From positions 1 through 38,319 of IMG/VR virus record IMGVR_UViG_2897369580_000003: a DNA stretch of 38,319 nucleotides. The stretch is one strand, 5' to 3'. The notes under the pieces are model-generated. The model had not been told where the DNA came from, did no database searches, and saw only the letters and a list, made by a program, of their open reading frames with translations. Both the position numbers and the translations under genes were made by a program. This document shows positions 1 to 38,319 of the stretch, one piece after another; positions within the stretch are counted from its first letter, which is position 1, and each line of letters opens with the position of its first letter. Source of the stretch: a virus (Duplodnaviria > Heunggongvirae > Uroviricota > Caudoviricetes).

Positions 1-90
1 TTGCCTCCCCCCCGTTGATGGGTAAAATAGCCGCAATTTTTCGTTTTCAACAAGCGCGGCGCGATGCCGCTTACTCAAGAAGAAAGAATT
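1..90 (+). promoter_or_regulatory. Host upstream region of prfC with a candidate sigma70 promoter (TTGCCT 1-6, 16-nt spacer, TAAAAT 23-28)
   Basis: Hexamers read directly; spacing counted by eye. Confidence 0.3.
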
Positions 91-165
91 ATGACGTTGT
101 CTCCTTATTTGCAAGAGGTGGCGAAGCGCCGCACTTTTGCCATTATTTCTCACCCCAATAATTAA
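91..165 (+). pseudogene. prfC: 5' fragment of prfC (release factor 3), first 22 codons, fused to phage DNA and terminated ([24 protein letters not shown])
   Basis: Translation matches the RF3 N-terminus up to ISHP as I recall it (native continues DAGKTT); the reading frame diverges at about 156 and stops at 163-165. Confidence 0.7.
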
Positions 166-319
166 GCCCAAATTAAAGCTCTTTTACTCTTTCAAAATCC
201 TTTCAGTTAATTAAGGTTGAGCTATATAACCCATTTAAATACATTTGGTTATGTGGCTTCTTTAATTGAAAATTCTTTCATGTAACTTTAAATCGATCAG
301 CTTGCTTTCATCAAAAATC

Positions 320-376
320 TGTACATATGCTTGTACATAATGTACAAAACAGCAGAGGTGTTTTGCGATTTGTACA
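320..376. repeat. Four copies of the palindromic hexamer TGTACA (320-325, 332-337, 341-346, 371-376) just upstream of the integrase start
   Basis: Direct reading of the sequence; clustered within 57 bp immediately 5' of the int ATG at 386. Confidence 0.6.
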
Positions 377-385
377 AGGTGAGTA

Positions 386-1609
386 ATGGCGCTGTCTGAT
401 GCGTGGTTGCGTTCAGTCGTTGGAAAGGAACGTGATAAGGTTTTGGTTAAATCCGATCGTGATGGTCTGTCTGTCAGAGTATCACCGAAAGGTCGCGTAG
501 TGTTCCAATATCGTTATCAATGGGCAGGGAAAGGTGAGCGTCTTGATATCGGAACTTACCCGGCAACTGGATTAAAAGAGGCCAGAGAAGAAGTTATCCG
601 TCTTCGTGGTGAACTCGAGTCAAACCGTAATCCACGATTGGTCAAGCAGGCTGAAAAACGAAAAGCTACTGAAGCCATGACGGTAGAGTCTGTGATCCGT
701 GCTTGGTATGAAGCATATTGTGTAAAAAATAAAAAAGGTTCTGAACAGATACTCCGCTCGTTTGAGCTGCACCTGTTCTCTAAAATCGGGAATATCCCTC
801 ACGATGCAGCTACATTGCATGATTGGTTAGAAGTCCTGGAGCCTCTTAGCACTAAGACTCCAGCAATAGCAGACCGATTGCTAATTAACGCAAAGCAGGC
901 CCATGTCTGGGCGTATAAGAGAAAGCTCATTGAAACTCGCCCGCTGTCGGATATCACGGGTAAAGATATGGATATCCGTAAAGGTCAGAAGAAACGGTTT
1001 CTGACACATGATGAAATTAAAATCCTTTATGCTGCGATCGATGGTTCTCGAATGGTTCCTAAATACCGGGCCTTCATTAAACTATTGCTGCATTTTGGTT
1101 GCCGTAGTTCAGAGCTTATTACCGCCCGGGTGGACGATTTTGATTTCATTAATAAAGTATGGACTGTACCACCAGAACGACATAAGACTGGGGAGATAAC
1201 AGGCGAACCGCTAAAGCGGCCGATTATTGAACCGGTTGAAGAGCTTATAAAGTACGCTATCTCTATGAACAATGGTTCAGATATGCTTTTTACTAAGGAA
1301 GGAAGCAGGGAACCCGTTGGTCGGACATCATTGCAGTCGCTGCCTTACAATTTAATGCAGTACGCATGGCGGCGTTTAGGATATCAATTCCCTCATTGGT
1401 CTCTTCATGACTTGAGACGTACAGCTCGAACAAATTTTTCTGATCTTACTGCGCCTCATATCGCAGAAATTATGCTTGGTCATAAGCTGCCAGGGGTATG
1501 GCAAGTTTATGATAAGAGCGATTATCTAGAAGAACAGCGTAAAGCTTACCTGGCATGGTGGAAGAGGGTTGAATCGATTGTTAATTGTACTATATCTGAT
1601 TCAAACTGA
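386..1609 (+). CDS. int: Tyrosine site-specific integrase, P4-like (arm-type N-terminal DNA-binding domain plus catalytic domain)
   Basis: 407 aa; N-terminal GLSVRVSPKGRVVFQYRY pattern typical of P4-type integrases; C-terminal HDLRRT ... LGHK ... Y catalytic residues; adjacent to junction. Confidence 0.9.
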   Translation: MALSDAWLRSVVGKERDKVLVKSDRDGLSVRVSPKGRVVFQYRYQWAGKGERLDIGTYPATGLKEAREEVIRLRGELESNRNPRLVKQAEKRKATEAMTVESVIRAWYEAYCVKNKKGSEQILRSFELHLFSKIGNIPHDAATLHDWLEVLEPLSTKTPAIADRLLINAKQAHVWAYKRKLIETRPLSDITGKDMDIRKGQKKRFLTHDEIKILYAAIDGSRMVPKYRAFIKLLLHFGCRSSELITARVDDFDFINKVWTVPPERHKTGEITGEPLKRPIIEPVEELIKYAISMNNGSDMLFTKEGSREPVGRTSLQSLPYNLMQYAWRRLGYQFPHWSLHDLRRTARTNFSDLTAPHIAEIMLGHKLPGVWQVYDKSDYLEEQRKAYLAWWKRVESIVNCTISDSN

Positions 1610-1895
1610 CGGTTTGTATCACCTGAACATAACCAAATCTCCTAGCACACTTTGAGCGAGATGTGAGCGTTAAGTTTACGCCATTGTGTTGACATAAGAG
1701 GGGGGCGGGTATCGATATCATCACTATCCCTATGCCCCTAAATCGCTCCTGCCATTTGATAAATGCAGATGTTTACCACCAAATGTTTTTGATACTATAG
1801 GTCGATTCATGATTTACCTAGAAACTTAGTTGTAACGAAAACTTCTTAACGGACACTATCTGGATAAAGTTAGTTTTTTATTTAAGAGGGTTAAC

Positions 1896-2615
1896 ATGTC
1901 AAAGTTAAAAAATGAACCATTAGTAAGGGTATCAGAAGAAGACGGAATAGAAATAAGGAAGATCCAATATCCAGATAATACGATAGAAAGAATTTATAAG
2001 CAGAAAGGTGTAATATTACCACGAATACCTTTAAAAGGCCGTTTTGTAGAACAATATGTGGCCTTACAGTTGCTTGATAAAGATCTTCGGAATGTTATTG
2101 GTTGGGAGAATATAATAAAAAACATTTGTAATAACATTAATAAAGAACAACACTTTATTTATCCGGATTTAGAAAAGAATCTAATATTAAAGTCTTTGTT
2201 TATATCAAAAGTTGTTACTTACGGTAAGTGTTTTACAGAGGCGAAAGGGCGTCGATTCACATTGCAGAGAAAGCATGTGCCAGAAAAATACAGAGATTTA
2301 CATGACTCTATTATGAATGTTAGACATAACTTTGCTGCCCATAAAGGTGAATTCGAATATGATCAATGTGGCTTGGTTTTAATATTGCCGGGGACCAAGA
2401 AAAAAAGGTACTATCATATTTTTTCAGAACTCAATCAAATAAATTACGGTAATAATGAGGAAGATGATGAACGTTTTTTTATGTTATATGATTCACTGCG
2501 TGAAGTCATTAAAGAAAAACAAGATAAATTAATTGATAAAATATACGCTGAAAAGATTCATACTCAAACAATGGAGTATTGGTTGAGCCGAGCAGGAAAA
2601 GAAACAGAGATTTAA
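1896..2615 (+). CDS. Hypothetical cargo protein, AT-rich, with a possible HEPN-like Rx5H motif (RHNFAAH, about residues 143-149)
   Basis: 239-aa ORF with RBS-like AAGAGGG upstream; composition markedly more AT-rich than the flanking integrase; no recognisable phage function; motif seen by eye only. Confidence 0.6.
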   Translation: MSKLKNEPLVRVSEEDGIEIRKIQYPDNTIERIYKQKGVILPRIPLKGRFVEQYVALQLLDKDLRNVIGWENIIKNICNNINKEQHFIYPDLEKNLILKSLFISKVVTYGKCFTEAKGRRFTLQRKHVPEKYRDLHDSIMNVRHNFAAHKGEFEYDQCGLVLILPGTKKKRYYHIFSELNQINYGNNEEDDERFFMLYDSLREVIKEKQDKLIDKIYAEKIHTQTMEYWLSRAGKETEI

Positions 2616-2908
2616 TTTGTTCAGTATATAAAAGCTAATTTTTAAGGAGTAATTTTCAGATGATTAAAGCTGATTACATTGCGGGTACATTGCGATAGGT
2701 ACTCTACGACTAACTTTTCAACAAGAGTAAGGGGGTAATCAATTTTATTTGTATCAATGGTATGACATTTCTTGGCGATAATGTTTTGATCTTATCGATT
2801 CATGTCATATGGTCATTGGTAACGTCCGCTCTTGGTAAAGAGTGGACGCTCAGATTAGGTTTGGCATCTAAGCATAGATGTGTCAGCTCACATCTAAGCT
2901 AATACATT

Positions 2909-3103
2909 TTACTCAATCACTCCCGCAAATCTGTAAATCTTGTGTGATGCCCATTTATTTGGGCAGGATTTAATATCAGGATCTGGAAAGTCAGGCCTGT
3001 ATTTCTGGCCAGTTCTCCTGTTTACGCTGTTCCAGCGAAGAACTGTCGATACTGAAACACCACAGAAATCGGCGACTTGTTTAGTTGTCATTAAGTTGTT
3101 CAT
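2909..3103 (-). CDS. xis: Excisionase / AlpA-family helix-turn-helix DNA-binding protein
   Basis: 64 aa; TTKQVADFCGVSVSTVLRW motif typical of Xis/AlpA HTH; start overlaps the stop of the upstream gene. Confidence 0.75.
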   Translation of the reverse strand: MNNLMTTKQVADFCGVSVSTVLRWNSVNRRTGQKYRPDFPDPDIKSCPNKWASHKIYRFAGVIE

Positions 3104-3549
3104 TACTTCACCTCCTGCGGCGGCTCCGGTAGTGGCATCCAGTGGGTTACGAGAACATACTCGACATCACCCTCAGGACTGTCATAGAACAATCCAGAGT
3201 GGGATTCGTAGAATGCGATGTAACGCCACCCTGAATGAGTTTGAACAACAACTTCCTGCCCGTCATCCGGCATTCGCTCACTACAGCTTATCCAACCATC
3301 CGGAGTTACCGAAACTGGCGACGCGGCATATAGTGGTTTAGGCGATATCTCCGCGCGTTTTGCGTATGCTTCAACTGTGTCAGGGTTAAACAGGATTATG
3401 TTTTCACCGCATTCCCACGCTATCGGTTCTGCTTCCAGCGAGGCTAACGCTATTTCATAAGCACGGCGCTCAATATTGTCTCTCACGTCCAGGCTACCTA
3501 TGCGCTCTTTGATTTCTTTAATCAGTTCTTTGTCGGTGAAAGTTGTCAT
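3103..3549 (-). CDS. DUF551-family phage protein
   Basis: 148 aa; C-terminal W...SERMPD...WRY...THWMPLPEPP pattern characteristic of DUF551. Confidence 0.65.
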   Translation of the reverse strand: MTTFTDKELIKEIKERIGSLDVRDNIERRAYEIALASLEAEPIAWECGENIILFNPDTVEAYAKRAEISPKPLYAASPVSVTPDGWISCSERMPDDGQEVVVQTHSGWRYIAFYESHSGLFYDSPEGDVEYVLVTHWMPLPEPPQEVK

Positions 3550-3552
3550 GTG

Positions 3553-3840
3553 TTAGTCCTCATCCACTTCAACGCCATCTTTCAGCGTGATGCCGTGCCA
3601 ATCATCAGCCCAACTGGTTAGCCCTGGCGCATCAATGCTAGGCATATAAACGCTTGCAGTGTGGTAGCCCTTATCGTTATCAATGCTGGCAACGTGCTCG
3701 CCGTTGTATGCGCTCAGCGTGTCCAGGACGCTATAAAACTTTCCTCCGGCTGCCCTGAAATCCTTTACAGCCTTCACAAGGCGATTCCACGCTTTTTCCT
3801 GTTCTGGCGTCAGGTCGATTAATTCCTGCAAAGTTGCCAT
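3553..3840 (-). CDS. Hypothetical phage early protein
   Basis: 95-aa ORF tightly packed in the leftward early operon. Confidence 0.5.
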   Translation of the reverse strand: MATLQELIDLTPEQEKAWNRLVKAVKDFRAAGGKFYSVLDTLSAYNGEHVASIDNDKGYHTASVYMPSIDAPGLTSWADDWHGITLKDGVEVDED

Positions 3841-3841
3841 A

Positions 3842-4303
3842 TCACTCTCCTTTGATACGAATGTCAGCGACGCGTAATGCGTGTTCTAGGTCAATCAGGT
3901 AAAGCCAACTGCCATTTTCTTTAGGTATCATGACATGTCGCTCATCTGCATTTATCGGGTGTCCATATCGAAGGTCGTAGCGAGTCGGTAATTGAACTTC
4001 CCGCGCTTCCAGTTCAGCAATGCGCTTCTCTGCGGCCTCCAGCGATCTTCCCAGCTCGTCATTCTTCTTCTCCAGCGATTCAATTCGGTCAGCCTGCTGG
4101 TTGATATGGTTGTCCTGAGCGGACCATACTTTGTCTTTGGCTTCCCGTTCATCCAACAATGCCAGCGCGATATCTGGCGAAAAGTGCTTCATAAAATCGT
4201 TAAGCGCATTAATTCGCTGATCGAAAGGCATTACAGGTGCTTCACCAGCAATTTTTGTTTTTTCAGCGATTTCACGAAGCTTTTGATAATCAATCTTGCT
4301 CAC
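3842..4303 (-). CDS. Hypothetical coiled-coil phage early protein (likely GTG start with AGGAGG RBS)
   Basis: ORF 3842..4336; reverse complement shows AGGAGG followed by GTG at 4303; coiled-coil-like central region. Confidence 0.5.
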   Translation of the reverse strand: MSKIDYQKLREIAEKTKIAGEAPVMPFDQRINALNDFMKHFSPDIALALLDEREAKDKVWSAQDNHINQQADRIESLEKKNDELGRSLEAAEKRIAELEAREVQLPTRYDLRYGHPINADERHVMIPKENGSWLYLIDLEHALRVADIRIKGE

Positions 4304-4797
4304 TGGCTGCCTCCTTTGCGAATCTGTTCCGCCCATTCTTCAAGGGATTTCTCCGCATATTCACCAGACAGGCCATCAATCGGATGCGGTTCATTAGCCA
4401 ACTCTTCTTTCGCTGACAAAATCATGCGTGTAACGTCGAAAACTTCACGCAAAGACTTATTGATAAATCCGTGATTGAACGCAGCAGCAAGACGGCTGGC
4501 GGCATAGTTAATCCCCTCGTTGCGTGCTTCCGCCCGGACTTCAGCCAGGAAAGCATCAGTGGCTGGGGTTTCCGTGAAGTTGTCCTCCCAACCGTAGTAC
4601 TCCTGACGACAGAAGTTATTAAATTCCTTCTCCGACTGTTTAAGCGCCGCATTCTCCGCTGCCAGCGCCGCGCACTTGGCCTCCGCTTCAGCAAATTTAC
4701 GCGCCAGATATTCAGCGTTTGTTTCATTCACTTTCAGGTCTCGCGGTACACATCTCCCACGAAGAAACCCTTCCATTTCGAAAACATTCATGCGCAT
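4300..4797 (-). CDS. Ea22/Ead-like hypothetical phage early protein
   Basis: 165-aa ORF in the early-left operon; alanine-rich coiled-coil segment. Confidence 0.5.
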   Translation of the reverse strand: MRMNVFEMEGFLRGRCVPRDLKVNETNAEYLARKFAEAEAKCAALAAENAALKQSEKEFNNFCRQEYYGWEDNFTETPATDAFLAEVRAEARNEGINYAASRLAAAFNHGFINKSLREVFDVTRMILSAKEELANEPHPIDGLSGEYAEKSLEEWAEQIRKGGSQ

Positions 4798-5324
4798 TTG
4801 CGTAACTCCGATAACTCGTTAAAACGTTCCATAAACATCCCGTAGGCATGGTCCGGTGCCAGTGGAATCACTTTGAACATATCTGTTGCCGGGATACCTT
4901 CCAGTACAGGCCAGAAAGAGCCATCATCAAGCCCGAGATCGCGGCGTTCGGTTGCCAGCATAATGAGATCGGCATATTTCACTGGCGTGCTCATAACCGG
5001 AGGTAACCCGTATTTCTCACGGATTACGGCGTCTATTTTTTCTTCCATCCGTTTATAGTCAGGAAGAAGGCGTTTCAGTGGTGCGGGGATGTCCTGGCAA
5101 TACGCTTCTGTTGCATCATGCATTAACGCTTCAAAAGCAAATTCCTGAGGCACCAGCTGGCTGCAAAGCACCGCATGTTGGGCGACGCTGTAGAAGTGAG
5201 AAAGATGACCGGCAAAGCGGCAGATATTTGAAAGGGAAACCGCGATATCGTTAATAACGATGTCGTCTTTATTTATCTTGTCATAATAAAAATGCTTCCC
5301 GGAAAAAGTTTTAATAAATGACAT
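4788..5324 (-). CDS. HD-domain phosphohydrolase, YfdR-like
   Basis: His...HD motif (FAGHLSH ... LMHDATE); likely start at the internal MSFIK with GGAGA RBS; resembles the CPS-53 yfdR product as I recall it. Confidence 0.65.
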   Translation of the reverse strand: MSFIKTFSGKHFYYDKINKDDIVINDIAVSLSNICRFAGHLSHFYSVAQHAVLCSQLVPQEFAFEALMHDATEAYCQDIPAPLKRLLPDYKRMEEKIDAVIREKYGLPPVMSTPVKYADLIMLATERRDLGLDDGSFWPVLEGIPATDMFKVIPLAPDHAYGMFMERFNELSELRKCA

Positions 5325-5451
5325 TTTGTTCTCCACGTATATGCGCTGCACCGCGCTGAATTCTGGTAAAAAGAATCCCTCACCATCCGGCGATTATTGA
5401 GTAAATTACGTTTCCATAAATGCCCCCGCAGGGGCATTTGCAGTAATGAAA

Positions 5452-6276
5452 TCAGGCGGTGAAAGTACCAATAAAGGTTTCTACTTTGCTGTCCTTGAAT
5501 TTCTCAACAAGCAGATCACGAAATTCGTTAGCCATTTCTTCCTGCACCGCCTCCAGCTGAATAATGCGCAGAACCAGTACAGGACGATCGCCAGTGATAA
5601 TACTGAGGCGTAATTTAAACGGACGTTCTTTCAGACCTTCAAACGGAACGCATTTAAATTCAAATGCCACTGGCATAATGTCTTTGGTCTTCGCTTCGAC
5701 AGACTCCATCAGGGAGCGTTTGCCGCTGAAGTCATTATCTTCAAAATCAGCGGTCTGGTTTGCTTCAATCGTGATTTTACGGACAGCCGCAGCCGCTTTT
5801 GTTGCCTGAATAGCGTCACCATTAGCATCAAAGCCCACAAGATAGTCGGCCCAGTCTTCAATCCATTCTGCCAGTGACTTCTGGGAGTTACGCTCGCCGT
5901 TAACAGACAACAGAGCAGAGAACGGTGCTGTCTTTTTCAGTTTGAGTGTGGCGGTGTTATCTGCGTGACCTGGTTCATCAATAGTACCTAGGTTAAGCAC
6001 ACTGACGGCACGCATATTATCAGCATCGATAAAGCAGCGGGTGCCTTCATCTGCAAGATCTTTAGAATAACGGGTAAAGTCATCGATGCTGGCAGTGGAA
6101 AGCGCACCACGGAAACGGAAGCGATTTAAATTAAATTTTTCCAGATCATGAATGCGGAAATTCTCAGGCAATGCCACAGCATCGGCACCAATCTTACTGA
6201 TAATTTCATTAACACCCTGAGCAGAAATAAGGGCATGGATTTGATTAATTGCGGTTGCGTCTAAGTTCTGAGACAT
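5452..6276 (-). CDS. YfdQ-like phage protein (DUF2303 family)
   Basis: 274 aa; same length and gene context (between YfdP-like and YfdR-like) as the CPS-53 module, from memory. Confidence 0.55.
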
Positions 6277-6341
6277 AATAAGTCCTCACTATATAAAGAT
6301 ATTCAGTGATGAGATAAATAATCAGTTAATTAAAAACGATA

Positions 6342-6704
6342 TTAACGACCTGCTGCGCGGAGTTTTCCGTCAGGTTCACCGGCAAGAGTCAGTAACTGTC
6401 CCTGGTCTTCCTGCAGAATAGTCAGGCGACCACCGCGATTGACATACATCGGCGTTTCGGTGGTGTCTTCTTCGGAAATTTTCCCGCGGTTAGTCGGGCG
6501 AACATATGAGAGTTTGTGTTTGATTTTCACACGGTTCTCATCAAATGGTTCGATTTCCAGGTTGAGTGAGACCTTCCCTTTGGTTTTCGTGTTCATCACA
6601 CCGGAAGCGACTTCACTGAGAACTGCGCCGATTTTGGTTTCAAATACGCCGCCGTCCAGCTCCCCGATAAATGCCTGCACATCAGTACTGCGTTCGCTAG
6701 CCAT
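6342..6704 (-). CDS. YfdP-like phage protein; the long ORF 6342..6890 is probably an over-extension
   Basis: AGGAG RBS 7 nt upstream of the ATG at 6704 (MASERSTDVQ...); the upstream part of the ORF contains an intrinsic terminator. Confidence 0.55.
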   Translation of the reverse strand: MASERSTDVQAFIGELDGGVFETKIGAVLSEVASGVMNTKTKGKVSLNLEIEPFDENRVKIKHKLSYVRPTNRGKISEEDTTETPMYVNRGGRLTILQEDQGQLLTLAGEPDGKLRAAGR

Positions 6705-6841
6705 TTTGCTGCTCCTCATCATATCGACCCTGCAAGGTCGGTTGGTTTCTCCACAAAACAGAGAAGAACACCTGCGGTGGCAGCCGCCCGGATGGATTGG
6801 GTTATGAGCCCGTCGTCCGGTGATGCTCTTCTCTGTTTTGT

Positions 6842-6887
6842 AAAAAGAGCGGTACCAGCCGGAAGCAAGTGTACAAACTGGTACCGC
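6842..6887 (-). terminator. Intrinsic terminator in the leader of the leftward early operon (10-bp stem GCGGTACCAG / CTGGTACCGC followed by a T-tract on the minus strand)
   Basis: Perfect inverted repeat 6849-6858 / 6878-6887; minus-strand RNA continues TCTTTTTAC. Confidence 0.55.
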
Positions 6888-7333
6888 CAAAGCAGTGGCT
6901 GTTGTGGTGACCGGTGCTGATCTCCGGCTTGCGGTTATTTCAGACTCTCACGGGCGTTTAATTGCCCCGCCGAACAGCTCTTTTCCGCAATAGCTGCAAT
7001 GTCTTTCGCGCATCAGCCTGCGCCTTCACCACAACGCTGAGAGCACTTAGCCAGTTACGGCACCACACTTTGTCGCGGCTCCATAAATGCCCTCATCGTT
7101 GCACCCTGGTCTCTTCCCAGGCGTCAAACCGGATCGCCACGCTGGTTAGGCGTCTTATCAGCATCATCATTGACTTGCACATTCCGGCTACCTGGTTTGT
7201 TTGCCCGAGCAAGGAGTGGATTGTCCCCTTTAACGTCCCCAGACCGCTAACGACGCATGTGCCATACGCCGTGTTACAACCAAATTTTGTTAGTACCTTG
7301 TTTGTTGGTCTGGAAAGAAAGATAAAATGAAGT

Positions 7334-7372
7334 TGCGCATTGTGCAAGTGTTTTTATTGCGAGATATGCAAT
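7334..7372. promoter_or_regulatory. Putative OL operators and PL region: palindromes TTGCgcattgtGCAA (7334-7348) and ATTGCgagatatGCAAT (7356-7372)
   Basis: Dyad symmetry read directly; same ATTGC-N7-GCAA(T) architecture recurs on the other side of the repressor gene. Confidence 0.5.
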
Positions 7373-7380
7373 TTGGTGGG

Positions 7381-7406
7381 TAATGAAAAGCCACCTTCGG
7401 GTGGCT
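7381..7406 (-). terminator. Hairpin terminator downstream of the repressor gene (AGCCACC-TTCG-GGTGGCT)
   Basis: 7-bp perfect stem with TTCG tetraloop immediately 3' of the cI-like stop on the minus strand, followed by a modest T-run. Confidence 0.5.
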
Positions 7407-7426
7407 AATTGATGAGGAAGTAAGGG

Positions 7427-8119
7427 TTAATTGTGTCGTTTAAGGGTTTGTGACTGGCTGATTAAGACCTTTCCAAAGACCATAAACCGGTGTTCATTTT
7501 CGCTGGTAATTCCCCATTCACGGTAAATCTGGTTATCAGAAATCACCAGTAGTTTGTCAGGTATCATTTGCAGTCGTTTGACATAAATTTTATCATCAAA
7601 ACCAAATACATAGATACCATCTCCATCAAACTGATTGATACTGACATCAACGAAGATGAGATCTCCTGGCTCAATGGTTGGACACATACTGTCCCCACGA
7701 ACGTTGATAACTTTAATGTGATTGGCTGGTCGTCCGCCAAACATCGATACAGCATTATCAGTTCTGTATTCAATGGCATGAATCACATCAATGACATCAC
7801 CGCCCTGGATAAGGCCATTTCCCGCACTGGCACTGACATCCAGCATTTCAATACGGAATACATCCTTCACCTGCGCAACATCCTCACTAATACTGTTTTT
7901 ACATACAGTATTACTTTTGACGTCTGAGGTAAAGAGATCAGCAATATCAACACCTAAGCTCCTGGCAATATTACTCAGGGCTTGTTCAGTGAATTGTTTC
8001 TGCTTACCTGTTTCCAGGCGCGAGATATTCGCCGCATCCACTCCTATTGCTTCAGCGAGATCGGCGATTTTCATGTTCTTCGCCTGGCGAAGTTGTCTGA
8101 CTCGGTTTCCTATGTTCAT
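7427..8119 (-). CDS. CI-like prophage repressor (N-terminal HTH, C-terminal S24 LexA-type peptidase domain)
   Basis: 230 aa; HTH near the N-terminus; C-terminal VRGDSM ... IYVKRL pattern of S24 autopeptidases; divergent from the Cro-like gene. Confidence 0.85.
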   Translation of the reverse strand: MNIGNRVRQLRQAKNMKIADLAEAIGVDAANISRLETGKQKQFTEQALSNIARSLGVDIADLFTSDVKSNTVCKNSISEDVAQVKDVFRIEMLDVSASAGNGLIQGGDVIDVIHAIEYRTDNAVSMFGGRPANHIKVINVRGDSMCPTIEPGDLIFVDVSINQFDGDGIYVFGFDDKIYVKRLQMIPDKLLVISDNQIYREWGITSENEHRFMVFGKVLISQSQTLKRHN

Positions 8120-8138
8120 GCGTTTATTACATTTCTTT

Positions 8139-8202
8139 ATTGCGCGTTAAGCAAATCAACTTGCGCAAAATATTTGCGTGAAATAATATGCTCATCACGC
8201 AA
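8139..8202. promoter_or_regulatory. Putative OR operators with PR/PRM: ATTGCgcgttaaGCAAA (8139-8155), palindrome TTGCGCAA (8161-8168), TTGCGTG...CACGCAA (8174-8202); candidate PR -35 TTGCGC / -10 TAATAT
   Basis: Dyad symmetries and hexamers read directly in the 97-bp divergent intergenic region. Confidence 0.5.
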
Positions 8203-8216
8203 TATGTGGAGGTTAT

Positions 8217-8477
8217 ATGCAATCACCATTACGAAATGTGCGTAAGGCGCACGGCTTTACTTTGCAGCATGTTGCTGCGGGCGTTCAGGTTAATCCAGCA
8301 ACGCTGAGTCGTATTGAGAGACTGGAACAAATTCCATCTATCGATCTTGCAGAGCGTTTGGCCAATTTTTTTAAGGGAGAAATCAGCGAAATGCAGATTC
8401 TCTATCCTGCACGCTTTCAATCTAGTCAAAACCGGAATGAGTTAAAACCACAGGAACAGGAGGTAAGCCGTGGGTAA
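8217..8477 (+). CDS. Cro-like HTH transcriptional regulator (YdaS-like)
   Basis: 86 aa; HTH (GFTLQHVAAGVQVNPATLSRIE); GGAGG RBS; divergent from the repressor. Confidence 0.75.
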   Translation: MQSPLRNVRKAHGFTLQHVAAGVQVNPATLSRIERLEQIPSIDLAERLANFFKGEISEMQILYPARFQSSQNRNELKPQEQEVSRG

Positions 8478-9021
8478 GCATCACTGGAAAGTGGAAAAAC
8501 AGCCTGAGTGGTACGTGAAAGCTGTCAGAAAAACTATCGCGGCGTTGCCGGGGGGTTACGCTGAAGCTGCTGAGTGGCTGGATGTAACAGAGAACGCTTT
8601 ATTCAACCGCCTTCGTGCCGATGGCGATCAGTTTTTTCCGTTGGGATGGGCAATGGTTTTACAGCGTGCGGCTGGTACTCACCACATTGCGGATGCTGTC
8701 GCACAGTCTGCTGGTGGGGTGTTTGTATCACTTCCAGAAATTGAGGAAGTAGAGAACGCTGATATCAACCAACGTCTACTGGAAGTTATTGAACAGATCG
8801 GGAGTTACTCAAAGCAGATTCGTTCGGCAATCGAAGACGGGGTAGTGGAGCCACATGAGCAGACAGCAATTAATGATGAGTTGTATCTGTCGATTTCGAA
8901 GCTCCAGGAACATGCGGCACTGGTCTACAAAATTTTCTGCGTTCCAGAAAAGAGTGACGCCCGCGAGTGTGCAGCTCCGGGCGTCGTGGCGTTTTGTGTC
9001 TGTGGAGAAACTAACGCATGA
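8470..9021 (+). CDS. YdaT-like (CII-like) early regulatory protein
   Basis: 183 aa immediately after the Cro-like gene with overlapping start; resembles the Rac racR-ydaS-ydaT arrangement by context and memory. Confidence 0.45.
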   Translation: MGKHHWKVEKQPEWYVKAVRKTIAALPGGYAEAAEWLDVTENALFNRLRADGDQFFPLGWAMVLQRAAGTHHIADAVAQSAGGVFVSLPEIEEVENADINQRLLEVIEQIGSYSKQIRSAIEDGVVEPHEQTAINDELYLSISKLQEHAALVYKIFCVPEKSDARECAAPGVVAFCVCGETNA

Positions 9022-9166
9022 ACAGTTTAACGGCAAATAACCGTTGGTCGCAACAGCTGGTGGTCCGCGTGGCTGAACACCTGTTGTTACGGCATGAATG
9101 CAGATTACCAAATCACCTGGCTGTAAGTAACCACAGAGAACTTTACCTGACTGTGGGGGGCGAGTT

Positions 9167-9346
9167 GTGCAGGAACTTAACCGCTGGTTTCGTGACGGAA
9201 GAGGACTTTATGTTCATGTTATTCGTTGGGAGCCAGAAACACAGCGCGTTATCTATCTTCGCAAAGACTACCCGCATGAGTGCTTTAGTCCTTTGTGGAA
9301 ATTCAGGCGTGATTTTGTTGAGTGTGAAGGACCACCAGCACATTGA
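9167..9346 (+). CDS. Possible small protein (59 aa, GTG start after GGGGGG RBS)
   Basis: ORF below the 60-aa track cutoff found by manual translation; no known motif. Confidence 0.25.
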   Translation: MQELNRWFRDGRGLYVHVIRWEPETQRVIYLRKDYPHECFSPLWKFRRDFVECEGPPAH

Positions 9347-9376
9347 TTCTGCCATTCCGGGACGTTACACTGTTCA

Positions 9377-9454
9377 GGCACCTTATAAAGCGGGTGCCGG
9401 GCGTGGAAACCCGGAATTCACCAAAGCGCACAACCGCGCTCTTGCGGTTTTTTT
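9377..9454 (+). terminator. Two adjacent stem-loops (GGCACC/GGTGCC 9377-9398; CCGGG/CCCGG 9397-9414) followed by an intrinsic terminator (AACCGC-gctctt-GCGGTT + T7, 9432-9454)
   Basis: Inverted repeats and T-tract read directly; lies in an ORF-poor stretch between the immunity-region genes and Rha. Confidence 0.5.
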
Positions 9455-9623
9455 GTGTCATGAGCAGCATTACGCCCAAATTATGGTGGGGCGTGCAGGG
9501 CCAACTTCGGTTGGGCCGGGTTCTTTGGTGACCGGTATTTCCACCCCTGTACGTCTCACCACCAATAAGGTCGTGGAAAGCCTTGGTGGTGAGTTATTTA
9601 AAATCACCAAAGAGGCTGCCATC

Positions 9624-10169
9624 ATGGCTACGATCCCAACCCTCACTCAACCTGAAATTGCCATCGTTGATGGTCAGGCTGTTACTTCATCCCTGGCTGT
9701 TGCCAACTTCTTCTCCAAACGTCATGACGATGTACTGAAAAAGATCCGCACGCTTGAATGCTCCGCATCATTCACTGCCCGCAATTTTTCGGTGAGTGAT
9801 TACACCGATTGCACAGGCCGCAAACTACCTTGCTATCAAATAACCCGCGACGGCTTTGCGTTTCTTGCTATGGGTTTCACGGGTAAACGTGCTGCCCAGT
9901 TCAAAGAGGCATACATCAATGCCTTTAACCAGATGGAGAAACAGCTTTCAAAGCCCGCTGTACCGAGCGACGTTGCACATAACGCCAGCGTTCTCTGTTC
10001 CTACATTTCATCAATTCATCAGGTCTGGCTGCAGCAGCTTTATCCTATGTTGGCAAAAGCCGAATCTCCGCTGGCTGTTAGCTTATATGACTATATTAAT
10101 GATGCTTCGGCGCTGGCCTGCCTCATAAATTTGTCGCTGAACCCTTCAGAGGTAAGGGGGCGCAAATGA
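9624..10169 (+). CDS. Rha-family phage regulatory protein
   Basis: Rha motif (AVTSSLAVANFFSKRHDDVLKKIRTL) near the N-terminus when started at the ATG at 9624 (AGAGG RBS); the long ORF 9018..10169 is likely an artefactual extension. Confidence 0.7.
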   Translation: MATIPTLTQPEIAIVDGQAVTSSLAVANFFSKRHDDVLKKIRTLECSASFTARNFSVSDYTDCTGRKLPCYQITRDGFAFLAMGFTGKRAAQFKEAYINAFNQMEKQLSKPAVPSDVAHNASVLCSYISSIHQVWLQQLYPMLAKAESPLAVSLYDYINDASALACLINLSLNPSEVRGRK

Positions 10170-10390
10170 TCCGGAATATTTTCAAACGTTTTACCAATCA
10201 GACTTTCCGTTGTCCTCGTCCGGGTCAGTGGTACACCACGCCTGCAGGGCATGTTCTACGTGTTAGCCTGGTTGACCGTGAATGTCAGAAGGTGGTTTGT
10301 GAACCGCTGGGCCGTAATTACCGCGTCAGTATGCCGCTTATAGCCTTTCGCTCCGGAAAAAACATGAAGCATCTCGGAGGTGCAGCATGA
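10166..10390 (+). CDS. Small hypothetical phage protein
   Basis: 74-aa ORF whose start overlaps the stop of Rha and whose stop overlaps the start of the replication gene. Confidence 0.45.
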   Translation: MIRNIFKRFTNQTFRCPRPGQWYTTPAGHVLRVSLVDRECQKVVCEPLGRNYRVSMPLIAFRSGKNMKHLGGAA

Positions 10391-11205
10391 GTATGGAGCT
10401 GATGGTTAAAGCGATGAAAATTCGAGTGGGTAATCCATTGCGAAAACTGGTTCTGATCAAGCTGGCTGATAATGCCAGTGATCAGGGTGAGTGCTGGCCC
10501 AGCTACCAGCATATTGCTGACCAGTGCGAGATTAGCAAACGTTCTGTGATGAATCATATTGCGGCCCTTTGTGAGTCCGGGCTGGTAAAAAAAGTCACCC
10601 GGAAAGGTGAAAAAGGTAACTCAAGTAATATCTATCTCCTTCATCTGGATGGTGCAGGAGATTCACTAGGGGGTAGTGCAAATAATTCACTATCTGGTGC
10701 AGCAAATTCACCAGGTAGTGCAGGAGTTGCACCAGGGGGTAGTGCAGGAGATTCACCCAGAACCAGTCACTCTTTTGAATCAGTCAAAGAACCAGTCAAT
10801 GAACCAATAGCTGTTGGTGAATCTGCTGATGAGTCTGTGCGAGTTCGTTCAAACCGACCGGAATACTCTCCGGAGTTTGAGCAGACATGGCTGGCATACC
10901 CCAAACGTGCTGGTGGCAATTCAAAATCTGCAGCCTTCAAAGCCTGGAAAGCCCGTTTGAATGAGGGAGTAAACCCCGAAACCATGCTGGAAGGTGTGAA
11001 ACGCTACGCGGGCTGGGTATCTGCGATGGGCAATAGCGGCACACAATTTGTGAAACAGGCTGTCACGTTCTTTGGTCCGGATCGTCATTTCGAAGAATCC
11101 TGGGAAGTTCCTGCGGTATCTGCAGCCAGACGTGAGGACCCGTACTTCAAATCCAGTTACGACAACGTGGACTACAGCCAGATCCCGGCAGGATTCAGGG
11201 GGTGA
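10387..11205 (+). CDS. Putative replication initiator (O-like; N-terminal winged-helix, Gly/Ser-rich linker)
   Basis: 272 aa; N-terminal LRKLVLIKLADNASDQGECWPSYQHIADQCEIS pattern typical of phage replication-initiation HTH domains; internal iteron array. Confidence 0.6.
   Translation: MSMELMVKAMKIRVGNPLRKLVLIKLADNASDQGECWPSYQHIADQCEISKRSVMNHIAALCESGLVKKVTRKGEKGNSSNIYLLHLDGAGDSLGGSANNSLSGAANSPGSAGVAPGGSAGDSPRTSHSFESVKEPVNEPIAVGESADESVRVRSNRPEYSPEFEQTWLAYPKRAGGNSKSAAFKAWKARLNEGVNPETMLEGVKRYAGWVSAMGNSGTQFVKQAVTFFGPDRHFEESWEVPAVSAARREDPYFKSSYDNVDYSQIPAGFRG
10649..10810. repeat. Iteron-like direct repeats inside the replication gene (about five roughly 21-bp units containing GGT(A/G)(G/C)TGCA...ATTCAC, then three AACCAGTCA units): candidate origin
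   Basis: Repeats read directly; an origin inside the linker-coding part of the initiator gene is the lambda O arrangement. Confidence 0.55.
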
Positions 11206-11696
11206 TCGTGAGTCTTTTGAATGAAGTTCAGAAATTCATTGAAGCCCATCCGGGGTGTACTTCCGGAGACATTGCGGATGCTTTTGCTGGTTACTCACGG
11301 CAGCGCGTTCTGCAGTCAGCAAGCAAGTTACGTCAGAGTGGGCGTGTGGCTCACCGTTGTGAAGGAGATACACGCAGACATTTCCCGCGCCTGACTGAGA
11401 GAGCGCAGGAGCCGGAACCACAATCTGTTCGTGAAACCAGACCTGTGCGCAATTTCTATGTCGGCACTAACGACCCCCGGGTGATTTTGTGCCTGATCCG
11501 CCAGGCTGAAGAACTGGAGTCCAGGGGCTTATTCCGTCGAGCTGCAACGGTGTGGATGGAGGCATTCCGTGAAAGCCACTCCCAGCCAGAACGAAACAAT
11601 TTTCTGGCGCATCGTGAGCGGTGCTTACGGAAAAGCAGCAAGCGCGCTGCATCGGGTGAAGAGTGGTATCTGTCAGGGAATTACGTGGGGGCTTAA
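11202..11696 (+). CDS. Hypothetical phage protein
   Basis: 164-aa ORF; start region overlaps the replication gene stop; stop overlaps the methyltransferase start (TAATG). Confidence 0.5.
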   Translation: MIVSLLNEVQKFIEAHPGCTSGDIADAFAGYSRQRVLQSASKLRQSGRVAHRCEGDTRRHFPRLTERAQEPEPQSVRETRPVRNFYVGTNDPRVILCLIRQAEELESRGLFRRAATVWMEAFRESHSQPERNNFLAHRERCLRKSSKRAASGEEWYLSGNYVGA

Positions 11697-12349
11697 TGAG
11701 TAATAAATATTGCCAGGCGCTGGTGGAGCTGCGGAACAAACCAGCCCATGAACTGAAGGAAGTGGGCGATCAGTGGCGCACGCCGGACAACATTTTCTGG
11801 GGAATTAACACCCTGTTTGGCCCGTTTGTTCTAGATCTGTTTACTGACGGTGATAACGCCAAATGTGCCGCGTATTACACGGCGGAAGATAACGCGCTGG
11901 CGCATGACTGGTCAGAACGTCTTGCGGAGCTTAAAGGTGCTGCCTTTGGTAATCCCCCATACAGCCGCGCCAGTCAGCATGAGGGGCAATACATCACCGG
12001 CATGCGTTACATCATGAAACATGCCAGTGCCATGCGTGATAAGGGCGGGCGCTATGTTTTCCTGATCAAAGCGGCCACCAGCGAAGTGTGGTGGCCGGAA
12101 GATGCAGATCATATTGCTTTTATTCGCGGGCGTATTGGTTTTGAACTGCCTGCCTGGTTTATACCGAAGGACGAGAAGCAGGTGCCGACAGGCGCTTTCT
12201 TCGCTGGTGCTATTGCTGTTTTCGACAAGACCTGGAAGGGACCGGCAATCAGCTACATCGGGCGCGATGAACTTGAGGCATGTGGTGAGGCGTTTCTGGC
12301 GCAGGTTCGCCAGCAGGCGGAAAAACTGGTCAGGGAGATGGCGGCATGA
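11696..12349 (+). CDS. Phage DNA N6-adenine methyltransferase (Dam-like)
   Basis: FGNPPYS catalytic motif; start chosen at the ATG overlapping the upstream stop (ORF track begins at 11663). Confidence 0.75.
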   Translation: MSNKYCQALVELRNKPAHELKEVGDQWRTPDNIFWGINTLFGPFVLDLFTDGDNAKCAAYYTAEDNALAHDWSERLAELKGAAFGNPPYSRASQHEGQYITGMRYIMKHASAMRDKGGRYVFLIKAATSEVWWPEDADHIAFIRGRIGFELPAWFIPKDEKQVPTGAFFAGAIAVFDKTWKGPAISYIGRDELEACGEAFLAQVRQQAEKLVREMAA

Positions 12350-12672
12350 CGACGTTAACTCAATGCCAGCAGCAGGTGCTGGATATGCTGATTTCTTACC
12401 AGAAAGAACGTGGCTTCCCGCCAACCAATCAGGAGGTGGCAACCATGCTGGGATACCGTTCAGTGAATGCAGCGGTGGAACATCTTCGCGCACTGGAGAA
12501 AAAAGGCGTCATCACGATAAAGCGTGGCGTGGCCCGGGGTATCACTCTTCATACCGCGGTGAAGGACGACGACAGCGAGGCGGTCGGGATTATCCGCTCA
12601 CTGCTTGCCGGTGAGGAAAACGCCAGGCTGCGTGCAACCCACTGGTTACATGAGAGAGGCCTGAAAGTATGA
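12346..12672 (+). CDS. LexA-type winged-helix DNA-binding domain protein
   Basis: 108 aa; resembles the LexA N-terminal DNA-binding domain (QEVATMLGYRSVNAAVEHLRALEKKGVI). Confidence 0.6.
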   Translation: MTTLTQCQQQVLDMLISYQKERGFPPTNQEVATMLGYRSVNAAVEHLRALEKKGVITIKRGVARGITLHTAVKDDDSEAVGIIRSLLAGEENARLRATHWLHERGLKV

Positions 12673-13058
12673 AGCTGATCCTGCCTTTCCCGCCCAGCGT
12701 GAACACGTACTGGCGACACCCCAACAAAGGGGAATTTGCTGGTAAGAGCCTGATAAGCGCGGCGGGGCGAAAATTTCAGAGCGCGGCGTGCGCAGCAATA
12801 GTTGAGCAGTTACGTCGTCTGCCAAAACCAACGTCGGCACCTGCTTCAGTGGAGATCGTGTTGTTTCCTCCGGATAACCGGATCCGCGATCTGGACAACT
12901 ATAACAAGGCGCTGTTTGACGCGTTGACCCACGCGGGTGTGTGGGAAGACGACAGACAGGTGAAAAGAATGCTGGTGGAGTGGGGACCGGTTATCCCGAA
13001 AGGGAAGGTCGAGATCACCATCAGTAAGTACGAGAAAACGGCGGGTGCAGCCGCCTGA
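12669..13058 (+). CDS. rusA: RusA-family Holliday junction resolvase
   Basis: 129 aa; MKL.LP.PPS.N..W and DLDNY..A..DAL motifs typical of RusA. Confidence 0.8.
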   Translation: MKLILPFPPSVNTYWRHPNKGEFAGKSLISAAGRKFQSAACAAIVEQLRRLPKPTSAPASVEIVLFPPDNRIRDLDNYNKALFDALTHAGVWEDDRQVKRMLVEWGPVIPKGKVEITISKYEKTAGAAA

Positions 13059-13077
13059 TCAAGAGGAGAAACGAAGT

Positions 13078-13875
13078 ATGAATAATCTGATGGTCATTGA
13101 TGGTATTGAAGTTCGTCGTGATGCTTATGGTCGTTACAGCCTGAACGATCTGCACAGGGCTGCCGGTTCTCTGGATAAGCATAAGCCTGCATTCTGGCTC
13201 CGCAATGAGCAAACTGAACGTTTAATAAGCGAGTTGCAGATTTGCAACTCGGTCAATATAGAGCCAGTTAACGTTATTCGTGGCGGAAATAACCAGGGGA
13301 CGTATGTCTGCAAAGAACTGGTGTATGCCTATGCAATGTGGATCAGCCCGTCATTCCATCTGAAGGTGATCCGTACTTTCGATATGGTAACCAGCGCACC
13401 GGAAAAATTATCCGGGCAGGCTGCTGACAAGATGCAGGCTGGTGTGATTCTGCTGGACTTTATGCGTCGGGAATTAAACCTGTCTAACTCATCTGTGCTT
13501 GGGGCTTGTCAGAAACTCCAGGAGGCTGTTGGCTTACCGAATCTGGCTCCGCGCTATGCAATTGATGCTCCTGCCGATGCACCCGATGGCTCAAGTCGCC
13601 CTACGCTGTCACTGAGTGCACTGCTGAAGCAGTATGGTATCCGCCTGACGGCTAATCAGGCATATCACCAGATGGTGAAGCTGGGGATCGTCGAGCAGCG
13701 CGAACGATACAGCCGTACCGCGATTAACAACATCAAAAAATTCTGGTCGCTGACAGCGAAAGGCTGCATGTTCGGCAAGAACATCACCAGTCCCGCAAAT
13801 CCGCGCGAGACGCAGCCGCATTTCTTCGAATCCCGATTCCCTGAGCTGTTAAAGCTGCTCGATACCGTTCATTGA
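13078..13875 (+). CDS. KilA-N domain protein (antirepressor-like)
   Basis: N-terminal KilA-N pattern (GTYVCKELVYAYAMWISPSFHLKVI); start taken at MNNLMVIDG with AGAGGAGA RBS. Confidence 0.7.
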   Translation: MNNLMVIDGIEVRRDAYGRYSLNDLHRAAGSLDKHKPAFWLRNEQTERLISELQICNSVNIEPVNVIRGGNNQGTYVCKELVYAYAMWISPSFHLKVIRTFDMVTSAPEKLSGQAADKMQAGVILLDFMRRELNLSNSSVLGACQKLQEAVGLPNLAPRYAIDAPADAPDGSSRPTLSLSALLKQYGIRLTANQAYHQMVKLGIVEQRERYSRTAINNIKKFWSLTAKGCMFGKNITSPANPRETQPHFFESRFPELLKLLDTVH

Positions 13876-13876
13876 G

Positions 13877-14872
13877 GTGACCGTGAGAGCATTACTGACC
13901 CCTGAAATTGCCCCGCGTATGGGGATCGTATTGTTCAGACCCGGTTCAGAGCTGATGCCCCTGTTTATGCAGGGGCGTGTCCTGCTGGAGCCTGAGCCAG
14001 AACGTTATTCATCTTTTGCCAGTGGTGCCGTTCCGGCGGCATCACAACCGCTGGCGGATGATCCTGCTGTTCGGGCCGTGTTCCGCAATGAGGCAGTGAT
14101 CCGTCGTGCTGGTGGCGTGGAATGTCTTGAAAGCTGGTTACTTCGTGAAAAAGGCTGCCAGTGGCCTCATTCCGACTGGCACAGCGAGAACATGACAACA
14201 ATGCGACACGCTCCGGGCGCAATCCGTCTGTGCTGGCACTGCGATAACCAGCTGCGCGATCAGTTCACGGAACGGCTGGAATCAATGGCAACGGATAACT
14301 GTGCCCGCTGGGTGTTGTCTGTTGTGCGTCGGGATCTCGGTTTTGATGACAGTCACGTTGTGACAATGCCGGAACTGTGCTGGTGGCTGGTTCGTAATGA
14401 TCTGGCGGATGCCTTACCGGAAAGTGCAGCCCGTAAGGCACTGAGATTACCGAATCCTGTTGTGCCGTCTGTCACCCGGGAAAGTGACCTTGTGCCTTCG
14501 GTTCCTGCCACCAGCATCATCCAGGATAAGGCGAAAAAGGTGCTGGCGCTGAAAGTGGATCCGGAGTCGCCGGAGTCTTTTATGTTACGCCCAAAACGTC
14601 GCCGCTGGGTTAATGAAAAGTACACGCGCTGGGTTAAGACACAGCCGTGCGCATGTTGTGGAAAGCCTGCTGATGATCCCCACCACCTGATAGGCCACGG
14701 TCAGGGGGGAATGGGTACAAAAGCGCATGACCTCTTTGTGTTGCCTTTGTGCAGAAAGCATCACGACGAGCTGCATGCGGATACCGTGGCATTTGAAGAG
14801 AAGTATGGCTCCCAGCTGGAGCTGATATTTCGTTTTATCGATCGTGCGCTGGCAATAGGCGTACTGGCGTAA
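13877..14872 (+). CDS. DUF968 / YdfU-like protein with C-terminal HNH-type zinc-binding motif
   Basis: 331 aa; C-terminal CACCG ... HH ... H ... C..HH pattern. Confidence 0.5.
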   Translation: MTVRALLTPEIAPRMGIVLFRPGSELMPLFMQGRVLLEPEPERYSSFASGAVPAASQPLADDPAVRAVFRNEAVIRRAGGVECLESWLLREKGCQWPHSDWHSENMTTMRHAPGAIRLCWHCDNQLRDQFTERLESMATDNCARWVLSVVRRDLGFDDSHVVTMPELCWWLVRNDLADALPESAARKALRLPNPVVPSVTRESDLVPSVPATSIIQDKAKKVLALKVDPESPESFMLRPKRRRWVNEKYTRWVKTQPCACCGKPADDPHHLIGHGQGGMGTKAHDLFVLPLCRKHHDELHADTVAFEEKYGSQLELIFRFIDRALAIGVLA

Positions 14873-14885
14873 GTGGAGAACGAGC

Positions 14886-15638
14886 ATGAACCTTGAAGCC
14901 TTACCAAAATATTACTCCCCAAAATCTCCAAAACTGAGCGATGACGCACCGGCGACAGGCTCGGGTGGTTTAACGATTACGGATGTGATGGCTGCGCAGG
15001 GGATGGTGCAGTCGAAAGCACCGCTTGGATTTGCCTTATTCCTGGCAAAAGTTGGTGTTCAGGATCCTCAGTTTGCGATTGAAGGTCTGCTCAATTACGC
15101 GATGGCACTGGATAATCCGACATTGAATAAATTGAGTGAAGAAACCCGGTTACAGATCATCCCTTACCTTGTGAATTTTGCCTTTGCTGATTATTCCAGG
15201 TCTGCGGCAAGTAAGGCTCGCTGTGAGCATTGTGCTGGTACTGGATTTCATAATGTATTGCGCGAAGTGGTGAAACACTCCAGAAGCGGGGAATCTGTTA
15301 TCAAGGAAGAGTGGGTGAAGGAACTATGTCAGCATTGTCATGGTAAGGGAGAAGCCAGCACAGCGTGCAGAGGGTGTAAGGGTAAAGGTATTGTCCTGGA
15401 TGAAAAAAGGACCCGGCTTCATGGCACGCCTGTTTATAAGATTTGTGGGCGTTGCAATGGAAACCGGTTTAGCCGTTTACCAACCACACTGGCGCGGCAT
15501 CATGTCCAGAAGCTGGTACCAGACCTGACGGATTATCAGTGGTACAAAGGATATGCAGATGTCATTGATAAACTGGTGACAAAGTGCTGGCAGGAAGAAG
15601 CATATGCTGAGGCGCAATTAAGAAAAGTGACGAGATAA
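14886..15638 (+). CDS. Late-gene antiterminator Q-family protein
   Basis: 250 aa; Cys/His zinc-finger cluster (CEHCAGTG ... CQHCHGKG ... CRGCKGKG); position immediately upstream of the late promoter, terminator and lysis genes. Confidence 0.7.
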   Translation: MNLEALPKYYSPKSPKLSDDAPATGSGGLTITDVMAAQGMVQSKAPLGFALFLAKVGVQDPQFAIEGLLNYAMALDNPTLNKLSEETRLQIIPYLVNFAFADYSRSAASKARCEHCAGTGFHNVLREVVKHSRSGESVIKEEWVKELCQHCHGKGEASTACRGCKGKGIVLDEKRTRLHGTPVYKICGRCNGNRFSRLPTTLARHHVQKLVPDLTDYQWYKGYADVIDKLVTKCWQEEAYAEAQLRKVTR

Positions 15639-15669
15639 ATGATTTTCGCCGAAGATAGCGACATGATTC

Positions 15670-15698
15670 TTGCATTTTTCAAAAAATCTGGTTAGGAT
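15670..15698 (+). promoter_or_regulatory. Candidate late promoter PR' (TTGCAT, 17-nt spacer, TAGGAT) with presumed qut region
   Basis: Hexamers read directly; located between Q and the tR'-like terminator. Confidence 0.35.
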
Positions 15699-15748
15699 TT
15701 TCCTAACGATGGGCTTTGTATGTCTGCCGTTAACGAAATCATAACAAA

Positions 15749-15774
15749 CCTCGCTTCGGCGGGGTTTTTGCTTT
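15749..15774 (+). terminator. tR'-like intrinsic terminator (CCTCGC-TTCG-GCGGGG then TTTTTGCTTTT)
   Basis: GC stem with TTCG tetraloop and T-tract about 110 nt downstream of Q. Confidence 0.75.
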
Positions 15775-15788
15775 TCTGGAGGTCAATA

Positions 15789-16046
15789 ATGCAGGGCGAA
15801 AAGCAGCAGCCATATTTTTTTAACCCTGGTATGACTGTTGAACAGCTTGAAGACTGGCTGGAGCAGCAAAAGCTTCATCTAAGCCGCTATAACCGTCTGG
15901 TAAAAGAAAAAGCAGAGCTTGAAGAACGGCTCAGTGATATTTCTGTGGAAATTGAACGAATGTCTGCTGGTGGTTTTAACGGAAAGTTGAGTTTCCCTTG
16001 GGAGTCAAGTTCGCTTCTGAGAAATCATCAACAGGGTAGTGTTTGA
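15789..16046 (+). CDS. Small hypothetical protein, first late gene (85 aa, coiled-coil-like)
   Basis: GGAGG RBS 6 nt before the ATG at 15789; the track ORF 15720..16046 starts upstream of the terminator and is probably over-extended. Confidence 0.5.
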   Translation: MQGEKQQPYFFNPGMTVEQLEDWLEQQKLHLSRYNRLVKEKAELEERLSDISVEIERMSAGGFNGKLSFPWESSSLLRNHQQGSV

Positions 16047-16125
16047 CTGAAATAATAAACAGACTGTCATTAAGATCCCTTCCCCTCATATCTGAGAGGA
16101 CCAACAGCAATTAAGAGGGGGCTAA

Positions 16126-16512
16126 ATGTCCGATCCGATTTCCGGTACTGGGCTGGCTGGTGGTGCCCTGACGGGTGCCAGTGTTTATGGACTGCTGACC
16201 GGAACTGATTACGGCGTTGTATTTGGCGCATTTGCAGGGGCTGTATTCTACATAGCAACAGCAGCAGATCTGAGTGCATCACGCCGACTGGCATATTTTA
16301 TCGTGTCATATATTGCCGGGATCCTATGCTCTGGGTTGGTTGGCTCCAAGCTGGCGAACTTGACCGGATACAGTGATAAACCTCTGGATGCTATTGGTGC
16401 CGTAATCGTCTCTGCTTTAGCCGTTAAAATCCTGACATTCCTGAATAATCAGGATATCGGCTCGCTGGTGGCGCTCATAACGCGCCGGGGAGGTTCAGGT
16501 GGAGCTAAATGA
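16126..16512 (+). CDS. Putative holin (multi-pass membrane protein)
   Basis: 128 aa; several hydrophobic segments; AGAGGGGG RBS; first gene of the lysis cassette. Confidence 0.55.
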   Translation: MSDPISGTGLAGGALTGASVYGLLTGTDYGVVFGAFAGAVFYIATAADLSASRRLAYFIVSYIAGILCSGLVGSKLANLTGYSDKPLDAIGAVIVSALAVKILTFLNNQDIGSLVALITRRGGSGGAK

Positions 16513-16780
16513 CCCGACAGCAACTATAAATGCGCTGTTATGTGCTTGTGTTGTTATTACTCTGATGTTTTATCGTCGTGGTGATTCGCGGCATCGTCCT
16601 TGGGTTTCACGTTTAGCCTGGCTGATTACTGTTACATACAGTGCTGTTCCATTGGCCTATCTCTGTGGGATTTATCCCCATTCCTCATGGCCCATTATCG
16701 TGGCGAATACTATTTTTCTTTCCGTGCTGGTGGCCGTCAGAGGCAACGTTGCACGTCTGGTTGATCATCTGAGGCACTAA
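16499..16780 (+). CDS. Putative holin/antiholin-like membrane protein
   Basis: 93 aa with hydrophobic helices; lies between the holin and the endolysin. Confidence 0.45.
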   Translation: MELNDPTATINALLCACVVITLMFYRRGDSRHRPWVSRLAWLITVTYSAVPLAYLCGIYPHSSWPIIVANTIFLSVLVAVRGNVARLVDHLRH

Positions 16781-17394
16781 TGAACCAACAATTATTTCAA
16801 AAGGCGGCTGGTATTAGCGCCGGGCTGGCTGCGCGCTGGTTTCCGCACATTGATGCGGCGATGAAGGAATTCGGCATTACAGCACCAGCGGATCAGGCAA
16901 TGTTTATCGCTCAGGCAGGCCATGAGTCGATGGGGTTTAGCGCCGTAGTTGAAAATCTTAACTACACACCATCTGCGCTTGTGGCGACGTTCGGAAAGAG
17001 GATCACACAGCAGCAGGCTGATGCCCTTGGCAGAACATCCGGACATGCAGCTCGTCAGGATGCTATTGCCAATCTGGTGTATAGCAACCGACTGGGTAAC
17101 AAAGCACCAGGTGATGGCTGGAAATATCGTGGTAGAGGATTAATTCAAATCACTGGCCTCCATAATTATCGCATCTGTGGCGCGGCGCTGAAGTTAGATC
17201 TGGTGACTTCACCTGAACAACTGGAACAGGAACTACAGGCTGCGCGCTCAGCTGCATGGTTCTACACCTCTAAAGGTTGCATGATCTACGGTGCCGATAT
17301 TAACCGTGTTACGCGCATCATTAACGGCGGTTTGAACGGTATTGAGGATCGTAAGGTCCGATACAACAAGGCGCGGGCGGCGCTGCTGGTATGA
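16780..17394 (+). CDS. Endolysin, glycoside hydrolase family 19 (chitinase-like lysozyme)
   Basis: 204 aa; AQAGHES and WKYRGRGLIQITGLHNY motifs typical of GH19 endolysins. Confidence 0.8.
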   Translation: MNQQLFQKAAGISAGLAARWFPHIDAAMKEFGITAPADQAMFIAQAGHESMGFSAVVENLNYTPSALVATFGKRITQQQADALGRTSGHAARQDAIANLVYSNRLGNKAPGDGWKYRGRGLIQITGLHNYRICGAALKLDLVTSPEQLEQELQAARSAAWFYTSKGCMIYGADINRVTRIINGGLNGIEDRKVRYNKARAALLV

Positions 17395-17783
17395 AGATGA
17401 GTTATTGGGCGCTCATTTTAACGTTTATTGCTTGTGTCGCTGGTGGTCTTGTCTGGTCAGCGAATCACTATCATGGAAAGTTTCTGGAGGAGCAGAAGCG
17501 TGCTGATGCTGCGGAACAGCGAGCTGATTCTACTGAGGCTATCACCGCGAATGTTCTGCGTACTATGGCAATAACGAACATCATTCAGGAGGCGAATCAA
17601 CATGCAAAACAGCAGATCGCACTGGAGTCACAGAGAACCCAGGAAGATATCAAAGTGGCTGTTGCGGATGATGATTGTGCTTCACGTCCTGTGCCTGCTG
17701 CCGCTGCTGACCGGTTGCGGAAGTACGCGAACAGTTTACGTCCAGGTTCCGGTAGTTCCGTTACCAGCCAGCCTGACGGCTGA
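17391..17783 (+). CDS. i-spanin (Rz-like)
   Basis: N-terminal transmembrane helix then charged coiled-coil region; overlaps the endolysin stop. Confidence 0.7.
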   Translation: MKMSYWALILTFIACVAGGLVWSANHYHGKFLEEQKRADAAEQRADSTEAITANVLRTMAITNIIQEANQHAKQQIALESQRTQEDIKVAVADDDCASRPVPAAAADRLRKYANSLRPGSGSSVTSQPDG

Positions 17784-17937
17784 AACCCCTCAGCCTGATT
17801 TACCTGATCATTTTACGTGGGGCTCGAGCTTAGATCTGAATGTCGCCTTGTTGTCTGCATTGGCGCAGTGTAATACCGATAAAGCTGACATCAGAAGGAT
17901 TGAAGTTGAGCGTGGTCACATCATGCAAAAAAAATGA
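17668..17937 (+). CDS. o-spanin (Rz1-like lipoprotein), overlapping Rz in the +1 frame and extending beyond it
   Basis: Lipobox LLTGC after a hydrophobic signal; proline-rich mature region; start inside the Rz gene. Confidence 0.6.
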   Translation: MMIVLHVLCLLPLLTGCGSTRTVYVQVPVVPLPASLTAETPQPDLPDHFTWGSSLDLNVALLSALAQCNTDKADIRRIEVERGHIMQKK

Positions 17938-18029
17938 TGTTAACTTTGTTTTGTTCCTTGATTTGATATGTGATGGCCCAATAGATACAAAGCACCTGAT
18001 TTTGGTGACTCTTTTAAAGGGCTTTACAC

Positions 18030-18350
18030 ATGAAAGATGGTATCTATTTTGTTGTTTTCAGAAGCAATCAACGTGATTTTGGTAATGGTACCGTAGTTGT
18101 CAAAAACAATGCAGTAAACGGCGGAGATTTTGGTTTTACGTATCAGGGAAAAATTGACGGTAGCCAACTTATTCTGCGCGTATCGCAGCATGATTTAAAT
18201 GTCACCTCGGTTTTCCCTGGGGTAAAGAACTTTGAATTGAGTCTTTCTTTGCAGGAACGAGGACGTGATTACCTGTTAAATGGATCTGTGGTCGGAATGC
18301 CTCAGATGCAAATTTCAATTAGTGCAAAATACATTGGTGATCTGATTTAG
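18030..18350 (+). CDS. GrlR-like small beta-barrel protein (moron)
   Basis: 106 aa beginning MKDGIYFVVFRSN with GGDFGFTYQG, resembling the N-terminus of the LEE regulator GrlR as I recall it; AT-rich; own terminator. Confidence 0.5.
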   Translation: MKDGIYFVVFRSNQRDFGNGTVVVKNNAVNGGDFGFTYQGKIDGSQLILRVSQHDLNVTSVFPGVKNFELSLSLQERGRDYLLNGSVVGMPQMQISISAKYIGDLI

Positions 18351-18371
18351 TTTATCGAGATGATAATTGAA

Positions 18372-18394
18372 CCGCCTCCGGGCGGTTTTTTATT
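18372..18394 (+). terminator. Intrinsic terminator after the GrlR-like gene (CCGCC-tccg-GGCGG then TTTTTTATT)
   Basis: GC stem and T-tract read directly. Confidence 0.8.
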
Positions 18395-18442
18395 GCCATT
18401 TCTATGGTCTGTTCCATCGTAATAACTTAAAGGGAAGCATTA

Positions 18443-18793
18443 ATGCCGCCACGAACCCCGAAAGCCTGCCGTGTTCGCGGCTGCCGCCATACCACTACTG
18501 ACCCTTCAGGCTACTGCGAAAGCCACAAAAGCGAAGGCTGGAAGCAATACAAACCTGGACAATCCCGTCATCAGCGCGGCTACGGTTCGAAGTGGGACAG
18601 TATCCGCGCGCGTGTTCTGAAGCGTGACAAAGGCCTGTGTCAATTATGTCTGCGTGCTGGTGTGGTGCGTGAGGCGAAAACTGTTGACCACATCATCCCT
18701 AAAGCGCATGGCGGCACTGATGCTGACAGTAATCTGCAGAGTCTGTGCTGGCCGTGTCATAAGGCGAAGACGGCCCGTGAACGGTTAAAGTGA
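18443..18793 (+). CDS. HNH endonuclease (terminase-associated)
   Basis: 116 aa; Cys pairs and VDHIIPKAHGGTD ... NLQSLCWPCH HNH motif; directly upstream of terminase small subunit. Confidence 0.85.
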   Translation: MPPRTPKACRVRGCRHTTTDPSGYCESHKSEGWKQYKPGQSRHQRGYGSKWDSIRARVLKRDKGLCQLCLRAGVVREAKTVDHIIPKAHGGTDADSNLQSLCWPCHKAKTARERLK

Positions 18794-18819
18794 TAATAAT
18801 TCTCAACTGTCTGAGGGGA

Positions 18820-18879
18820 GGGGCGGGTCAAATCCCTGCAGCCTGACGTCTTCCGGACTGCCCGCCCCATCGTTTTTTT
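18820..18879 (+). other. Long inverted repeat (GGGGCGGG ... CCCGCCCC) followed by a T-run between HNH and TerS; terminator-like or packaging (cos) associated
   Basis: Perfect 8-bp arms 18820-18827 / 18861-18868 with T7 at 18873-18879. Confidence 0.4.
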
Positions 18880-18918
18880 ATACCCGCGAAAAATGAAATT
18901 TAACCAGGAGTGCCGCAT

Positions 18919-19413
18919 ATGGCTGGAACGGCGGGGCGTTCCGGGCGTCGCCCCAAGCCAACGGCGCGCAAGGCGCTGGCCGGAAACCCCGGCAAGCGAG
19001 CCCTGAACAAAGATGAACCTGTTTTTACGCCCATCAAAGGTGTTGAGCCACCGGAGTGGTTCGCTGAAGAAGATCTCCCTCTCGCCACGATCATGTGGCA
19101 ACTGACAACCAAAGAACTCTGCGGTCAGGGCCTGCTGTGCGTGACTGACCTCGCGGTGCTTGAGCGGTGGTGCGTGGCCTATGAGTTCTGGCGACGTGCT
19201 GTGAAAAATATTGCCATACAGGGCAACACCATCACCGGCGCAATGGGCGGCAGGGTCAAAAATCCGGAGCTGACAGCCAAAAAAGAACAGGAGTCCGAGA
19301 TGAGCAGCACGGGGGCAATGCTCGGACTCGACCCCAGCAGCCGCCAGCGTCTGATTGGCCTGGCGGGGCAGAAGAAAGCCACTAACCCGTTTCTGAAAAT
19401 TATCGAATCATGA
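18919..19413 (+). CDS. Terminase small subunit (P27 family)
   Basis: About 165 aa; AGGAG RBS before the ATG at 18919; position between HNH and the large terminase. Confidence 0.75.
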
Positions 19414-21143
19414 GCCGGAAATCTTACCCCAACGTAAATGCTGCCAATCAGTATGCCCGGGATGTCGTGCGCGGAAAGATTGTGGCCTGCCAGTTTGTGA
19501 TTCAGGCCTGCCAGCGCCATCTTGATGACCTGATGGCGGAAAAAAGTAAGTCGTTTCGTTACCGCTTCGACAAGGACCTGGCTGAACGGGCCGCCAAATT
19601 TATTCAGCTGTTGCCGCATACCAAGGGTGAGTGGGCATTTAAACGGATGCCCATCACGCTGGAGCCGTGGCAGCTCTTTGTGATCTGCTGTGCGTTTGGC
19701 TGGGTCAATAAAGGCACCCGGTTGCGCCGCTTCCGGGAGGTGTATACCGAAATTCCCCGTAAGAACGGCAAATCGGCAATCTCTGCCGGTGTTGCCCTGT
19801 ATTGTTTTGCCTGTGATAACGAGTTCGGTGCGGAAGTGTATTCCGGTGCCACGACGGAGAAACAGGCATGGGAAGTCTTTCGTCCGGCACGACTGATGTG
19901 TAAACGCACACCCATGCTGACGGAAGCGTTCGGGATTGAGGTTAACGCCTCAAACATGAACCGTCCGGAGGATGGTGCGCGGTTTGAACCGCTGATCGGT
20001 AACCCCGGTGATGGTTCATCACCCCACTGTGCCGTGGTGGATGAATATCACGAGCACGCCACAGATGCGCTTTACACCACGATGCTTACCGGGATGGGGG
20101 CGCGACGCCAGCCACTGATGTGGGCCATTACCACCGCCGGGTACAACATTGAGGGGCCGTGCTACGACAAACGGCGGGAAGTCATCGAGATGCTCAACGG
20201 CTCGGTGCCCAACGATGAACTGTTCGGGATCATCTATACCGTTGACGAAGGCGACGACTGGACCGACCCGCAGGTACTTGAAAAAGCTAACCCGAATATC
20301 GGTGTGTCGGTTTATCGCGAGTTTTTGTTAAGCCAGCAGCAACGTGCGAAAAATAACGCCCGTCTGGCAAACGTCTTTAAAACAAAACACCTCAATATCT
20401 GGGTGTCGGCGCGTTCGGCGTATTTCAACCTGGTGAGCTGGCAGAGCTGCGAGGATAAATCACTGACTCTTGAGCAGTTCGAGGGGCAGCCGTGCATTCT
20501 GGCCTTTGACCTGGCGCGTAAGCTGGATATGAACAGCATGGCGCGACTTTATACCCGCGAGATTGACGGTAAAACGCATTACTACAGTGTGGCCCCGCGT
20601 TTCTGGGTACCGTATGACACGGTGTATAGCGTCGAGAAAAATGAAGATCGCCGGACAGCCGAACGCTTTCAGAAATGGGTGGAAATGGGCGTTCTGACCG
20701 TTACCGATGGTGCAGAGGTGGATTATCGCTACATCCTCGAAGAGGCCAAAGCGGCGAACAAAATCAGCCCGGTCAGTGAGTCACCCATCGACCCTTTCGG
20801 AGCGACCGGGCTGTCACATGACCTTGCTGATGAAGACCTGAATCCCGTTACTATCGTCCAGAACTTCGCCAATATGTCCGACCCGATGAAAGAGCTGGAG
20901 GCAGCGATTGAATCGGGACGCTTTCATCATGACGGCAATCCCATCATGACCTGGTGTATCGGCAACGTGGTCGGCAAAAACATGCCAGGTAACGATGATT
21001 TAGTGAAGCCCGTCAAAGAGCAGGCGGAAAACAAAATTGACGGTGCAGTTGCGCTGATTATGGCGGTTGGCAGAGCCATGCTGTATGAGAAAGAAGACAC
21101 GCTGTCTGACCACATTGAGTCCTACGGGATCCGCTCGCTTTAA
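19410..21143 (+). CDS. Terminase large subunit
   Basis: 577 aa; ATPase and nuclease architecture; overlapping start with TerS. Confidence 0.9.
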
Positions 21144-21154
21144 CTGAGGTAATT

Positions 21155-21337
21155 ATGATCATGCTGATTCTCGCGCCTCTGGTGGGCGTGCTGGGGGCGC
21201 TTTTGCTGGCGTATGGTGCCTGGCTGATTTATCCCCCGGCGGGGTTTGTTGTTGCCGGGGCGTTGTGTCTGTTCTGGTCGTGGCTGGTGGCGCGATATCT
21301 CGACCGTACACAGCTGTCTGTCGGCGGAGGTAAATAG
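21155..21337 (+). CDS. Small membrane protein between terminase and portal
   Basis: 60 aa, two hydrophobic helices. Confidence 0.45.
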
Positions 21338-22578
21338 TGTTCTTTTCGGGATTATTTCAACGAAAAAGTGACGCGCCGGTGACCACCCCAGCAGAGCTGG
21401 CGGATGCTATAGGGCTGTCATATGACACCTATACCGGAAAGCAGATCAGCAGCCAGCGGGCCATGCGACTGACGGCGGTTTTTTCCTGCGTCAGGGTGCT
21501 GGCAGAGTCGGTCGGGATGTTGCCCTGCAATCTGTATCACCTGAACGGCAGCCTGAAACAGAGAGCCACCGGCGAACGTCTGCATAAGCTGATCTCCACG
21601 CATCCCAATAGCTATATGACGCCGCAGGAGTTCTGGGAGCTGGTGGTCACCTGTCTGTGCCTGCGGGGAAACTTTTACGCCTACAAAGTGAAAGCATTTG
21701 GCGAAGTGGCTGAACTGCTGCCCGTCGATCCTGGCTGTGTGGTACCGAAGCTTAACAGTAGCTGGGAGCCGGTCTATCAGGTCACATTCCCGGACGGCTC
21801 CACGGATGTGCTGACCCAGGAGGATATCTGGCATGTGCGCACGCTGACGCTGGACGGTCTGGTGGGGCTGAATCCCATCGCCTATGCCCGCGAGGCAATA
21901 TCGCTGGCAGCTGCGACCGAAGAGCACGGGGCCAGACTGTTCAGCAATGGTGCGGTGACGTCGGGTGTGTTGCGTACAGAGCAGACGCTGTCAGATCAGG
22001 CTTACGAGCGCCTGAAGAAAGATTTTGAGGAGCGTCACACCGGGCTTGGTAATGCTCACCGCCCGATGATCCTTGAGATGGGGCTGGACTGGAAGTCGAT
22101 GGCGCTGAACGCCGAGGACAGCCAGTTCCTGGAAACCCGCAAGTTTCAGCTTGAAGAAATTTGTCGTCTGTTCCGTGTGCCATTGCACATGGTGCAGAAC
22201 ACCGATCGCGCCACCTTCAACAATATCGAAGAGCTGGGGCTCGGATTTATCAACTATTCACTGGTGCCGTATCTGACCCGCATTGAGCAGCGGATCAACA
22301 CCGGACTGGTACGAAAAAGTAAGCAGGGTGTTTATTACGCCAAATTTAACGCCGGGGCGTTACTGCGCGGGGATATGAAGTCCCGTTTTGAAGCCTACGC
22401 CACCGGGATTAACTGGGGAATTTACTCTCCCAATGACTGCCGCGACCTGGAAGATATGAATCCGCGTCCCGGTGGTGATGTCTATCTCACACCGATGAAC
22501 ATGACCACGAAACCCTCCGATGGCAGTAAAGCCGGTAAGCAGAAGGATAACGCCAATGCAGACGAAACAACGTCTTGA
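21337..22578 (+). CDS. Portal protein (HK97 family)
   Basis: 413 aa; GTG start with GGAGG RBS; position after terminase. Confidence 0.85.
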   Translation: MFFSGLFQRKSDAPVTTPAELADAIGLSYDTYTGKQISSQRAMRLTAVFSCVRVLAESVGMLPCNLYHLNGSLKQRATGERLHKLISTHPNSYMTPQEFWELVVTCLCLRGNFYAYKVKAFGEVAELLPVDPGCVVPKLNSSWEPVYQVTFPDGSTDVLTQEDIWHVRTLTLDGLVGLNPIAYAREAISLAAATEEHGARLFSNGAVTSGVLRTEQTLSDQAYERLKKDFEERHTGLGNAHRPMILEMGLDWKSMALNAEDSQFLETRKFQLEEICRLFRVPLHMVQNTDRATFNNIEELGLGFINYSLVPYLTRIEQRINTGLVRKSKQGVYYAKFNAGALLRGDMKSRFEAYATGINWGIYSPNDCRDLEDMNPRPGGDVYLTPMNMTTKPSDGSKAGKQKDNANADETTS

Positions 22579-23206
22579 TGTACCGCTGAGTCTGAAATCT
22601 GTCAGTGACTCCGGTGAGTTTGAAGGATATGGCTCCGTCTTTGGTGTAAAGGACAGTCACGATGATGTGGTGATGTCCGGGGCATTTGCTGCGTCCCTGC
22701 GGGCGTGGAGTGACAGAAAAGCGTTACCTGCGCTGCTCTGGCAGCACCGCATGGATGAACCCATCGGTGTTTACACCGAAATGAAGGAAGACGATGTCGG
22801 GCTTTACGTCAGAGGGCGGTTGCTCATTGATGATGATCCCCTCGCAAAACGCGCACATGCACACATGAAGGCCGGTTCGTTAACCGGCCTTTCTATTGGG
22901 TACGTCCTGAAGGACTGGGAATACGACCGGACGAAAGAAGCCTTTCTGCTGAAAGAAATCGACCTCTGGGAAGTCAGTCTGGTGACGTTTCCGTCTAACG
23001 ACGAGGCGCGGATCAGCGACGTCAAGAACGCACTGGCCCGCGGGGAAATCCCCGAACAGAAAAAAATCGAAAGAGTCCTGCGTGATGTCGGACTCTCCCG
23101 TACCCAGGCCAAAGCATTCATGGCCGGGGGCTATGGCGCACTGTCCCTGCGCGACGCTGAGGATGTGGGCTCTGCACTGAATGCACTGAAAAATCTGAAC
23201 TTCTAA
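22556..23206 (+). CDS. Prohead protease (HK97 family)
   Basis: Start taken at MQTKQRLD with AAGGA RBS (track ORF begins at 22520); position between portal and capsid. Confidence 0.8.
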   Translation: MQTKQRLDVPLSLKSVSDSGEFEGYGSVFGVKDSHDDVVMSGAFAASLRAWSDRKALPALLWQHRMDEPIGVYTEMKEDDVGLYVRGRLLIDDDPLAKRAHAHMKAGSLTGLSIGYVLKDWEYDRTKEAFLLKEIDLWEVSLVTFPSNDEARISDVKNALARGEIPEQKKIERVLRDVGLSRTQAKAFMAGGYGALSLRDAEDVGSALNALKNLNF

Positions 23207-23220
23207 TCAGGAGAAATACG

Positions 23221-24426
23221 ATGGCGGTTGATATTAAAGATGTCGAACAGGTCGCGCAGGAGCTGCAGCAGAAGTTTGACGACTTCAAAGCAAAGAACGA
23301 CAAGCGCGTGGATGCGATTGAGCAGGAAAAAGGCAAGCTTGCCGGGCAGGTGGAAACCCTGAACGGGAAACTCAGCGAGCTGGAAAACCTCAAAAGCGAT
23401 CTTGAAAAAGAGCTGCTTGAGCTGAAACGTCCGGCAGGTGGTGCGCAAAATAAACTGGCCACCGAGCATAAAGAGGCGTTTGTGGGCTTCCTGCGTAAAG
23501 GCCGTGAAGACGGTCTGCGCGATCTGGAGCGTAAGGCATTGCAGGTGGGCACCGATGAAGACGGTGGCTACGCCGTGCCGGAAGAACTGGATCGCAACAT
23601 TCTTAACCTGCTGAAAGATGAAGTGGTGATGCGTCAGGAAGCCACGGTGATCACCGTTGGTGGTTCCGACTACAAAAAACTGGTGAATCTGGGCGGCACG
23701 GCTTCCGGGTGGGTTGGCGAGACTGACGCGCGCTCCCAGACTGCCACCTCAAAACTGGGGCTGATTGAACCTTTCATGGGGGAAATCTACGGTAACCCGC
23801 AGGCCACCCAGAAAATGCTGGATGATGCCTTTTTCAACGTGGAGGCCTGGATCAACAGCGAGCTGGCAACCGAATTTGCCGAACAGGAAGAAATTGCCTT
23901 TACCACCGGCGATGGTACCAAGAAGCCGAAAGGGTTCCTGGCGTATGAATCCACGGATGAAACCGATAAGGTCCGGGCGTTCGGCAAACTTCAGCATATT
24001 GTATCCGGCGACGCGACTGCGGTGACCGCAGACGCCATTATCAAACTGATTTACACGCTGCGAAAGGCACACCGCACTGGCGCGAAGTTCATGATGAATA
24101 ACAACAGCCTGTTTGCCATCCGTCTGCTGAAAGACACCGAGGGTAACTATCTGTGGCGTCCGGGGCTGGAACTGGGGCAGCCGTCCTCTCTGGCGGGTTA
24201 CGGTATCGCTGAAAACGAACAGATGCCGGATATCGCCGCTGATGCGAAAGCCCTTGCATTTGGTAACTTCAAACGGGGTTACACCATCGTTGACCGTATC
24301 GGCACCCGCATTCTGCGTGACCCGTACACCAATAAACCGTTTGTCGGTTTTTATACCACCAAGCGCACCGGCGGGATGCTGGTCGATTCGCAGGCCATCA
24401 AACTGATGAAGATTGCAGCGGCGTAA
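23221..24426 (+). CDS. Major capsid protein (HK97 fold)
   Basis: 401 aa; N-terminal coiled-coil delta-domain-like region then capsid domain; position after protease. Confidence 0.85.
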   Translation: MAVDIKDVEQVAQELQQKFDDFKAKNDKRVDAIEQEKGKLAGQVETLNGKLSELENLKSDLEKELLELKRPAGGAQNKLATEHKEAFVGFLRKGREDGLRDLERKALQVGTDEDGGYAVPEELDRNILNLLKDEVVMRQEATVITVGGSDYKKLVNLGGTASGWVGETDARSQTATSKLGLIEPFMGEIYGNPQATQKMLDDAFFNVEAWINSELATEFAEQEEIAFTTGDGTKKPKGFLAYESTDETDKVRAFGKLQHIVSGDATAVTADAIIKLIYTLRKAHRTGAKFMMNNNSLFAIRLLKDTEGNYLWRPGLELGQPSSLAGYGIAENEQMPDIAADAKALAFGNFKRGYTIVDRIGTRILRDPYTNKPFVGFYTTKRTGGMLVDSQAIKLMKIAAA

Positions 24427-24433
24427 TCACTCA

Positions 24434-24453
24434 GGGGCGCGGAACCGCGCCCC
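24434..24453 (+). terminator. GC-rich hairpin after the capsid gene (GGGGCGCGG / CCGCGCCCC), possible attenuator
   Basis: 9-bp inverted repeat read directly; weak T-run. Confidence 0.4.
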
Positions 24454-24475
24454 CTGTTCTGACGGGTGAAGAATC

Positions 24476-24676
24476 ATGATCCTGAAACAAGATCTGAAAT
24501 GGTCACCGGACGGTATGCGTGTTGAGGTCATTCGGGCCGGTGAGTATGACGACGGGGCGCTTCCTGCCCGGGTGCAGGAGATTGCACTTCAGGCCGGGTT
24601 AGCAGAGCGCGGAACCAGTGCAAAAAGCAGTAAAGCGGCAAAAGAGAAAAAAGCCACGACCAGTAAAGAGGGCTGA
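24476..24676 (+). CDS. Small hypothetical head-associated protein
   Basis: 66-aa ORF between the capsid and connector genes. Confidence 0.45.
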   Translation: MILKQDLKWSPDGMRVEVIRAGEYDDGALPARVQEIALQAGLAERGTSAKSSKAAKEKKATTSKEG

Positions 24677-24678
24677 GT

Positions 24679-25002
24679 ATGCTTCTGACAATGGAAGAGA
24701 TTAAAGCCCAACTCCGGCTGGATGAGGATTTCGATGCTGATGACCGCCATCTGCAACTGCTGGCCTGTGCGGCGCAAAAGCGGACGGAAACGTATCTGAA
24801 CCGGAAGCTCTATGCACCGGATGAAACCATTCCGGACAGCGATCCGGACGGGCTGCACCTGTCGGATGATATTCGTCTGGGGATGCTGATGCTTATCAGC
24901 CATTTTTACGAAAACCGCTCTTCGGTTACGGAAGTGGAGAAACTCGACATGCCGCAGAGTTTTGGCTGGCTTGTCGGCCCGTACAGGTACTTTCCGCAAT
25001 GA
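24679..25002 (+). CDS. Head-tail connector protein (gp6-like)
   Basis: 107 aa; position and size typical of head-tail connectors. Confidence 0.6.
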   Translation: MLLTMEEIKAQLRLDEDFDADDRHLQLLACAAQKRTETYLNRKLYAPDETIPDSDPDGLHLSDDIRLGMLMLISHFYENRSSVTEVEKLDMPQSFGWLVGPYRYFPQ

Positions 25003-25409
25003 AAATTCGTCAGACGCAGACCAGCGCAACCTACATTCTGCCGGACCCCGGCGAACTGAATAAACGCGTCCTGATCCGCCAGCGGGTGGATATGCCTGCG
25101 GATAACTTTGGCGTGGAGCCTCAATACCCGGTTGCGTTCCGGGCATGGGCGAAGGTTGTCCAGACCAGTGCCACCACCTGGCAGGAAACCGCGCAGACCG
25201 GGGACGCCATCACCCATTACATCACCATTCGTTACCGCCGGGGGATCACTGCTGATTATGAGGTGGTCTGTGATGACAGTGTGTACCGGGTGAAACGTCA
25301 GCGTGATCTGAACGGGGCGCGGCGCTTTCTGCTGCTGGAGTGTACGGAGCTGGGCGAATGTAGGCAGAGTCACGGAGGCAGCAATGGCGACTCCCTTTTT
25401 TCACGTTGA
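24999..25409 (+). CDS. Head closure / head-tail adaptor protein
   Basis: 136 aa; overlapping starts and stops with neighbours in the head-tail joining module. Confidence 0.55.
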   Translation: MKIRQTQTSATYILPDPGELNKRVLIRQRVDMPADNFGVEPQYPVAFRAWAKVVQTSATTWQETAQTGDAITHYITIRYRRGITADYEVVCDDSVYRVKRQRDLNGARRFLLLECTELGECRQSHGGSNGDSLFSR

Positions 25410-25890
25410 TGTTCAGCAGCCCGCCGAGATGCGCTTTAACCGCGCCCGTGTCCGACGGGCGTTTGTCACGATTGGGCAGCGTCATATGCGTGATGCCCGT
25501 CGGCTGGTGATGCGCCGTGCGCGGTCGGCACCGGGTGAAAACCCCGGTTATCAGACCGGACGCCTGGCTCGTTCGATTGGTTATATGGTGCCGAGAGCCA
25601 GTAAAAAGCGAGCCGGTTTTATGACACGCATTGCCCCTAACCAGCGCAACGGGAAGGGGAACCGGATGATCTCTGGTGACTTCTATCCGGCGTTTCTGTT
25701 TTTTGGTGTCCGGGGAGGAGCAAAACGTCGTCGCAGTCATCATCGTGGTGCATCCGGTGGCAGCGGCTGGCGACTGGCTCCACGTAATAACTTCATGGTG
25801 GAAACTCTTGAAAAGAACCGCAGCTGGACACGCTATTTTCTGGCGCGGGAATTGCGTAAATCACTGAAGCCGGAGCGACGACACAGATGA
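25384..25890 (+). CDS. HK97 gp10-family phage protein
   Basis: 168 aa; basic, tightly coupled in the head-tail joining module. Confidence 0.5.
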   Translation: MATPFFHVDVQQPAEMRFNRARVRRAFVTIGQRHMRDARRLVMRRARSAPGENPGYQTGRLARSIGYMVPRASKKRAGFMTRIAPNQRNGKGNRMISGDFYPAFLFFGVRGGAKRRRSHHRGASGGSGWRLAPRNNFMVETLEKNRSWTRYFLARELRKSLKPERRHR

Positions 25891-26447
25891 AACTGACGCC
25901 TGTTATTGCTGCGCTGCGTGCCCGCTGCCCGTATTTTGAAAACCGGGTGGCAGGCGCGGCACAGTTCAAAAATCTGCCGGAGGTCGGAAAGCTGAGACTC
26001 CCGGCGGCGTATGTGGTACCGGGTGATGACTCTCCGGGAGAAAACAAAAGCCAGACCGACTACTGGCAGGAGCTGAAAGAGGGTTTCTCCGTGGTTGTCA
26101 TACTGAGTAACGGGCGTGATGAGCGCGGTCAGTTTGCCTCGTATGATGTGGTGGACGATGTCCGGCAGATGCTCTTTAAGGCTCTGCTGGGCTGGAACCC
26201 GGAGGCGTGCGGTAACCCGATTACCTATGACGGCGGCACGCTGCTGGATCTGAATCGTCATGAGCTGATTTATCAGTTCGATTTTTCGGTCATCAGCGAG
26301 CTGACCGAAGACGATACCCGCCAGCAGGATGACCTGAACAGTCTGGATGAACTGCGAACGCTGGCGATTGATGTTGATTATCTCGATCCCGGTAACGGGC
26401 CTGACGGCGATATCGAACATCACACCGAAATAACCCTTCCTACCTGA
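25887..26447 (+). CDS. Putative tail completion / tail terminator protein
   Basis: 186 aa; last gene before the sheath cluster. Confidence 0.45.
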   Translation: MKLTPVIAALRARCPYFENRVAGAAQFKNLPEVGKLRLPAAYVVPGDDSPGENKSQTDYWQELKEGFSVVVILSNGRDERGQFASYDVVDDVRQMLFKALLGWNPEACGNPITYDGGTLLDLNRHELIYQFDFSVISELTEDDTRQQDDLNSLDELRTLAIDVDYLDPGNGPDGDIEHHTEITLPT

Positions 26448-26455
26448 GAATCTTC

Positions 26456-26626
26456 ATGTTTGTGAAACCTGTTAAAGGGCGGTCAGTTCCTGACCCTGCC
26501 CGCGGCGACCTTTTGCCCGCCGAAGGGCGAAATGTTGACGAGAACAACTACTGGCTGCGCCGTGAAGCAGCGGGTGATATCCGGCGCGTGAATAAAAAGG
26601 TGAATACCGATGACGATAAGCTTTAA
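26456..26626 (+). CDS. DUF2635-like small protein upstream of the tail sheath (56 aa, below the track cutoff)
   Basis: Manual translation MFVKPVKGRSVPDPARGDLLPAEGRNVDENNYWLRREAAGDI... resembles small proteins that precede Mu-like sheath genes. Confidence 0.5.
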   Translation: MFVKPVKGRSVPDPARGDLLPAEGRNVDENNYWLRREAAGDIRRVNKKVNTDDDKL

Positions 26627-28106
26627 CACCATTCCGTCGAATACGCTGGTTCCGTTGTTTTATGCGGAAATGGATAACCAGGCGGCGAATACTGCACAGG
26701 ACAGCGGAGCATCGCTGCTGATTGGTCATGCCAATAACGGTGCAGAGATTGTTGCCAACAGTCTGGTACTGATGCCGTCGGCAGACTATGCACGCCAGAT
26801 TTGTGGTGCGGGAAGTCAGCTGGCGCGTATGGTCGAGGCTTATCGCCAGACTGACCCGTTTGGCGAGCTGTATGTGATTGCCGTTCCTGAATCCACAGGC
26901 GCGGCGGCAACAGTTACGCTGACGGTGACCGGGGCAGCAACCGAAACCGGCACGGTGAATGTTTATGTGGGACGTACCCGCGTGCAGGCACCGGTGACCA
27001 ACGGCGATAACGTCGCGACGATTGCCAGCAGTATCAAAGATGCCATCAATGCCGTTCCGGCCCTGCCGTTTACGGCCTCATCTTCGGCTGGTGTGGTTAC
27101 ATTGACCGCTCGCCATAAGGGGCTTTGCGGGAATGAAATTCCTGTCAGCCTCAATTACTACGGCTTTGGTGGGGGCGAAGTGCTGCCAGCGGGCGTACAG
27201 ATTGCCGTGGCGACGGGTACCGCCGGAACGGGTGCTCCGGTTCTCACCGGCGCGGTGGCTGCAATGGCGGATGAGCCGTTTGATTATATCGGCCTGCCGT
27301 TCAACGACACGGCCTCCGTTAACACGCTGGTGACCGAGATGAACGATACCAGCGGTCGCTGGAGCTATGCGCGTCAGCTGTATGGTCATGTGTATACGGC
27401 AAAGATCGGCACGCTGTCAGAACTGGTGACCGCAGGTGACCAGTTTAACCAGCAGCACATTACCCTGGCGGGGTACGAAAAAGAGACCCAGACGCCTGCC
27501 GACGAGCTGGCGGCAAGCCGTACCGCCCGCGCAGCGGTGTTTATCCGCAACGATCCGGCACGTCCCACGCAGACCGGTGAGCTGGTGGGTATGCTGCCTT
27601 CGCCGAAGGGGAAACGGTTCACGATGACCGAACAACAGACCCTGCTGTCTCATGGCGTGGCAACGGCGTATGTCGAAAGCGGGGTACTGCGCATTCAGCG
27701 TGATGTCACCACGTACAGGAAAAACGCTTACGGGGTTGCGGATAACAGCTACCTCGACAGCGAGACGCTGCATACCAGTGCGTATGTACTGCGCAAACTG
27801 AAATCCGTCATTACCAGTAAGTACGGGCGTCACAAGCTTGCCAGCGACGGTACCCGCTTTGGTCCCGGTCAGGCGATTGTCACCCCGGCGGTGATCAAAG
27901 GGGAACTGCTGGCAACCTACCGTCAGCTTGAGCGTGCGGGGATCGTGGAAAACTACGAACTTTTTAAGCAGTACCTGGTTGTGGAGCGTGATGCCAGCGA
28001 TCCGAACCGCCTGAACACGCTGTTCCCGCCTGACTATGTTAACCAGTTGCGTGTCTTTGCCGTGGTTAACCAGTTCCGTCTTCAGTATTCAGAGGAGTCC
28101 GCATAA
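26610..28106 (+). CDS. Contractile tail sheath protein (Mu-like)
   Basis: 498 aa; followed by tube, chaperone and tape measure genes in Mu order. Confidence 0.85.
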   Translation: MTISFNTIPSNTLVPLFYAEMDNQAANTAQDSGASLLIGHANNGAEIVANSLVLMPSADYARQICGAGSQLARMVEAYRQTDPFGELYVIAVPESTGAAATVTLTVTGAATETGTVNVYVGRTRVQAPVTNGDNVATIASSIKDAINAVPALPFTASSSAGVVTLTARHKGLCGNEIPVSLNYYGFGGGEVLPAGVQIAVATGTAGTGAPVLTGAVAAMADEPFDYIGLPFNDTASVNTLVTEMNDTSGRWSYARQLYGHVYTAKIGTLSELVTAGDQFNQQHITLAGYEKETQTPADELAASRTARAAVFIRNDPARPTQTGELVGMLPSPKGKRFTMTEQQTLLSHGVATAYVESGVLRIQRDVTTYRKNAYGVADNSYLDSETLHTSAYVLRKLKSVITSKYGRHKLASDGTRFGPGQAIVTPAVIKGELLATYRQLERAGIVENYELFKQYLVVERDASDPNRLNTLFPPDYVNQLRVFAVVNQFRLQYSEESA

Positions 28107-28462
28107 TGGCCCGTATCGGGGGAACCTGTTATTTCAAAATTGACGGTCAGCAGCTATCGCTGACCGGCGGCATTGAGGTGCCCATGAACAGGACGGTCAA
28201 TGATGACATCATCGGCCTGGACGGTTCAGTGGACCGCAAGGAAACTCACCGTGCGCCTTATGTTAAAGGGACCTTCAAGGTGCCGAAGAATTTTCCGGTG
28301 AGCAAAATCACCTCGTCTGATGAGATGACCATCACAGCCGAGCTGGCGAACGGTCAGGTCTATGTACTGTCGTCTGCCTGGCTGCACGGCGAAGCAAACC
28401 ATAATGCCGAAGAAGGGACGGTTGATCTTGAGTTCCACGGTGAAGAAGGGGATTACCAGTAA
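28106..28462 (+). CDS. Tail tube protein
   Basis: 118 aa immediately after the sheath. Confidence 0.8.
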   Translation: MARIGGTCYFKIDGQQLSLTGGIEVPMNRTVNDDIIGLDGSVDRKETHRAPYVKGTFKVPKNFPVSKITSSDEMTITAELANGQVYVLSSAWLHGEANHNAEEGTVDLEFHGEEGDYQ

Positions 28463-28731
28463 TGAAAGAGCTTGAGTTAAAGAAACCGATTACCGCTCAT
28501 GGCGAGACACTCTCCGTACTGGAGTTTGATGAGCCCACCGGGAAAGATGTCCGCGAGCTGGGGTATCCCTACCAGATGAATCAGGATGAGTCCGTCAGAC
28601 TTCTGGCGCATGTGGTATCGAAATACATTGTGCGGCTGGCGAAAGTGCCGCAAAGCTCTGTCGACCAGATGTCTCCGGCAGACCTGAATGCAGCGGCGTG
28701 GCTTGTGGCTGGTTTTTTCCTCCAGGCCTGA
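28462..28731 (+). CDS. Tail assembly chaperone (short form)
   Basis: 89 aa between tube and tape measure; overlapping -1 frame ORF downstream. Confidence 0.75.
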   Translation: MKELELKKPITAHGETLSVLEFDEPTGKDVRELGYPYQMNQDESVRLLAHVVSKYIVRLAKVPQSSVDQMSPADLNAAAWLVAGFFLQA

Positions 28732-28880
28732 CGGCTGAATACCTCACTGATCGCTTCTTTGACTGCGCCAGTTACTGGCGCATTAATCCTTTCGAATTGC
28801 TGAATATGCCGATCAGTGAAATTCCCTTACTGGTCAGTCAGGCAAACAGGATAGAGCAGGAGAAACGCACACATGGCTGA
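28462..28880 (+). CDS. Tail assembly chaperone, long form produced by programmed -1 ribosomal frameshift
   Basis: -1 frame ORF 28698..28880 overlaps the 3' end of the chaperone; slippery heptamer TTTTTTC at 28713-28719. Confidence 0.65.
28713..28719 (+). other. Slippery heptamer T-TTT-TTC for the -1 frameshift
   Basis: X-XXY-YYZ pattern in the chaperone frame just before its stop. Confidence 0.65.
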
Positions 28881-30705
28881 ATTTGAGCTTAAGGCGTTGA
28901 TCACCGGTGTCGACAGGCTTTCTCCCGCGCTGTCGAAAATGCAAAAGAAAATCCGGGGATTTAAACGCCAGGCGGAAGAAGCGTCACAGGGTGGGCTGGC
29001 GCTTGGTGGCGGACTGGCAGCGGGTCTGACGCTTTCCCTGAAATCTTATGCCGATCAGGAAAACGCCGCCACCGGGCTGAAAGTCGCCATGATGGATGCG
29101 AACGGCGAGGTTGGAAAGAGCTTTCAGGACATCAATAAACTGGCTATTGGCCTGGGTAACCAGCTACCCGGTACAACGGCTGATTTCCAGAACATGATGC
29201 AGATGCTGGTGCGTCAGGGGATCCCGGCAGAAAACATTCTTGGCGGTGTGGGTAAAGCGACAGCTTATCTTGCGGTACAACTGAAAAAAACACCGGAAGC
29301 GGCTGCTGAGTTTGCTGCAAAGATGCAGGATGCTACCGGAACGGCGTCAGAAGACATGATGGGGCTGTTCGACACTATCCAGAAGGCGTTTTATCTGGGC
29401 GTTGACGATACCAACATGTTGTCCTTCTTCACTAAAACCAGTTCTGTTCTGAAGATGGTGAACAAGGACGGTCTTCAGGCTGCACATAGCCTTGCCCCCA
29501 TCAGCGTCATGATGGATCAGATGGGGATGAACGGGGAGTCGGCAGGTAATGCCCTGCGAAAAGTTATCCAGTCCGGATTAAGCGTTAAGAAAATCAGGGA
29601 TGTTAATAAAGTTATGGCCCGCCAGAAACTCGGGGTACAGCTCGATTTTACTGACGGCAAAGGGAGTTTTGGCGGTCTTGATAACATGTTCAGGCAACTG
29701 GCAAAGCTGCGAAAACTGACCGACGTTAAACGAACTGGTGTACTTAAGGCAATATTTGGTGATGATGCCGAAACCCTTCAGGTGGTCAATGCACTAATCG
29801 ATAAAGGAAAGGATGGCTACGATCAGATCCAGCAGAAGATGAATAAACAGGCCAGCCTGAATAAACGTGTTCAGGCACAGCTTGGTACGCTGTCCAACCT
29901 GTGGGAGGCAATGACAGGGACCGCAACTAACGGCCTTGCGGCTATTGGCGGCGCATTTTCTGGTGACGCTAAAAATATCACGCAATGGCTGGGGGAGTTG
30001 GGGGAGAAATTCACGAAGTTTGCGGATGAAAATCCCCGGGTTATTCGCGGCGTCGTCGGGCTTGCTGCTGGTCTTGCGATTCTGAAACTGGGATTGATGG
30101 GCGTTGGCGGTGCCATCAGTATTGTCAGCAGGATCATGTCGATGACGCCGATTGGCATGATTGCGACGGCGATAGCCCTGGCTGCGGGATTAATTATCAC
30201 TAACTGGGATGTTGTCGGACCTTATTTTAAGAAACTCTGGGAAACCATTGGTCCTTATTTTGAGGCTGGCTGGGAACTCCTTAAGAAAGTTTTTGCCTGG
30301 TCGCCGCTGGGGATGGTGATCAATAACTGGGGGCCGGTTGTTAAGTGGTTTCAGGATATGTGGGACAAGCTGAAGCCAATTATTGAGTGGTTTACCGACA
30401 GTTCCGGTGACACGGTCGATGCCATTAACTCTGCGCAGTGGGGCGCGGGTGCTTATGATGCTTATGGGACGGGAATACCGGCGCGGGGATACACACCTTA
30501 TCCGGCGGTGGATCCGGCTCAGTCAAACAACGCCTCCGATGCCACAGGCTCGAATCCCTTCATGATTAACAAAGCTTCTGTGCCAAAAGTTGATGGTGAG
30601 ATCAAGGTATCTTTTGTGAATTCGCCTCCGGGTATGCGGGTTATGGAAACGCGATCCAGCGGTTTTGATGTCAGCCATGATGTTGGCTATACGCGGTTCA
30701 GGTAG
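28873..30705 (+). CDS. Tail tape measure protein
   Basis: 610 aa, alpha-helical with a hydrophobic Gly/Ala-rich segment; canonical position. Confidence 0.85.
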   Translation: MAEFELKALITGVDRLSPALSKMQKKIRGFKRQAEEASQGGLALGGGLAAGLTLSLKSYADQENAATGLKVAMMDANGEVGKSFQDINKLAIGLGNQLPGTTADFQNMMQMLVRQGIPAENILGGVGKATAYLAVQLKKTPEAAAEFAAKMQDATGTASEDMMGLFDTIQKAFYLGVDDTNMLSFFTKTSSVLKMVNKDGLQAAHSLAPISVMMDQMGMNGESAGNALRKVIQSGLSVKKIRDVNKVMARQKLGVQLDFTDGKGSFGGLDNMFRQLAKLRKLTDVKRTGVLKAIFGDDAETLQVVNALIDKGKDGYDQIQQKMNKQASLNKRVQAQLGTLSNLWEAMTGTATNGLAAIGGAFSGDAKNITQWLGELGEKFTKFADENPRVIRGVVGLAAGLAILKLGLMGVGGAISIVSRIMSMTPIGMIATAIALAAGLIITNWDVVGPYFKKLWETIGPYFEAGWELLKKVFAWSPLGMVINNWGPVVKWFQDMWDKLKPIIEWFTDSSGDTVDAINSAQWGAGAYDAYGTGIPARGYTPYPAVDPAQSNNASDATGSNPFMINKASVPKVDGEIKVSFVNSPPGMRVMETRSSGFDVSHDVGYTRFR

Positions 30706-30804
30706 TGTACAAAATGATTAATGTGTTTTTGTCTGGCATAATTTGGGTTTTCAGCTTTAAGTAGTTAATATAATCATTCCTTACAAATGATTGAAGGGAT
30801 GATT

Positions 30805-31299
30805 ATGCGTATCTTTGTTTTTTTTATATCTGCACTTTTATCTTTTAACTTGGCTGCGGAAGAGTGTAAGTTCAGCTTTAATGAGTCAGAATTAATCTCT
30901 TCTATAGGTATTGCGCCAGTTAAGCAAGAGATAATAAAGGATGAAGGAATAACTAAGCGGCAATATGAATTCAGAAGAGAATTATCTTCTGAAGAAATGC
31001 TTAGTGATGACGCTGATGAAAAATATGAGCCGCAGTTTTATATATCTGTTTATAATCCATCATGCCCACAAAAGGTTATTGTTTGGTTTTTCAAAGACAA
31101 TAAAAACACAATGGATTTAAGTAATGAGGTCCTTGCTGGTAGAGCGTTCAAGTATTTAACTGGTGTTAATGAAAGTATTTTTGAAAATAAAATGAAAAAG
31201 TTTTTAAAGGTACAGTCATTTGAATCTTTTGATGAAAGGACAGATTCTAAATTTATAAAGAGTGGTGATATTTATTCCATTGATGTTCAACTCAGATAG
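30805..31299 (+). CDS. AT-rich moron encoding a secreted/periplasmic protein of unknown function (signal peptide, two Cys)
   Basis: Signal peptide MRIFVFFISALLSFNLAA; GAAGGGA RBS before the ATG at 30805 (track ORF starts at 30787); strongly AT-rich compared with flanking tail genes; own terminator. Confidence 0.6.
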   Translation: MRIFVFFISALLSFNLAAEECKFSFNESELISSIGIAPVKQEIIKDEGITKRQYEFRRELSSEEMLSDDADEKYEPQFYISVYNPSCPQKVIVWFFKDNKNTMDLSNEVLAGRAFKYLTGVNESIFENKMKKFLKVQSFESFDERTDSKFIKSGDIYSIDVQLR

Positions 31300-31318
31300 T
31301 AATTAAAAATATTAGGTT

Positions 31319-31375
31319 CCCGCCACATCTTCTGCGATGTAAATAACTGACAAAGCAGATTTGGCGGGTTTTTTG
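31319..31375 (+). terminator. Structured terminator after the moron (CCCGCCA ... TGGCGGG then TTTTTTG)
   Basis: Inverted repeat arms 31319-31325 / 31362-31368 with T-tract. Confidence 0.6.
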
Positions 31376-31389
31376 TATCCGGAGTTTAT

Positions 31390-32718
31390 ATGACGTGGAA
31401 AGACAGGCTTCAGGATGCGTCATTTCGCGGCGTACCGTTTAAGGTTGAAGAAGAAAGTGCGGGAACCGGTCGCCGTGTGGAAACACACGAATATCCGAAC
31501 CGCGACAAGCCCTATACCGAAGATCTGGGAAAAGTCACTTTCCGCCCGTCCATCACAGCTTATGTGGTGGGAGATGACTGCTTTGACCAGCGCGATCGCC
31601 TGATTGAAGCGCTGAATAAACCCGGTCCCGGCACGCTTGTCCACCCGACATATGGTGAGCTGAAAGTCTGTGTTGACGGGGAAGTTCGGGTCAGCACATC
31701 GAAAAGTGAAGGGCGTATTGTCCGCTTTGACCTGAAGTTTGTCGAAGCAGGAGAACTCTCTTACCCCACATCAGGTGCGGCGACGGCGCAGACGCTGATG
31801 TCATCCTGTTCTGCACTGGATGACTGCATCAGTGACAGCTTCAGCGGTTTCAGTATCGATGGTGTGGCGGATTTCGTGCAGAACGACGTTATCGGTAATG
31901 CCAGCATAATGCTGGGGTATGTTTCTGATGCGATGAAAGTGGTGGATTCTGCCGTATCGGATGCCGCCAGGCTGTTGCAGGGGGATATCTCGGTACTTCT
32001 GCCGCCGCCATCGTCAGGCAAAAATTTCGTTGAGCAGGTGCAGAAAATGTGGCGTACCGGGAAACGCCTTTATGGTAACGCCAGCGACCTGGTCACCATG
32101 ATCAAAACGCTTTCCGGTGTCAGCCTCGGCAGCGATCTGCAACCGCGCGGCGTCTGGAAAACGGACAGTAAAACCACCGCCACGGCGACGCAGCAGCGTA
32201 ACGTGGTTGCCAGCACCCTTCGTACGACCGCAATCAGCGAAGCGGCGTATGCCGTCACCCGATTGCCTGCGCCAACAACTTCCGCGGTGATGCAGAATTC
32301 CGCAGTGGGGCAGGCAACAACACCTGCGCAGAGCACTGGCTGGCCTTCCGTCACGCATCCGGCACTGAACAATGCACCGGCGGTGAAAAACACAGTTGAC
32401 CTGCCGACGTGGGAAGAACTGACTGACATTCGCGACACACTGAATACGGCAATTGATAAGGAGTTGTCCCGTACAACCAGTGATGCGCTGTTTCTGGCGC
32501 TGCGCCGGGTGAAAGCAGATCTGAATGCGGATATCAACACGCGCCTTGAACAGTCTGCACGGATCATTCAGCGCACGCCGGATGAGGTTTTACCCGCGCT
32601 GGTGCTGGCGGCGACCTGGTTTGATAACGCGGCGCGTGACGCGGACATTATCCGGCGTAATGCCATTACGCATCCCGGCTTTGTGCCGGTGATCCCTCTA
32701 AAGGTGCCAGTGCAATGA
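31390..32718 (+). CDS. DNA circulation protein (Mu gp43-like)
   Basis: 442 aa; follows the tape measure as in Mu-like tails. Confidence 0.75.
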   Translation: MTWKDRLQDASFRGVPFKVEEESAGTGRRVETHEYPNRDKPYTEDLGKVTFRPSITAYVVGDDCFDQRDRLIEALNKPGPGTLVHPTYGELKVCVDGEVRVSTSKSEGRIVRFDLKFVEAGELSYPTSGAATAQTLMSSCSALDDCISDSFSGFSIDGVADFVQNDVIGNASIMLGYVSDAMKVVDSAVSDAARLLQGDISVLLPPPSSGKNFVEQVQKMWRTGKRLYGNASDLVTMIKTLSGVSLGSDLQPRGVWKTDSKTTATATQQRNVVASTLRTTAISEAAYAVTRLPAPTTSAVMQNSAVGQATTPAQSTGWPSVTHPALNNAPAVKNTVDLPTWEELTDIRDTLNTAIDKELSRTTSDALFLALRRVKADLNADINTRLEQSARIIQRTPDEVLPALVLAATWFDNAARDADIIRRNAITHPGFVPVIPLKVPVQ

Positions 32719-33794
32719 ACGATAACGTCACGCTACGGGTAAATGGCCGGGAGTGGAATGGCTGGACATCGGTGCGCATCGGTGCCGGTGTTGAACGACT
32801 GGCGCGGGATTTCAGTGTGGAGATCACCCGCCAGTGGCCGGGAGATGAGGGTATCACCACGCTTCAGCCGCGCATTAAAAACGGTTCAAAAGTGGAAGTG
32901 CTGATTGGTGATGAGCTGGTGATCACCGGCTGGGTGGAGGCGACGCCCGTTCGTTACGATGCCCGTTCGGTCAGCACCGGTATTGCCGGACGCAGTCTAA
33001 CCGCTGATCTGATTGACTGTGCAGCCGAACCGACACAGTTTAACGGACGATCGCTGGTACAGATTGCGCAGGCGCTTGCTGCGCCCTTCGGCATTGAGGT
33101 GGTGAACAACGGTGCGCCGTCGGGTGTTATTCCTGACGTCCAGCCTGATCACGGTGAAACGGTGATTGAGGTAATCAACAAAATACTCGGTCAGCAGCAG
33201 GCACTGGCTTACGACGACCCGCACGGCAGGCTGGTGATTGGCGGTATTGGCTCAACGCGGGCACATACCGCGCTGGTACTTGGGGAAAACATCCTTTCCT
33301 GTGATACGGAGAAGAGTATCCGGGAGCGGTTTTCAGTTTACCAGGTGGCGGGGCAGCGTGCCGGAAACGACGATGATTTCGGTGAGGCCACCACCACCGC
33401 GCTGCGGGCCCGCACAGAGGACGCATTTATTGCCCGTTACCGTCCGATGTATATCAGGCAGACAGGGCAGGCCACGGGGGCAGGCTGTATTGCGCGTGCT
33501 GACTTTGAAGCCCGACAACGGGCGGCGCGGACGGATGAAACCACCTATGTGGTGCAGGGCTGGCGACAGGGTAACGGTACGCTGTGGCAGCCCAACCAGC
33601 GGGTGATTGTCTTTGATCCGGTCTGTGGTTTCGACAATACCGAACTGCTTGTTTCGGAAGTCACGTTTACTCAGGACCAGAACGGCACCCTGACGGAAAT
33701 CCGTGTCGGCCCGCCTGATGCTTATCTGCCTGAACCCGAAGATCCCGGCGCGCGGAAAAAGAAAAAAGCCAGAGTACAGGAGGACCCGTTCTGA
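32715..33794 (+). CDS. Baseplate hub protein (Mu gp44 / phage protein D-like)
   Basis: 359 aa; position in the Mu-like baseplate module. Confidence 0.7.
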   Translation: MNDNVTLRVNGREWNGWTSVRIGAGVERLARDFSVEITRQWPGDEGITTLQPRIKNGSKVEVLIGDELVITGWVEATPVRYDARSVSTGIAGRSLTADLIDCAAEPTQFNGRSLVQIAQALAAPFGIEVVNNGAPSGVIPDVQPDHGETVIEVINKILGQQQALAYDDPHGRLVIGGIGSTRAHTALVLGENILSCDTEKSIRERFSVYQVAGQRAGNDDDFGEATTTALRARTEDAFIARYRPMYIRQTGQATGAGCIARADFEARQRAARTDETTYVVQGWRQGNGTLWQPNQRVIVFDPVCGFDNTELLVSEVTFTQDQNGTLTEIRVGPPDAYLPEPEDPGARKKKKARVQEDPF

Positions 33795-34342
33795 TGAGGG
33801 CGATTGAAACCATACAGCGACAACTCCTCGGGCTGATTGGGCGGGCCGTGGTGAAAAGCATCAGTGCCGCAACGAAATGTCAGACCGTGGATGTGTCCCT
33901 GATTGCCGGTGAACCCAAAGCCGGGGTTGAACATCTTGAACCTTACGGTTTTACCGCAAGGGCAAACAGCGGTGCGGAAGCGGTGGTGTTGTTTCCGGAT
34001 GGCGACCGTTCTCATGCGGTGGTTGTTACGGTGTCGGATCGGCGTTACCGCCTGAAAGGGCTGCAGACGGGTGAGGTGGCTGTCTATGACGATCAGGGGC
34101 AGTCCGTGACGCTGACCCGGGAGGGGATCGTGGTGGACGGTGCAGGTAAAACGATCACGTTTCGCAATTCACCTAAAGCACGTTTTGAAATGGACCTGGA
34201 AGTGACAGGACAAGTGAAAGACCTGTGCGACTCCAGCGGCACCACCATGTCAGCGATGCGGCTTGCCTATAACGGGCATCGTCACAGAGAGAACGGTCAG
34301 GGCAGTAACACCGACAAACCTGATAAAGCGATGGAGGCATGA
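33794..34342 (+). CDS. Baseplate spike / assembly protein (Mu gp45-like)
   Basis: 182 aa; position. Confidence 0.65.
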   Translation: MRAIETIQRQLLGLIGRAVVKSISAATKCQTVDVSLIAGEPKAGVEHLEPYGFTARANSGAEAVVLFPDGDRSHAVVVTVSDRRYRLKGLQTGEVAVYDDQGQSVTLTREGIVVDGAGKTITFRNSPKARFEMDLEVTGQVKDLCDSSGTTMSAMRLAYNGHRHRENGQGSNTDKPDKAMEA

Positions 34343-34767
34343 TGGAACTGTGGCTGACGGTGAACGGTAAACGCACCTGCGCCAGCGCACCGCTGGATCC
34401 GCTGACCCGCGCCGTGGTGATTTCCCTGTTTACCTGGCGGCGGGCGGAGCCTGATGACAACGCCGACGTCCCGATGGGATGGTGGGGGGATACCTGGCCT
34501 GCGGTACAGAATGACCGTTACGGCTCCCGACTGTGGCTGCTTCAGCGCAGCAAACTGACCAATCAGCTGGTGCAGACGGTAAGGGGGTATATCCGCGAAT
34601 GCCTGCAATGGATGATTGATGATGGCGTGGTGTCCCGTATTGATCTGGATATCCGCCGCACCGGGATTAATGAACTGGGTAACAGTATCACTCTCTGGCG
34701 TCGTGACGGACCGGTAATGATTTCTTTTGATGATCTGTGGAGTGCGATAACGCATGGCGGACAGTGA
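34339..34767 (+). CDS. GP46-family baseplate protein
   Basis: 142 aa; position. Confidence 0.65.
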   Translation: MMELWLTVNGKRTCASAPLDPLTRAVVISLFTWRRAEPDDNADVPMGWWGDTWPAVQNDRYGSRLWLLQRSKLTNQLVQTVRGYIRECLQWMIDDGVVSRIDLDIRRTGINELGNSITLWRRDGPVMISFDDLWSAITHGGQ

Positions 34768-35812
34768 ATTTCAGCGCCCGACGCTGGCAGAAAATATCAG
34801 TATGCTCCGTAACGATTTATTCGCCAGGCTGGACGTCAGCGACACGCTCCGGCGCATGGATGAAGACGTGCGGGCAAAGGTGTATGCGGCGGCGCTGCAT
34901 ACGGTTTACGGGTACATCGATTATCTGGCAATGAATATGCTGCCTGACCTGTGCGATGAGTCCTGGCTGGCGCGACATGCTGCGATGAAACGGTGTCCGC
35001 GCAAGGGGGCCACGGCTGCCAGCGGGTATATGCGCTGGGAAGGTGTCAGCGATGGCCTGAAGGTGACCGCCGGAAGTGTTATTCAGCGCGATGACCTGGT
35101 TCAGTACACGGCAACTGCCGATGCAATCAGCACCGGTGGTGTCCTGCGCGTGCCGATCGCCTGCTCAAGTGCAGGAGCGGTCGGTAACGCTGACGACGGT
35201 ACGGCATTAATCCTGGTCACGCCGGTGAATGGGCTGCCGTCTTCCGGTGTGGCTGACACCCTGACAGGCGGATTTGATACTGAAGAGCTGGAAACGTGGC
35301 GCGTCCGTGTCATTGAGCGGTATTACTGGACGCCGCAGGGCGGGGCTGACGGGGACTATGTCGTCTGGGCTAAAGAAGTGCCCGGCATTACCCGCGCATG
35401 GACATACCGTCACTGGATGGGAACGGGAACTGTCGGTGTGATGATTGCCAGCAGTGACCTGATTAACCCCATTCCGGAAGAATCAACGGAAATGGCGGCA
35501 AGACAACATATCGAGCCACTGGCCCCGGTGGCAGGCTCTGATTTGTATGTATTCAGGCCGGTGGCACATACGGTGGATTTTCATATCCGCGTGACGCCGG
35601 ACACACCGGAAATACGAGCCGCCATTACTGCGGAGTTGCGTTCGTTCCTGCTGCGTGATGGTTATCCGCAGGGAGAACTGAAGGTGTCGCGTATCAGTGA
35701 AGCGATTTCCGGTGCGAACGGGGAATACAGCCATCAGTTGCTTGCACCGGCGGACAATATCTCCATTGCAAAAAATGAACTGGCGGTTCTGGGGACGATT
35801 TTATGGACGTGA
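34754..35812 (+). CDS. Baseplate J-like protein (Mu gp47-like)
   Basis: 352 aa; position. Confidence 0.75.
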
Positions 35813-36387
35813 CAAACGATGATTACATCCGTCTGTTGTCGGCACTGCTGCCGCCAGGTCCGGCGTGGCCAGCCAGCGATCCGGCGATTGCCGGTGCAGC
35901 ACCGTCATTAACCCGTGTTCATCAGCGTGCGGATGCCCTGATGCGGGAGCTGGATCCGCGCACCACCACCGAACTGATAAATCGCTGGGAGCGTCTGTGC
36001 GGCCTGCCGGATGAATGTATTCCCGCAGGGACACAGACCCTTCGCCAGCGTCAGCAACGGCTGGATGCGAAGGTTAACCTGGCGGGCGGCATCAACGAGG
36101 ATTTTTATCTTGCACAGCTTGCTGCCCTGGGCAGACCAGATGCCACCATCACGCGATACGACAAAAGCACCTTCACCTGCTCATCGGCCTGTACTGACGC
36201 GGTGAATGCGCCGGAATGGCGGTATTACTGGCAGGTCAACATGCCAGCCGCCACCAACACCACCTGGATGACATGTGGCGATTCCTGTGATTCCGCACTG
36301 CGTATCTGGGGCGACACCGTTGTCGAGTGTGTGCTTAACAAACTCTGCCCTTCGCATACCTACGTAATTTTTAAATATCCGGAGTAA
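35803..36387 (+). CDS. Tail protein (Mu gp48-like, DUF2313-type)
   Basis: 194 aa; position between baseplate J and the fibre. Confidence 0.6.
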
Positions 36388-36390
36388 TCC

Positions 36391-38319
36391 ATGCATCGTA
36401 TAGACACGAAAACCGCGCAGAAGGATAAGTTCGGCGCGGGTAAGAACGGTTTTACCCGTGGTAACCCCCAGACCGGCACACCTGCCACCGATCTGGATGA
36501 TGACTACTTTGACATGTTGCAGGAAGAACTTTGTAGCGTGGTGGAGGCCTCCGGTGCCAGCCTGGAGAAGGAGCGGCACGACCAGTTGCTTACCGCGCTT
36601 CGTGCGCTGCTGTTAAGCCGCAAGAATCCGTTTGGTGATATCAAATCGGACGGCACAGTACCAACGGCTCTCGAAAACCTTGGATTTACAGACCCGGATG
36701 ACGGGGATTCCCTGGTAGCAGTTAAACAGGACCTGGAGAATGCTGTTATCCGAAATCAGCACGACAAAAACGCAGAGATTATTAGTGTGAGGGATTTTGG
36801 GGCTATCGGTGACGGTATTGCTGACGACACTGCGGCGATACAGCGGGCAATTGACTCGGTTCCGGCAGGATCGCGACTGGGATTCTGGAGAGGAAAGTAT
36901 TTGTTCGACACTGTAACGTTGTCAAAACCCATTGTTCTGGTGGGAGATGCAGACCTGGTTCACAACGGATTCGTTATAAAATCAAGTAATATAACATCGT
37001 TATTAACGGGCATGCAGACCTGTCGTGAATACCATCATTCAGCCAGGGCGTTTTCGTGTAATGCCCACCAGGACTTATCTGACTACAAAAATATAAAAAT
37101 CCTGTTCAACAAGTTTGCGGGTTTTTTCTACGCAACTGATATAACAGCCAGGGATTACGATGCGATGTCTGACAATCCGGATAATCGAGTTGTCAGTGAT
37201 ACCCTGATACTTGGTTGTACGTCAGTAGCCCCTGAGGGTGTAAACGCCGGGCACTTTCAGCATATAGGGGTAACCAACGCAAAGTGCGTCGGCAATTCAA
37301 CGCACGGAGGGAAAAACGCGACCTCATACAATTTTATCAACGGGAACGGATATCTGATTGTTCAGGGTAATTACGATTACGGAAATACTTATGGCTCCTG
37401 TGAGGTTGAAAACGATTCCAGTAATACAGTAATTTCCGGGAACGCATTCAGGGGCAAAATCTGGATTGATGACAGCAGCAACGTCACTGTCAACGGAAAC
37501 ACCGTTAACGACGACATTTTGATTACGTCCCAGACTGACGATGTGCGAAACGTTCTGGTTGCAGGGAATACGGCCAAACGAATAGTCGTTCAGCAATTTG
37601 GAGACGAACCTGTCGGCTGGGCATACGATTGTCATATACAGGGAAATCTGACAACGGGTAATCTGGAATACGAACACGATATTCTGTTGTCGTCACTGAT
37701 TAGCGGAACAGTGGAAAATAATCGCCTGAACGGAGAATCGAAATATTCTATTGGTATTATACGTCATCACAATACGGACCTGATAATACGTAACAATACC
37801 GGGAAACGAGAAGCCATTATTTCTGGTAGTGGCGGAAGAATAATCGATTACGCAAATATAGGTTTTAATGTATTTACTCAGTCAGACAGTCGACACATTT
37901 CCACACTATTGACCCCGGTGTCGGATTATCTTGATTTACCAGGAAAATACTTGCACGGAACTAAATACGCCGGACAACTGATACCAGGCGGGAATACTGT
38001 TATTTTGCTACCAGTACCAGATGTAAAAAACTTAGTTTTCAGGGCGATATCGCTGTGGGTGCTAATCCGTGACCCTGCAAATAACAATATATCCAGCTAC
38101 AGAATTGATGGGGTTTTCAAGGTTGTAGGTTCATACGTGTCAATAAGTTTTGGAGCTCCTTATTCAGTTCTGGGAGTCGATTCCGGATTTGTGACCGTTG
38201 CGAACCAGGGAAGCACAACAACAGCCATCATGCTGAGCATAACGAATACCCACGAAACGAAAAATCTGCAAGTTACGCTGCTGCCAGCAGTTACCAGCAG
38301 ATTTGGGCTGGACGATTAA
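36391..38319 (+). CDS. Tail fibre / tailspike with a conserved N-terminal anchor and a pectate-lyase-like beta-helix (putative polysaccharide depolymerase) C-terminal part
   Basis: 642 aa; N-terminus [21 protein letters not shown] typical of Mu/P2-type fibre anchors; [23 protein letters not shown] signature of pectate-lyase-fold tailspikes; C-terminal two-thirds visibly more AT-rich. Confidence 0.75.

Follow-up and report, generated by a model that had tools for sequence, protein, structure and literature searches.

A prophage attachment site within the 5' end of prfC, and a phage-borne prfC start at the opposite junction

What becomes of prfC, the gene of peptide chain release factor 3 (RF3), when a prophage inserts itself among the first codons? 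The question is raised by the left edge of a viral record from IMG/VR (IMGVR_UViG_2897369580_000003, positions 1 to 38,319), of which the whole stretch of 38,319 nucleotides is analysed here and is referred to as the window. The original prediction, made from the sequence alone, described the first 385 bases as a promoter-like region followed by the first 22 codons of RF3 running directly into phage DNA. We examine this junction together with its counterpart at the other end of the element, the corresponding site in free phages, the integrase and its relatives, and what the arrangement may mean for the host gene.

In the alignment to the uninterrupted prfC locus of E. coli K-12 MG1655, the first 155 bases of the window are identical to 4609324-4609478 at all 155 positions. 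Window position 1 is the base directly after the yjjG stop codon, and by the K-12 annotation positions 1-90 are the entire 90-bp spacer between yjjG and prfC, while 91-155 are nucleotides 1-65 of prfC. The ATG at 91-93 opens 22 residues that are equal to the N-terminus of K-12 RF3, as the original prediction had read them. Codon 22 is CCC where the host has CCG, which makes position 156 the first non-host base; two phage codons (AAT AAT) come next and then a TAA at 163-165. The host sequence is thus continuous up to a sharp breakpoint, and the alignment agrees with the divergence at about 156 in the P-loop codons, and with the stop at 163-165, that had been proposed. The break lies within the codons of AIISHP/DAGKT (at the slash), the G1 or P-loop motif of the RF3 GTPase. 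The features that follow from this alignment and from the comparisons described below are, in window coordinates:

1-90, plus strand: host yjjG-prfC spacer, 100% identical to K-12, with the native ribosome-binding site (RBS) region and the promoter-like match at 1-28
91-165, plus strand: truncated host prfC, consisting of 22 RF3 codons (91-156), two phage codons and TAA, a remnant of about 23-24 codons
142-155, no strand: attL copy of the 14-bp common core ATTATTTCTCACCC, identical in attL, attB (K-12) and attR
156-385, plus strand: phage P' arm and int upstream region, contiguous with the attR-side arm in phages 2H10, cdtI and Ayreon
386-1609, plus strand: tyrosine integrase of 407 aa, IntSXT subgroup, probably of its prfC-targeting lineage (Pfam Arm-DNA-bind_3, Phage_int_M and Phage_integrase)
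2909-3103, minus strand: candidate excisionase of 64 aa with a helix-turn-helix (PHROG phrog_1553 'excisionase', E=4e-36)

The promoter-like region at the left edge is a sigma-70-like TTGCCT-16-TAAAAT at 1-28, a consensus match only, and a consensus scan of window 1-450 gives no terminator-like site. The native upstream region of prfC, cut off from the body of its gene, is now directed into the prophage toward int. The remnant of prfC that it retains is annotated by PGAP as a partial pseudogene in the RefSeq record of E. coli ATCC BAA-2469 (NZ_CP158435.1, 4244518-4244586), to which the whole window is 100% identical.

This host genome supplies the other end of the element. There is one copy of the core and no second within the window, because attR lies outside it; the second ATTATTTCTCACCC in NZ_CP158435.1 is found 39,054 bp from the first and 876 bp past the right end of the window, as a direct repeat beside the rest of the target gene, with prfC codon 23 onwards following it. 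The three-way alignment of attL, attB and attR gives the 14-bp common core at window 142-155, which covers prfC codons Ile18-Ile19-Ser20-His21-Pro22 of the P-loop region; judged from this alignment, strand exchange would have to fall inside these 14 bp. To the left of the core an imperfect likeness continues through a phage version of the prfC start into the RBS region, where the phage has AAAGAGACAACAATT and the native gene AAGAAGAAAGAATT.

The phage DNA on the attR side reads ...TTGTACATATGATTGTACATAATCAAAGAGACAACAATT followed by ATG ACA AGC CTT TTG GCC GCA GAG GTA GCG AAA AGA AGA ACC TTT GCA ATT ATT TCT CAC CC, and then continues as host GGACGCCGGTAAG. The phage-borne ATG and 21 codons are thereby fused in frame to prfC codon 23 onwards. 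The hybrid ORF of 528 aa is annotated by PGAP/RefSeq as an intact peptide chain release factor 3 and reaches 1089 bits against TIGR00503, the equivalog model of RF3. It differs from native RF3 in residues 3-8 alone and is one residue shorter. A prfC 5' region is therefore reconstituted at the right prophage end.

The original prediction had reasoned that, with a gene of essential function interrupted, the phage must supply a replacement 5' end at the other junction. The replacement is indeed present at attR, 876 bp past the window, but "must" is too strong, since prfC is not essential: delta-prfC E. coli strains are in routine use (SXT/R391 literature) and prfC is absent from the essential-gene list (Ogura et al. 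2007). A compensating arrangement elsewhere in the host, offered at that time as the alternative, is not needed with the hybrid prfC at attR.

The next question is [quoted passage not shown] We join the phage arm of attR, the core and the phage arm of attL into a predicted attP of 523 bp. This sequence is found contiguous and at full length, with 96-98% identity, in Escherichia phages 2H10, cdtI and Ayreon, where both arms are joined via the core and where the alignment has this ATG with its 21 codons and, directly after them, CCCAATAATTAA. An attR without the core and free phages without the imitated prfC start were both looked for, and neither was found. In Ayreon the triplet before the core is the host-like GCC instead of GCA, giving 17 bp of identity with attB. 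GenBank records of Stx2c and Stx1a phages mark exactly these 14 bp as 'duplication due to insertion' (e.g. LC727876).

Among 5,426 complete E. coli genomes, the segment with attL and int occurs in 698 and the attR segment in 691, with prfC annotated under the attR match, and about 13% carry both junctions. With the same junction and integrase in so many complete genomes, the arrangement is not an assembly artefact. Taking the evidence as a whole, we consider with high confidence that window 1-385 is the attL of a tailed prophage, 39 kb long, whose att-int region is of the cdtI/2H10/Ayreon type.

Many other IMG/VR provirus contigs start at the same base, with int at contig 386-1606, and the right end of the window (38319) is the end of a gene, 876 bp short of attR. 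The boundaries of the window and of these contigs look like cuts made by a provirus caller at gene boundaries, which trim a dinI-like gene together with attR.

The arrangement is already known from related phages. Phages cdtI, 2H10 and Ayreon and the Stx1a and Stx2c phages integrated at prfC have the same 14-bp core, the same position in prfC and the same 21-codon phage-borne start, with integrases that are 97-99% and attP sequences that are 96-98% identical to those described here. Cargo and parts of the body differ between them and the present prophage, in which cdt and stx are absent, a contractile-tail module is present and the genes beside attR are another set than in the cdtI/Stx group. 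Stx1a and Stx2c phages at prfC have been described (Nakamura et al. 2023), and the cdtI phage is placed at prfC by Asakura (2007) as that work is cited in a later paper.

We turn our attention to the integrase. Directly beside attL, the 407-aa protein has the catalytic domain of a tyrosine recombinase (PF00589, E=1e-17) and an N-terminal DUF4102/Arm-DNA-bind_3 domain at residues 3-90 (PF13356, E=1.9e-16). It is 98% identical to the integrase of phage cdtI and 39% identical over the full length to that of R997, an SXT/R391 element. The integrases of the cdtI phage and of SXT fall into one prfC-targeting cluster of the IntSXT subgroup, of which the DUF4102 arm-binding domain is a hallmark (Smyshlyaev et al.). 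The insertion at the 5' end of prfC is shared with 19 relatives in other genera at identities of at least about 45%.

The 64-aa ORF on the opposite strand may well be the Xis of this system from its PHROG match; its Pfam match to HTH_17/MerR is weak and below threshold, and the RefSeq record of NZ_CP158435.1 has no annotation for it. Between int and this candidate lies a 239-aa ORF (window 1896-2615, plus strand), where the G+C content is 30-33% as against 45-49% on either side. The ORF has a match in PHROG phrog_8440 (function not known) and none in Pfam or PADLOC, and it resembles cargo, at a position typical of morons.

Around attP a short repeat stands out. The P' arm has four copies of TGTACA (window 320, 332, 341 and 371) and the P arm three (at -114, -86 and -74 relative to the core); these seven fall within about 350 bp, against two copies across the other 38 kb. 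Two GTGTACA about 12 bp apart, with a third beside the int start, recur in 19 distant prfC-type loci whose flanking sequence is unrelated, and because they are conserved we read these repeats as probable arm-type Int binding sites.

[quoted passage not shown] We compared it with R997 (NZ_KY433363.1, a circular PLSDB record), and the likeness is considerable: R997 uses the same Ile-Ile-Ser-His-Pro codons of the prfC 5' end for its integration, its related integrase has the same three-domain layout and is highly similar to ours over the first 60 residues, GTGTACA lies in both of its arms, and GTGTACAAA repeats are found just upstream of the element-borne ATG and in the other arm. It also brings its own ATG and about 20 codons whose end is like the phage version, although the N-terminal peptide (MANQDFLNEIN...) differs and the nucleotide version is independent. 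In design, the phage arrangement is homologous to that of SXT/R391. A 14-bp repeat at prfC is likewise described for the SXT-related ICEApl2. Membership of SXT/R391, however, requires an Int nearly identical to IntSXT, which 39% identity to R997 Int is far from, and attP and int are 96-99% identical to those of isolated phages. The int gene of R997 is on the opposite strand, with xis between int and att, whereas ours runs away from the core, its start being 230 bp off. R997 is a conjugative element and ours a phage: the 39 kb between the cores hold phage morphogenesis and lysis genes in place of a conjugative backbone (tra, setCD, setR), with no conjugation genes annotated there. This gene content already refutes the ICE reading, to which we give next to no credence.

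How widely is this target used by the integrase lineage? A protein search returns a large Int family of 50-85% identity in many proteobacteria, and a scan of one genome per species gives 80 integrase loci. In 19 of these 80 the int gene stands 226-264 bp downstream of a host prfC fragment, and every fragment ends after the same P-loop peptide. The 19 loci are from Escherichia, Pantoea, Serratia, Pseudomonas, Marinobacterium, Methylomonas, Methylobacter, Kangiella, Halomonas, Microbulbifer, Variovorax, Methylibium and other Gamma- and Betaproteobacteria. From genus to genus, the first 8-10 residues of the host RF3 fragments differ freely, which fits with RF3 tolerating a phage-supplied N-terminus.

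Nine relatives without a prfC fragment, 40-46% identical, adjoin a truncated 5' fragment of lepA instead; their hosts are Klebsiella, Enterobacter, Phytobacter, Kluyvera, Edwardsiella, Acinetobacter and a Piscirickettsiaceae MAG. The lepA fragment ends ...KNIRNFSIIAHID about 237 bp upstream of int; lepA codes for a paralogous translational GTPase, and the cut is at its corresponding P-loop codons. Gifsy-1 is known to integrate at lepA. With both fragments cut at equivalent codons, it appears that two GTPase genes, prfC and lepA, are targeted by this lineage at their G1-motif codons. The prfC-targeting cluster is not defined by percent identity alone, as the lepA-targeting relatives are 40-46% identical and the prfC-targeting R997 Int is 39% identical. 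Over the last 110 nt before int, the presumed arm motif is GTGTACA at prfC loci (the L007-L069 set) and GTGTCCA/TGGACAC at enterobacterial lepA loci (L036-L059), at the same positions relative to int.

At other loci of the family (L018, L021-L033, L039, L042, L043, L045, L047-L049, L051-L056, L058, L061-L068 and L070-L086) no start fragment of prfC, lepA, typA or fusA lies within 2.5 kb; their integrases are 30-53% identical and come from Xenorhabdus, Photorhabdus, Morganella, Acinetobacter, Shewanella, Vibrio and others. None of 26 scanned relative loci without a prfC fragment has a tRNA target. As a source of a distant attP we considered Moraxella phage Mcat13 (Int 42% identical), whose record begins at the int start codon and contains no att site. 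A scan of viral contigs with an integrase alignment likewise gave no distant attP, its matches being near-identical E. coli proviruses only (97-100%).

Is the element still a phage, or a decayed and immobile remnant fixed at prfC whose junction is a relic? A remnant would be in keeping with the few small genes within the prophage that are called as partial or as pseudogenes. Against it, the element has two perfect att sites, an intact int and a candidate xis, and near-identical att-int modules are carried by the isolated phages Ayreon, 2H10 and cdtI. Over the window, NZ_CP158435.1 is annotated with regulatory, replication, lysis, head, contractile-tail and baseplate prophage genes; the 39 kb between the cores include terminase, portal, capsid, tail sheath and tube, baseplate, lysis and lambdoid regulatory genes, a full morphogenesis set. 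We regard decay as very improbable, and continue with the element as a tailed prophage.

Some further elements of its interior can be described. Rfam matches above the gathering score are the isrK Hfq-binding RNA (window 9378-9454, plus strand, 67 bits) and the C4 antisense RNA (9479-9566, plus strand, 83.6 bits), next to each other in the early/regulatory part of the prophage. Two regulator genes, one of the GrlR family and one of the PerC family (yfdN), are annotated at window ~17.7-18.4 kb and 11.2-11.7 kb (L001 28328-28648 and 34982-35476; the window runs along the minus strand of L001). Both are homologous to regulators of the LEE virulence island.

From both junctions, the core, the attP of free phages, the in-frame hybrid ORF and the integrase lineage, all of which are observed, a mechanism can be proposed. 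The phage integrase would exchange strands in the 14-bp core common to attP and prfC codons 18-22, codons whose conservation across proteobacteria would make them a widely available landing target. Integration would strand the host promoter region and 22 codons at attL, with a stop after two phage codons. At attR, the phage imitation of the prfC start (RBS-like stretch, ATG and 21 codons) would be joined in frame to codon 23 onwards. Elements that carry a substitute gene end and keep the ORF are familiar from e14 and phage 21 at icd (3' end) and from Gifsy-1 at lepA (5' end). A substitute 3' end, as at icd, needs no promoter or start codon, whereas for prfC the promoter, the RBS and the start would all have to be provided by the phage.

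We infer that the hybrid prfC is transcribed from phage DNA and yields a functional RF3. What speaks for this is that the ATG, the RBS-like stretch and the in-frame lead are kept in phage and ICE versions of differing nucleotide sequence. From the divergent dinI-like gene to the phage-borne ATG there are 219 bp, in which the consensus scan for promoters and terminators gives no sigma-70 promoter in the sense of prfC; the promoter-like sites of this intergenic region are on the dinI-sense strand only. By eye, a CATAAT can be made out 16 nt before that ATG; its -35 is poor, it overlaps the TGTACA repeats, and the TG before it is one base out of register for an extended -10. The dinI-like gene beyond the right end of the window (DinI family, Pfam E=1e-19; L001 7690-7998) is divergent from the hybrid prfC, and upstream of it are a promoter-like site and two LexA-type boxes, CTGT-N8-ACAG, about 155-210 bp upstream of the phage-borne prfC start.

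Alternatively, integration may simply inactivate prfC, the phage "start" being an extended att homology or a core-type Int binding sequence and the hybrid silent or poorly expressed, with RF3 dispensable. This would agree with the lack of a consensus promoter upstream of the phage-borne ATG and with the viability of delta-prfC strains, and prfC is listed among the genes 'disrupted' by prophages (Bobay et al.). Ogura et al. (2007) found that an Stx1 phage in prfC alters a short N-terminal region of RF3 and stated that transcription and translation of prfC in the lysogens are unknown. The imitated start, however, keeps more than an integrase binding site needs: an ATG, the RBS-like AAAGAGACAACAATT and a 21-codon open frame joining prfC, features that are maintained in Ayreon, in cdtI and, with another sequence, in R997. 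Residues 1-10, which the phage replaces, make up the stretch in which RF3 naturally differs from species to species. SXT, moreover, reportedly brings a new promoter and 5' coding sequence for prfC. We therefore hold inactivation to be unlikely, and take a phage-driven hybrid gene as the working model.

A more speculative extension, which we put forward as rather doubtful, is that in about one in eight E. coli strains the synthesis of RF3 is under phage control. The putative promoter of the hybrid gene would be weak and non-consensus, overlapping the arm sites and lying about 155 bp from a divergent promoter-like site that overlaps the two LexA-type boxes upstream of the dinI-like gene, while the native prfC promoter, with no terminator predicted behind it, would read into int. 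Under the same proposal the lineage would be specialised on the P-loop codons of prfC and lepA, with arm motifs that change with the integrase. If this is true, lysogeny would shift the dosage of RF3, and hence the efficiency of termination and quality control, and the supply of Int would be tied to a host housekeeping promoter.

In annotation, the stub of prfC at attL is to be read as the scar of a prophage, and the prfC at attR as a hybrid of host and phage whose start is phage-derived. Prophage callers that work by gene boundaries lose the last 0.9 kb of the element, as happened for this window. The locus bears on a question raised since 2007, that of whether the hybrid RF3 is expressed and which promoter would serve it, and it offers a clean case of a mobile element that lands in a deeply conserved coding segment and mends the gene that it splits.

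Follow-up and report, generated by a model that had tools for sequence, protein, structure and literature searches.

How does a lambda-like phage that has no N gene transcribe its early-left genes when a terminator stands in front of them? In lambda, the PL leader is long and untranslated and holds RNA signals, terminators before the early-left genes and an RNase III site. N-less lambdoid phages are common, and include SfV, ST64B, LLS, mEp460, cdtI and Stx2c-type Shiga-toxin phages. The stretch of phage DNA analysed here (38,319 nucleotides; hereafter the window) holds such a leader between a cI-like repressor gene (7427-8119) and the first early-left gene. The first-pass annotation had described this region as poor in ORFs, crossed by a strong terminator and without a recognisable N, and had suggested an HK022 put-like RNA or an overlooked small protein or RNA. 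All three parts of that description are confirmed here, and we find that the leader is a conserved chain of five RNA elements, A, P6, B, T and D, reading leftwards from the inferred PL (Table 1). As it holds conserved structured RNA elements, the leader is not a spacer.

Table 1. Features of the early-left leader and its borders (window coordinates).
Feature	Start	End	Strand	Basis or detail
cI-like repressor gene terminator	7389	7406	-	AGCCACCCGAAGGTGGCT then TTTTC; terminator scan
Inferred OL operators and PL	7319	7372	-	Read from sequence
Element A, ~170-nt structured RNA	7105	7272	-	Five helices and a pseudoknot
Hairpin P6	7032	7101	-	Seen in sequences; no formal score
Element B, tRNA-shaped RNA	6903	7033	-	Covariation, 35 representatives
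Element T, predicted intrinsic terminator	6841	6888	-	Hairpin 6888-6848 (GGCGGUACCAG...CUGGUACCGCU), tail 6847-6841
Element D, long hairpin	6753	6841	-	Stem of ~20 bp
Short hairpin and Shine-Dalgarno	6712	6740	-	CGACCUUGCAGGGUCG (6740-6725); GAGGAG (6717-6712); ATG at 6704; conserved
First early-left gene, YfdP-like (phrog_204)	6342	6704	-

The leader carries no N gene and no conserved reading frame

ORFs of 30-122 aa lie on both strands of 6705-7426, none with a PHROG match, and no ORF is conserved within 6705-7330. Public records differ in what they annotate here: two plus-strand ORFs in mEp460, three minus-strand ORFs in Stx2k, one ORF in cdtI and none in Stx2c phages. The sole ATG-initiated ORF with a conserved start encodes MCK... 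within the invariant GGAAUGUGCAAG; past the variable hairpin it enters all three frames, its length in the 33 representatives ranges between 5 aa and more than 38 aa, and its spacings among them differ by numbers that are not multiples of three. PHROG searches returned no antiterminator family for the two leader ORFs tested, nor for the eight ORFs, each 55 aa or longer, that the minus strand carries from yfdP as far as the excisionase gene (2909-3103). In mEp460, a near-identical phage, the only annotated antiterminator is Q-like.

We reject an unrecognised small protein, such as an N-like arginine-rich peptide, and give it almost no credence. Short ORFs are present, several records annotate them, and one of 36 aa (6958-7068) ends in ...LLRKRAVRRGN; yet they lack family matches, their frames are not conserved, and substitutions track base-pairing, not codons. 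The 36-aa ORF itself falls within B, the middle of which is hypervariable and which occurs in the tRNA arrays of unrelated phages. The alternative of an unrecognised small RNA is strongly supported, the leader being almost wholly conserved structured RNA with extensive covariation. Folding and covariance analysis among relatives, one of the checks proposed at the outset, brought out the structured elements and their compensatory changes. The companion Rfam scan returned only noise in the leader (6500-7600 at E<=10), and across the whole window Rfam 15 reported only isrK and C4, at 9378-9566, at the gathering threshold. Neither Rfam 15 nor ARAGORN identifies any of A, P6, B, T and D, and a full-text literature search with characteristic strings of the leader retrieved no paper.

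Conserved RNA elements follow the inferred PL

The assignment of PL and OL is plausible on its sequence features. Two palindromes, TTGCGCATTGTGCAA (7333-7347) and TTGCGAGATATGCAA (7358-7372), resemble the TTGCG...GCAA palindromes between cI and cro at 8140-8200, and the putative promoter combines a -35 box TTGCAC (7347-7342), a 17-nt spacer and a -10 box TATCTT (7324-7319), with a start site predicted near 7311; a consensus promoter scanner did not call it. The repressor gene terminator lies directly past the stop codon of the cI-like gene. At the other border, the early-left operon runs past the YfdP-like gene through YfdQ and YfdR to the excisionase gene, xis, at its far end.

Element A starts ~40 nt past the inferred PL start, ahead of every terminator and ORF. 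Its hairpin P1 (7271-7251) has a GGCAC loop; P2 (GC..UCUGG / CCAGGUAGC) encloses a variable hairpin; the invariant GGUAGCCGGAAUGUGCAAG (7192-7174) precedes a second variable hairpin, P3; P4 pairs 7153-7150 with 7142-7139, and its loop AACC (7147-7144) forms a pseudoknot with GGUU (7130-7127); and P5 (7121-7105) reads CCUGG-GAAGAGA-CCAGG. In a set of 33 representatives sharing no more than 90% identity, 97% of cells are paired and 13 pairs are changed on both sides; none of 500 shuffles paired as highly, and slid controls were 24-46% paired. The many G-U pairs identify the minus strand as the transcribed one. Long segments of A are invariant and unpaired. An alternative inner stem, AUCG/CGAU nested in CACC/GGUG, was discarded for want of covariation, whereas P4 and the pseudoknot covary; RNAalifold additionally pairs GCACAU in the P1 loop with AUGUGC, a pairing whose invariance speaks neither for nor against it. 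A covariance model of A (R1) matches 7300-7073 at 161.6 bits (E 1e-50), and across the 38-kb window it finds this one copy, with the next best hit at E 0.36 and none after PR.

Hairpin P6 pairs CAACG-AU-GAGGGCAUU (7101-7086) with AGUGCUCUC-AG-CGUUG (7047-7032) below a variable apical part, and compensated variants are CAAUCAAAGAGCG / CGCUCUUUUUGAUUG in locus L024 and GAAAGCGCACU / AGUGCGCUUC in locus L013. Its 3' strand adjoins the 5' strand of B with a two-base overlap, and in phiV10-type phages P6 ends two bases ahead of a tRNA-Arg gene. A P5-type hairpin goes with every cassette, that of SfV included, and stands directly ahead of B in environmental contigs.

Element B is shaped like a tRNA. 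An acceptor-like stem (UGUGGUG, 7033-7027, with CACCACA, 6909-6903) is stacked with a T-like hairpin, GCCGG-AGAUCAGCA-CCGGU (6928-6910); a D-like hairpin, GCGC-AGGCUGAU-GCGC (7023-7008), is followed by the variable domain; and the two loops, GCUGAU in the D-like and AUCAGC in the T-like hairpin, are complementary. B thus has a tRNA-like acceptor stem, stacked T arm, D arm and D-loop/T-loop contact, in a geometry predicted from secondary structure. In place of an anticodon arm it has a hypervariable domain of 30-140 nt, and the stem is not followed by an encoded CCA. In 35 representatives, all nine closing-stem pairs are changed on both sides and 92.9% of cells are paired, a level reached by 0 of 500 shuffles; pairing in the D-like and T-like stems amounts to 99-100%. 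The loop-loop complementarity occurs in 86 of 109 copies, and in some other copies both loops have changed and are still complementary. Such strong conservation of the loops implies a specific partner, beyond the needs of a processing signal. ARAGORN calls no tRNA in the window, the Rfam tRNA model has no hit in 6500-7600 at E<=10, and Rfam searches of 14 diverse B loci gave only tRNAs and an IS frameshift element. B lies within tRNA arrays of the unrelated phages JL22, IME207 and ZCKP8, and we found it in more than 120 viral contigs, many from environmental samples. The HK639 'M3-like RNA', considered as a relative, has no similarity to it.

A predicted terminator and a long duplex precede the early-left genes

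The minus-strand terminator with a 10-bp perfect stem, reported earlier, stands: GCGGTACCAG (6887-6878) pairs perfectly with CTGGTACCGC (6858-6849). RNAfold extends the hairpin to 13 pairs around a 15-nt loop (dG -21.5 kcal/mol, z -2.5), and the tail reads U C UUUUU A (6848-6841; UCUUUUUA). A simple terminator scanner missed T because its loop limit is 8 nt. With a G+C-rich hairpin and a U-tract on the transcribed strand, T has the form of an intrinsic (Rho-independent) terminator and is predicted to act as one. Its loop is long, and it has merely five consecutive U residues. The pattern GGCGGU-var...var'-ACCGCC-CUUUUUAC recurs, well beyond chance expectation, in 93 copies (26 distinct sequences) among the loci examined, and the inner stem varies with compensation (ACCAG/CUGGU, GAUGG/CUAUC, GCCAG/CUGGC and GGCAG/CUGACC). 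T is kept after A in lambdoid and phiV10-type phages, where it repeatedly separates the RNA unit from ORFs on the same strand, and is absent from P1-type phages.

The arms of D, ACAAAACAGAGAAGAGCAUC (6841-6822) and GGUGUUCUUCUCUGUUUUGU (6772-6753), are 20 nt long, fully complementary if G-U pairs are included, and contain a 15-bp perfect repeat (6755-6769 / 6828-6842); folding of 6700-6860 (-67.4 kcal/mol) extends the helix further. D is conserved regardless of whether yfdP, xis/int or another gene comes next, and compensated changes (GAGUAUC / GAUGCUC) occur in loci L091, L125 and L253. This near-perfect duplex reaches the ~20 bp or more of an RNase III processing hairpin, and D, its stem being as long as those that this enzyme cuts, is a predicted site.

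Both P6 and T contain strings resembling boxA, which raises the question of a Nus-dependent, N-independent antitermination site of the rRNA-operon type that would shield this long leader, which is untranslated, from Rho. P5, a hairpin with a purine loop, would then serve as boxB, and UGCUCU(C/U) in the 3' strand of P6 or CGCUCUUUUUACAA at T as boxA. rRNA-type antitermination is directed mainly against Rho and not against intrinsic terminators like T. Our nut-site search did find P5 and boxA-like strings at 7047-7039 and 6851-6838; UGCUCUUU is present in many other loci, a boxA-like match lies downstream of A in 76 of 110 loci against 6 upstream, and the P5-type hairpin accompanies all cassettes. 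The mEp phages are reported as Nus-dependent (PMC11893012), a dependence that could stem from Q, and untranslated CRISPR arrays are reported to use boxA in a like manner (PMC7665894). Both strings, however, are paired in conserved helices, and the P6 string becomes GCGCUU in L013-type loci. Since the partner strands covary and the P6 string changes, it is the pairing and not a boxA sequence that is conserved, and we consider such a site unlikely.

The RNA elements are shared with non-lambdoid phages

A blastn search with the leader showed separate blocks in common with P1/P7, phiV10-type, IME207/JL22 and SfV-type phages. In phiV10-type phages a tRNA-Arg gene replaces B; at 29 loci tRNA-Arg(UCU) takes the exact place of B, 165-230 nt past the 19-mer of A and on the same strand, and at 18 P1-type loci a tRNA-Ile gene (tRNA-Met(CAU) according to ARAGORN) lies directly ahead of A, again on the same strand. 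At least three further tRNA-like cassettes fill the slot after P6 in other lambdoids, with a common UGUGGU.../...ACCACA stem. In 19 lambdoid representatives, A lies downstream of sequence-diverse HTH or HTH+Peptidase_S24 repressors and shares their strand. The unit from A to T is found outside lambdoid early operons as well, and in phiV10-type phages it precedes only one or two small ORFs. To judge from these arrangements, A to T behaves as a self-contained mobile RNA unit. A is confined to Enterobacteriaceae-type genera. Of 5,426 complete E. coli genomes searched, 1,835 contain part of A-B and 460 contain 80% of it or more, with no annotated feature under A-B among the matches listed.

Two departures from the full arrangement bear on function. 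In SfV, PL, terminators, T, D and yfdP are present and the core of A is missing; since T and D are kept there, A cannot be the sole means of passing T. In P1-type phages, A occurs with no T, from which it follows that A has a role that needs no terminator.

This distribution also bears on whether A could be a ligand- or tRNA-sensing leader, akin to a riboswitch or T-box, that decides whether T forms. The complex conserved fold of A, in which unpaired nucleotides are invariant and which precedes a conserved terminator, would suit such a sensor, as would its constant association with a tRNA or a tRNA-shaped RNA. We nevertheless hold this to be improbable: A and T are 200-400 nt apart, a distance that includes a whole tRNA or tRNA-like gene, a search for alternative pairing of A with the arms of T found none, the P1-type copies lack a T to control, and the Rfam search of the leader matched no riboswitch or T-box family.

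Element A is distinct from the put RNAs

The suggestion of a put-like element fails if taken as membership of that family. Built from HK022 putL and putR and HK639 putL, a covariance model (R2) detects all three of its source sequences (E 1e-19 to 1e-26, 70-91 bits); at E<=10 it has no match in the window or among 10 representative loci, and R1 has none in HK022 or HK639. With neither model finding the other family and a MAFFT alignment of put against the 5' half of A giving scattered identities, we rejected A as a put RNA. The leader does not contain the conserved put sequence GAACGGCGCG...CAUGCGUCGG...GGCGGGYUCAGGAWGA.CGGCAAU. Like put, A is a non-coding RNA just past an early promoter in an N-less lambdoid, upstream of terminators, and the two have short strings in common (ACGGCG...CAUGCGUCG, and GGAAGAG in HK639). 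In contrast to put, which is ~70 nt long with two stem-loops (PMC9378689), A has ~170 nt folded into five helices and a pseudoknot, and it also occurs in non-lambdoid phages, beside tRNAs. Unlike HK022 with its putR, the PR operon here has no second copy of A, although HK639 is annotated with putL only and the feature may not be universal.

A could still antiterminate in cis by a sequence unrelated to put: the nascent RNA would bind the elongating RNA polymerase and make it resist T and later terminators, in place of the missing N. We treat this as possible but doubtful. It would account for the position of A, close behind the inferred start and before all terminators and ORFs, and for its invariant unpaired segments and pseudoknot, as expected of a protein-docking surface; the short strings in common with put point the same way. 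T is conserved with A in two unrelated phage groups, with same-strand ORFs always beyond, and in several lambdoids a convergent gene with a two-way terminator separates A from the early-left genes. Moreover, xis lies downstream, and passive read-through at an efficient T would leave it and the remaining early genes short of transcription, a point in favour of an active bypass. A put-like mechanism is likewise the guess of a 2025 paper on related N-less lambdoids of the yfdPQR type (PMC12315714). Against these points stand the mutual silence of the two covariance models, the SfV arrangement with its missing A core, the phiV10-type units that serve just one or two small ORFs, the P1 copy, which lies behind a tRNA and lacks a downstream T, and the single copy of A with none in the PR operon. 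Put acts in cis on RNA polymerase, at the beta' zinc-binding domain, and suppresses pausing and termination; it is not known to need host factors such as the Nus proteins. The description of the mEp collection, which includes mEp460, as Nus-dependent (PMC11893012) is a further point against.

Proposed role of the leader

We lean towards the reading that PL drives a non-coding RNA unit and that T attenuates entry into the early-left genes. Once OL/PL is free of repressor, the initial ~470 nt transcribed would be a composite of A, P6, B and T. This primary transcript would be cut at the cassette boundaries in the manner of tRNA precursors, freeing A and B as separate stable RNAs; such cutting is suggested by the acceptor-plus-hairpin minihelix that all cassettes share, a structure recognised by tRNA-processing enzymes. 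Only polymerases that pass T would reach the early-left protein genes down to xis, and because those genes need this passage, T would be an attenuator, fixing how much leader RNA is made relative to early-left mRNA. The duplex D just past T may be where read-through transcripts undergo cleavage or stabilisation, as at an RNase III site. Several points weigh against this reading: the long loop of T and its run of five U residues, the occurrence of A with no T in P1-type phages, the conservation of the B loops beyond what processing would require, and, should T be efficient, the case for an active bypass.

A more far-reaching and tentative idea, to which we attach a minority probability, is that A and B represent two undescribed RNA classes, A being a protein-independent RNA that reprograms RNA polymerase. 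A would then be a second, structurally unrelated solution to the problem that put solves, and B, a tRNA-shaped RNA with a Watson-Crick 'elbow', would serve as decoy or ligand to a defence nuclease or a host enzyme that recognises tRNAs. Induction of the prophage would yield both RNAs before anything else in a large group of N-less lambdoids, among them Stx2c, Stx2k and some Stx2a phages.

Comparison with known systems places the leader between several of them. As in the lambda nutL/N leader, a long untranslated PL leader with RNA signals and one or more terminators precedes the early-left genes, and the long duplex is a candidate RNase III site. Unlike lambda, there is no N gene and no single-stranded boxA beside a boxB pentaloop, and the leader is instead a set of RNA genes common to non-lambdoid phages. 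tRNA mimics are known as processing signals or decoys, as in MALAT1-mascRNA, bacterial YrlA, the phage T4 species 1 and 2 RNAs and phi80 M3 RNA. B resembles tRNAs and these mimics in its 7-bp acceptor-like stem with a stacked hairpin, its D-like arm and its D/T loop contact, and it keeps the company of tRNAs, residing in their arrays and swapping with a real tRNA after P6. It differs from tRNA, tmRNA and YrlA in going unrecognised by ARAGORN or Rfam models, and from tRNA in its 9-nt T-like loop, its elbow of six Watson-Crick pairs and its lack of an encoded CCA. GOLLD and ROOL are large, ornate, multi-domain phage RNAs adjoining tRNA genes; A and B, too, are phage-borne, tRNA-adjacent and multi-domain, but have no Rfam match and are shorter and modular, with A restricted to Enterobacteriaceae-type genera. 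The IMG/VR survey of Fremin et al. 2023, which drew on the collection that also holds the present phage, reports many tRNA-like candidates and terminators and 8,495 unnamed candidates, and its main text says nothing on PL leaders or the A/B motifs (PMC10690425). A preprint on 'Pas sRNA' was set aside as a precedent, as it concerns late-region sRNAs.

The window thus shows that put RNA is absent and that defined, conserved RNA elements with exact coordinates are present. A and B are two unannotated RNA families, and part of A-B occurs in about one-third of complete E. coli genomes. The leader elements are a concrete, testable candidate for early gene control in N-less lambda-like phages, several Shiga-toxin phages among them. 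If A or B does act on polymerase, RNase P or tRNA-directed defence, this would change the view of prophage induction, including that of the Shiga-toxin phages.

Immunity region and putative early-left promoter

The window is a lambdoid prophage of the mEp460/cdtI/SfV/Stx2c-phage type. Across 6600-7500, identity is 98-99% to mEp460 and PhiR63_1 and ~96-97% to Stx2k and Stx2a phages; over the left three quarters of this interval it is ~89% to cdtI and to fifteen Stx2c phages with a different immunity region. The promoter scanner made no call at the PL/OL site; the assignment is our own reading, by which transcription would start near 7311. The repressor-gene terminator (7 pairs, loop GAAG, tail TTTTC) lies only ~20 nt ahead of the OL palindromes, so that read-through of the immunity transcript into the leader is probably blocked. 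In the right arm, isrK (67 bits) and a C4 antisense RNA (83.6 bits), both detected with Rfam, fall within the 383-aa ORF 9018-10169 (mEp460 gp41, 'transcriptional regulator'), whose first ~200 codons are therefore probably non-coding; the layout is probably like that of P1 immI (c4 then ant), with the antirepressor gene probably starting near 9640.

The first-pass annotation had described 6705-7426 as ORF-poor and without a recognisable N gene, and both points hold: the ORFs are short, inconsistently annotated among records and without family matches, and none of the early-left operon ORFs of at least 55 aa, down to the excisionase gene, is N-like. The sole antiterminator in the mEp460 annotation is Q-like.

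Features of the window
Feature	Position	Strand	Details
Excisionase gene	2909-3103		far end of early-left operon
YfdR-like gene	4788-5351	minus	
YfdQ-like gene	5452-6276	minus	
YfdP-like gene	6342-6704	minus	
Element D	6841-6822 with 6772-6753	minus	ACAAAACAGAGAAGAGCAUC paired with GGUGUUCUUCUCUGUUUUGU; directly after T
Element T hairpin	6887-6849 (core)	minus	RNAfold: 13 pairs, dG -21.5 kcal/mol, tail UCUUUUUA
boxA-like string in T	6851-6838	minus	CGCUCUUUUUACAA
Element B	7033-6903	minus	tRNA-shaped RNA
boxA-like string in P6	7047-7039	minus	AGUGCUCUC, UGCUCU(C/U)
P6 hairpin	7101-7032	minus	CAACG-AU-GAGAGCAUU paired with AGUGCUCUC-AG-CGUUG; after P5
Element A	7272-7105	minus	
Invariant 19-mer of A	7192-7174	minus	GGTAGCCGGAATGTGCAAG
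Inferred PL	7347-7319		-35 TTGCAC, 17-nt spacer, -10 TATCTT; read from sequence
Inferred OL	7333-7347, 7358-7372		two TTGCG...GCAA palindromes; read from sequence
Repressor-gene terminator	7389-7406	minus	
cI-like repressor gene	7427-8119	minus	HTH + Peptidase_S24
cro	8217-8477		
cII-like gene	8470-9021		
isrK	9378-9454	plus	
C4 antisense RNA	9479-9566	plus	

A mosaic leader opens with a conserved structured RNA

Comparison with phage records by blastn splits the leader, which runs from the inferred PL to the first early-left gene, into blocks with different relatives. Positions ~7285-7029 match the unannotated gap between tRNA-Ile and ban in P1 and P7, and also phiV10-type (Uetakevirus) phages just upstream of tRNA-Arg; ~7048-6900 match Klebsiella phage IME207 and the P1-like phage JL22, and 6889-6705 match SfV and its relatives. 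Compensated stems are already present in a six-sequence alignment (e.g., CCUGG/CCAGG, CCGG/CCGG and CCUCG/CGAGG).

Loci of element A, the first RNA element of the leader, were collected by its invariant 19-mer, which is present in more than 120 IMG/VR contigs and, among species-representative genomes, is all but confined to Enterobacteriaceae-type genera (Escherichia, Citrobacter, Klebsiella, Kosakonia, Enterobacter, Kluyvera, Buttiauxella, Erwinia and others). The structure, derived from 33 representatives at most 90% identical to each other, comprises a hairpin with a GGCAC loop (P1), a helix closing a variable hairpin (P2), the single-stranded 19-mer, a second variable hairpin (P3), a 4-bp stem (P4) with a (C/A)ACC loop that pairs with a downstream GGU(G/U) as a pseudoknot, and the hairpin CCUCG-GAAGAGA-CGAGG (P5). 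In this alignment 97.0% of cells are paired and 13 pairs are changed on both sides, with C-G replaced by A-U in the pseudoknot; none of 500 shuffles reached the observed values, and slid partners pair in 24-46% of cells. The many G-U pairs settle which strand carries the RNA, namely the one transcribed from PL. A coding role for A was rejected: its lone ORF with a conserved start drifts through all three frames. R1, the covariance model of A, finds one copy in the window (161.6 bits).

Nineteen lambdoid representatives carry A downstream of the repressor gene and on its strand, with cro- and cII-like genes on the repressor's other side; the repressor stop codon is 173-335 nt ahead of the 19-mer in 13 of them. 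The repressors scanned at nine of these loci are diverse in sequence (HTH and Peptidase_S24 in seven, HTH only in two), a placement that makes A regular just after PL across many immunity types. Several loci carry a convergent gene and a two-way terminator between A and the early-left genes. SfV has the order PL, ORF, convergent gene and terminator, P5-like hairpin, P6, another tRNA-like cassette, T, D and yfdP; it lacks the A core, and R1, run with filters off, gives no more than noise there. SfV (L263, 1380-1660) thus has a unit of P5-like hairpin, P6-type hairpin and tRNA-like cassette but no A core, and loci L064 and L074 carry such units a second time, downstream of A; the leader can therefore hold arrays of them.

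A cassette slot holds tRNAs or a tRNA-shaped RNA

The P6 hairpin varies among loci with compensated changes. In phiV10-type phages its 3' strand stops two bases short of the tRNA-Arg(UCU) 5' end, and in the window it abuts the B stem with a two-base overlap. Across loci, the slot after P6 is filled by tRNA-Arg, by B or by other RNAs, of at least three kinds, that have in common an outer stem UGUGGU.../...ACCACA with a stacked hairpin. In SPN9TCW (L009, ~1540-1690) and related loci the apical part of P6 is larger by ~100 nt, and hairpins within it that resemble tRNA T-arms (CUGGUUCAAUUCCAG, GGUCAGUUCGAUUCGGAC) may be tRNA-gene remnants. At five phiV10-type loci (L025, L029, L080, L082, L099), GGCGGAGUGCGCUUCCAGGUGUG directly 5' of A resembles a P6-type 3' strand, as if A itself were in a cassette slot.

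Copies of B, collected by the 16-mer CAAGCCGGAGATCAGC of its 3' hairpin, are present in over 120 other viral contigs, many of them from environmental metagenomes. A closing stem of 7-12 bp is followed by GAAU, the hairpin GCGC-AGGCUGAU-GCGC and a domain of 30-140 nt that is hypervariable; CAA then leads to the hairpin GCCGG-AGAUCAGCA-CCGGC, which directly adjoins the closing stem's 3' strand. Among 35 representatives, 92.9% of cells are paired (0/500 shuffles as high) and all nine closing-stem pairs are changed on both sides. In 86 of 109 copies the loops of the two hairpins, GCUGAU and AUCAGC, are Watson-Crick complements; in others both loops are changed and complementarity is kept (e.g., AGCGA/UCGCU, UGGCA/UGCCA and ACUGA/UCAGU), and the loop-loop signal is modestly higher than in any of 2,000 partner shuffles (4.84 versus a maximum of 4.74). 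The stems and loop-loop contact give B a tRNA layout, with acceptor stem, D-like arm, T-like arm and elbow contact, but no anticodon arm.

Neither ARAGORN nor Rfam recognises B, which sits inside the tRNA arrays of JL22 (after tRNA-Asn and tRNA-Thr), IME207 (before tRNA-Ser and tRNA-Arg) and ZCKP8 (before tRNA-Arg and tRNA-Met). In JL22 (L134, 1501-1720) the opening motif AGTGCTCTTACCGTTGTGATGAA recurs after a B-type unit, which suggests two tandem units after tRNA-Thr. P5-like hairpins (CCUCG-GAAGAGA-CGAGG) also stand upstream of B in environmental contigs without the rest of A (L139 31-53, L156 8965-8995, L157 2818-2838, L234 9270-9290, and L193 upstream of 8375), directly before it in L139 and L193; P5 may accordingly be a component of the B unit and not of A.

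Terminator, read-through and antitermination

The minus-strand hairpin of the first-pass annotation, GCGGTACCAG (6887-6878) paired with CTGGTACCGC (6858-6849), is confirmed as the core of T, the conserved putative terminator. Its layout of GGCGGU, a 5-nt variable segment, loop, complement, ACCGCC and CUUUUUAC recurs 300-700 nt after the 19-mer of A in lambdoid and phiV10-type phages (93 copies, 26 distinct sequences, inner stems compensated) and is absent from P1-type phages. T is part of the same module as A, P6 and B. D and a short hairpin before the Shine-Dalgarno accompany T whichever gene follows (yfdP, xis/int or other), with compensated changes in L091, L125 and L253. We read this conservation past T as an indirect sign that transcription is intended to run through it.

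Passage could in principle depend on A acting as a cis-acting antiterminator, and a put-like RNA had been proposed for the leader. A is not a member of the put family: a covariance model of put RNAs (putL and putR of HK022, plus the putL-like RNA annotated in HK639) matches only its own members, and R1 finds nothing in HK022 or HK639. A and put do have the strings ACGGCG...CAUGCGUCG in common. In A these lie within a simple 8-bp hairpin; their put counterpart belongs to a triplex-forming stem (PMC9378689). Against antitermination by A more generally, SfV keeps PL, T, D and yfdP without the A core, the phiV10-type unit precedes just one or two small ORFs, the P1 unit has no T, and the phages of the mEp collection have been described as dependent on Nus (PMC11893012). 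We consider a cis-acting antiterminator role for A, put-like in function, unlikely, and the other alternatives less probable still. The two strings that resemble boxA of rRNA operons and lambda are each paired within a conserved helix with a covarying partner strand, and the one in P6 varies in sequence among loci (UGCUCUUU in many others).

Distribution and proposed role

A and B have no match among 4,227 Rfam 15 families. Part of 6890-7300 is matched in 1,835 of 5,426 complete E. coli genomes, and at least 80% of it in 460; among the matches listed, no annotated feature underlies the A-B matches. A full-text search for six characteristic A/B strings returned no paper, and a 2025 study of related phages mentions put as speculation only (PMC12315714). 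A or B may be one of the unnamed IMG/VR candidates in Fremin et al. 2023, or be mentioned in King 2011.

On balance, we lean towards the view that A, P6 and the tRNA-shaped B make up a non-coding RNA unit driven by PL, which the conserved T would end while attenuating entry into the early-left genes; D would be the hairpin by which read-through transcripts are processed or stabilised. The data show the elements with their structures and contexts, whereas the promoter, termination, processing and all biochemical activities are putative. That a true tRNA can take B's place suggests cutting of the precursor at the cassette by enzymes of tRNA processing.

Follow-up and report, generated by a model that had tools for sequence, protein, structure and literature searches.

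An immI/isrK-type RNA module preceding a Rha-family antirepressor-like gene in an Escherichia coli lambdoid prophage

Small RNAs that govern antirepressor-like genes have been described in several temperate phages, and the closest counterparts of the locus studied here are the isrK-orf45(STnc1160)-anrP module of Salmonella Gifsy-1 and the immI operon of P1 and P7. In Gifsy-1, read-through past the IsrK terminator is partial and the resulting message is translationally silent (Hershko-Shalev et al., 2016; PMC4825925). IsrK supplied in trans activates this message by pairing with what is the C4 part in our locus, and raises AnrP translation ~140-fold and the read-through transcript ~8-fold (PMC4825925). 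Processing of the read-through transcript yields the RNA STnc1160; the authors weighed a CI-like role for it, and constitutive STnc1160 was unlike a termination factor (PMC4825925). Furthermore, orf45, which begins at the C4 AUG, was found experimentally to be translated and to be required for AnrP synthesis (PMC4825925). The same paper likens IsrK to seqA/CI of P4, and its text makes no mention of P1. In P1, C4 RNA pairs with the icd/ant message and blocks antirepressor synthesis, and differences in the boxes lead to the heteroimmunity of P1 and P7 (PMC8198154, PMC6906374, PMC12197685). For N15 and P4, the reported output is premature transcription termination and not masking of a ribosome site (PMC4825925).

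The DNA analyzed here is the complete 38,319-nt IMG/VR record IMGVR_UViG_2897369580_000003, referred to as the window. It is an E. coli lambdoid prophage, and positions 8200-10400 are 100% identical to the chromosome of E. coli ATCC BAA-2469. A CI-like repressor gene with an S24 domain lies on the minus strand (7427-8119), and is followed by a Cro-like HTH gene (8217-8477) and a cII/YmfL-like gene (8470-9021). The stretch of interest, 9347-9623, is located between a DUF4222 gene and a Rha-family gene in the early right operon, upstream of the replication genes; 3' of the Rha gene are a small ORF, a DnaD/O-like replication gene, a PerC-like gene and Dam. From ymfL to the replication gene, this part of the operon is joined by 4-nt start/stop overlaps if an ORF starting at 9018 is counted. 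The DUF4222 gene (9167-9346, plus strand; Pfam DUF4222, E=9.5e-14; phrog_1343, E=1e-36) is a neighbor that lies outside the RNA module, with variable sites concentrated at third codon positions (17 vs. 5 and 6), and its stop codon TGA (9344-9346) falls within the -35 hexamer of the putative promoter described below.

An Rfam cmscan of the whole window gave exactly two matches at or above the gathering score, both inside the 9347-9623 stretch, one to isrK and one to the C4 antisense RNA. At this site, the annotation of the identical E. coli ATCC BAA-2469 genome carries no RNA feature. On the grounds set out below, we consider it very probable that the stretch works as an RNA switch for secondary immunity, of the P1 immI/Gifsy-1 isrK type, placed in front of a Rha-family antirepressor-like gene. 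A previous sequence-only reading had described two adjacent hairpins, an intrinsic terminator and a TTCG hairpin at this place; all four structures were found within 1-2 nt of those positions in the sequence, the terminator scan and the folds, and chance is no plausible source of them. Its suggestion of a small regulatory RNA proved apt, as two known small RNAs, one IsrK-like and one C4-like, score above the Rfam gathering scores. It had overlooked that the TTCG hairpin is only one inner arm of an 88-nt RNA, and that short boxes are repeated across the stretch.

The IsrK-like small RNA, the a1b1 element of immI-type operons, occupies 9378-9454 on the plus strand (RF01394; 67.0 bits, gathering score 50, E=2e-12), with the full model, positions 1-77, matched. 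The complete isrK model consists of two 5' hairpins and a terminator, and the Rfam alignment and the minimum free energy (MFE) fold concur. Hairpin 1 (9378-9397) is closed by GCACCU/GGGUGC, and hairpin 2 (9398-9413, CGGG...CCCG) presents box a1. The Rho-independent terminator (9432-9454) has its stem at 9432-9449 and a U7 tract reaching ~9455, and is on the terminator-scan list. By itself, the IsrK fold is not unusually stable (z=-1.0). Covariation was counted on hairpins 1 and 2 only, because the MAFFT alignment loses the register of the terminator stems; compensatory changes were found in 6/7 pairs of hairpin 1, and 87.6% of the cells were paired among 37 distinct homologues.

A putative sigma-70 promoter for this RNA can be read at 9343-9371 on the plus strand (-35 TTGATT at 9343-9348, a 17-nt spacer and -10 TACACT at 9366-9371), which implies a start ~7 nt downstream, at ~9378. 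It matches the consensus at 8/12 positions only, and is therefore not on the list of the promoter scan. Across lambdoid relatives with differing upstream flanks, its nucleotides are almost invariant, and better hexamers stand at the same position in Gifsy-1 (TTGACA-17-TATATT), P7, N15 and others. It is thus position and conservation that point to this promoter.

The C4-type antisense RNA was found at 9479-9566 on the plus strand (RF01695; 83.6 bits, gathering score 45, E=3.5e-15). Its closing stem of 17 bp pairs 9484-9500 with 9545-9561 and encloses a UUCG hairpin (9501-9514) and a second hairpin (9515-9536), the loop of which bears b' CUUUGGUGA (9523-9531). The element a', UUUCCAC (9538-9544), lies in the single-stranded joint before the 3' strand of the closing stem. 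The MFE structure equals the Rfam consensus (-44.6 kcal/mol, z=-4.1). In 54 distinct homologues, 99.6% of the cells were paired and compensatory changes occurred at 16/27 pairs; 0/500 shuffles equaled this covariation, and slid controls dropped to 34-48% paired. The comparison of homologous regions proposed in the sequence-only reading thus backs the C4 fold as well as the IsrK hairpins. The closing stem is tRNA-like and conserved, with a 3' CACCACC; in the loci from IMG/VR, the invariance of the C4 ends is by construction, since the search pattern fixed AATTATGGTGG and CCACC. In P1, the C4-equivalent RNA is excised by RNase P.

The two RNAs and the leader of the Rha message are linked by short complementary boxes. 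Box a1, GUGGAAA, is located in hairpin 2 of IsrK (9403-9409) and recurs as box a2 in the Rha leader (9573-9579), where it is the exact complement of a'. Box b1, UCACCAAAG, lies at 9418-9426 in IsrK, only 5 nt upstream of the terminator stem. Its counterpart b2, UCACCAAAGAG, at 9604-9615, overlaps GAGG (9612-9615), the Shine-Dalgarno (SD) sequence of the Rha start at 9624, 8 nt before the ATG; all four boxes are on the plus strand. Specifically, GTGGAAA is found at 9403 and 9573, and TCACCAAAG at 9418 and 9604, with the complements in C4 at 9538 and 9523, respectively. In the entire 38-kb window, TCACCAAAG occurs only at these two positions and its complement only at 9523. The exact complementarity of a' and b' extends over 7 nt (a) and 9-11 nt (b). 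The b':b2 duplex of 11 nt spans 9604-9614, and would therefore cover GAG of the SD sequence. Predicted duplex energies are -18.7 kcal/mol for b':b2, -10.9 kcal/mol for a':a2, -17.7 kcal/mol for b':b1 and -15.3 kcal/mol for a':a1. The Rha leader itself (9567-9640) folds with z=-4.5.

A further complementarity connects GGUGGUGAG (9585-9593, plus strand) to the 3' strand of the C4 closing stem, CUCACCACC (9555-9563). Each occurs once in the window, and the two could form an alternative helix in the unprocessed read-through RNA. A GGUGGUG-like motif is present 3' of a2 in most loci. As the sequence varies little, covariation at GGUGGUGAG is weak; we dropped it as a third covarying pair because the motif barely varies and the pattern was mis-anchored at some loci.

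A BLAST search of 9340-9640 against phage genomes returned 140 records, from which 11 diverse loci were taken (a Salmonella phage, Stx1/Stx2 phages, cdtI, phiP27, SfV, the P2-like P88, N15, P7 and a Yersinia phage). In all 11, a C4 match begins 24-35 nt after an isrK-type match; the P7 score of 43.7 bits for isrK is below the gathering score, and the c4-a1b1 model passes instead. Further loci were collected by a pattern scan of IMG/VR and, after removal of chance matches and one false positive (L035), 99 distinct loci remained. These loci are related to each other and comprise 23 a-box types, 40 b-box types and 56 combinations seen, with the three-way complementarities switching together. An exact complement of at least 7 nt was present for a1 in 91/99 loci, for a2 in 98/99, for b2 in 85/99 and for b1 in 63/99, the last number rising if G:U pairs are allowed. 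Among non-cognate box pairings, at least 7 nt of exact complement were reached in 3-5% (a2, 5%). In nearly all loci, b2 overlaps the SD sequence. The a and b boxes are exchangeable specificity cassettes, by which each prophage would control its own antirepressor only.

The Rha-family gene (9624-10169, plus strand) encodes a regulatory, antirepressor-like protein (Pfam Phage_pRha, E=5e-31, domain from residue 21) and is probably the regulated output of the module. Its codon-position variability of 0.87/0.70/1.17 shows the codon-3 excess of a real coding sequence. No icd-like small ORF is present between C4 and Rha (9566-9624), and the coding sequence that starts at ATG 9624 is that of the Rha-family protein itself. 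In the sequence-only reading, 9624 had been taken as the true Rha start. It stands as a regulated internal start, with a strong SD sequence, an overlapping b2 that covaries with C4, and a Rha domain beginning at residue 21. The PHROG matches of Rha include the anti-repressor families phrog_373 and phrog_63, as weaker matches, and these are common to Gifsy-1 AnrP. BLASTP of Rha against Gifsy-1 AnrP gave no detectable similarity; direct homology of the two proteins was therefore rejected, and remote PHROG families in common are the sole link. An antirepressor role of Rha is presumed; given the S24 autocleavage domain of the prophage repressor, the need for an antirepressor is not obvious.

By homology with P1/P7 and Gifsy-1, we infer the transcription start, the processing, the translational block, the decoy action and the antirepressor role of Rha as follows. 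The weak promoter at 9343-9371 would start transcription at ~9378, and most transcripts would end at the terminator (9432-9454), giving an IsrK-like RNA of ~77 nt that displays a1 and b1. Read-through transcripts would hold the 88-nt C4-type RNA (9479-9566). Its a' and b' would then pair with a2 (9573) and b2 (9604-9614) of the leader and mask the Rha SD sequence, which would keep Rha off in the lysogen. As the short IsrK bears the boxes of the target, it would compete for C4: where abundant, it would titrate C4 as a decoy and free the ribosome site. The balance between decoy and lock would depend on the terminator.

The output step could differ in the window, as the homologous RNAs of N15 and P4 are reported to act by transcription termination. 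The same RNAs might act mainly on transcription, with C4 pairing to a1/b1 or a2/b2 in the nascent transcript and causing premature termination at 9432-9454 or by Rho, and with the translational block being secondary; we regard this as unlikely. The N15 module consists of the same families in the same layout, and the position of b1 directly before the terminator stem would suit such an action. P1 C4 reportedly lowers ant transcription indirectly via Rho, a finding ascribed to Biere, Citron and Schuster in 1992. In Gifsy-1, IsrK in trans also raised the read-through transcript, and a CI-like role was considered for STnc1160 (PMC4825925). However, the location of b2 on the SD sequence in nearly all loci points to ribosome exclusion, and in Gifsy-1 the translational effect is far above the transcriptional one and constitutive STnc1160 is not termination-factor-like (PMC4825925). 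Termination-based output is possible as an added layer on the translational switch.

The stretch is also crossed by an open frame, and this needs to be interpreted with care. A frame in phase with Rha is open from 9018 to 9623 on the plus strand and runs through the promoter, IsrK, the terminator and C4; its ATG at 9018 overlaps the stop of the ymfL/cII-like gene (ATGA). Together with Rha it forms a 383-aa ORF (9018-10169), while PGAP gives 9276-10169 as one Rha family CDS. The translation of 9366-9620 matches Pfam PF10554 Phage_ASH with 47.1 bits (gathering score 26), PHROG profiles include the extension, and a 2022 paper takes IsrK to be a descendant of an ASH protein domain (PMC8825220). 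Accordingly, the stretch might simply be protein-coding, an N-terminal "Ash" domain fused to Rha, with the hairpins being incidental. Several results make this very improbable. In 9378-9623, there is no codon-3 excess; the variability is flat (0.62/0.67/0.58), in contrast to the pattern of Rha, and follows RNA pairing and cassette exchange instead. The codon-3 excess in 9167-9346 is that of DUF4222 and does not reflect the 383-aa frame. Translations of the RNA region that are broken by stops match the Ash HMM too, in N15 (52 bits, 3 stops) and in a Yersinia phage (53 bits, 1 stop), and the translation of the P88 RNA region is above threshold as well (27 bits). Furthermore, the Rha frame is interrupted, depending on the cassette, in the P1/P7, N15, P2-like and Gifsy-1-like groups, whereas the RNA features are retained. 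A promoter and an intrinsic terminator would lie inside the supposed domain, and its homologues are experimentally RNAs. A purely coding "Ash" domain was rejected because of the codon-position statistics and the stop-containing matches.

Nevertheless, the frame is kept open in lambdoid relatives. In the 300 nt upstream of the Rha ATG, the Rha frame contained a single stop occurrence in 45 distinct lambdoid relatives (44/45 stop-free), whereas in the other two frames of the same relatives, stops occurred 231 and 144 times, at 34 and 31 variable positions, respectively. The distance from the C4 start to the Rha ATG is 142 or 145 nt throughout the lambdoid group, always in phase. ATGA-type starts recur, either with the ATG 54 nt (81 nt in one locus) upstream of the IsrK start or 354-360 nt upstream of it, as for 9018 in the window. 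The window AUG at 9483, counterpart of the Gifsy-1 C4 AUG, is in frame with Rha. The upstream ORF had been dismissed as an artefact in the sequence-only reading. This holds insofar as no amino-acid-level constraint was found across the RNAs; it does not fit the stop-free frame of the ~45 lambdoid relatives, the ATG overlapping the upstream stop, or the Gifsy-1 equivalent, an ORF from the C4 AUG that is translated experimentally (PMC4825925). The 383-aa ORF is therefore neither a plain artefact nor amino-acid-constrained across the RNAs, and the 9018-9623 frame is probably read by ribosomes on PR-derived mRNA while specifying no constrained protein domain.

Translation through the module would thus matter, while the peptide would not. 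We propose that on PR-derived mRNA, ribosomes coupled from the upstream gene traverse the module in the Rha frame. This would hinder folding of the internal terminator and make the C4 lock ineffective; in the lysogen, IsrK and C4 would come from internal-promoter transcripts that are not translated. Taken further, and tentatively, the Pfam PF10554 "ASH domain" may be the conceptual translation of the IsrK-C4 RNA module and not a protein domain; in lambdoid prophages, it would have been built into a coupled ORF constrained only to stay open, with ribosomes overriding the terminator and the C4 lock after induction and untranslated internal-promoter transcripts keeping the lock in the lysogen. 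We see this as possible rather than likely. If true, a single sequence would serve as promoter, two small RNAs, terminator and "spacer" coding frame, with translation as the override.

The two hairpins and the terminator had also been likened to a nut/put-type antitermination site for early-operon transcription, which is hardly credible: the location in the early right operon upstream of the replication genes and the resemblance of the terminator loop CGCTCTT to a boxA core would suit it, but the isrK and C4 models account for the hairpins completely, the boxA-like string is not shared by relatives, which differ in terminator sequence, and no lambda nut or HK022 put Rfam match was obtained in 8900-9900 at E up to 10. 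In P1, N15 and P2-like phages, the module heads operons in which antitermination is not at issue. What is conserved is neither boxA/boxB nor a fold like that of put, but the antisense match of C4 to the Rha ribosome site, which an antitermination site would leave unexplained.

The module or a relative of it was found in 2012 of the 5426 complete E. coli genomes, and a single genome holds as many as 6 copies. Among the rows listed, these copies are labeled as Rha-family CDS, as "ash family protein" CDS, or are unannotated; the annotation of E. coli copies ought to include two ncRNA features together with an internal start for Rha. The a/b cassettes amount to a large repertoire of private "keys", with which co-resident prophages would control their antirepressors independently, and cross-talk between cassettes could couple or uncouple the induction of Stx and other prophages. 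The stop-free yet unconstrained frame offers a concrete, testable case of translation overriding an RNA-based lock.

Overall, the stretch is of an already known kind. It consists of curated RNA families with a mechanism characterized in close relatives, so its novelty is low, and the residual interest lies in the mis-annotation of the module and in the stop-free unconstrained frame. Among the known systems, the sar RNA/ant pair of P22 is alike in that a small antisense RNA prevents antirepressor translation in a temperate phage. However, sar is not related to these RNAs: it is a genuine cis-antisense transcript of the opposite strand, and the system has neither a/b box duplication nor a decoy RNA. 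N15 immA (CA RNA) carries IsrK-like and C4 family RNAs in the layout of the window, upstream of icd/ant genes; in N15, as in P4 (CI RNA with seqA/seqC), a small RNA processed from the leader pairs with repeats on either side. The reported output there is termination, whereas ribosome-site masking is proposed for the window.

P1/P7 immI (a1b1 - c4 - a2b2 - icd - ant1/2; Citron and Schuster, 1990; PMC8198154) has the C4 family in common with the window (69.6 bits in P7, 83.6 bits in the window). In both, C4 has a copy of the a/b targets on either side, b2 coincides with the ribosome site of the gene that comes first downstream, and the boxes set specificity, seen as heteroimmunity in P1/P7. In contrast, the window is without an icd gene and its regulated protein comes from a different family. 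The a1b1 element of P7 is below the isrK gathering score (43.7 bits) and passes c4-a1b1, and P1, a plasmid prophage, has an operator under C1 control upstream.

The Gifsy-1 isrK-orf45(STnc1160)-anrP module was aligned directly with the window. The box sequences differ, the downstream protein of the window is of the Rha family and not AnrP, and the module of the window lies inside the early right operon, whereas that of Gifsy-1 follows the Q gene. Moreover, the ORF that begins at the C4 AUG continues in frame into Rha in the window, with the frame open far upstream, while its Gifsy-1 counterpart ends on the start codon. The order of the parts is nevertheless identical: a promoter, IsrK with two hairpins and a terminator, a 24-nt gap, a C4-type RNA, a2/b2 on the SD sequence, and an antirepressor-like gene. 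In both, an ORF starts with an AUG at the 5' end of C4 and box a1 of IsrK pairs with the C4 part, the mutational pairs G28/C162 and G31/C159 of Hershko-Shalev et al. (2016) corresponding to a1:a'; by homology, the partial read-through of the terminator would be common to both as well.

The early right operon of the window (8470-11696) is chained through overlapping stop and start codons if ORF383, the 383-aa open frame (9018-10169) that runs through the IsrK-C4 RNA module in phase with Rha, is included. The overlaps are ATGA at 9018 between ymfL and ORF383, ATGA at 10166 between Rha and orf74, ATGA at 10387 between orf74 and the O-like gene, and GTGA at 11202 between the O-like and PerC-like genes. 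If ORF383 is left out, two gaps appear in this chain. Among the related loci, complete modules, each combining IsrK and C4 with a short Rha-like ORF, were also found as tandem arrays of two or three: in L032 (4675 and 5334), L033 (3663 and 4319), L051 (three copies with a 656-nt period), L099, L118 and L125. Within these arrays the TGA ending each long ORF shares nucleotides with the following module's ATG, and the a/b cassette differs from module to module.

When conceptually translated, the IsrK-C4 region matched Pfam PF10554 (Phage_ASH) in the window (9366-9620), N15 (L010, 1470-1730), a Yersinia phage (L012, 1155-1415) and P88 (L009, 1190-1460). Some of the matching translations contain in-frame stop codons, and such regions are labeled "ash family protein" in RefSeq. 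At least in part, PF10554 looks like an artefact of translated RNA. Separately, the locus from the Yersinia phage gave, at its edge (1-135, minus strand), a partial, sub-threshold match to Rfam ryfA (70.9 bits; gathering threshold 80) that is unrelated to the module.

CUCACCACC (9555-9563), the 3' side of the stem that closes C4, and GGUGGUGAG (9585-9593), which lies shortly after box a2 in the Rha leader, are mutually complementary, and a motif resembling the latter was found after a2 in most loci. Pairing between the two segments could give an alternative helix, opening C4 and making its AUG accessible in RNA that has not been processed. The window leader (9567-9640) folds by itself (z = -4.5), with b2 and the SD buried.

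The a1 and a2 boxes of the window (GUGGAAA, 9403-9409 and 9573-9579) are the reverse complement of the P88-type boxes (UUUCCAC in P88, L058 and L088); therefore, pairing could occur between the window IsrK and leader and the targets belonging to a P88-type module in the same host. The two types of C4 RNA could likewise pair with one another, and such pairing is a possible form of cross-talk between prophages.

In Salmonella phage 118970_sal3 (L002, 884-1207), the DUF4222 frame is shifted by a 1-nt insertion relative to the close relative L130, so that the 107-aa "putative antirepressor" annotated there is chimeric, joining two different frames; the shift is either a sequencing error or the mark of a pseudogene. 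In the window, the putative IsrK promoter has TTGATT as its -35 hexamer, and the DUF4222 stop codon TGA (9344-9346) lies within it. Similarly, in the isrK-orf45-anrP locus of the Salmonella prophage Gifsy-1 the stop codon of the upstream gene, there Q, is located at the -35 element, which it abuts.

What the first reader, a model, noticed from the sequence alone, without database searches (positions are those of the whole stretch)
10649..10810. Iteron array embedded in the replication initiator gene (candidate origin)
About five roughly 21-bp direct repeats and a second set of AACCAGTCA repeats lie inside the region of the initiator gene that encodes a Gly/Ser-rich linker. This mirrors lambda ori within gene O.
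Basis: partly seen in the sequence, partly recalled or inferred. Interest (0 to 1): 0.35.

Follow-up and report, generated by a model that had tools for sequence, protein, structure and literature searches.

The report
Phage replication origin inside initiator gene
The repeats are real: five protein-binding-type DNA repeats plus a second, very widely conserved DNA element sit inside a prophage's replication-initiator gene and are almost certainly its replication origin, an arrangement already known from phage lambda but not described for this widespread gene family.

Summary

**Setting.** The window is an SfV/cdtI/mEp460-type E. coli prophage carrying the "Eru6" replication module of Stx phages. 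Gene 10387-11205 encodes a 272-aa initiator: an HTH_36 winged-helix N-domain, a disordered linker and a helical C-domain.

**Iterons.** The linker DNA holds five 19-bp dyad-symmetric sites, TRGTGCA-N5-TKCACYA (10650-10758, spacing 24/21/21/24). They occur nowhere else in the 38 kb.
- Their similarity is at DNA level. None of 20,000 synonymous recodings of the same protein gives more than 2 sites.
- In relatives the same site is read in two reading frames within one array.
- The half-site sequence changes together with the recognition helix.
- In natural chimeras the array stays with the N-domain.
- Natural alleles carry 1 to 9 copies.

**Second repeat set.** The GAAYCAGTCA units (10756-10806) are not type-specific iterons. 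They form a ~45-bp element shared by nearly all relatives across Gammaproteobacteria. Every synonymous site is frozen (7 synonymous against 117 nonsynonymous differences). The element is also the crossover point where N- and C-modules are exchanged.

**Classification.** It works like lambda ori in gene O but is not a lambda O homologue. There is no classic AT-rich tract and no P-like gene. Novelty: new member of a known kind.

The parts
10387..11205 (+). Replication initiator gene (272 aa): winged-helix N-domain, disordered linker, helical C-domain
   Evidence: ORF. Pfam HTH_36 1.8e-11, 44.1 bits against a cut-off of 25. phrog_270 'replication initiation protein' 5.2e-88. About 98% identical to SfV orf39, cdtI orf46, mEp460 and Stx2a_WGPS2 'replication protein'.
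10387..10647 (+). Coding region of the N-terminal winged helix-turn-helix domain (aa 1-87), the presumed iteron-binding domain
   Evidence: The AF2 model has pLDDT 77-91, four helices and a beta-hairpin wing. Foldseek gives only weak, generic winged-helix matches, including DnaD-N and RepA_N initiators. The recognition-helix sequence co-varies with the iteron half-site.
10607..10646 (.). Least stable 40-mer of the 5-kb early region, directly left of the array
   Evidence: Nearest-neighbour dG is -45.7 against a regional mean of -56.0 (sd 3.5). Its synonymous sites are not conserved in relatives, so its role is doubtful.
10650..10668 (.). Iteron 1, TGGTGCAGGAGATTCACTA
10674..10692 (.). Iteron 2, TAGTGCAAATAATTCACTA
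10695..10713 (.). Iteron 3, TGGTGCAGCAAATTCACCA
10716..10734 (.). Iteron 4, TAGTGCAGGAGTTGCACCA (a perfect match to the pattern on both strands)
10740..10758 (.). Iteron 5, TAGTGCAGGAGATTCACCC; its right end abuts the conserved element
   Evidence: The offset of the last iteron from the element is the same in all relatives.
10756..10806 (.). Family-wide conserved DNA element, CCCAGAACCAGTCACTCTTTTGAAtCAGTCAAAGAACCAGTCAATGAACCA. It contains GAAYCAGTCA units at 10760, 10777 and 10789 and a truncated unit at 10801. It is the candidate origin core and the crossover point for module exchange.
   Evidence: Present with <=5 mismatches in 28 nt in 72 of 80 homologues that were found through the N-domain protein alone. 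Differences from consensus are 7 synonymous against 117 nonsynonymous, compared with 772 against 249 in the N-domain control. A single codon is used at 12 codons of the element region and 93-97% at three more, against a mean top-codon fraction of 0.51 in the N-domain. The crossover in chimeras L218 and L219 lies in this element. It is the locally most AT-rich stretch, about 60% AT, and lies among the ten least stable 40-mers of the early region.
10815..10828 (.). Isolated inverted half-site, TGGTGAATCTGCTG, to the right of the element
   Evidence: Inverted repeats I2, I3 and I6 pair it with iterons 3, 5 and 1. In chimera L218 it lies on the non-cognate side of the crossover, so it is probably incidental.
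10855..11202 (+). Coding region of the C-terminal domain (aa 157-272), the presumed module for recruiting host replication proteins
   Evidence: The C-terminal part of the protein (aa ~140-272) matches phrog_26426 'replication protein' 7e-62, phrog_1701 'DnaD-like helicase loader' 8e-33 and phrog_9327 'primosomal protein' 2e-15. It is exchanged independently of the N-half among phages. The AF2 model shows helices at 162-214 with moderate confidence. No Pfam, NCBIfam or PDB sequence match was found.

Best explanation
The segment 10650-10806 is the replication origin of this prophage, embedded in the linker-coding part of its own initiator gene.

Shown:
- Five 19-bp dyad-symmetric iterons, conserved at DNA level, lie at fixed two-turn spacing (21-24 bp).
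- Directly to their right lies a ~45-bp element. It is conserved at every synonymous site across a very large family of gammaproteobacterial prophage initiator genes.
- Iteron sequence co-varies with the recognition helix, and iterons are inherited with the N-terminal winged-helix domain.
- The encoded peptide is a disordered linker that tolerates 1 to 9 repeat copies and even a change of reading frame.

Inferred:
- After transcription from the early-right promoter, dimers of the N-domain bind the ten half-sites and build an O-some-like nucleoprotein complex.
- The complex stresses the neighbouring conserved element. That element consists of tandem ~12-bp GAAYCRGTCAWW units and is the locally most AT-rich stretch. 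The duplex opens there.
- The C-terminal (DnaD/primosomal-like) domain brings in the host helicase machinery. In this phage no P-like loader or helicase gene follows.
For: Gene identity and operon position.

Repeats are real and unique to this place.

The constraint is at DNA level, not peptide level:
- None of 20,000 synonymous recodings gives more than 2 sites, against 5 observed.
- The same site, GTGCAGGAGATTCAC, is translated as SAGDSP and as VQEIHQ within single arrays (L119, L023). In Vibrio phage D171 the site is read as VTESH and as GDRESH.
- Across 108 distinct sites the unforced flanking positions are conserved (T at -2 in 100 of 108; Y and A at +15 and +16), while the central 5 bp vary.

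Geometry: in 73 homologues chosen through the protein alone, the dyad-symmetry score peaks at fixed offsets of -19, -43, -64, -88 and -109 from the element.

Specificity: each recognition-helix class has its own half-site.
- CEISKRSVMNHI goes with GTGCA.
- CEMxxRSAIxHI goes with GTGAA.
- CEMSRKTAIGHI goes with GTGTA.
- CETSRSSVKSHI goes with GGGCA.
- CECSKSAVRxHI goes with TGCC/GGCA.
- CEIDRSTVRKHI goes with GTAGGC.

Linkage: tblastn shows the N-half (aa 1 to ~140, including the repeats) and the C-half recombining independently. Chimeras L218 and L219 cross over inside the element and keep the iterons of their N-domain.

Linker tolerance: the linker has pLDDT below 50, and natural alleles of 242-302 aa carry 1, 2, 5, 7, 8 or 9 iterons.

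The element.

Precedent: lambda, Stx-phage and P22 origins lie in the O / gene 18 coding region (PMC7466680; PMC8022706; P22 rep_origin annotation). The pSK41 origin lies within rep and its linker is dispensable. In pPR9 an N-terminal domain of Pfam family PF13730 replaced the ~500-bp region that in pSK41 holds the RepA_N domain and the origin, and its rep region supports autonomous replication (PMC5703833).
Against: - No experiment shows origin activity for this family. The Eru papers state that nothing is known about replication of these phages (PMC8951638).
- There is no lambda-like AT-rich tract. The element is only about 57-60% AT.
- The least stable segment lies to the left of the array and is not conserved.
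- No DnaA or IHF consensus sites were found.
- Iterons and N-domain are adjacent, so co-variation is partly confounded by linkage.
- Alleles with 1-2 iterons exist, and one allele (P0039) lacks the element. These may be defective prophages, or they may show that the elements are dispensable.
- How the helicase is recruited without a P-like gene is unknown.
Confidence: 0.8

Rival explanations
1. The repeats are only a repetitive Gly/Ser-rich peptide linker created by recent tandem DNA duplication. The DNA itself has no function.
For: The repeats are in frame, with periods of 21 or 24 nt. They encode a low-complexity, disordered linker. Copy number varies through slippage or unequal recombination.
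Against: - The same DNA site is read in different frames within one array.
- Relatives encode unrelated peptides (GSAGDS, PVPPKST, VTESH, GAGAA) at the same place, always from dyad-symmetric DNA sites at fixed offsets.
- The arms are conserved while the spacers vary.
- Codon choice is non-random.
Confidence: 0.03
2. The dyad sites do bind the initiator, but they serve regulation rather than initiation. Possible roles are autoregulatory roadblock, titration, handcuffing or incompatibility. DNA opening and helicase loading would take place elsewhere.
For: - Initiator-binding repeats have control roles in iteron plasmids (established knowledge).
- No convincing AT-rich unwinding element adjoins the array.
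- Alleles with only 1-2 sites exist.
Against: - No other copy of the site exists in the 38-kb window, so a separate origin would have no binding sites.
- The fixed register between the last iteron and a DNA-constrained element is what an origin core would look like.
- Every characterised case with repeats inside the initiator gene is an origin (PMC7466680, PMC5703833).
Confidence: 0.1
3. The second repeat set (the conserved element, 10756-10806) is kept only as a homology patch for exchanging N- and C-modules, or because of an RNA- or translation-level role such as ribosome pausing at the invariant rare AGA codon. It would not be an origin component.
For: - The crossover of natural chimeras lies exactly in it.
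- Module boundaries in tblastn fall at aa ~138-142.
- The invariant codons include AGA, which is rare in E. coli (own knowledge of codon usage).
Against: - Selection on a single phage to keep a recombination linker is weak (established argument against the Susskind-Botstein linker model).
- Variation follows the DNA unit, not the codon. The Y position of GAAYCAGTCA is a 2nd codon position in one unit and a 1st codon position in the next.
- There is no significant RNA or ssDNA structure (z -1.7 and -1.8) and no Rfam family.
- The element keeps a fixed register with the iterons.
Confidence: 0.12

Closest known systems
ori-lambda in gene O, and the P22, 933W and P27 origins in gene 18 / O
   Same: - Direct repeats of about 19-21 bp with internal dyad symmetry lie in the middle of the initiator gene, in the part that encodes the linker between the DNA-binding N-domain and the recruiting C-domain.
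- The gene lies in the early-right operon after cII.
- Iterons differ between phages while the part to their right is shared.
- Copy number varies (4 in lambda, 6 in Stx phages; PMC7466680).
- N- and C-halves are exchanged as modules.
   Different: - The initiator has Pfam HTH_36, not Phage_rep_O, and shows no BLASTP similarity to P22 gp18.
- There is no A/T-rich tract. In its place is a ~45-bp sequence-specific element with tandem GAAYCRGTCAWW units.
- No P-like or DnaB-like gene follows in this phage; a PerC-like regulator does.
RepA_N plasmid replicons (pSK41) and the chimeric pPR9 Rep
   Same: - The origin (Rep boxes) lies centrally within rep.
- The N-terminal winged-helix domain binds the boxes.
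- The central, origin-encoded peptide is a dispensable linker.
- The C-domain is host-specific and contacts host replication proteins.
- In pPR9 a phage-derived PF13730 N-domain replaced the ~500-bp region that in pSK41 holds the RepA_N domain and the origin, and the pPR9 rep region supports autonomous replication (PMC5703833).
   Different: - These are Gram-positive theta plasmids.
- No RepA_N (PF06970) domain is found here.
- Structural similarity to RepA_N and DnaD-N is only weak and generic (E >= 0.03).
- Copy control by antisense RNA is not seen here.
'Eru6' and related Eru replication modules of Stx phages (PMC8951638)
   Same: The window's gene is 98.2% identical in DNA to the gene of the Eru6 type phage Stx2a_WGPS2. 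Eru5 (its type phage is Stx2a_F403; relative F451 is locus L007) carries a homologous N-domain with its own iterons and the same element.
   Different: Those papers classify gene content only. They describe no origin or iterons and state that replication of Eru phages is unknown.
Iteron plasmids (Rep_3: pSC101, F, R6K, RK2) and oriC
   Same: An array of initiator sites lies next to short tandem repeats where the duplex opens. The 13-mers of oriC and of plasmid unwinding elements are formally similar to the tandem ~12-mers here (own knowledge).
   Different: In those systems the iterons lie outside the rep gene, DnaA boxes are usually present, and the unwinding repeats are strongly AT-rich. None of this applies here.

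Membership tests
Lambdoid 'origin inside the initiator gene' architecture (functional class) | Three or more direct repeats of ~19-21 bp with internal dyad symmetry in the central, linker-coding part of the initiator gene | tested here: met
   Five 19-bp dyads at 10650-10758, spacing 24/21/21/24. The linker is disordered.
Lambdoid 'origin inside the initiator gene' architecture (functional class) | Repeats are specific for the initiator's own DNA-binding domain | tested here: inconclusive
   The half-site co-varies with the recognition helix and is co-inherited with the N-domain in chimeras. Binding itself cannot be tested with these tools, and physical linkage is a confounder.
Lambdoid 'origin inside the initiator gene' architecture (functional class) | AT-rich unwinding tract next to the iterons | tested here: not met
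   No 40-bp window falls below 37.5% GC, and the segment to the right of the array is 40-45% GC. The family average peaks at only 60% AT in the element. The only clearly unstable segment lies to the left and is not conserved.
Lambdoid 'origin inside the initiator gene' architecture (functional class) | Supports initiator-dependent replication | not testable with these tools
   Requires cloning or marker-frequency analysis.
Lambda O protein family (Pfam Phage_rep_O, PF04492) | Match to the Phage_rep_O profile or sequence similarity to lambda O / P22 gp18 | tested here: not met
   No PF04492 hit for the window protein. P22 gp18 hits PF04492 at 6.9e-38. BLASTP of the window protein against P22 gp18 gives E 3.7.
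Lambda O protein family (Pfam Phage_rep_O, PF04492) | Partner P-type helicase loader or DnaB-type helicase gene immediately downstream | tested here: not met
   The downstream genes are a PerC-like regulator, Dam, a LexA-like repressor and RusA. Relatives with other C-domains do carry helicase genes.
HTH_36 (PF13730) phage/plasmid initiators | Pfam HTH_36 match above the gathering threshold in the N-terminal domain | tested here: met
   44.1 bits against a cut-off of 25, residues 17-67. All 120 closest database relatives are annotated PF13730.
RepA_N plasmid initiators (PF06970) | RepA_N domain | tested here: not met
   No PF06970 hit. Foldseek matches to RepA_N structures 4pql, 4pt7 and 5kbj are weak (E 0.03-0.06) and generic for winged helices.
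Rep_3-type iteron plasmids | Rep_3 domain; iterons outside the rep gene, with DnaA boxes | tested here: not met
   No Rep_3 hit. The iterons lie inside the gene. Only two one-mismatch DnaA-box-like sites lie in 10100-11400, which is no more than the window-wide density.

The most novel reading that the evidence does not exclude
The ~45-bp element to the right of the iterons (10756-10806) is a universal origin core for a very large family of HTH_36 prophage initiators. It would be the site that is opened, or that is recognised by a conserved surface of the initiator or by a host factor. It is frozen at every synonymous site in genomes from Enterobacterales, Pseudomonas, Shewanella, Aeromonas, Vibrio, Marinomonas, Stenotrophomonas and others.

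Because it is shared, it would also act as the homologous crossover point. Through it, origin-specificity modules (N-domain plus iterons) are shuffled against helicase-recruitment modules (C-domains). That would be a sequence-specific replacement for the AT-rich tract of lambda and a concrete mechanism for mosaic evolution of replication modules, including those of Stx phages.
Probability: 0.5. Interest if true: 0.55.

Novelty: new member of a known kind. Interest (0 to 1): 0.42.

Why it matters
This initiator type is very common. About half of complete E. coli genomes (2,708 of 5,426) hold at least a partial match, and 896 hold a full-length copy. It also defines non-lambdoid 'Eru' replication modules of Shiga-toxin phages, whose replication is stated to be uncharacterised (PMC8951638). 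Replication of those phages drives toxin gene dosage.

Locating the origin, its specificity determinants and a shared core gives several practical results:
- Direct targets for cloning mini-replicons.
- Predictions of replication incompatibility or immunity groups from sequence, using the iteron type.
- An explanation for length polymorphism of the gene.
- An explanation of how replication modules are swapped.

The family-wide element is also a clean example of a coding segment under stronger DNA-level than protein-level selection.

Tried and rejected
- **Known RNA families.** The Rfam scan of 9800-11800 gave only a sub-threshold mir-875 match on the palindromic array (22 bits against a gathering score of 84). 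I treat it as chance.
- **Strand folding.** ssDNA and RNA folding of 10640-10830 gave z-scores of -1.8 and -1.7, so there is no strong structure.
- **Host-factor sites.** Scans for DnaA, IHF, Fis and GATC gave nothing beyond background. The one exact Fis-pattern match is iteron 2 itself.
- **AT-rich tract.** Composition and stability profiles found no AT-rich tract to the right of the array.
- **C-domain identity.** PDB sequence search, NCBIfam and Pfam on the C-domain gave no informative match.
- **Fold search.** Foldseek on the whole AF2 model (mean pLDDT 59.5) gave only generic winged-helix hits with E >= 0.007. It cannot identify the C-domain.
- **Plasmids as evidence of autonomy.** I considered plasmid records as evidence for autonomous replication. 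Hits of 38-44 kb look like circular phage genomes deposited as plasmids, with no replicon type. This is weak evidence only.
- **Literature.** The SfV genome paper (PMC134923) is not held. Searches for HTH_36 with iterons, SfV with iterons, and the element's sequence found no description of this origin. Older subscription literature could not be searched, so prior description cannot be excluded.
- **Window-only statistic.** The count of the 10-mer GAACCAGTCA in the window alone is not significant. Only the comparative data make the second repeat set meaningful.
Full report
**1. What the window is**

The 38-kb window is a temperate phage integrated in E. coli. It is 100% identical over the gene of interest to the chromosome of E. 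coli ATCC BAA-2469. It is about 98% identical to phages SfV, cdtI, mEp460, 2H10 and Ayreon, to many Stx2c phages and to Stx2a_WGPS2. Stx2a_WGPS2 is the type phage of the 'Eru6' replication module of Shiga-toxin phages.

The finding sits in the early-right operon. The gene order is as follows:
- cI-like repressor, 7427-8119, minus strand
- CII-like gene, 8470-9021
- Rha/Ash regulator, 9018-10169
- a small ORF, 10166-10390
- the initiator, 10387-11205
- PerC-like regulator, 11202-11696
- Dam methylase, a LexA-like repressor and RusA

**2.

The interval holds five copies of a site whose core is GTGCA-N5-TKCAC, starting at 10652, 10676, 10697, 10718 and 10742. Extended by comparison with relatives, the site is a 19-bp dyad, TRGTGCA-N5-TKCACYA. 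With up to two mismatches it matches ten times in the window (five sites on both strands), all in 10650-10758. In 100 shuffles the mean was 0.94 and none reached ten. Spacing is 24, 21, 21 and 24 bp.

The second set is GAACCAGTCA at 10760 and 10789, GAATCAGTCA at 10777, and a truncated GAACCAATAG at 10801. Counted in the window alone this 10-mer is not significant.

Both sets lie at codons 88-141 of the 272-aa protein, in a Gly/Ser/Ala/Pro-rich stretch. The AlphaFold2 model has three parts: a confident winged-helix N-domain (aa 1-89, pLDDT 77-91), a disordered stretch (aa 90-156, pLDDT 30-48) and a helical C-domain of moderate confidence.

**3. The repeats are constrained as DNA, not as peptide**

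- *Recoding test.* I resampled synonymous codons 20,000 times with the window's own codon usage, keeping the protein unchanged. The iteron pattern appeared 0 times in 19,548 resamplings, once in 451 and twice in 1, against 5 observed. Repeated 9-mers in the interval numbered 38, against a resampled mean of 0.7 and a maximum of 15. All seven Ala codons in the array are GCA.
- *Reading frame.* Recent duplication alone could produce that result, so I looked at relatives. In several arrays the same DNA site is read in two frames. GTGCAGGAGATTCAC encodes SAGDSP in one copy and VQEIHQ in the next (L119, L023). Vibrio phage D171 reads GGTGACAGAGAGTCAC as VTESH three times and as GDRESH once.
- *Arms against spacer.* Among 108 distinct sites from 45 arrays, positions that my search pattern did not fix are conserved on the flanks (T at -2 in 100 of 108, R at -1, Y at +15, A at +16). 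The central five bases vary.
- *Unrelated peptides.* Homologues encode quite different peptides in the same place (GSAGDS, GAGAA, PVPPKST, PMPSDGT, VTESH, GTKQPGVVAESN). Each comes from its own dyad-symmetric DNA repeat.

**4. The repeats belong to the N-terminal DNA-binding domain**

tblastn against phage genomes shows two halves that recombine independently. One is aa 1 to ~140, which includes the repeats. The other is aa ~142 to 272.

When arrays are sorted by half-site, the recognition-helix sequence sorts with them:

| Recognition helix | Half-site |
|---|---|
| CEISKRSVMNHI | GTGCA |
| CEMxxRSAIxHI | GTGAA |
| CEMSRKTAIGHI | GTGTA |
| CETSRSSVKSHI | GGGCA |
| CECSKSAVRxHI | TGCC/GGCA |
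| CEIDRSTVRKHI | GTAGGC |

Natural chimeras exist. P0065 (locus L218) is 100% identical in DNA to the Stx2a_F451-type gene up to the conserved element and carries that type's GGGGCAGGAGCTGCCCC iterons. From the element onwards it is mostly 93-100% identical to the window's gene. P0072 (L219) does the same with a TGCC-type N-domain and array.

Linkage confounds co-variation. Even so, the pattern is what the cognate-site hypothesis predicts. It is also the classical argument used for lambda, P22 and phage L (PMC8022706).

**5. Geometry and copy number**

I collected 80 homologues from 80 bacterial species using only the N-domain protein. In 73 of these loci, a generic 7+5+7 dyad-symmetry score peaks at fixed offsets of -19, -43, -64, -88 and -109 from the conserved element, whatever the iteron sequence. 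The array geometry is therefore conserved.

Copy number is polymorphic among near-identical alleles:
- one iteron (242 aa)
- two (250 aa, seen on 64 contigs)
- five (272 aa; a cluster of 2,852 member sequences holds alleles of this length, 97% identical to the window's)
- seven, eight (cdtI, +66 bp) and nine (296 aa and 302 aa)
- ES1 has one extra GAACCAGTCAAA unit

The linker peptide therefore tolerates large length changes. The origin-encoded central domain of pSK41 Rep behaves the same way (PMC5703833).

**6. The second repeat set is a different thing: a family-wide element**

Nine of eleven N-domain homologues found by tblastn carry nearly the same DNA directly to the right of their different iterons: AGAACCAGTCACTCTTTTGAACCAGTCAAnGAACC. 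They come from phages of E. coli, Salmonella, Klebsiella, Pectobacterium, Aeromonas, Vibrio and Stenotrophomonas.

Of these, 112 had enough flanking DNA to analyse, giving 78 distinct upstream arrays. All lie in an open frame.

The unbiased set gives the strongest evidence:
- 72 of 80 loci carry the 28-nt core with at most 5 mismatches. Most of the remainder are indel variants of it.
- In 70 distinct sequences, the nine core codons differ from consensus at 7 synonymous and 117 nonsynonymous positions. In 27 codons of the protein-conserved N-domain the counts are 772 and 249.
- At 12 codons of the element region a single codon is used by every sequence that has the consensus residue, and three more use one codon in 93-97%. 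In the N-domain the top codon averages 51%, with 3-7 codons in use.
- The variation follows the DNA unit. The C/T position of GAAYCAGTCA is a second codon position in the first unit (Thr/Ile) and a first codon position in the next (Pro/Ser).

The element is the locally most AT-rich stretch of the family profile, at about 60%. In the window it is among the ten least stable 40-mers of the 5-kb early region. It is not an AT tract in the lambda sense.

It is also exactly where the chimeras cross over.

**7. Mechanism**

Shown: the anatomy above.

Inferred:
- N-domain dimers bind the ten half-sites and form an O-some-like complex.
- The adjoining element is where the duplex is opened or where a conserved partner acts. 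Its tandem ~12-bp units recall the 13-mers beside the DnaA boxes of oriC (own knowledge).
- The C-domain recruits host replication proteins. It matches PHROG families labelled DnaD-like helicase loader and primosomal protein.

In this phage no loader or helicase gene follows. Relatives with other C-domains carry primase-helicase, DnaB-like or P-like genes. Transcription from the early-right promoter passes through the origin, as in lambda, so transcriptional activation is possible. This too is inference.

**8. Comparison with known systems**

The arrangement works like ori-lambda in gene O and like P22 ori in gene 18 (PMC7466680). The protein, however, is not a member of the lambda O family. 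It has no Phage_rep_O match and no BLASTP similarity to P22 gp18, while P22 gp18 scores 6.9e-38 on that profile. It belongs to Pfam HTH_36.

The closest experimentally studied parallels are both described in PMC5703833:
- RepA_N plasmids such as pSK41. The origin lies within rep, the central linker is dispensable, and the C-domain binds host DnaG.
- The chimeric pPR9 Rep. A phage-derived PF13730 N-domain replaced the ~500-bp region that in pSK41 holds the RepA_N domain and the origin, and the pPR9 rep region supports autonomous replication.

I found no description of iterons or an origin for the SfV/Eru-type initiators in the searchable library. The Eru papers say nothing is known about replication of these phages. 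The older SfV paper could not be read, so an earlier remark on these repeats cannot be excluded.

**9. Verdict**

It is a new member of a known kind. One feature goes beyond the template: the sequence-specific, synonymously frozen element that replaces the AT-rich tract and also serves as the module junction.

Confidence that the five dyads are cognate initiator sites forming the phage origin is about 0.8. Confidence that the shared element is a functional origin core, rather than only a recombination patch or an RNA-level signal, is about 0.5.

Noticed in passing
window 10756-10806; loci L005-L012, L017-L136, L138-L217: A ~45-bp DNA element (CCCAGAACCAGTCACTCTTTTGAACCAGTCAWWGAACC) lies inside the initiator gene and is conserved at every synonymous site across prophages of many gammaproteobacterial orders. 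Protein-changing substitutions are tolerated (7 synonymous against 117 nonsynonymous differences).
   Followed up: yes
L218 78-860 and L219 817-1677 against window 10387-11205: Natural chimeric initiator genes cross over exactly inside the conserved element. A foreign N-domain with its own iterons is joined to a C-half mostly 93-100% identical to the window's.
   Followed up: yes
proteins P0001, P0010, P0021, P0024, P0031, P0042; L001 3214-3560; L002 1214-1505: Near-identical alleles carry 1, 2, 5, 7, 8 or 9 iterons (242-302 aa) and 2-4 GAACCAGTCA units. Whether the 1- and 2-iteron alleles are functional or belong to defective prophages is unknown.
   Followed up: partly
protein P0039 (247 aa): This allele has a deletion that removes the fifth iterons-coding unit and the whole conserved element (GGSAGDSPRTSHSFEPVKEPVNEPIA) and keeps the frame. 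It may be an origin-dead prophage copy.
   Followed up: no
window 10585-10610, minus strand: A terminator-like hairpin with a T-run (TCACCTTTCCGGGTGA CTTTTTTTAC) lies on the antisense strand inside the N-domain coding region, at the left edge of the least stable 40-mer (10607-10646). The scan found 8 such sites against 5.6 expected, so it may be chance.
   Followed up: no
window 10815-10828: An isolated inverted half-iteron (TGGTGAATCTGCTG; TGGTGCA in SfV and cdtI) lies just right of the conserved element, so that iteron-like half-sites flank the element. In chimera L218 it lies on the non-cognate side of the crossover, so it is probably incidental.
   Followed up: partly
L137 (P22) 1341-1485, especially 1413-1425: The 12-mer GAATCAGTCAAA, identical to window 10777-10788, occurs in the annotated P22 origin as its last, degenerate repeat, just before the AT-rich tract. 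P22 iteron cores (ATCGGTAAAA) resemble the GAAYCRGTCAWW units of the shared element, although P22 gp18 belongs to a different protein family.
   Followed up: no
window 11202-11696: The gene after the initiator is a PerC-family regulator (yfdN-like). Its start overlaps the initiator's stop codon. No P-like loader or helicase gene is present, so helicase recruitment must rely on the initiator's C-domain and host proteins.
   Followed up: partly
window 9018-10169: This long ORF combines Ash and Rha domains. Its first ~60 codons lie outside the PHROG match (phrog_821 aligns from residue 61), so the true start may be further downstream.
   Followed up: no
window 7770-7799: A 9-bp tandem repeat (TCAATGACA x3.3) lies inside the cI-like repressor gene (7427-8119, minus strand).
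   Followed up: no
plasmid records NZ_CP118695.1 (L220), CP077666.1, CP080634.1 and others: Circular 'plasmids' of 38-44 kb, with no replicon type and predicted non-mobilizable, carry this initiator family. They look like circular phage genomes or phage-plasmids.
   Followed up: partly
window 10676-10810, frame +2: A 44-aa ORF (MQIIHYLVQQIHQVVQELHQGVVQEIH...) is open across the array in a second frame. The peptide it would encode is the one that some relatives actually read in frame (VQEIHQ). This shows that the array stays open in more than one frame.
   Followed up: partly

Follow-up and report, generated by a model that had tools for sequence, protein, structure and literature searches.

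Organization of the late region

The region analyzed here, positions 15,639 to 16,125, belongs to a 38,319-nucleotide stretch of DNA from a virus (IMGVR_UViG_2897369580_000003), and this whole stretch is referred to as the window. The region lies between a gene for a Q antiterminator and a set of lysis genes, and it contains a putative late promoter (PR'), an intrinsic terminator (tR') and a small open reading frame, ORF85. The features are listed below.

14886-15638, plus strand: Q antiterminator gene, 250 aa, lambda-Q family (Pfam PF03589, phrog_127 and PDB matches)
15670-15698, plus strand: putative late promoter PR', with -35 TTGCAT at 15670-15675, a 17-bp spacer at 15676-15692 and -10 TAGGAT at 15693-15698
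15705-15713, plus strand: putative start A15705 with the sigma70-dependent pause element AACGAT (+1 to +6) and a GGG discriminator-like triplet, placed by homology to lambda pR'
15705-15776, plus strand: predicted leader RNA of ~65-70 nt, running from PR' to tR' and deduced from the positions of promoter and terminator
15746-15776, plus strand: intrinsic terminator tR', with a 9-bp stem (AAACCTCGC/GCGGGGTTT), a TTCG loop and a T-rich tail; -13.1 kcal/mol
15778-15782, plus strand: Shine-Dalgarno sequence GGAGG, read from the sequence, 6 nt before the ATG
15789-16046, plus strand: ORF85, first late gene, 85 aa, phrog_3501; ATG at 15789, stop codon ending at 16046
16047-16125, plus strand: 79-nt spacer between ORF85 and the holin gene, without terminator and without significant RNA structure
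16126-16512, plus strand: holin gene (PF16931; PHROG match)
16499-16780, plus strand: second holin-family gene (PF05449; PHROG match)
16780-17394, plus strand: GH19 endolysin gene (Pfam and PHROG matches)
17391-17783, plus strand: 130-aa ORF in the spanin position, whose equivalent in the near-identical phage SKA5 is annotated 'Phage endopeptidase Rz'

A Q-dependent cassette consists of a Q gene, a PR' promoter, a sigma-dependent pause element, a terminator and late genes (PMC9388147). All of these elements were found at the locus in this order. A Q gene of the PF03589 family lies directly upstream of PR', the putative sigma70 promoter with its pause element lies directly downstream of Q, the intrinsic terminator follows the pause site and precedes the late genes, and the lysis genes followed by morphogenesis genes are downstream on the same strand. 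Further plus strand ORFs follow the lysis cassette; the SKA5 equivalents of 18443-18793 and of the next ORF are annotated as an endonuclease and the small terminase subunit. The lambda cassette has the same Q family and the same order of Q gene, promoter, pause element, terminator and late genes, and its late operon is likewise opened by the lysis cassette. The position of ORF85 agrees with an earlier description made from the sequence alone (the sequence-only reading), which had placed a first late gene between Q and the holin: the Q gene (14886-15638) precedes it, and the holin genes begin at 16126.

No terminator-like site was found in the spacer at 16047-16125, and the predicted RNA structure of this segment was not significant (fold z-score +0.87). 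Homology to other prophages with the same holin restarts at ~16080, with the recombination breakpoint at query position 481. The adjacency of ORF85 to the lysis genes is inseparable from its being first in the late operon.

The Q antiterminator

The product of 14886-15638 matched the Pfam family PF03589, 'Antitermination protein Q', with an E value of 1.2e-53. Of the three Q families, which are unrelated to each other, PF03589 is that of lambda Q (PMC9388147). The 250-aa protein also matched phrog_127 among the PHROG profiles, and the lambda Q structures 7UBM/7UBN and 4MO1 in the PDB with an E value of 8e-38. The alignment to these structures covers the N-terminal 120 and the C-terminal 90 residues. 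Between the two matched parts, the protein has an insertion of ~40 aa compared with lambda Q, which contains two extra CxxC pairs and belongs to the zinc-ribbon 'arm'; a Pfam match to the DnaJ CXXCXGXG repeat was found within the 250-aa Q as well. Unlike lambda Q, the protein has an extra zinc-finger repeat in its arm. [quoted passage not shown]

The late promoter and the pause element

The gap between the Q gene and ORF85 is 150 bp and aligns with lambda pR'. The putative promoter begins 32 bp past the Q stop codon. Its hexamers are weak and weaker than those of lambda, with three of six positions matching the consensus in the -35 and four of six in the -10 (7/12 together). Because of these weak hexamers, the PR' site was not reported by a generic promoter scan of the region. 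Lambda pR', as read from the lambda genome, consists of TTGACT, 17 bp, TAAATT, 6 bp and AACGATGGG. When the two promoters were aligned, the spacings were identical, column for column. The 9-mer AACGATGGG at 15705-15713, separated by 6 bp from the -10, is the same as positions +1 to +9 in lambda, at an equal distance from the -10. The composite pattern TTG-N20-TA...T-N6-AACGAT had a single occurrence in the 38-kb window and was absent from all 100 shuffled sequences.

We accept this site as the probable PR' on the grounds of homology and of the unique composite pattern, not of consensus strength, and assign +1 to A15705 by homology. The sequence-only reading had proposed a candidate PR' here, and the alignment with lambda pR', the identical pause element and the lambda family of Q bear this out. 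In lambda, AACGAT at +1 to +6 is a -10-like element that is re-bound by sigma70, which leads to a pause at +16; this pause is needed by lambda Q, and the GGG after AACGAT is discriminator-like (PMC4005639). The start site, the pause and the Q dependence of PR' are predicted by homology with this promoter. The spacer at 15676-15692, in which 11 of the 17 bases are the same as in lambda, is at the position expected for the Q-binding element, which would here be contacted by the altered arm of Q.

The 3' end of Q, PR', the pause element and the first ~27 nt of the leader (window 15600-15731) recur with 88-93% identity in phages SfV and mEp460 and in Stx2c phages, which have a QuuQ/YdfT-type Q. 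PR' and the start of the leader are present in several hundred E. coli genomes as well.

The terminator and the leader RNA

The stem arms of tR' are at 15746-15754 and 15759-15767, followed by TTGCTTTTCT; the T-rich tail runs to ~15776. This was the top-ranked terminator-like site in window positions 1-20000. A tR'-like terminator had been noted before at 15749-15774; the element is indeed present, those coordinates being its G+C core and tail, and in full it spans 15746-15776. Ten distinct terminator variants upstream of ORF85 homologs, together with the terminators of SfV and mEp460, were folded one by one, and all 12 formed a G+C-rich hairpin with a T-run. Some of the variants differ on both arms, for example CC...GG against GG...CC in L061/L062. 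Since MAFFT set the 5' arms out of register, these differences are given without a formal covariation count. In 10/10 distinct terminator-bearing upstream variants, the terminator was directly upstream of the homolog, 17-40 nt before its ATG. SfV, mEp460 and the Stx2c phages likewise have a short leader and an intrinsic terminator at the same place, although the terminator sequences differ.

From PR', a leader RNA of ~65-70 nt would be expected to be made constitutively and to be ended at tR' without Q. It would be the counterpart of the lambda 6S RNA, which is 194 nt long and is Hfq-associated (bioRxiv 10.1101/2024.10.31.621285). The predicted pairing of leader positions +9 to +17 with the ORF85 start codon was weak (z -1.88). 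No Rfam family was found at threshold for the locus or the leader. Sub-threshold matches to istR, rsmX and the Trp leader were considered and set aside as terminator look-alikes.

The short transcript could itself be the functional product of the locus, as an Hfq-dependent regulatory sRNA in lysogens in the manner of StxS, with ORF85 being incidental. In Stx1 and Stx2a phages, the PR' transcripts that end at tR' are constitutive in lysogens and are processed to the 74-nt sRNA StxS (PMC7547250). The leader at our locus is similar in concept, as a constitutive short PR'-tR' transcript, and its 3' end is of the typical kind, a hairpin and U-tail preceded by a single-stranded, A/U-rich stretch. 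However, StxS is associated with a 144-aa type of Q (PMC7547250), whereas the Q here is of the lambda type and has 250 aa, and the Rfam matches of the leader are of the terminator-like, sub-threshold kind; this comparison covers the Rfam models and the Q type rather than an alignment with the StxS sequence itself. Moreover, related phages carry different, exchanged sequences in the leader past ~+27, which speaks against a conserved seed, and an sRNA would leave the purifying selection on ORF85, described below, without explanation. We therefore consider it unlikely that the leader RNA is the main product and ORF85 incidental.

ORF85 is a conserved gene of a narrow family

ORF85 is preceded by GGAGG. 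The strong ribosome-binding site and the 85-aa ORF noted in the sequence-only reading are both present, with the start codon at 15789 and not at 15790. The homologs retain GGAGG, GGGGG or GGGAG at the Shine-Dalgarno position. Residues 1-84 of ORF85 aligned with positions 1-84 of the 85 positions of the phrog_3501 profile, a family with no assigned function, with an E value of 1.2e-54; by this full-length match, ORF85 is a member of phrog_3501. Compared with diverged homologs, dN/dS was 0.13-0.26 (dS 0.6-2.1, dN 0.13-0.29), which indicates purifying selection on the protein. Conservation had been proposed as one check on this ORF, and it was seen in both the profile match and the dN/dS values. 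Down to ~35% identity, 18 residues are nearly invariant among the homologs, as are the start methionine and the ribosome-binding site. These results show that ORF85 is a genuine, selectively maintained gene.

When 5.8 billion proteins were searched, the homologs formed 59 clusters at 90% identity, every one of them named 'hypothetical' or 'uncharacterised'. Their named sources were all Enterobacterales (Escherichia, Salmonella, Citrobacter, Enterobacter, Kluyvera and Pectobacterium), and homologs were also recorded from Klebsiella (phages). An exhaustive HMM profile search of 1.84 billion representatives returned the ORF85 family only, in 32 clusters at 50% identity. The family is thus real but narrow, and was seen in prophages and phages of Enterobacterales only. 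Of 5426 complete E. coli genomes, 100 contain at least 80% of a 601-bp segment with ORF85 (window 15600-16200); E. coli ATCC BAA-2469 and APEC O78 have this segment with 99.5-100% identity. Some prophages (L051-L054) carry frameshifted copies.

The sequence-only reading had assigned no function to this gene, and homology and fold searches likewise found no homolog of known function. Pfam gave a sub-threshold match to crAss001_48 only (E 0.063), NCBIfam gave none, and there was no match to the PADLOC defence models at E values up to 1. In the literature searched for ST64B sb50, phrog_3501 and PYFFNPG, a primer name and strain numbers were found and no function. Kinship with ORFs at the equivalent position, lambda orf-64 and SfV orf47, was looked for with hhalign, and none was found.

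A named relative is Sb50 of the Salmonella phage ST64B, which is 75% identical to ORF85. As at our locus, sb50 is the first gene after the gene in the antiterminator position (Sb49) and a terminator hairpin, and it is upstream of the holin. Unlike our locus, ST64B has a 207-aa Sb49 without a Pfam match and a larger gap to the holin.

Predicted structure of the ORF85 protein

AlphaFold (AF2) was run twice with different alignments, and both runs predicted one 44-residue helix (residues 17-60) with pLDDT >90. The tails were of low confidence in these monomer models (pLDDT 52-68), yet they hold the most conserved motifs, namely PYFFNPG at residues 8-14 and G-x-LSFPW at residues 65-71. In the best heptad register of the helix, 9/12 of the a/d positions are hydrophobic. 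In one homolog, exactly seven residues (one heptad) are inserted into the helix. The single long predicted helix, the hydrophobic a/d positions and the one-heptad insertion are in line with the coiled coil proposed for this ORF in the sequence-only reading. The protein is acidic (pI 5.3), hydrophilic overall (GRAVY -0.84) and predicted to be cytoplasmic.

A profile search of PDB sequences with ORF85 returned designed or generic coiled coils only, and Foldseek of the AF2 model against the PDB and BFVD returned nothing at E <= 0.001. The LSFPW motif resembles beta-clamp-binding sequences; this reading was not adopted, since those require a Gln at the first position of the motif and LSFPW has none there. 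With moderate confidence, we propose that ORF85 forms a coiled-coil oligomer that would present the two conserved motifs to a partner.

ORF85 occupies an exchangeable slot

The contexts of ORF85 homologs were surveyed in 80 IMG/VR viral contigs and 3 genomes. The homolog was always on the late strand, and it directly followed the antiterminator, promoter and terminator, except in one group, where it came directly after a tRNA-Thr. The antiterminators before it belong to at least two families, most being of the lambda type and that of Izhakiella of the Q21 type (PF06530). The genes after it encode holins from at least four families without relation to each other (PF16931-type, lambda S-like, S21-like and HP1-like) and at least five types of endolysin. 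The gap from the homolog to the holin ranges from 79 to ~1100 nt, sometimes with other genes or IS in between. The Klebsiella siphovirus KPP5665-2 has little in common with this phage beyond Q (37%), ORF85 (~66%) and distantly related head genes of the HK97 type. No other protein is as well conserved between them as ORF85.

The borders of homology fall close to the gene. Homology to ST64B begins at the terminator (window 15746), and homology to Klebsiella phages begins either within the terminator (15757) or where ORF85 starts. Among E. coli genomes, it breaks off at ~15731, ~15774-15782 and ~16080. In E. coli 2018-05-5CC, the end of Q, PR' and tR' are 99.5% identical to those of our phage, an unrelated 213-aa protein replaces ORF85, and the lysis cassette has the same gene families in the same order. 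Strain AVS0790 has a different Q, a 198-aa protein of unknown function and the same holin, and no ORF85. SfV and mEp460 share PR' but hold small ORFs and a DNA methylase in the slot; the cargo recorded for these phages and the Stx2c phages is orf47 with a DNA methylase, and ORFs of 138 and 67 aa, not ORF85. Since other genes occupy the slot in related prophages, ORF85 is dispensable for the Q switch and the lysis cassette. ORF85 is exchangeable late cargo and not a part of the Q or lysis machinery.

A role in the timing of lysis was considered, in which ORF85 would act on the downstream holin as a soluble antiholin cofactor comparable to T4 RIII or P1 LydB. T4 RIII is similar to ORF85 in being small, cytoplasmic, helical and phage-encoded, and ORF85 is directly upstream of the holin genes, with which it would be co-transcribed, and is always on the promoter side of the lysis cassette. 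However, its homologs precede at least four unrelated holin families, and E. coli 2018-05-5CC and AVS0790 have the same holin/endolysin cassette but no ORF85. The searches run gave no sequence or fold similarity to lysis regulators, and T4 RIII in particular had no sequence or fold match to ORF85 in Pfam, PHROG, PDB or Foldseek searches. A lysis regulator is thus quite unlikely.

The slot between Q and the lysis genes is a known cargo site, which carries stx or tRNAs in other phages. The sequence-only reading had compared the locus with such slots, and the other genes found there in 2018-05-5CC, SfV and mEp460, together with the PR' shared by Stx2c phages, agree with this. ORF85 could accordingly be a lysogenic-conversion moron, expressed from the resting prophage and of benefit to the host, for example in superinfection exclusion or defence; the methylase in the slot of SfV and mEp460 and the mobility of ORF85 between unrelated phages would fit. 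A classical moron has its own promoter and terminator, whereas neither was found for ORF85: the distance from tR' to its ATG is only 13-22 nt with no promoter-like site, there is no terminator after the gene, and no PADLOC defence model matched. In addition, the terminator directly upstream in ten variants would keep ORF85 silent unless tR' is read through. Expression from the resting prophage is therefore very improbable. Since it lacks its own promoter and has no terminator after it, ORF85 should be expressed only with the late operon. Of the earlier suggestion of a moron slot, the exchangeable cargo holds and the autonomous moron does not; ORF85 shares the 'cargo' property though it is not a classical moron. 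Lambda differs at this position in having a long leader and the unrelated orf-64, whereas here a translated 85-aa gene begins 13 nt past the terminator tail.

That ORF85 has no function, being a chance ORF or a spacer whose translation loads ribosomes on the late mRNA, is hardly credible: it is small, of low complexity (a single helix), without a known domain and frameshifted in some prophages, but this reading is essentially refuted by the dN/dS of 0.13-0.26, and the near-invariant residues, the conserved start codon and ribosome-binding site, and the conservation of ORF85 above all other proteins between otherwise unrelated phages also oppose it.

Discussion

The locus is probably a lambda-type late switch of a temperate lambdoid E. 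coli phage, and its first cistron, ORF85, probably encodes an exchangeable accessory late protein. According to this model, PR' would fire constitutively, and RNA polymerase would pause ~16-17 nt further downstream, owing to renewed binding of sigma70 to the -10-like AACGAT at +1 to +6. As long as Q is absent, transcription would end at 15746-15776 and the leader RNA of ~65-70 nt would be released. Once Q has accumulated, it would bind between the -35 and the -10 and load onto the paused polymerase, which would become terminator-resistant, and the whole late operon would be transcribed. ORF85 would be translated from its own GGAGG on the transcript that also carries the lysis genes. The protein would be a small, acidic, cytoplasmic coiled-coil oligomer, and PYFFNPG and LSFPW would bind its partner.

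Such a partner would more likely be a conserved host protein of Enterobacterales than a phage protein, because the neighboring phage modules all vary while the host clade stays Enterobacterales. A bolder proposal is that ORF85 is a late-expressed effector of a new kind, in which the motifs of the coiled-coil oligomer capture a conserved host protein of Enterobacterales late in infection; independently of this, the leader of ~65-70 nt might act as an sRNA in lysogens. We offer these readings tentatively, as possibilities that fall well short of being probable. The effector could act against a host function, or against a defence that senses late phage products. Such an effector would explain why unrelated temperate phages exchange this gene and why it is always the first cistron after tR'.

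The regulatory cassette offers nothing new in principle, since it repeats the lambda Q switch in compact form. Studies of Q loading could make use of it as a naturally occurring minimal version, notably because of the doubled zinc-ribbon arm in Q. As judged from its profile match, ORF85 belongs to a family that is already catalogued. In other phages, the same slot holds Shiga toxin. For ORF85, the analyses gave no indication that it is a toxin or has a part in virulence. It is one of the small uncharacterized proteins that are traded among temperate enterobacterial phages. Identification of its partner would give a function to the whole family, and could reveal an activity in late-stage host manipulation or anti-defence.

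Conserved motif and micro-ORF between Q and PR'

Two features lie directly after the gene for the antiterminator Q.

15639-15695 (+): 18-codon micro-ORF (MIFAEDSDMILAFFKKSG), beginning at the Q stop (TAAATG) and ending within the -10 hexamer of the late promoter PR'
15646-15662: conserved non-coding motif GATRGSRRC, after the Q stop and before the PR' -35

In the alignment, GATRGSRRC was common to the phage in the window, lambda and four other PR' lineages, and was invariably found about 16-19 nt 3' of the Q stop in the lineages compared. Its spacing to the pause element was 51, 61 or 70 bp, that is, increments of about 10 bp. In SfV and lambda the motif supplies the 3' arm of a hairpin with 5 bp in the stem and six nucleotides in the loop, and one of the base pairs is altered in a compensatory manner. 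By hand count, the stretch around 15646-15662 is about 78% identical to lambda, whereas the aligned Q protein segments appear much less similar.

Lambda has an 11-codon counterpart of the micro-ORF. Since the changes among relatives were nearly all non-synonymous and the ATG was absent from one lineage, the micro-ORF is probably non-coding. In one prophage (L033) the Q stop was mutated, fusing Q to the micro-ORF in a product of 269 aa.

Duplicated zinc-ribbon arm in Q

Compared with lambda Q (207 aa), the Q of the window carries one insertion.

15246-15365: insertion of about 40 aa (residues ~121-160)

As a result the CxxC zinc-ribbon "arm" is present in duplicate, with four CxxCxGxG-like repeats in all. 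Because the arm touches the Q-binding element and sigma region 4 in lambda (PMC9388147), the geometry of Q loading may differ from that of lambda.

Leader of ORF85 and alternative genes in its slot

When the read-through leader was folded to its minimum free energy, its positions +9 to +17 (GCUUUGUAU) were paired with the start-codon region (AUGCAGGGC) of ORF85, the first late gene, over 15713-15797. Such pairing could modulate translation initiation of ORF85, but it was weakly supported (z -1.88).

The interval between the terminator tR' and the holin genes, occupied here by ORF85, held alternative cargo genes in two E. coli strains, and a tRNA gene preceded the ORF85 homolog elsewhere.

L090 3012-3653: gene for 213 aa replacing ORF85, E. 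coli 2018-05-5CC
L091 1859-2455: gene for 198 aa replacing ORF85, AVS0790
L069/L074/L082 ~2855-2939: tRNA-Thr(UGU) gene, 3' of the antiterminator/PR' region and 5' of the ORF85 homolog

Neither replacing protein had a Pfam match, and PADLOC returned nothing convincing, with one sub-threshold CasR (E 0.007) for one protein and none for the other. The tRNA placement 5' of the ORF85 homolog was seen in one prophage group, and recalls the tRNA genes located upstream of stx in Stx phages.

Other accessory elements

Beyond the lysis cassette, an ORF call and a terminator scan gave two features.

18030-18350 (+): 106-aa ORF, 3' of the spanin-position ORFs
18369-18388 (+): strong terminator after this ORF

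Promoter-like matches were found on both sides of the ORF start (18030), and the unit at 18030-18388 (+) is moron-like. In the related E. coli prophage AVS0790, the corresponding slot gene is annotated "GrlR family regulatory protein".

Rfam gave two gathering-level matches in the early region.

9378-9454 (+): isrK Hfq-binding RNA (67 bits)
9479-9566 (+): C4 antisense RNA (83.6 bits)

The pair (9378-9566, +), which belongs to the early region of a lambdoid phage, resembles an antisense immunity element of the P1/P7 type.
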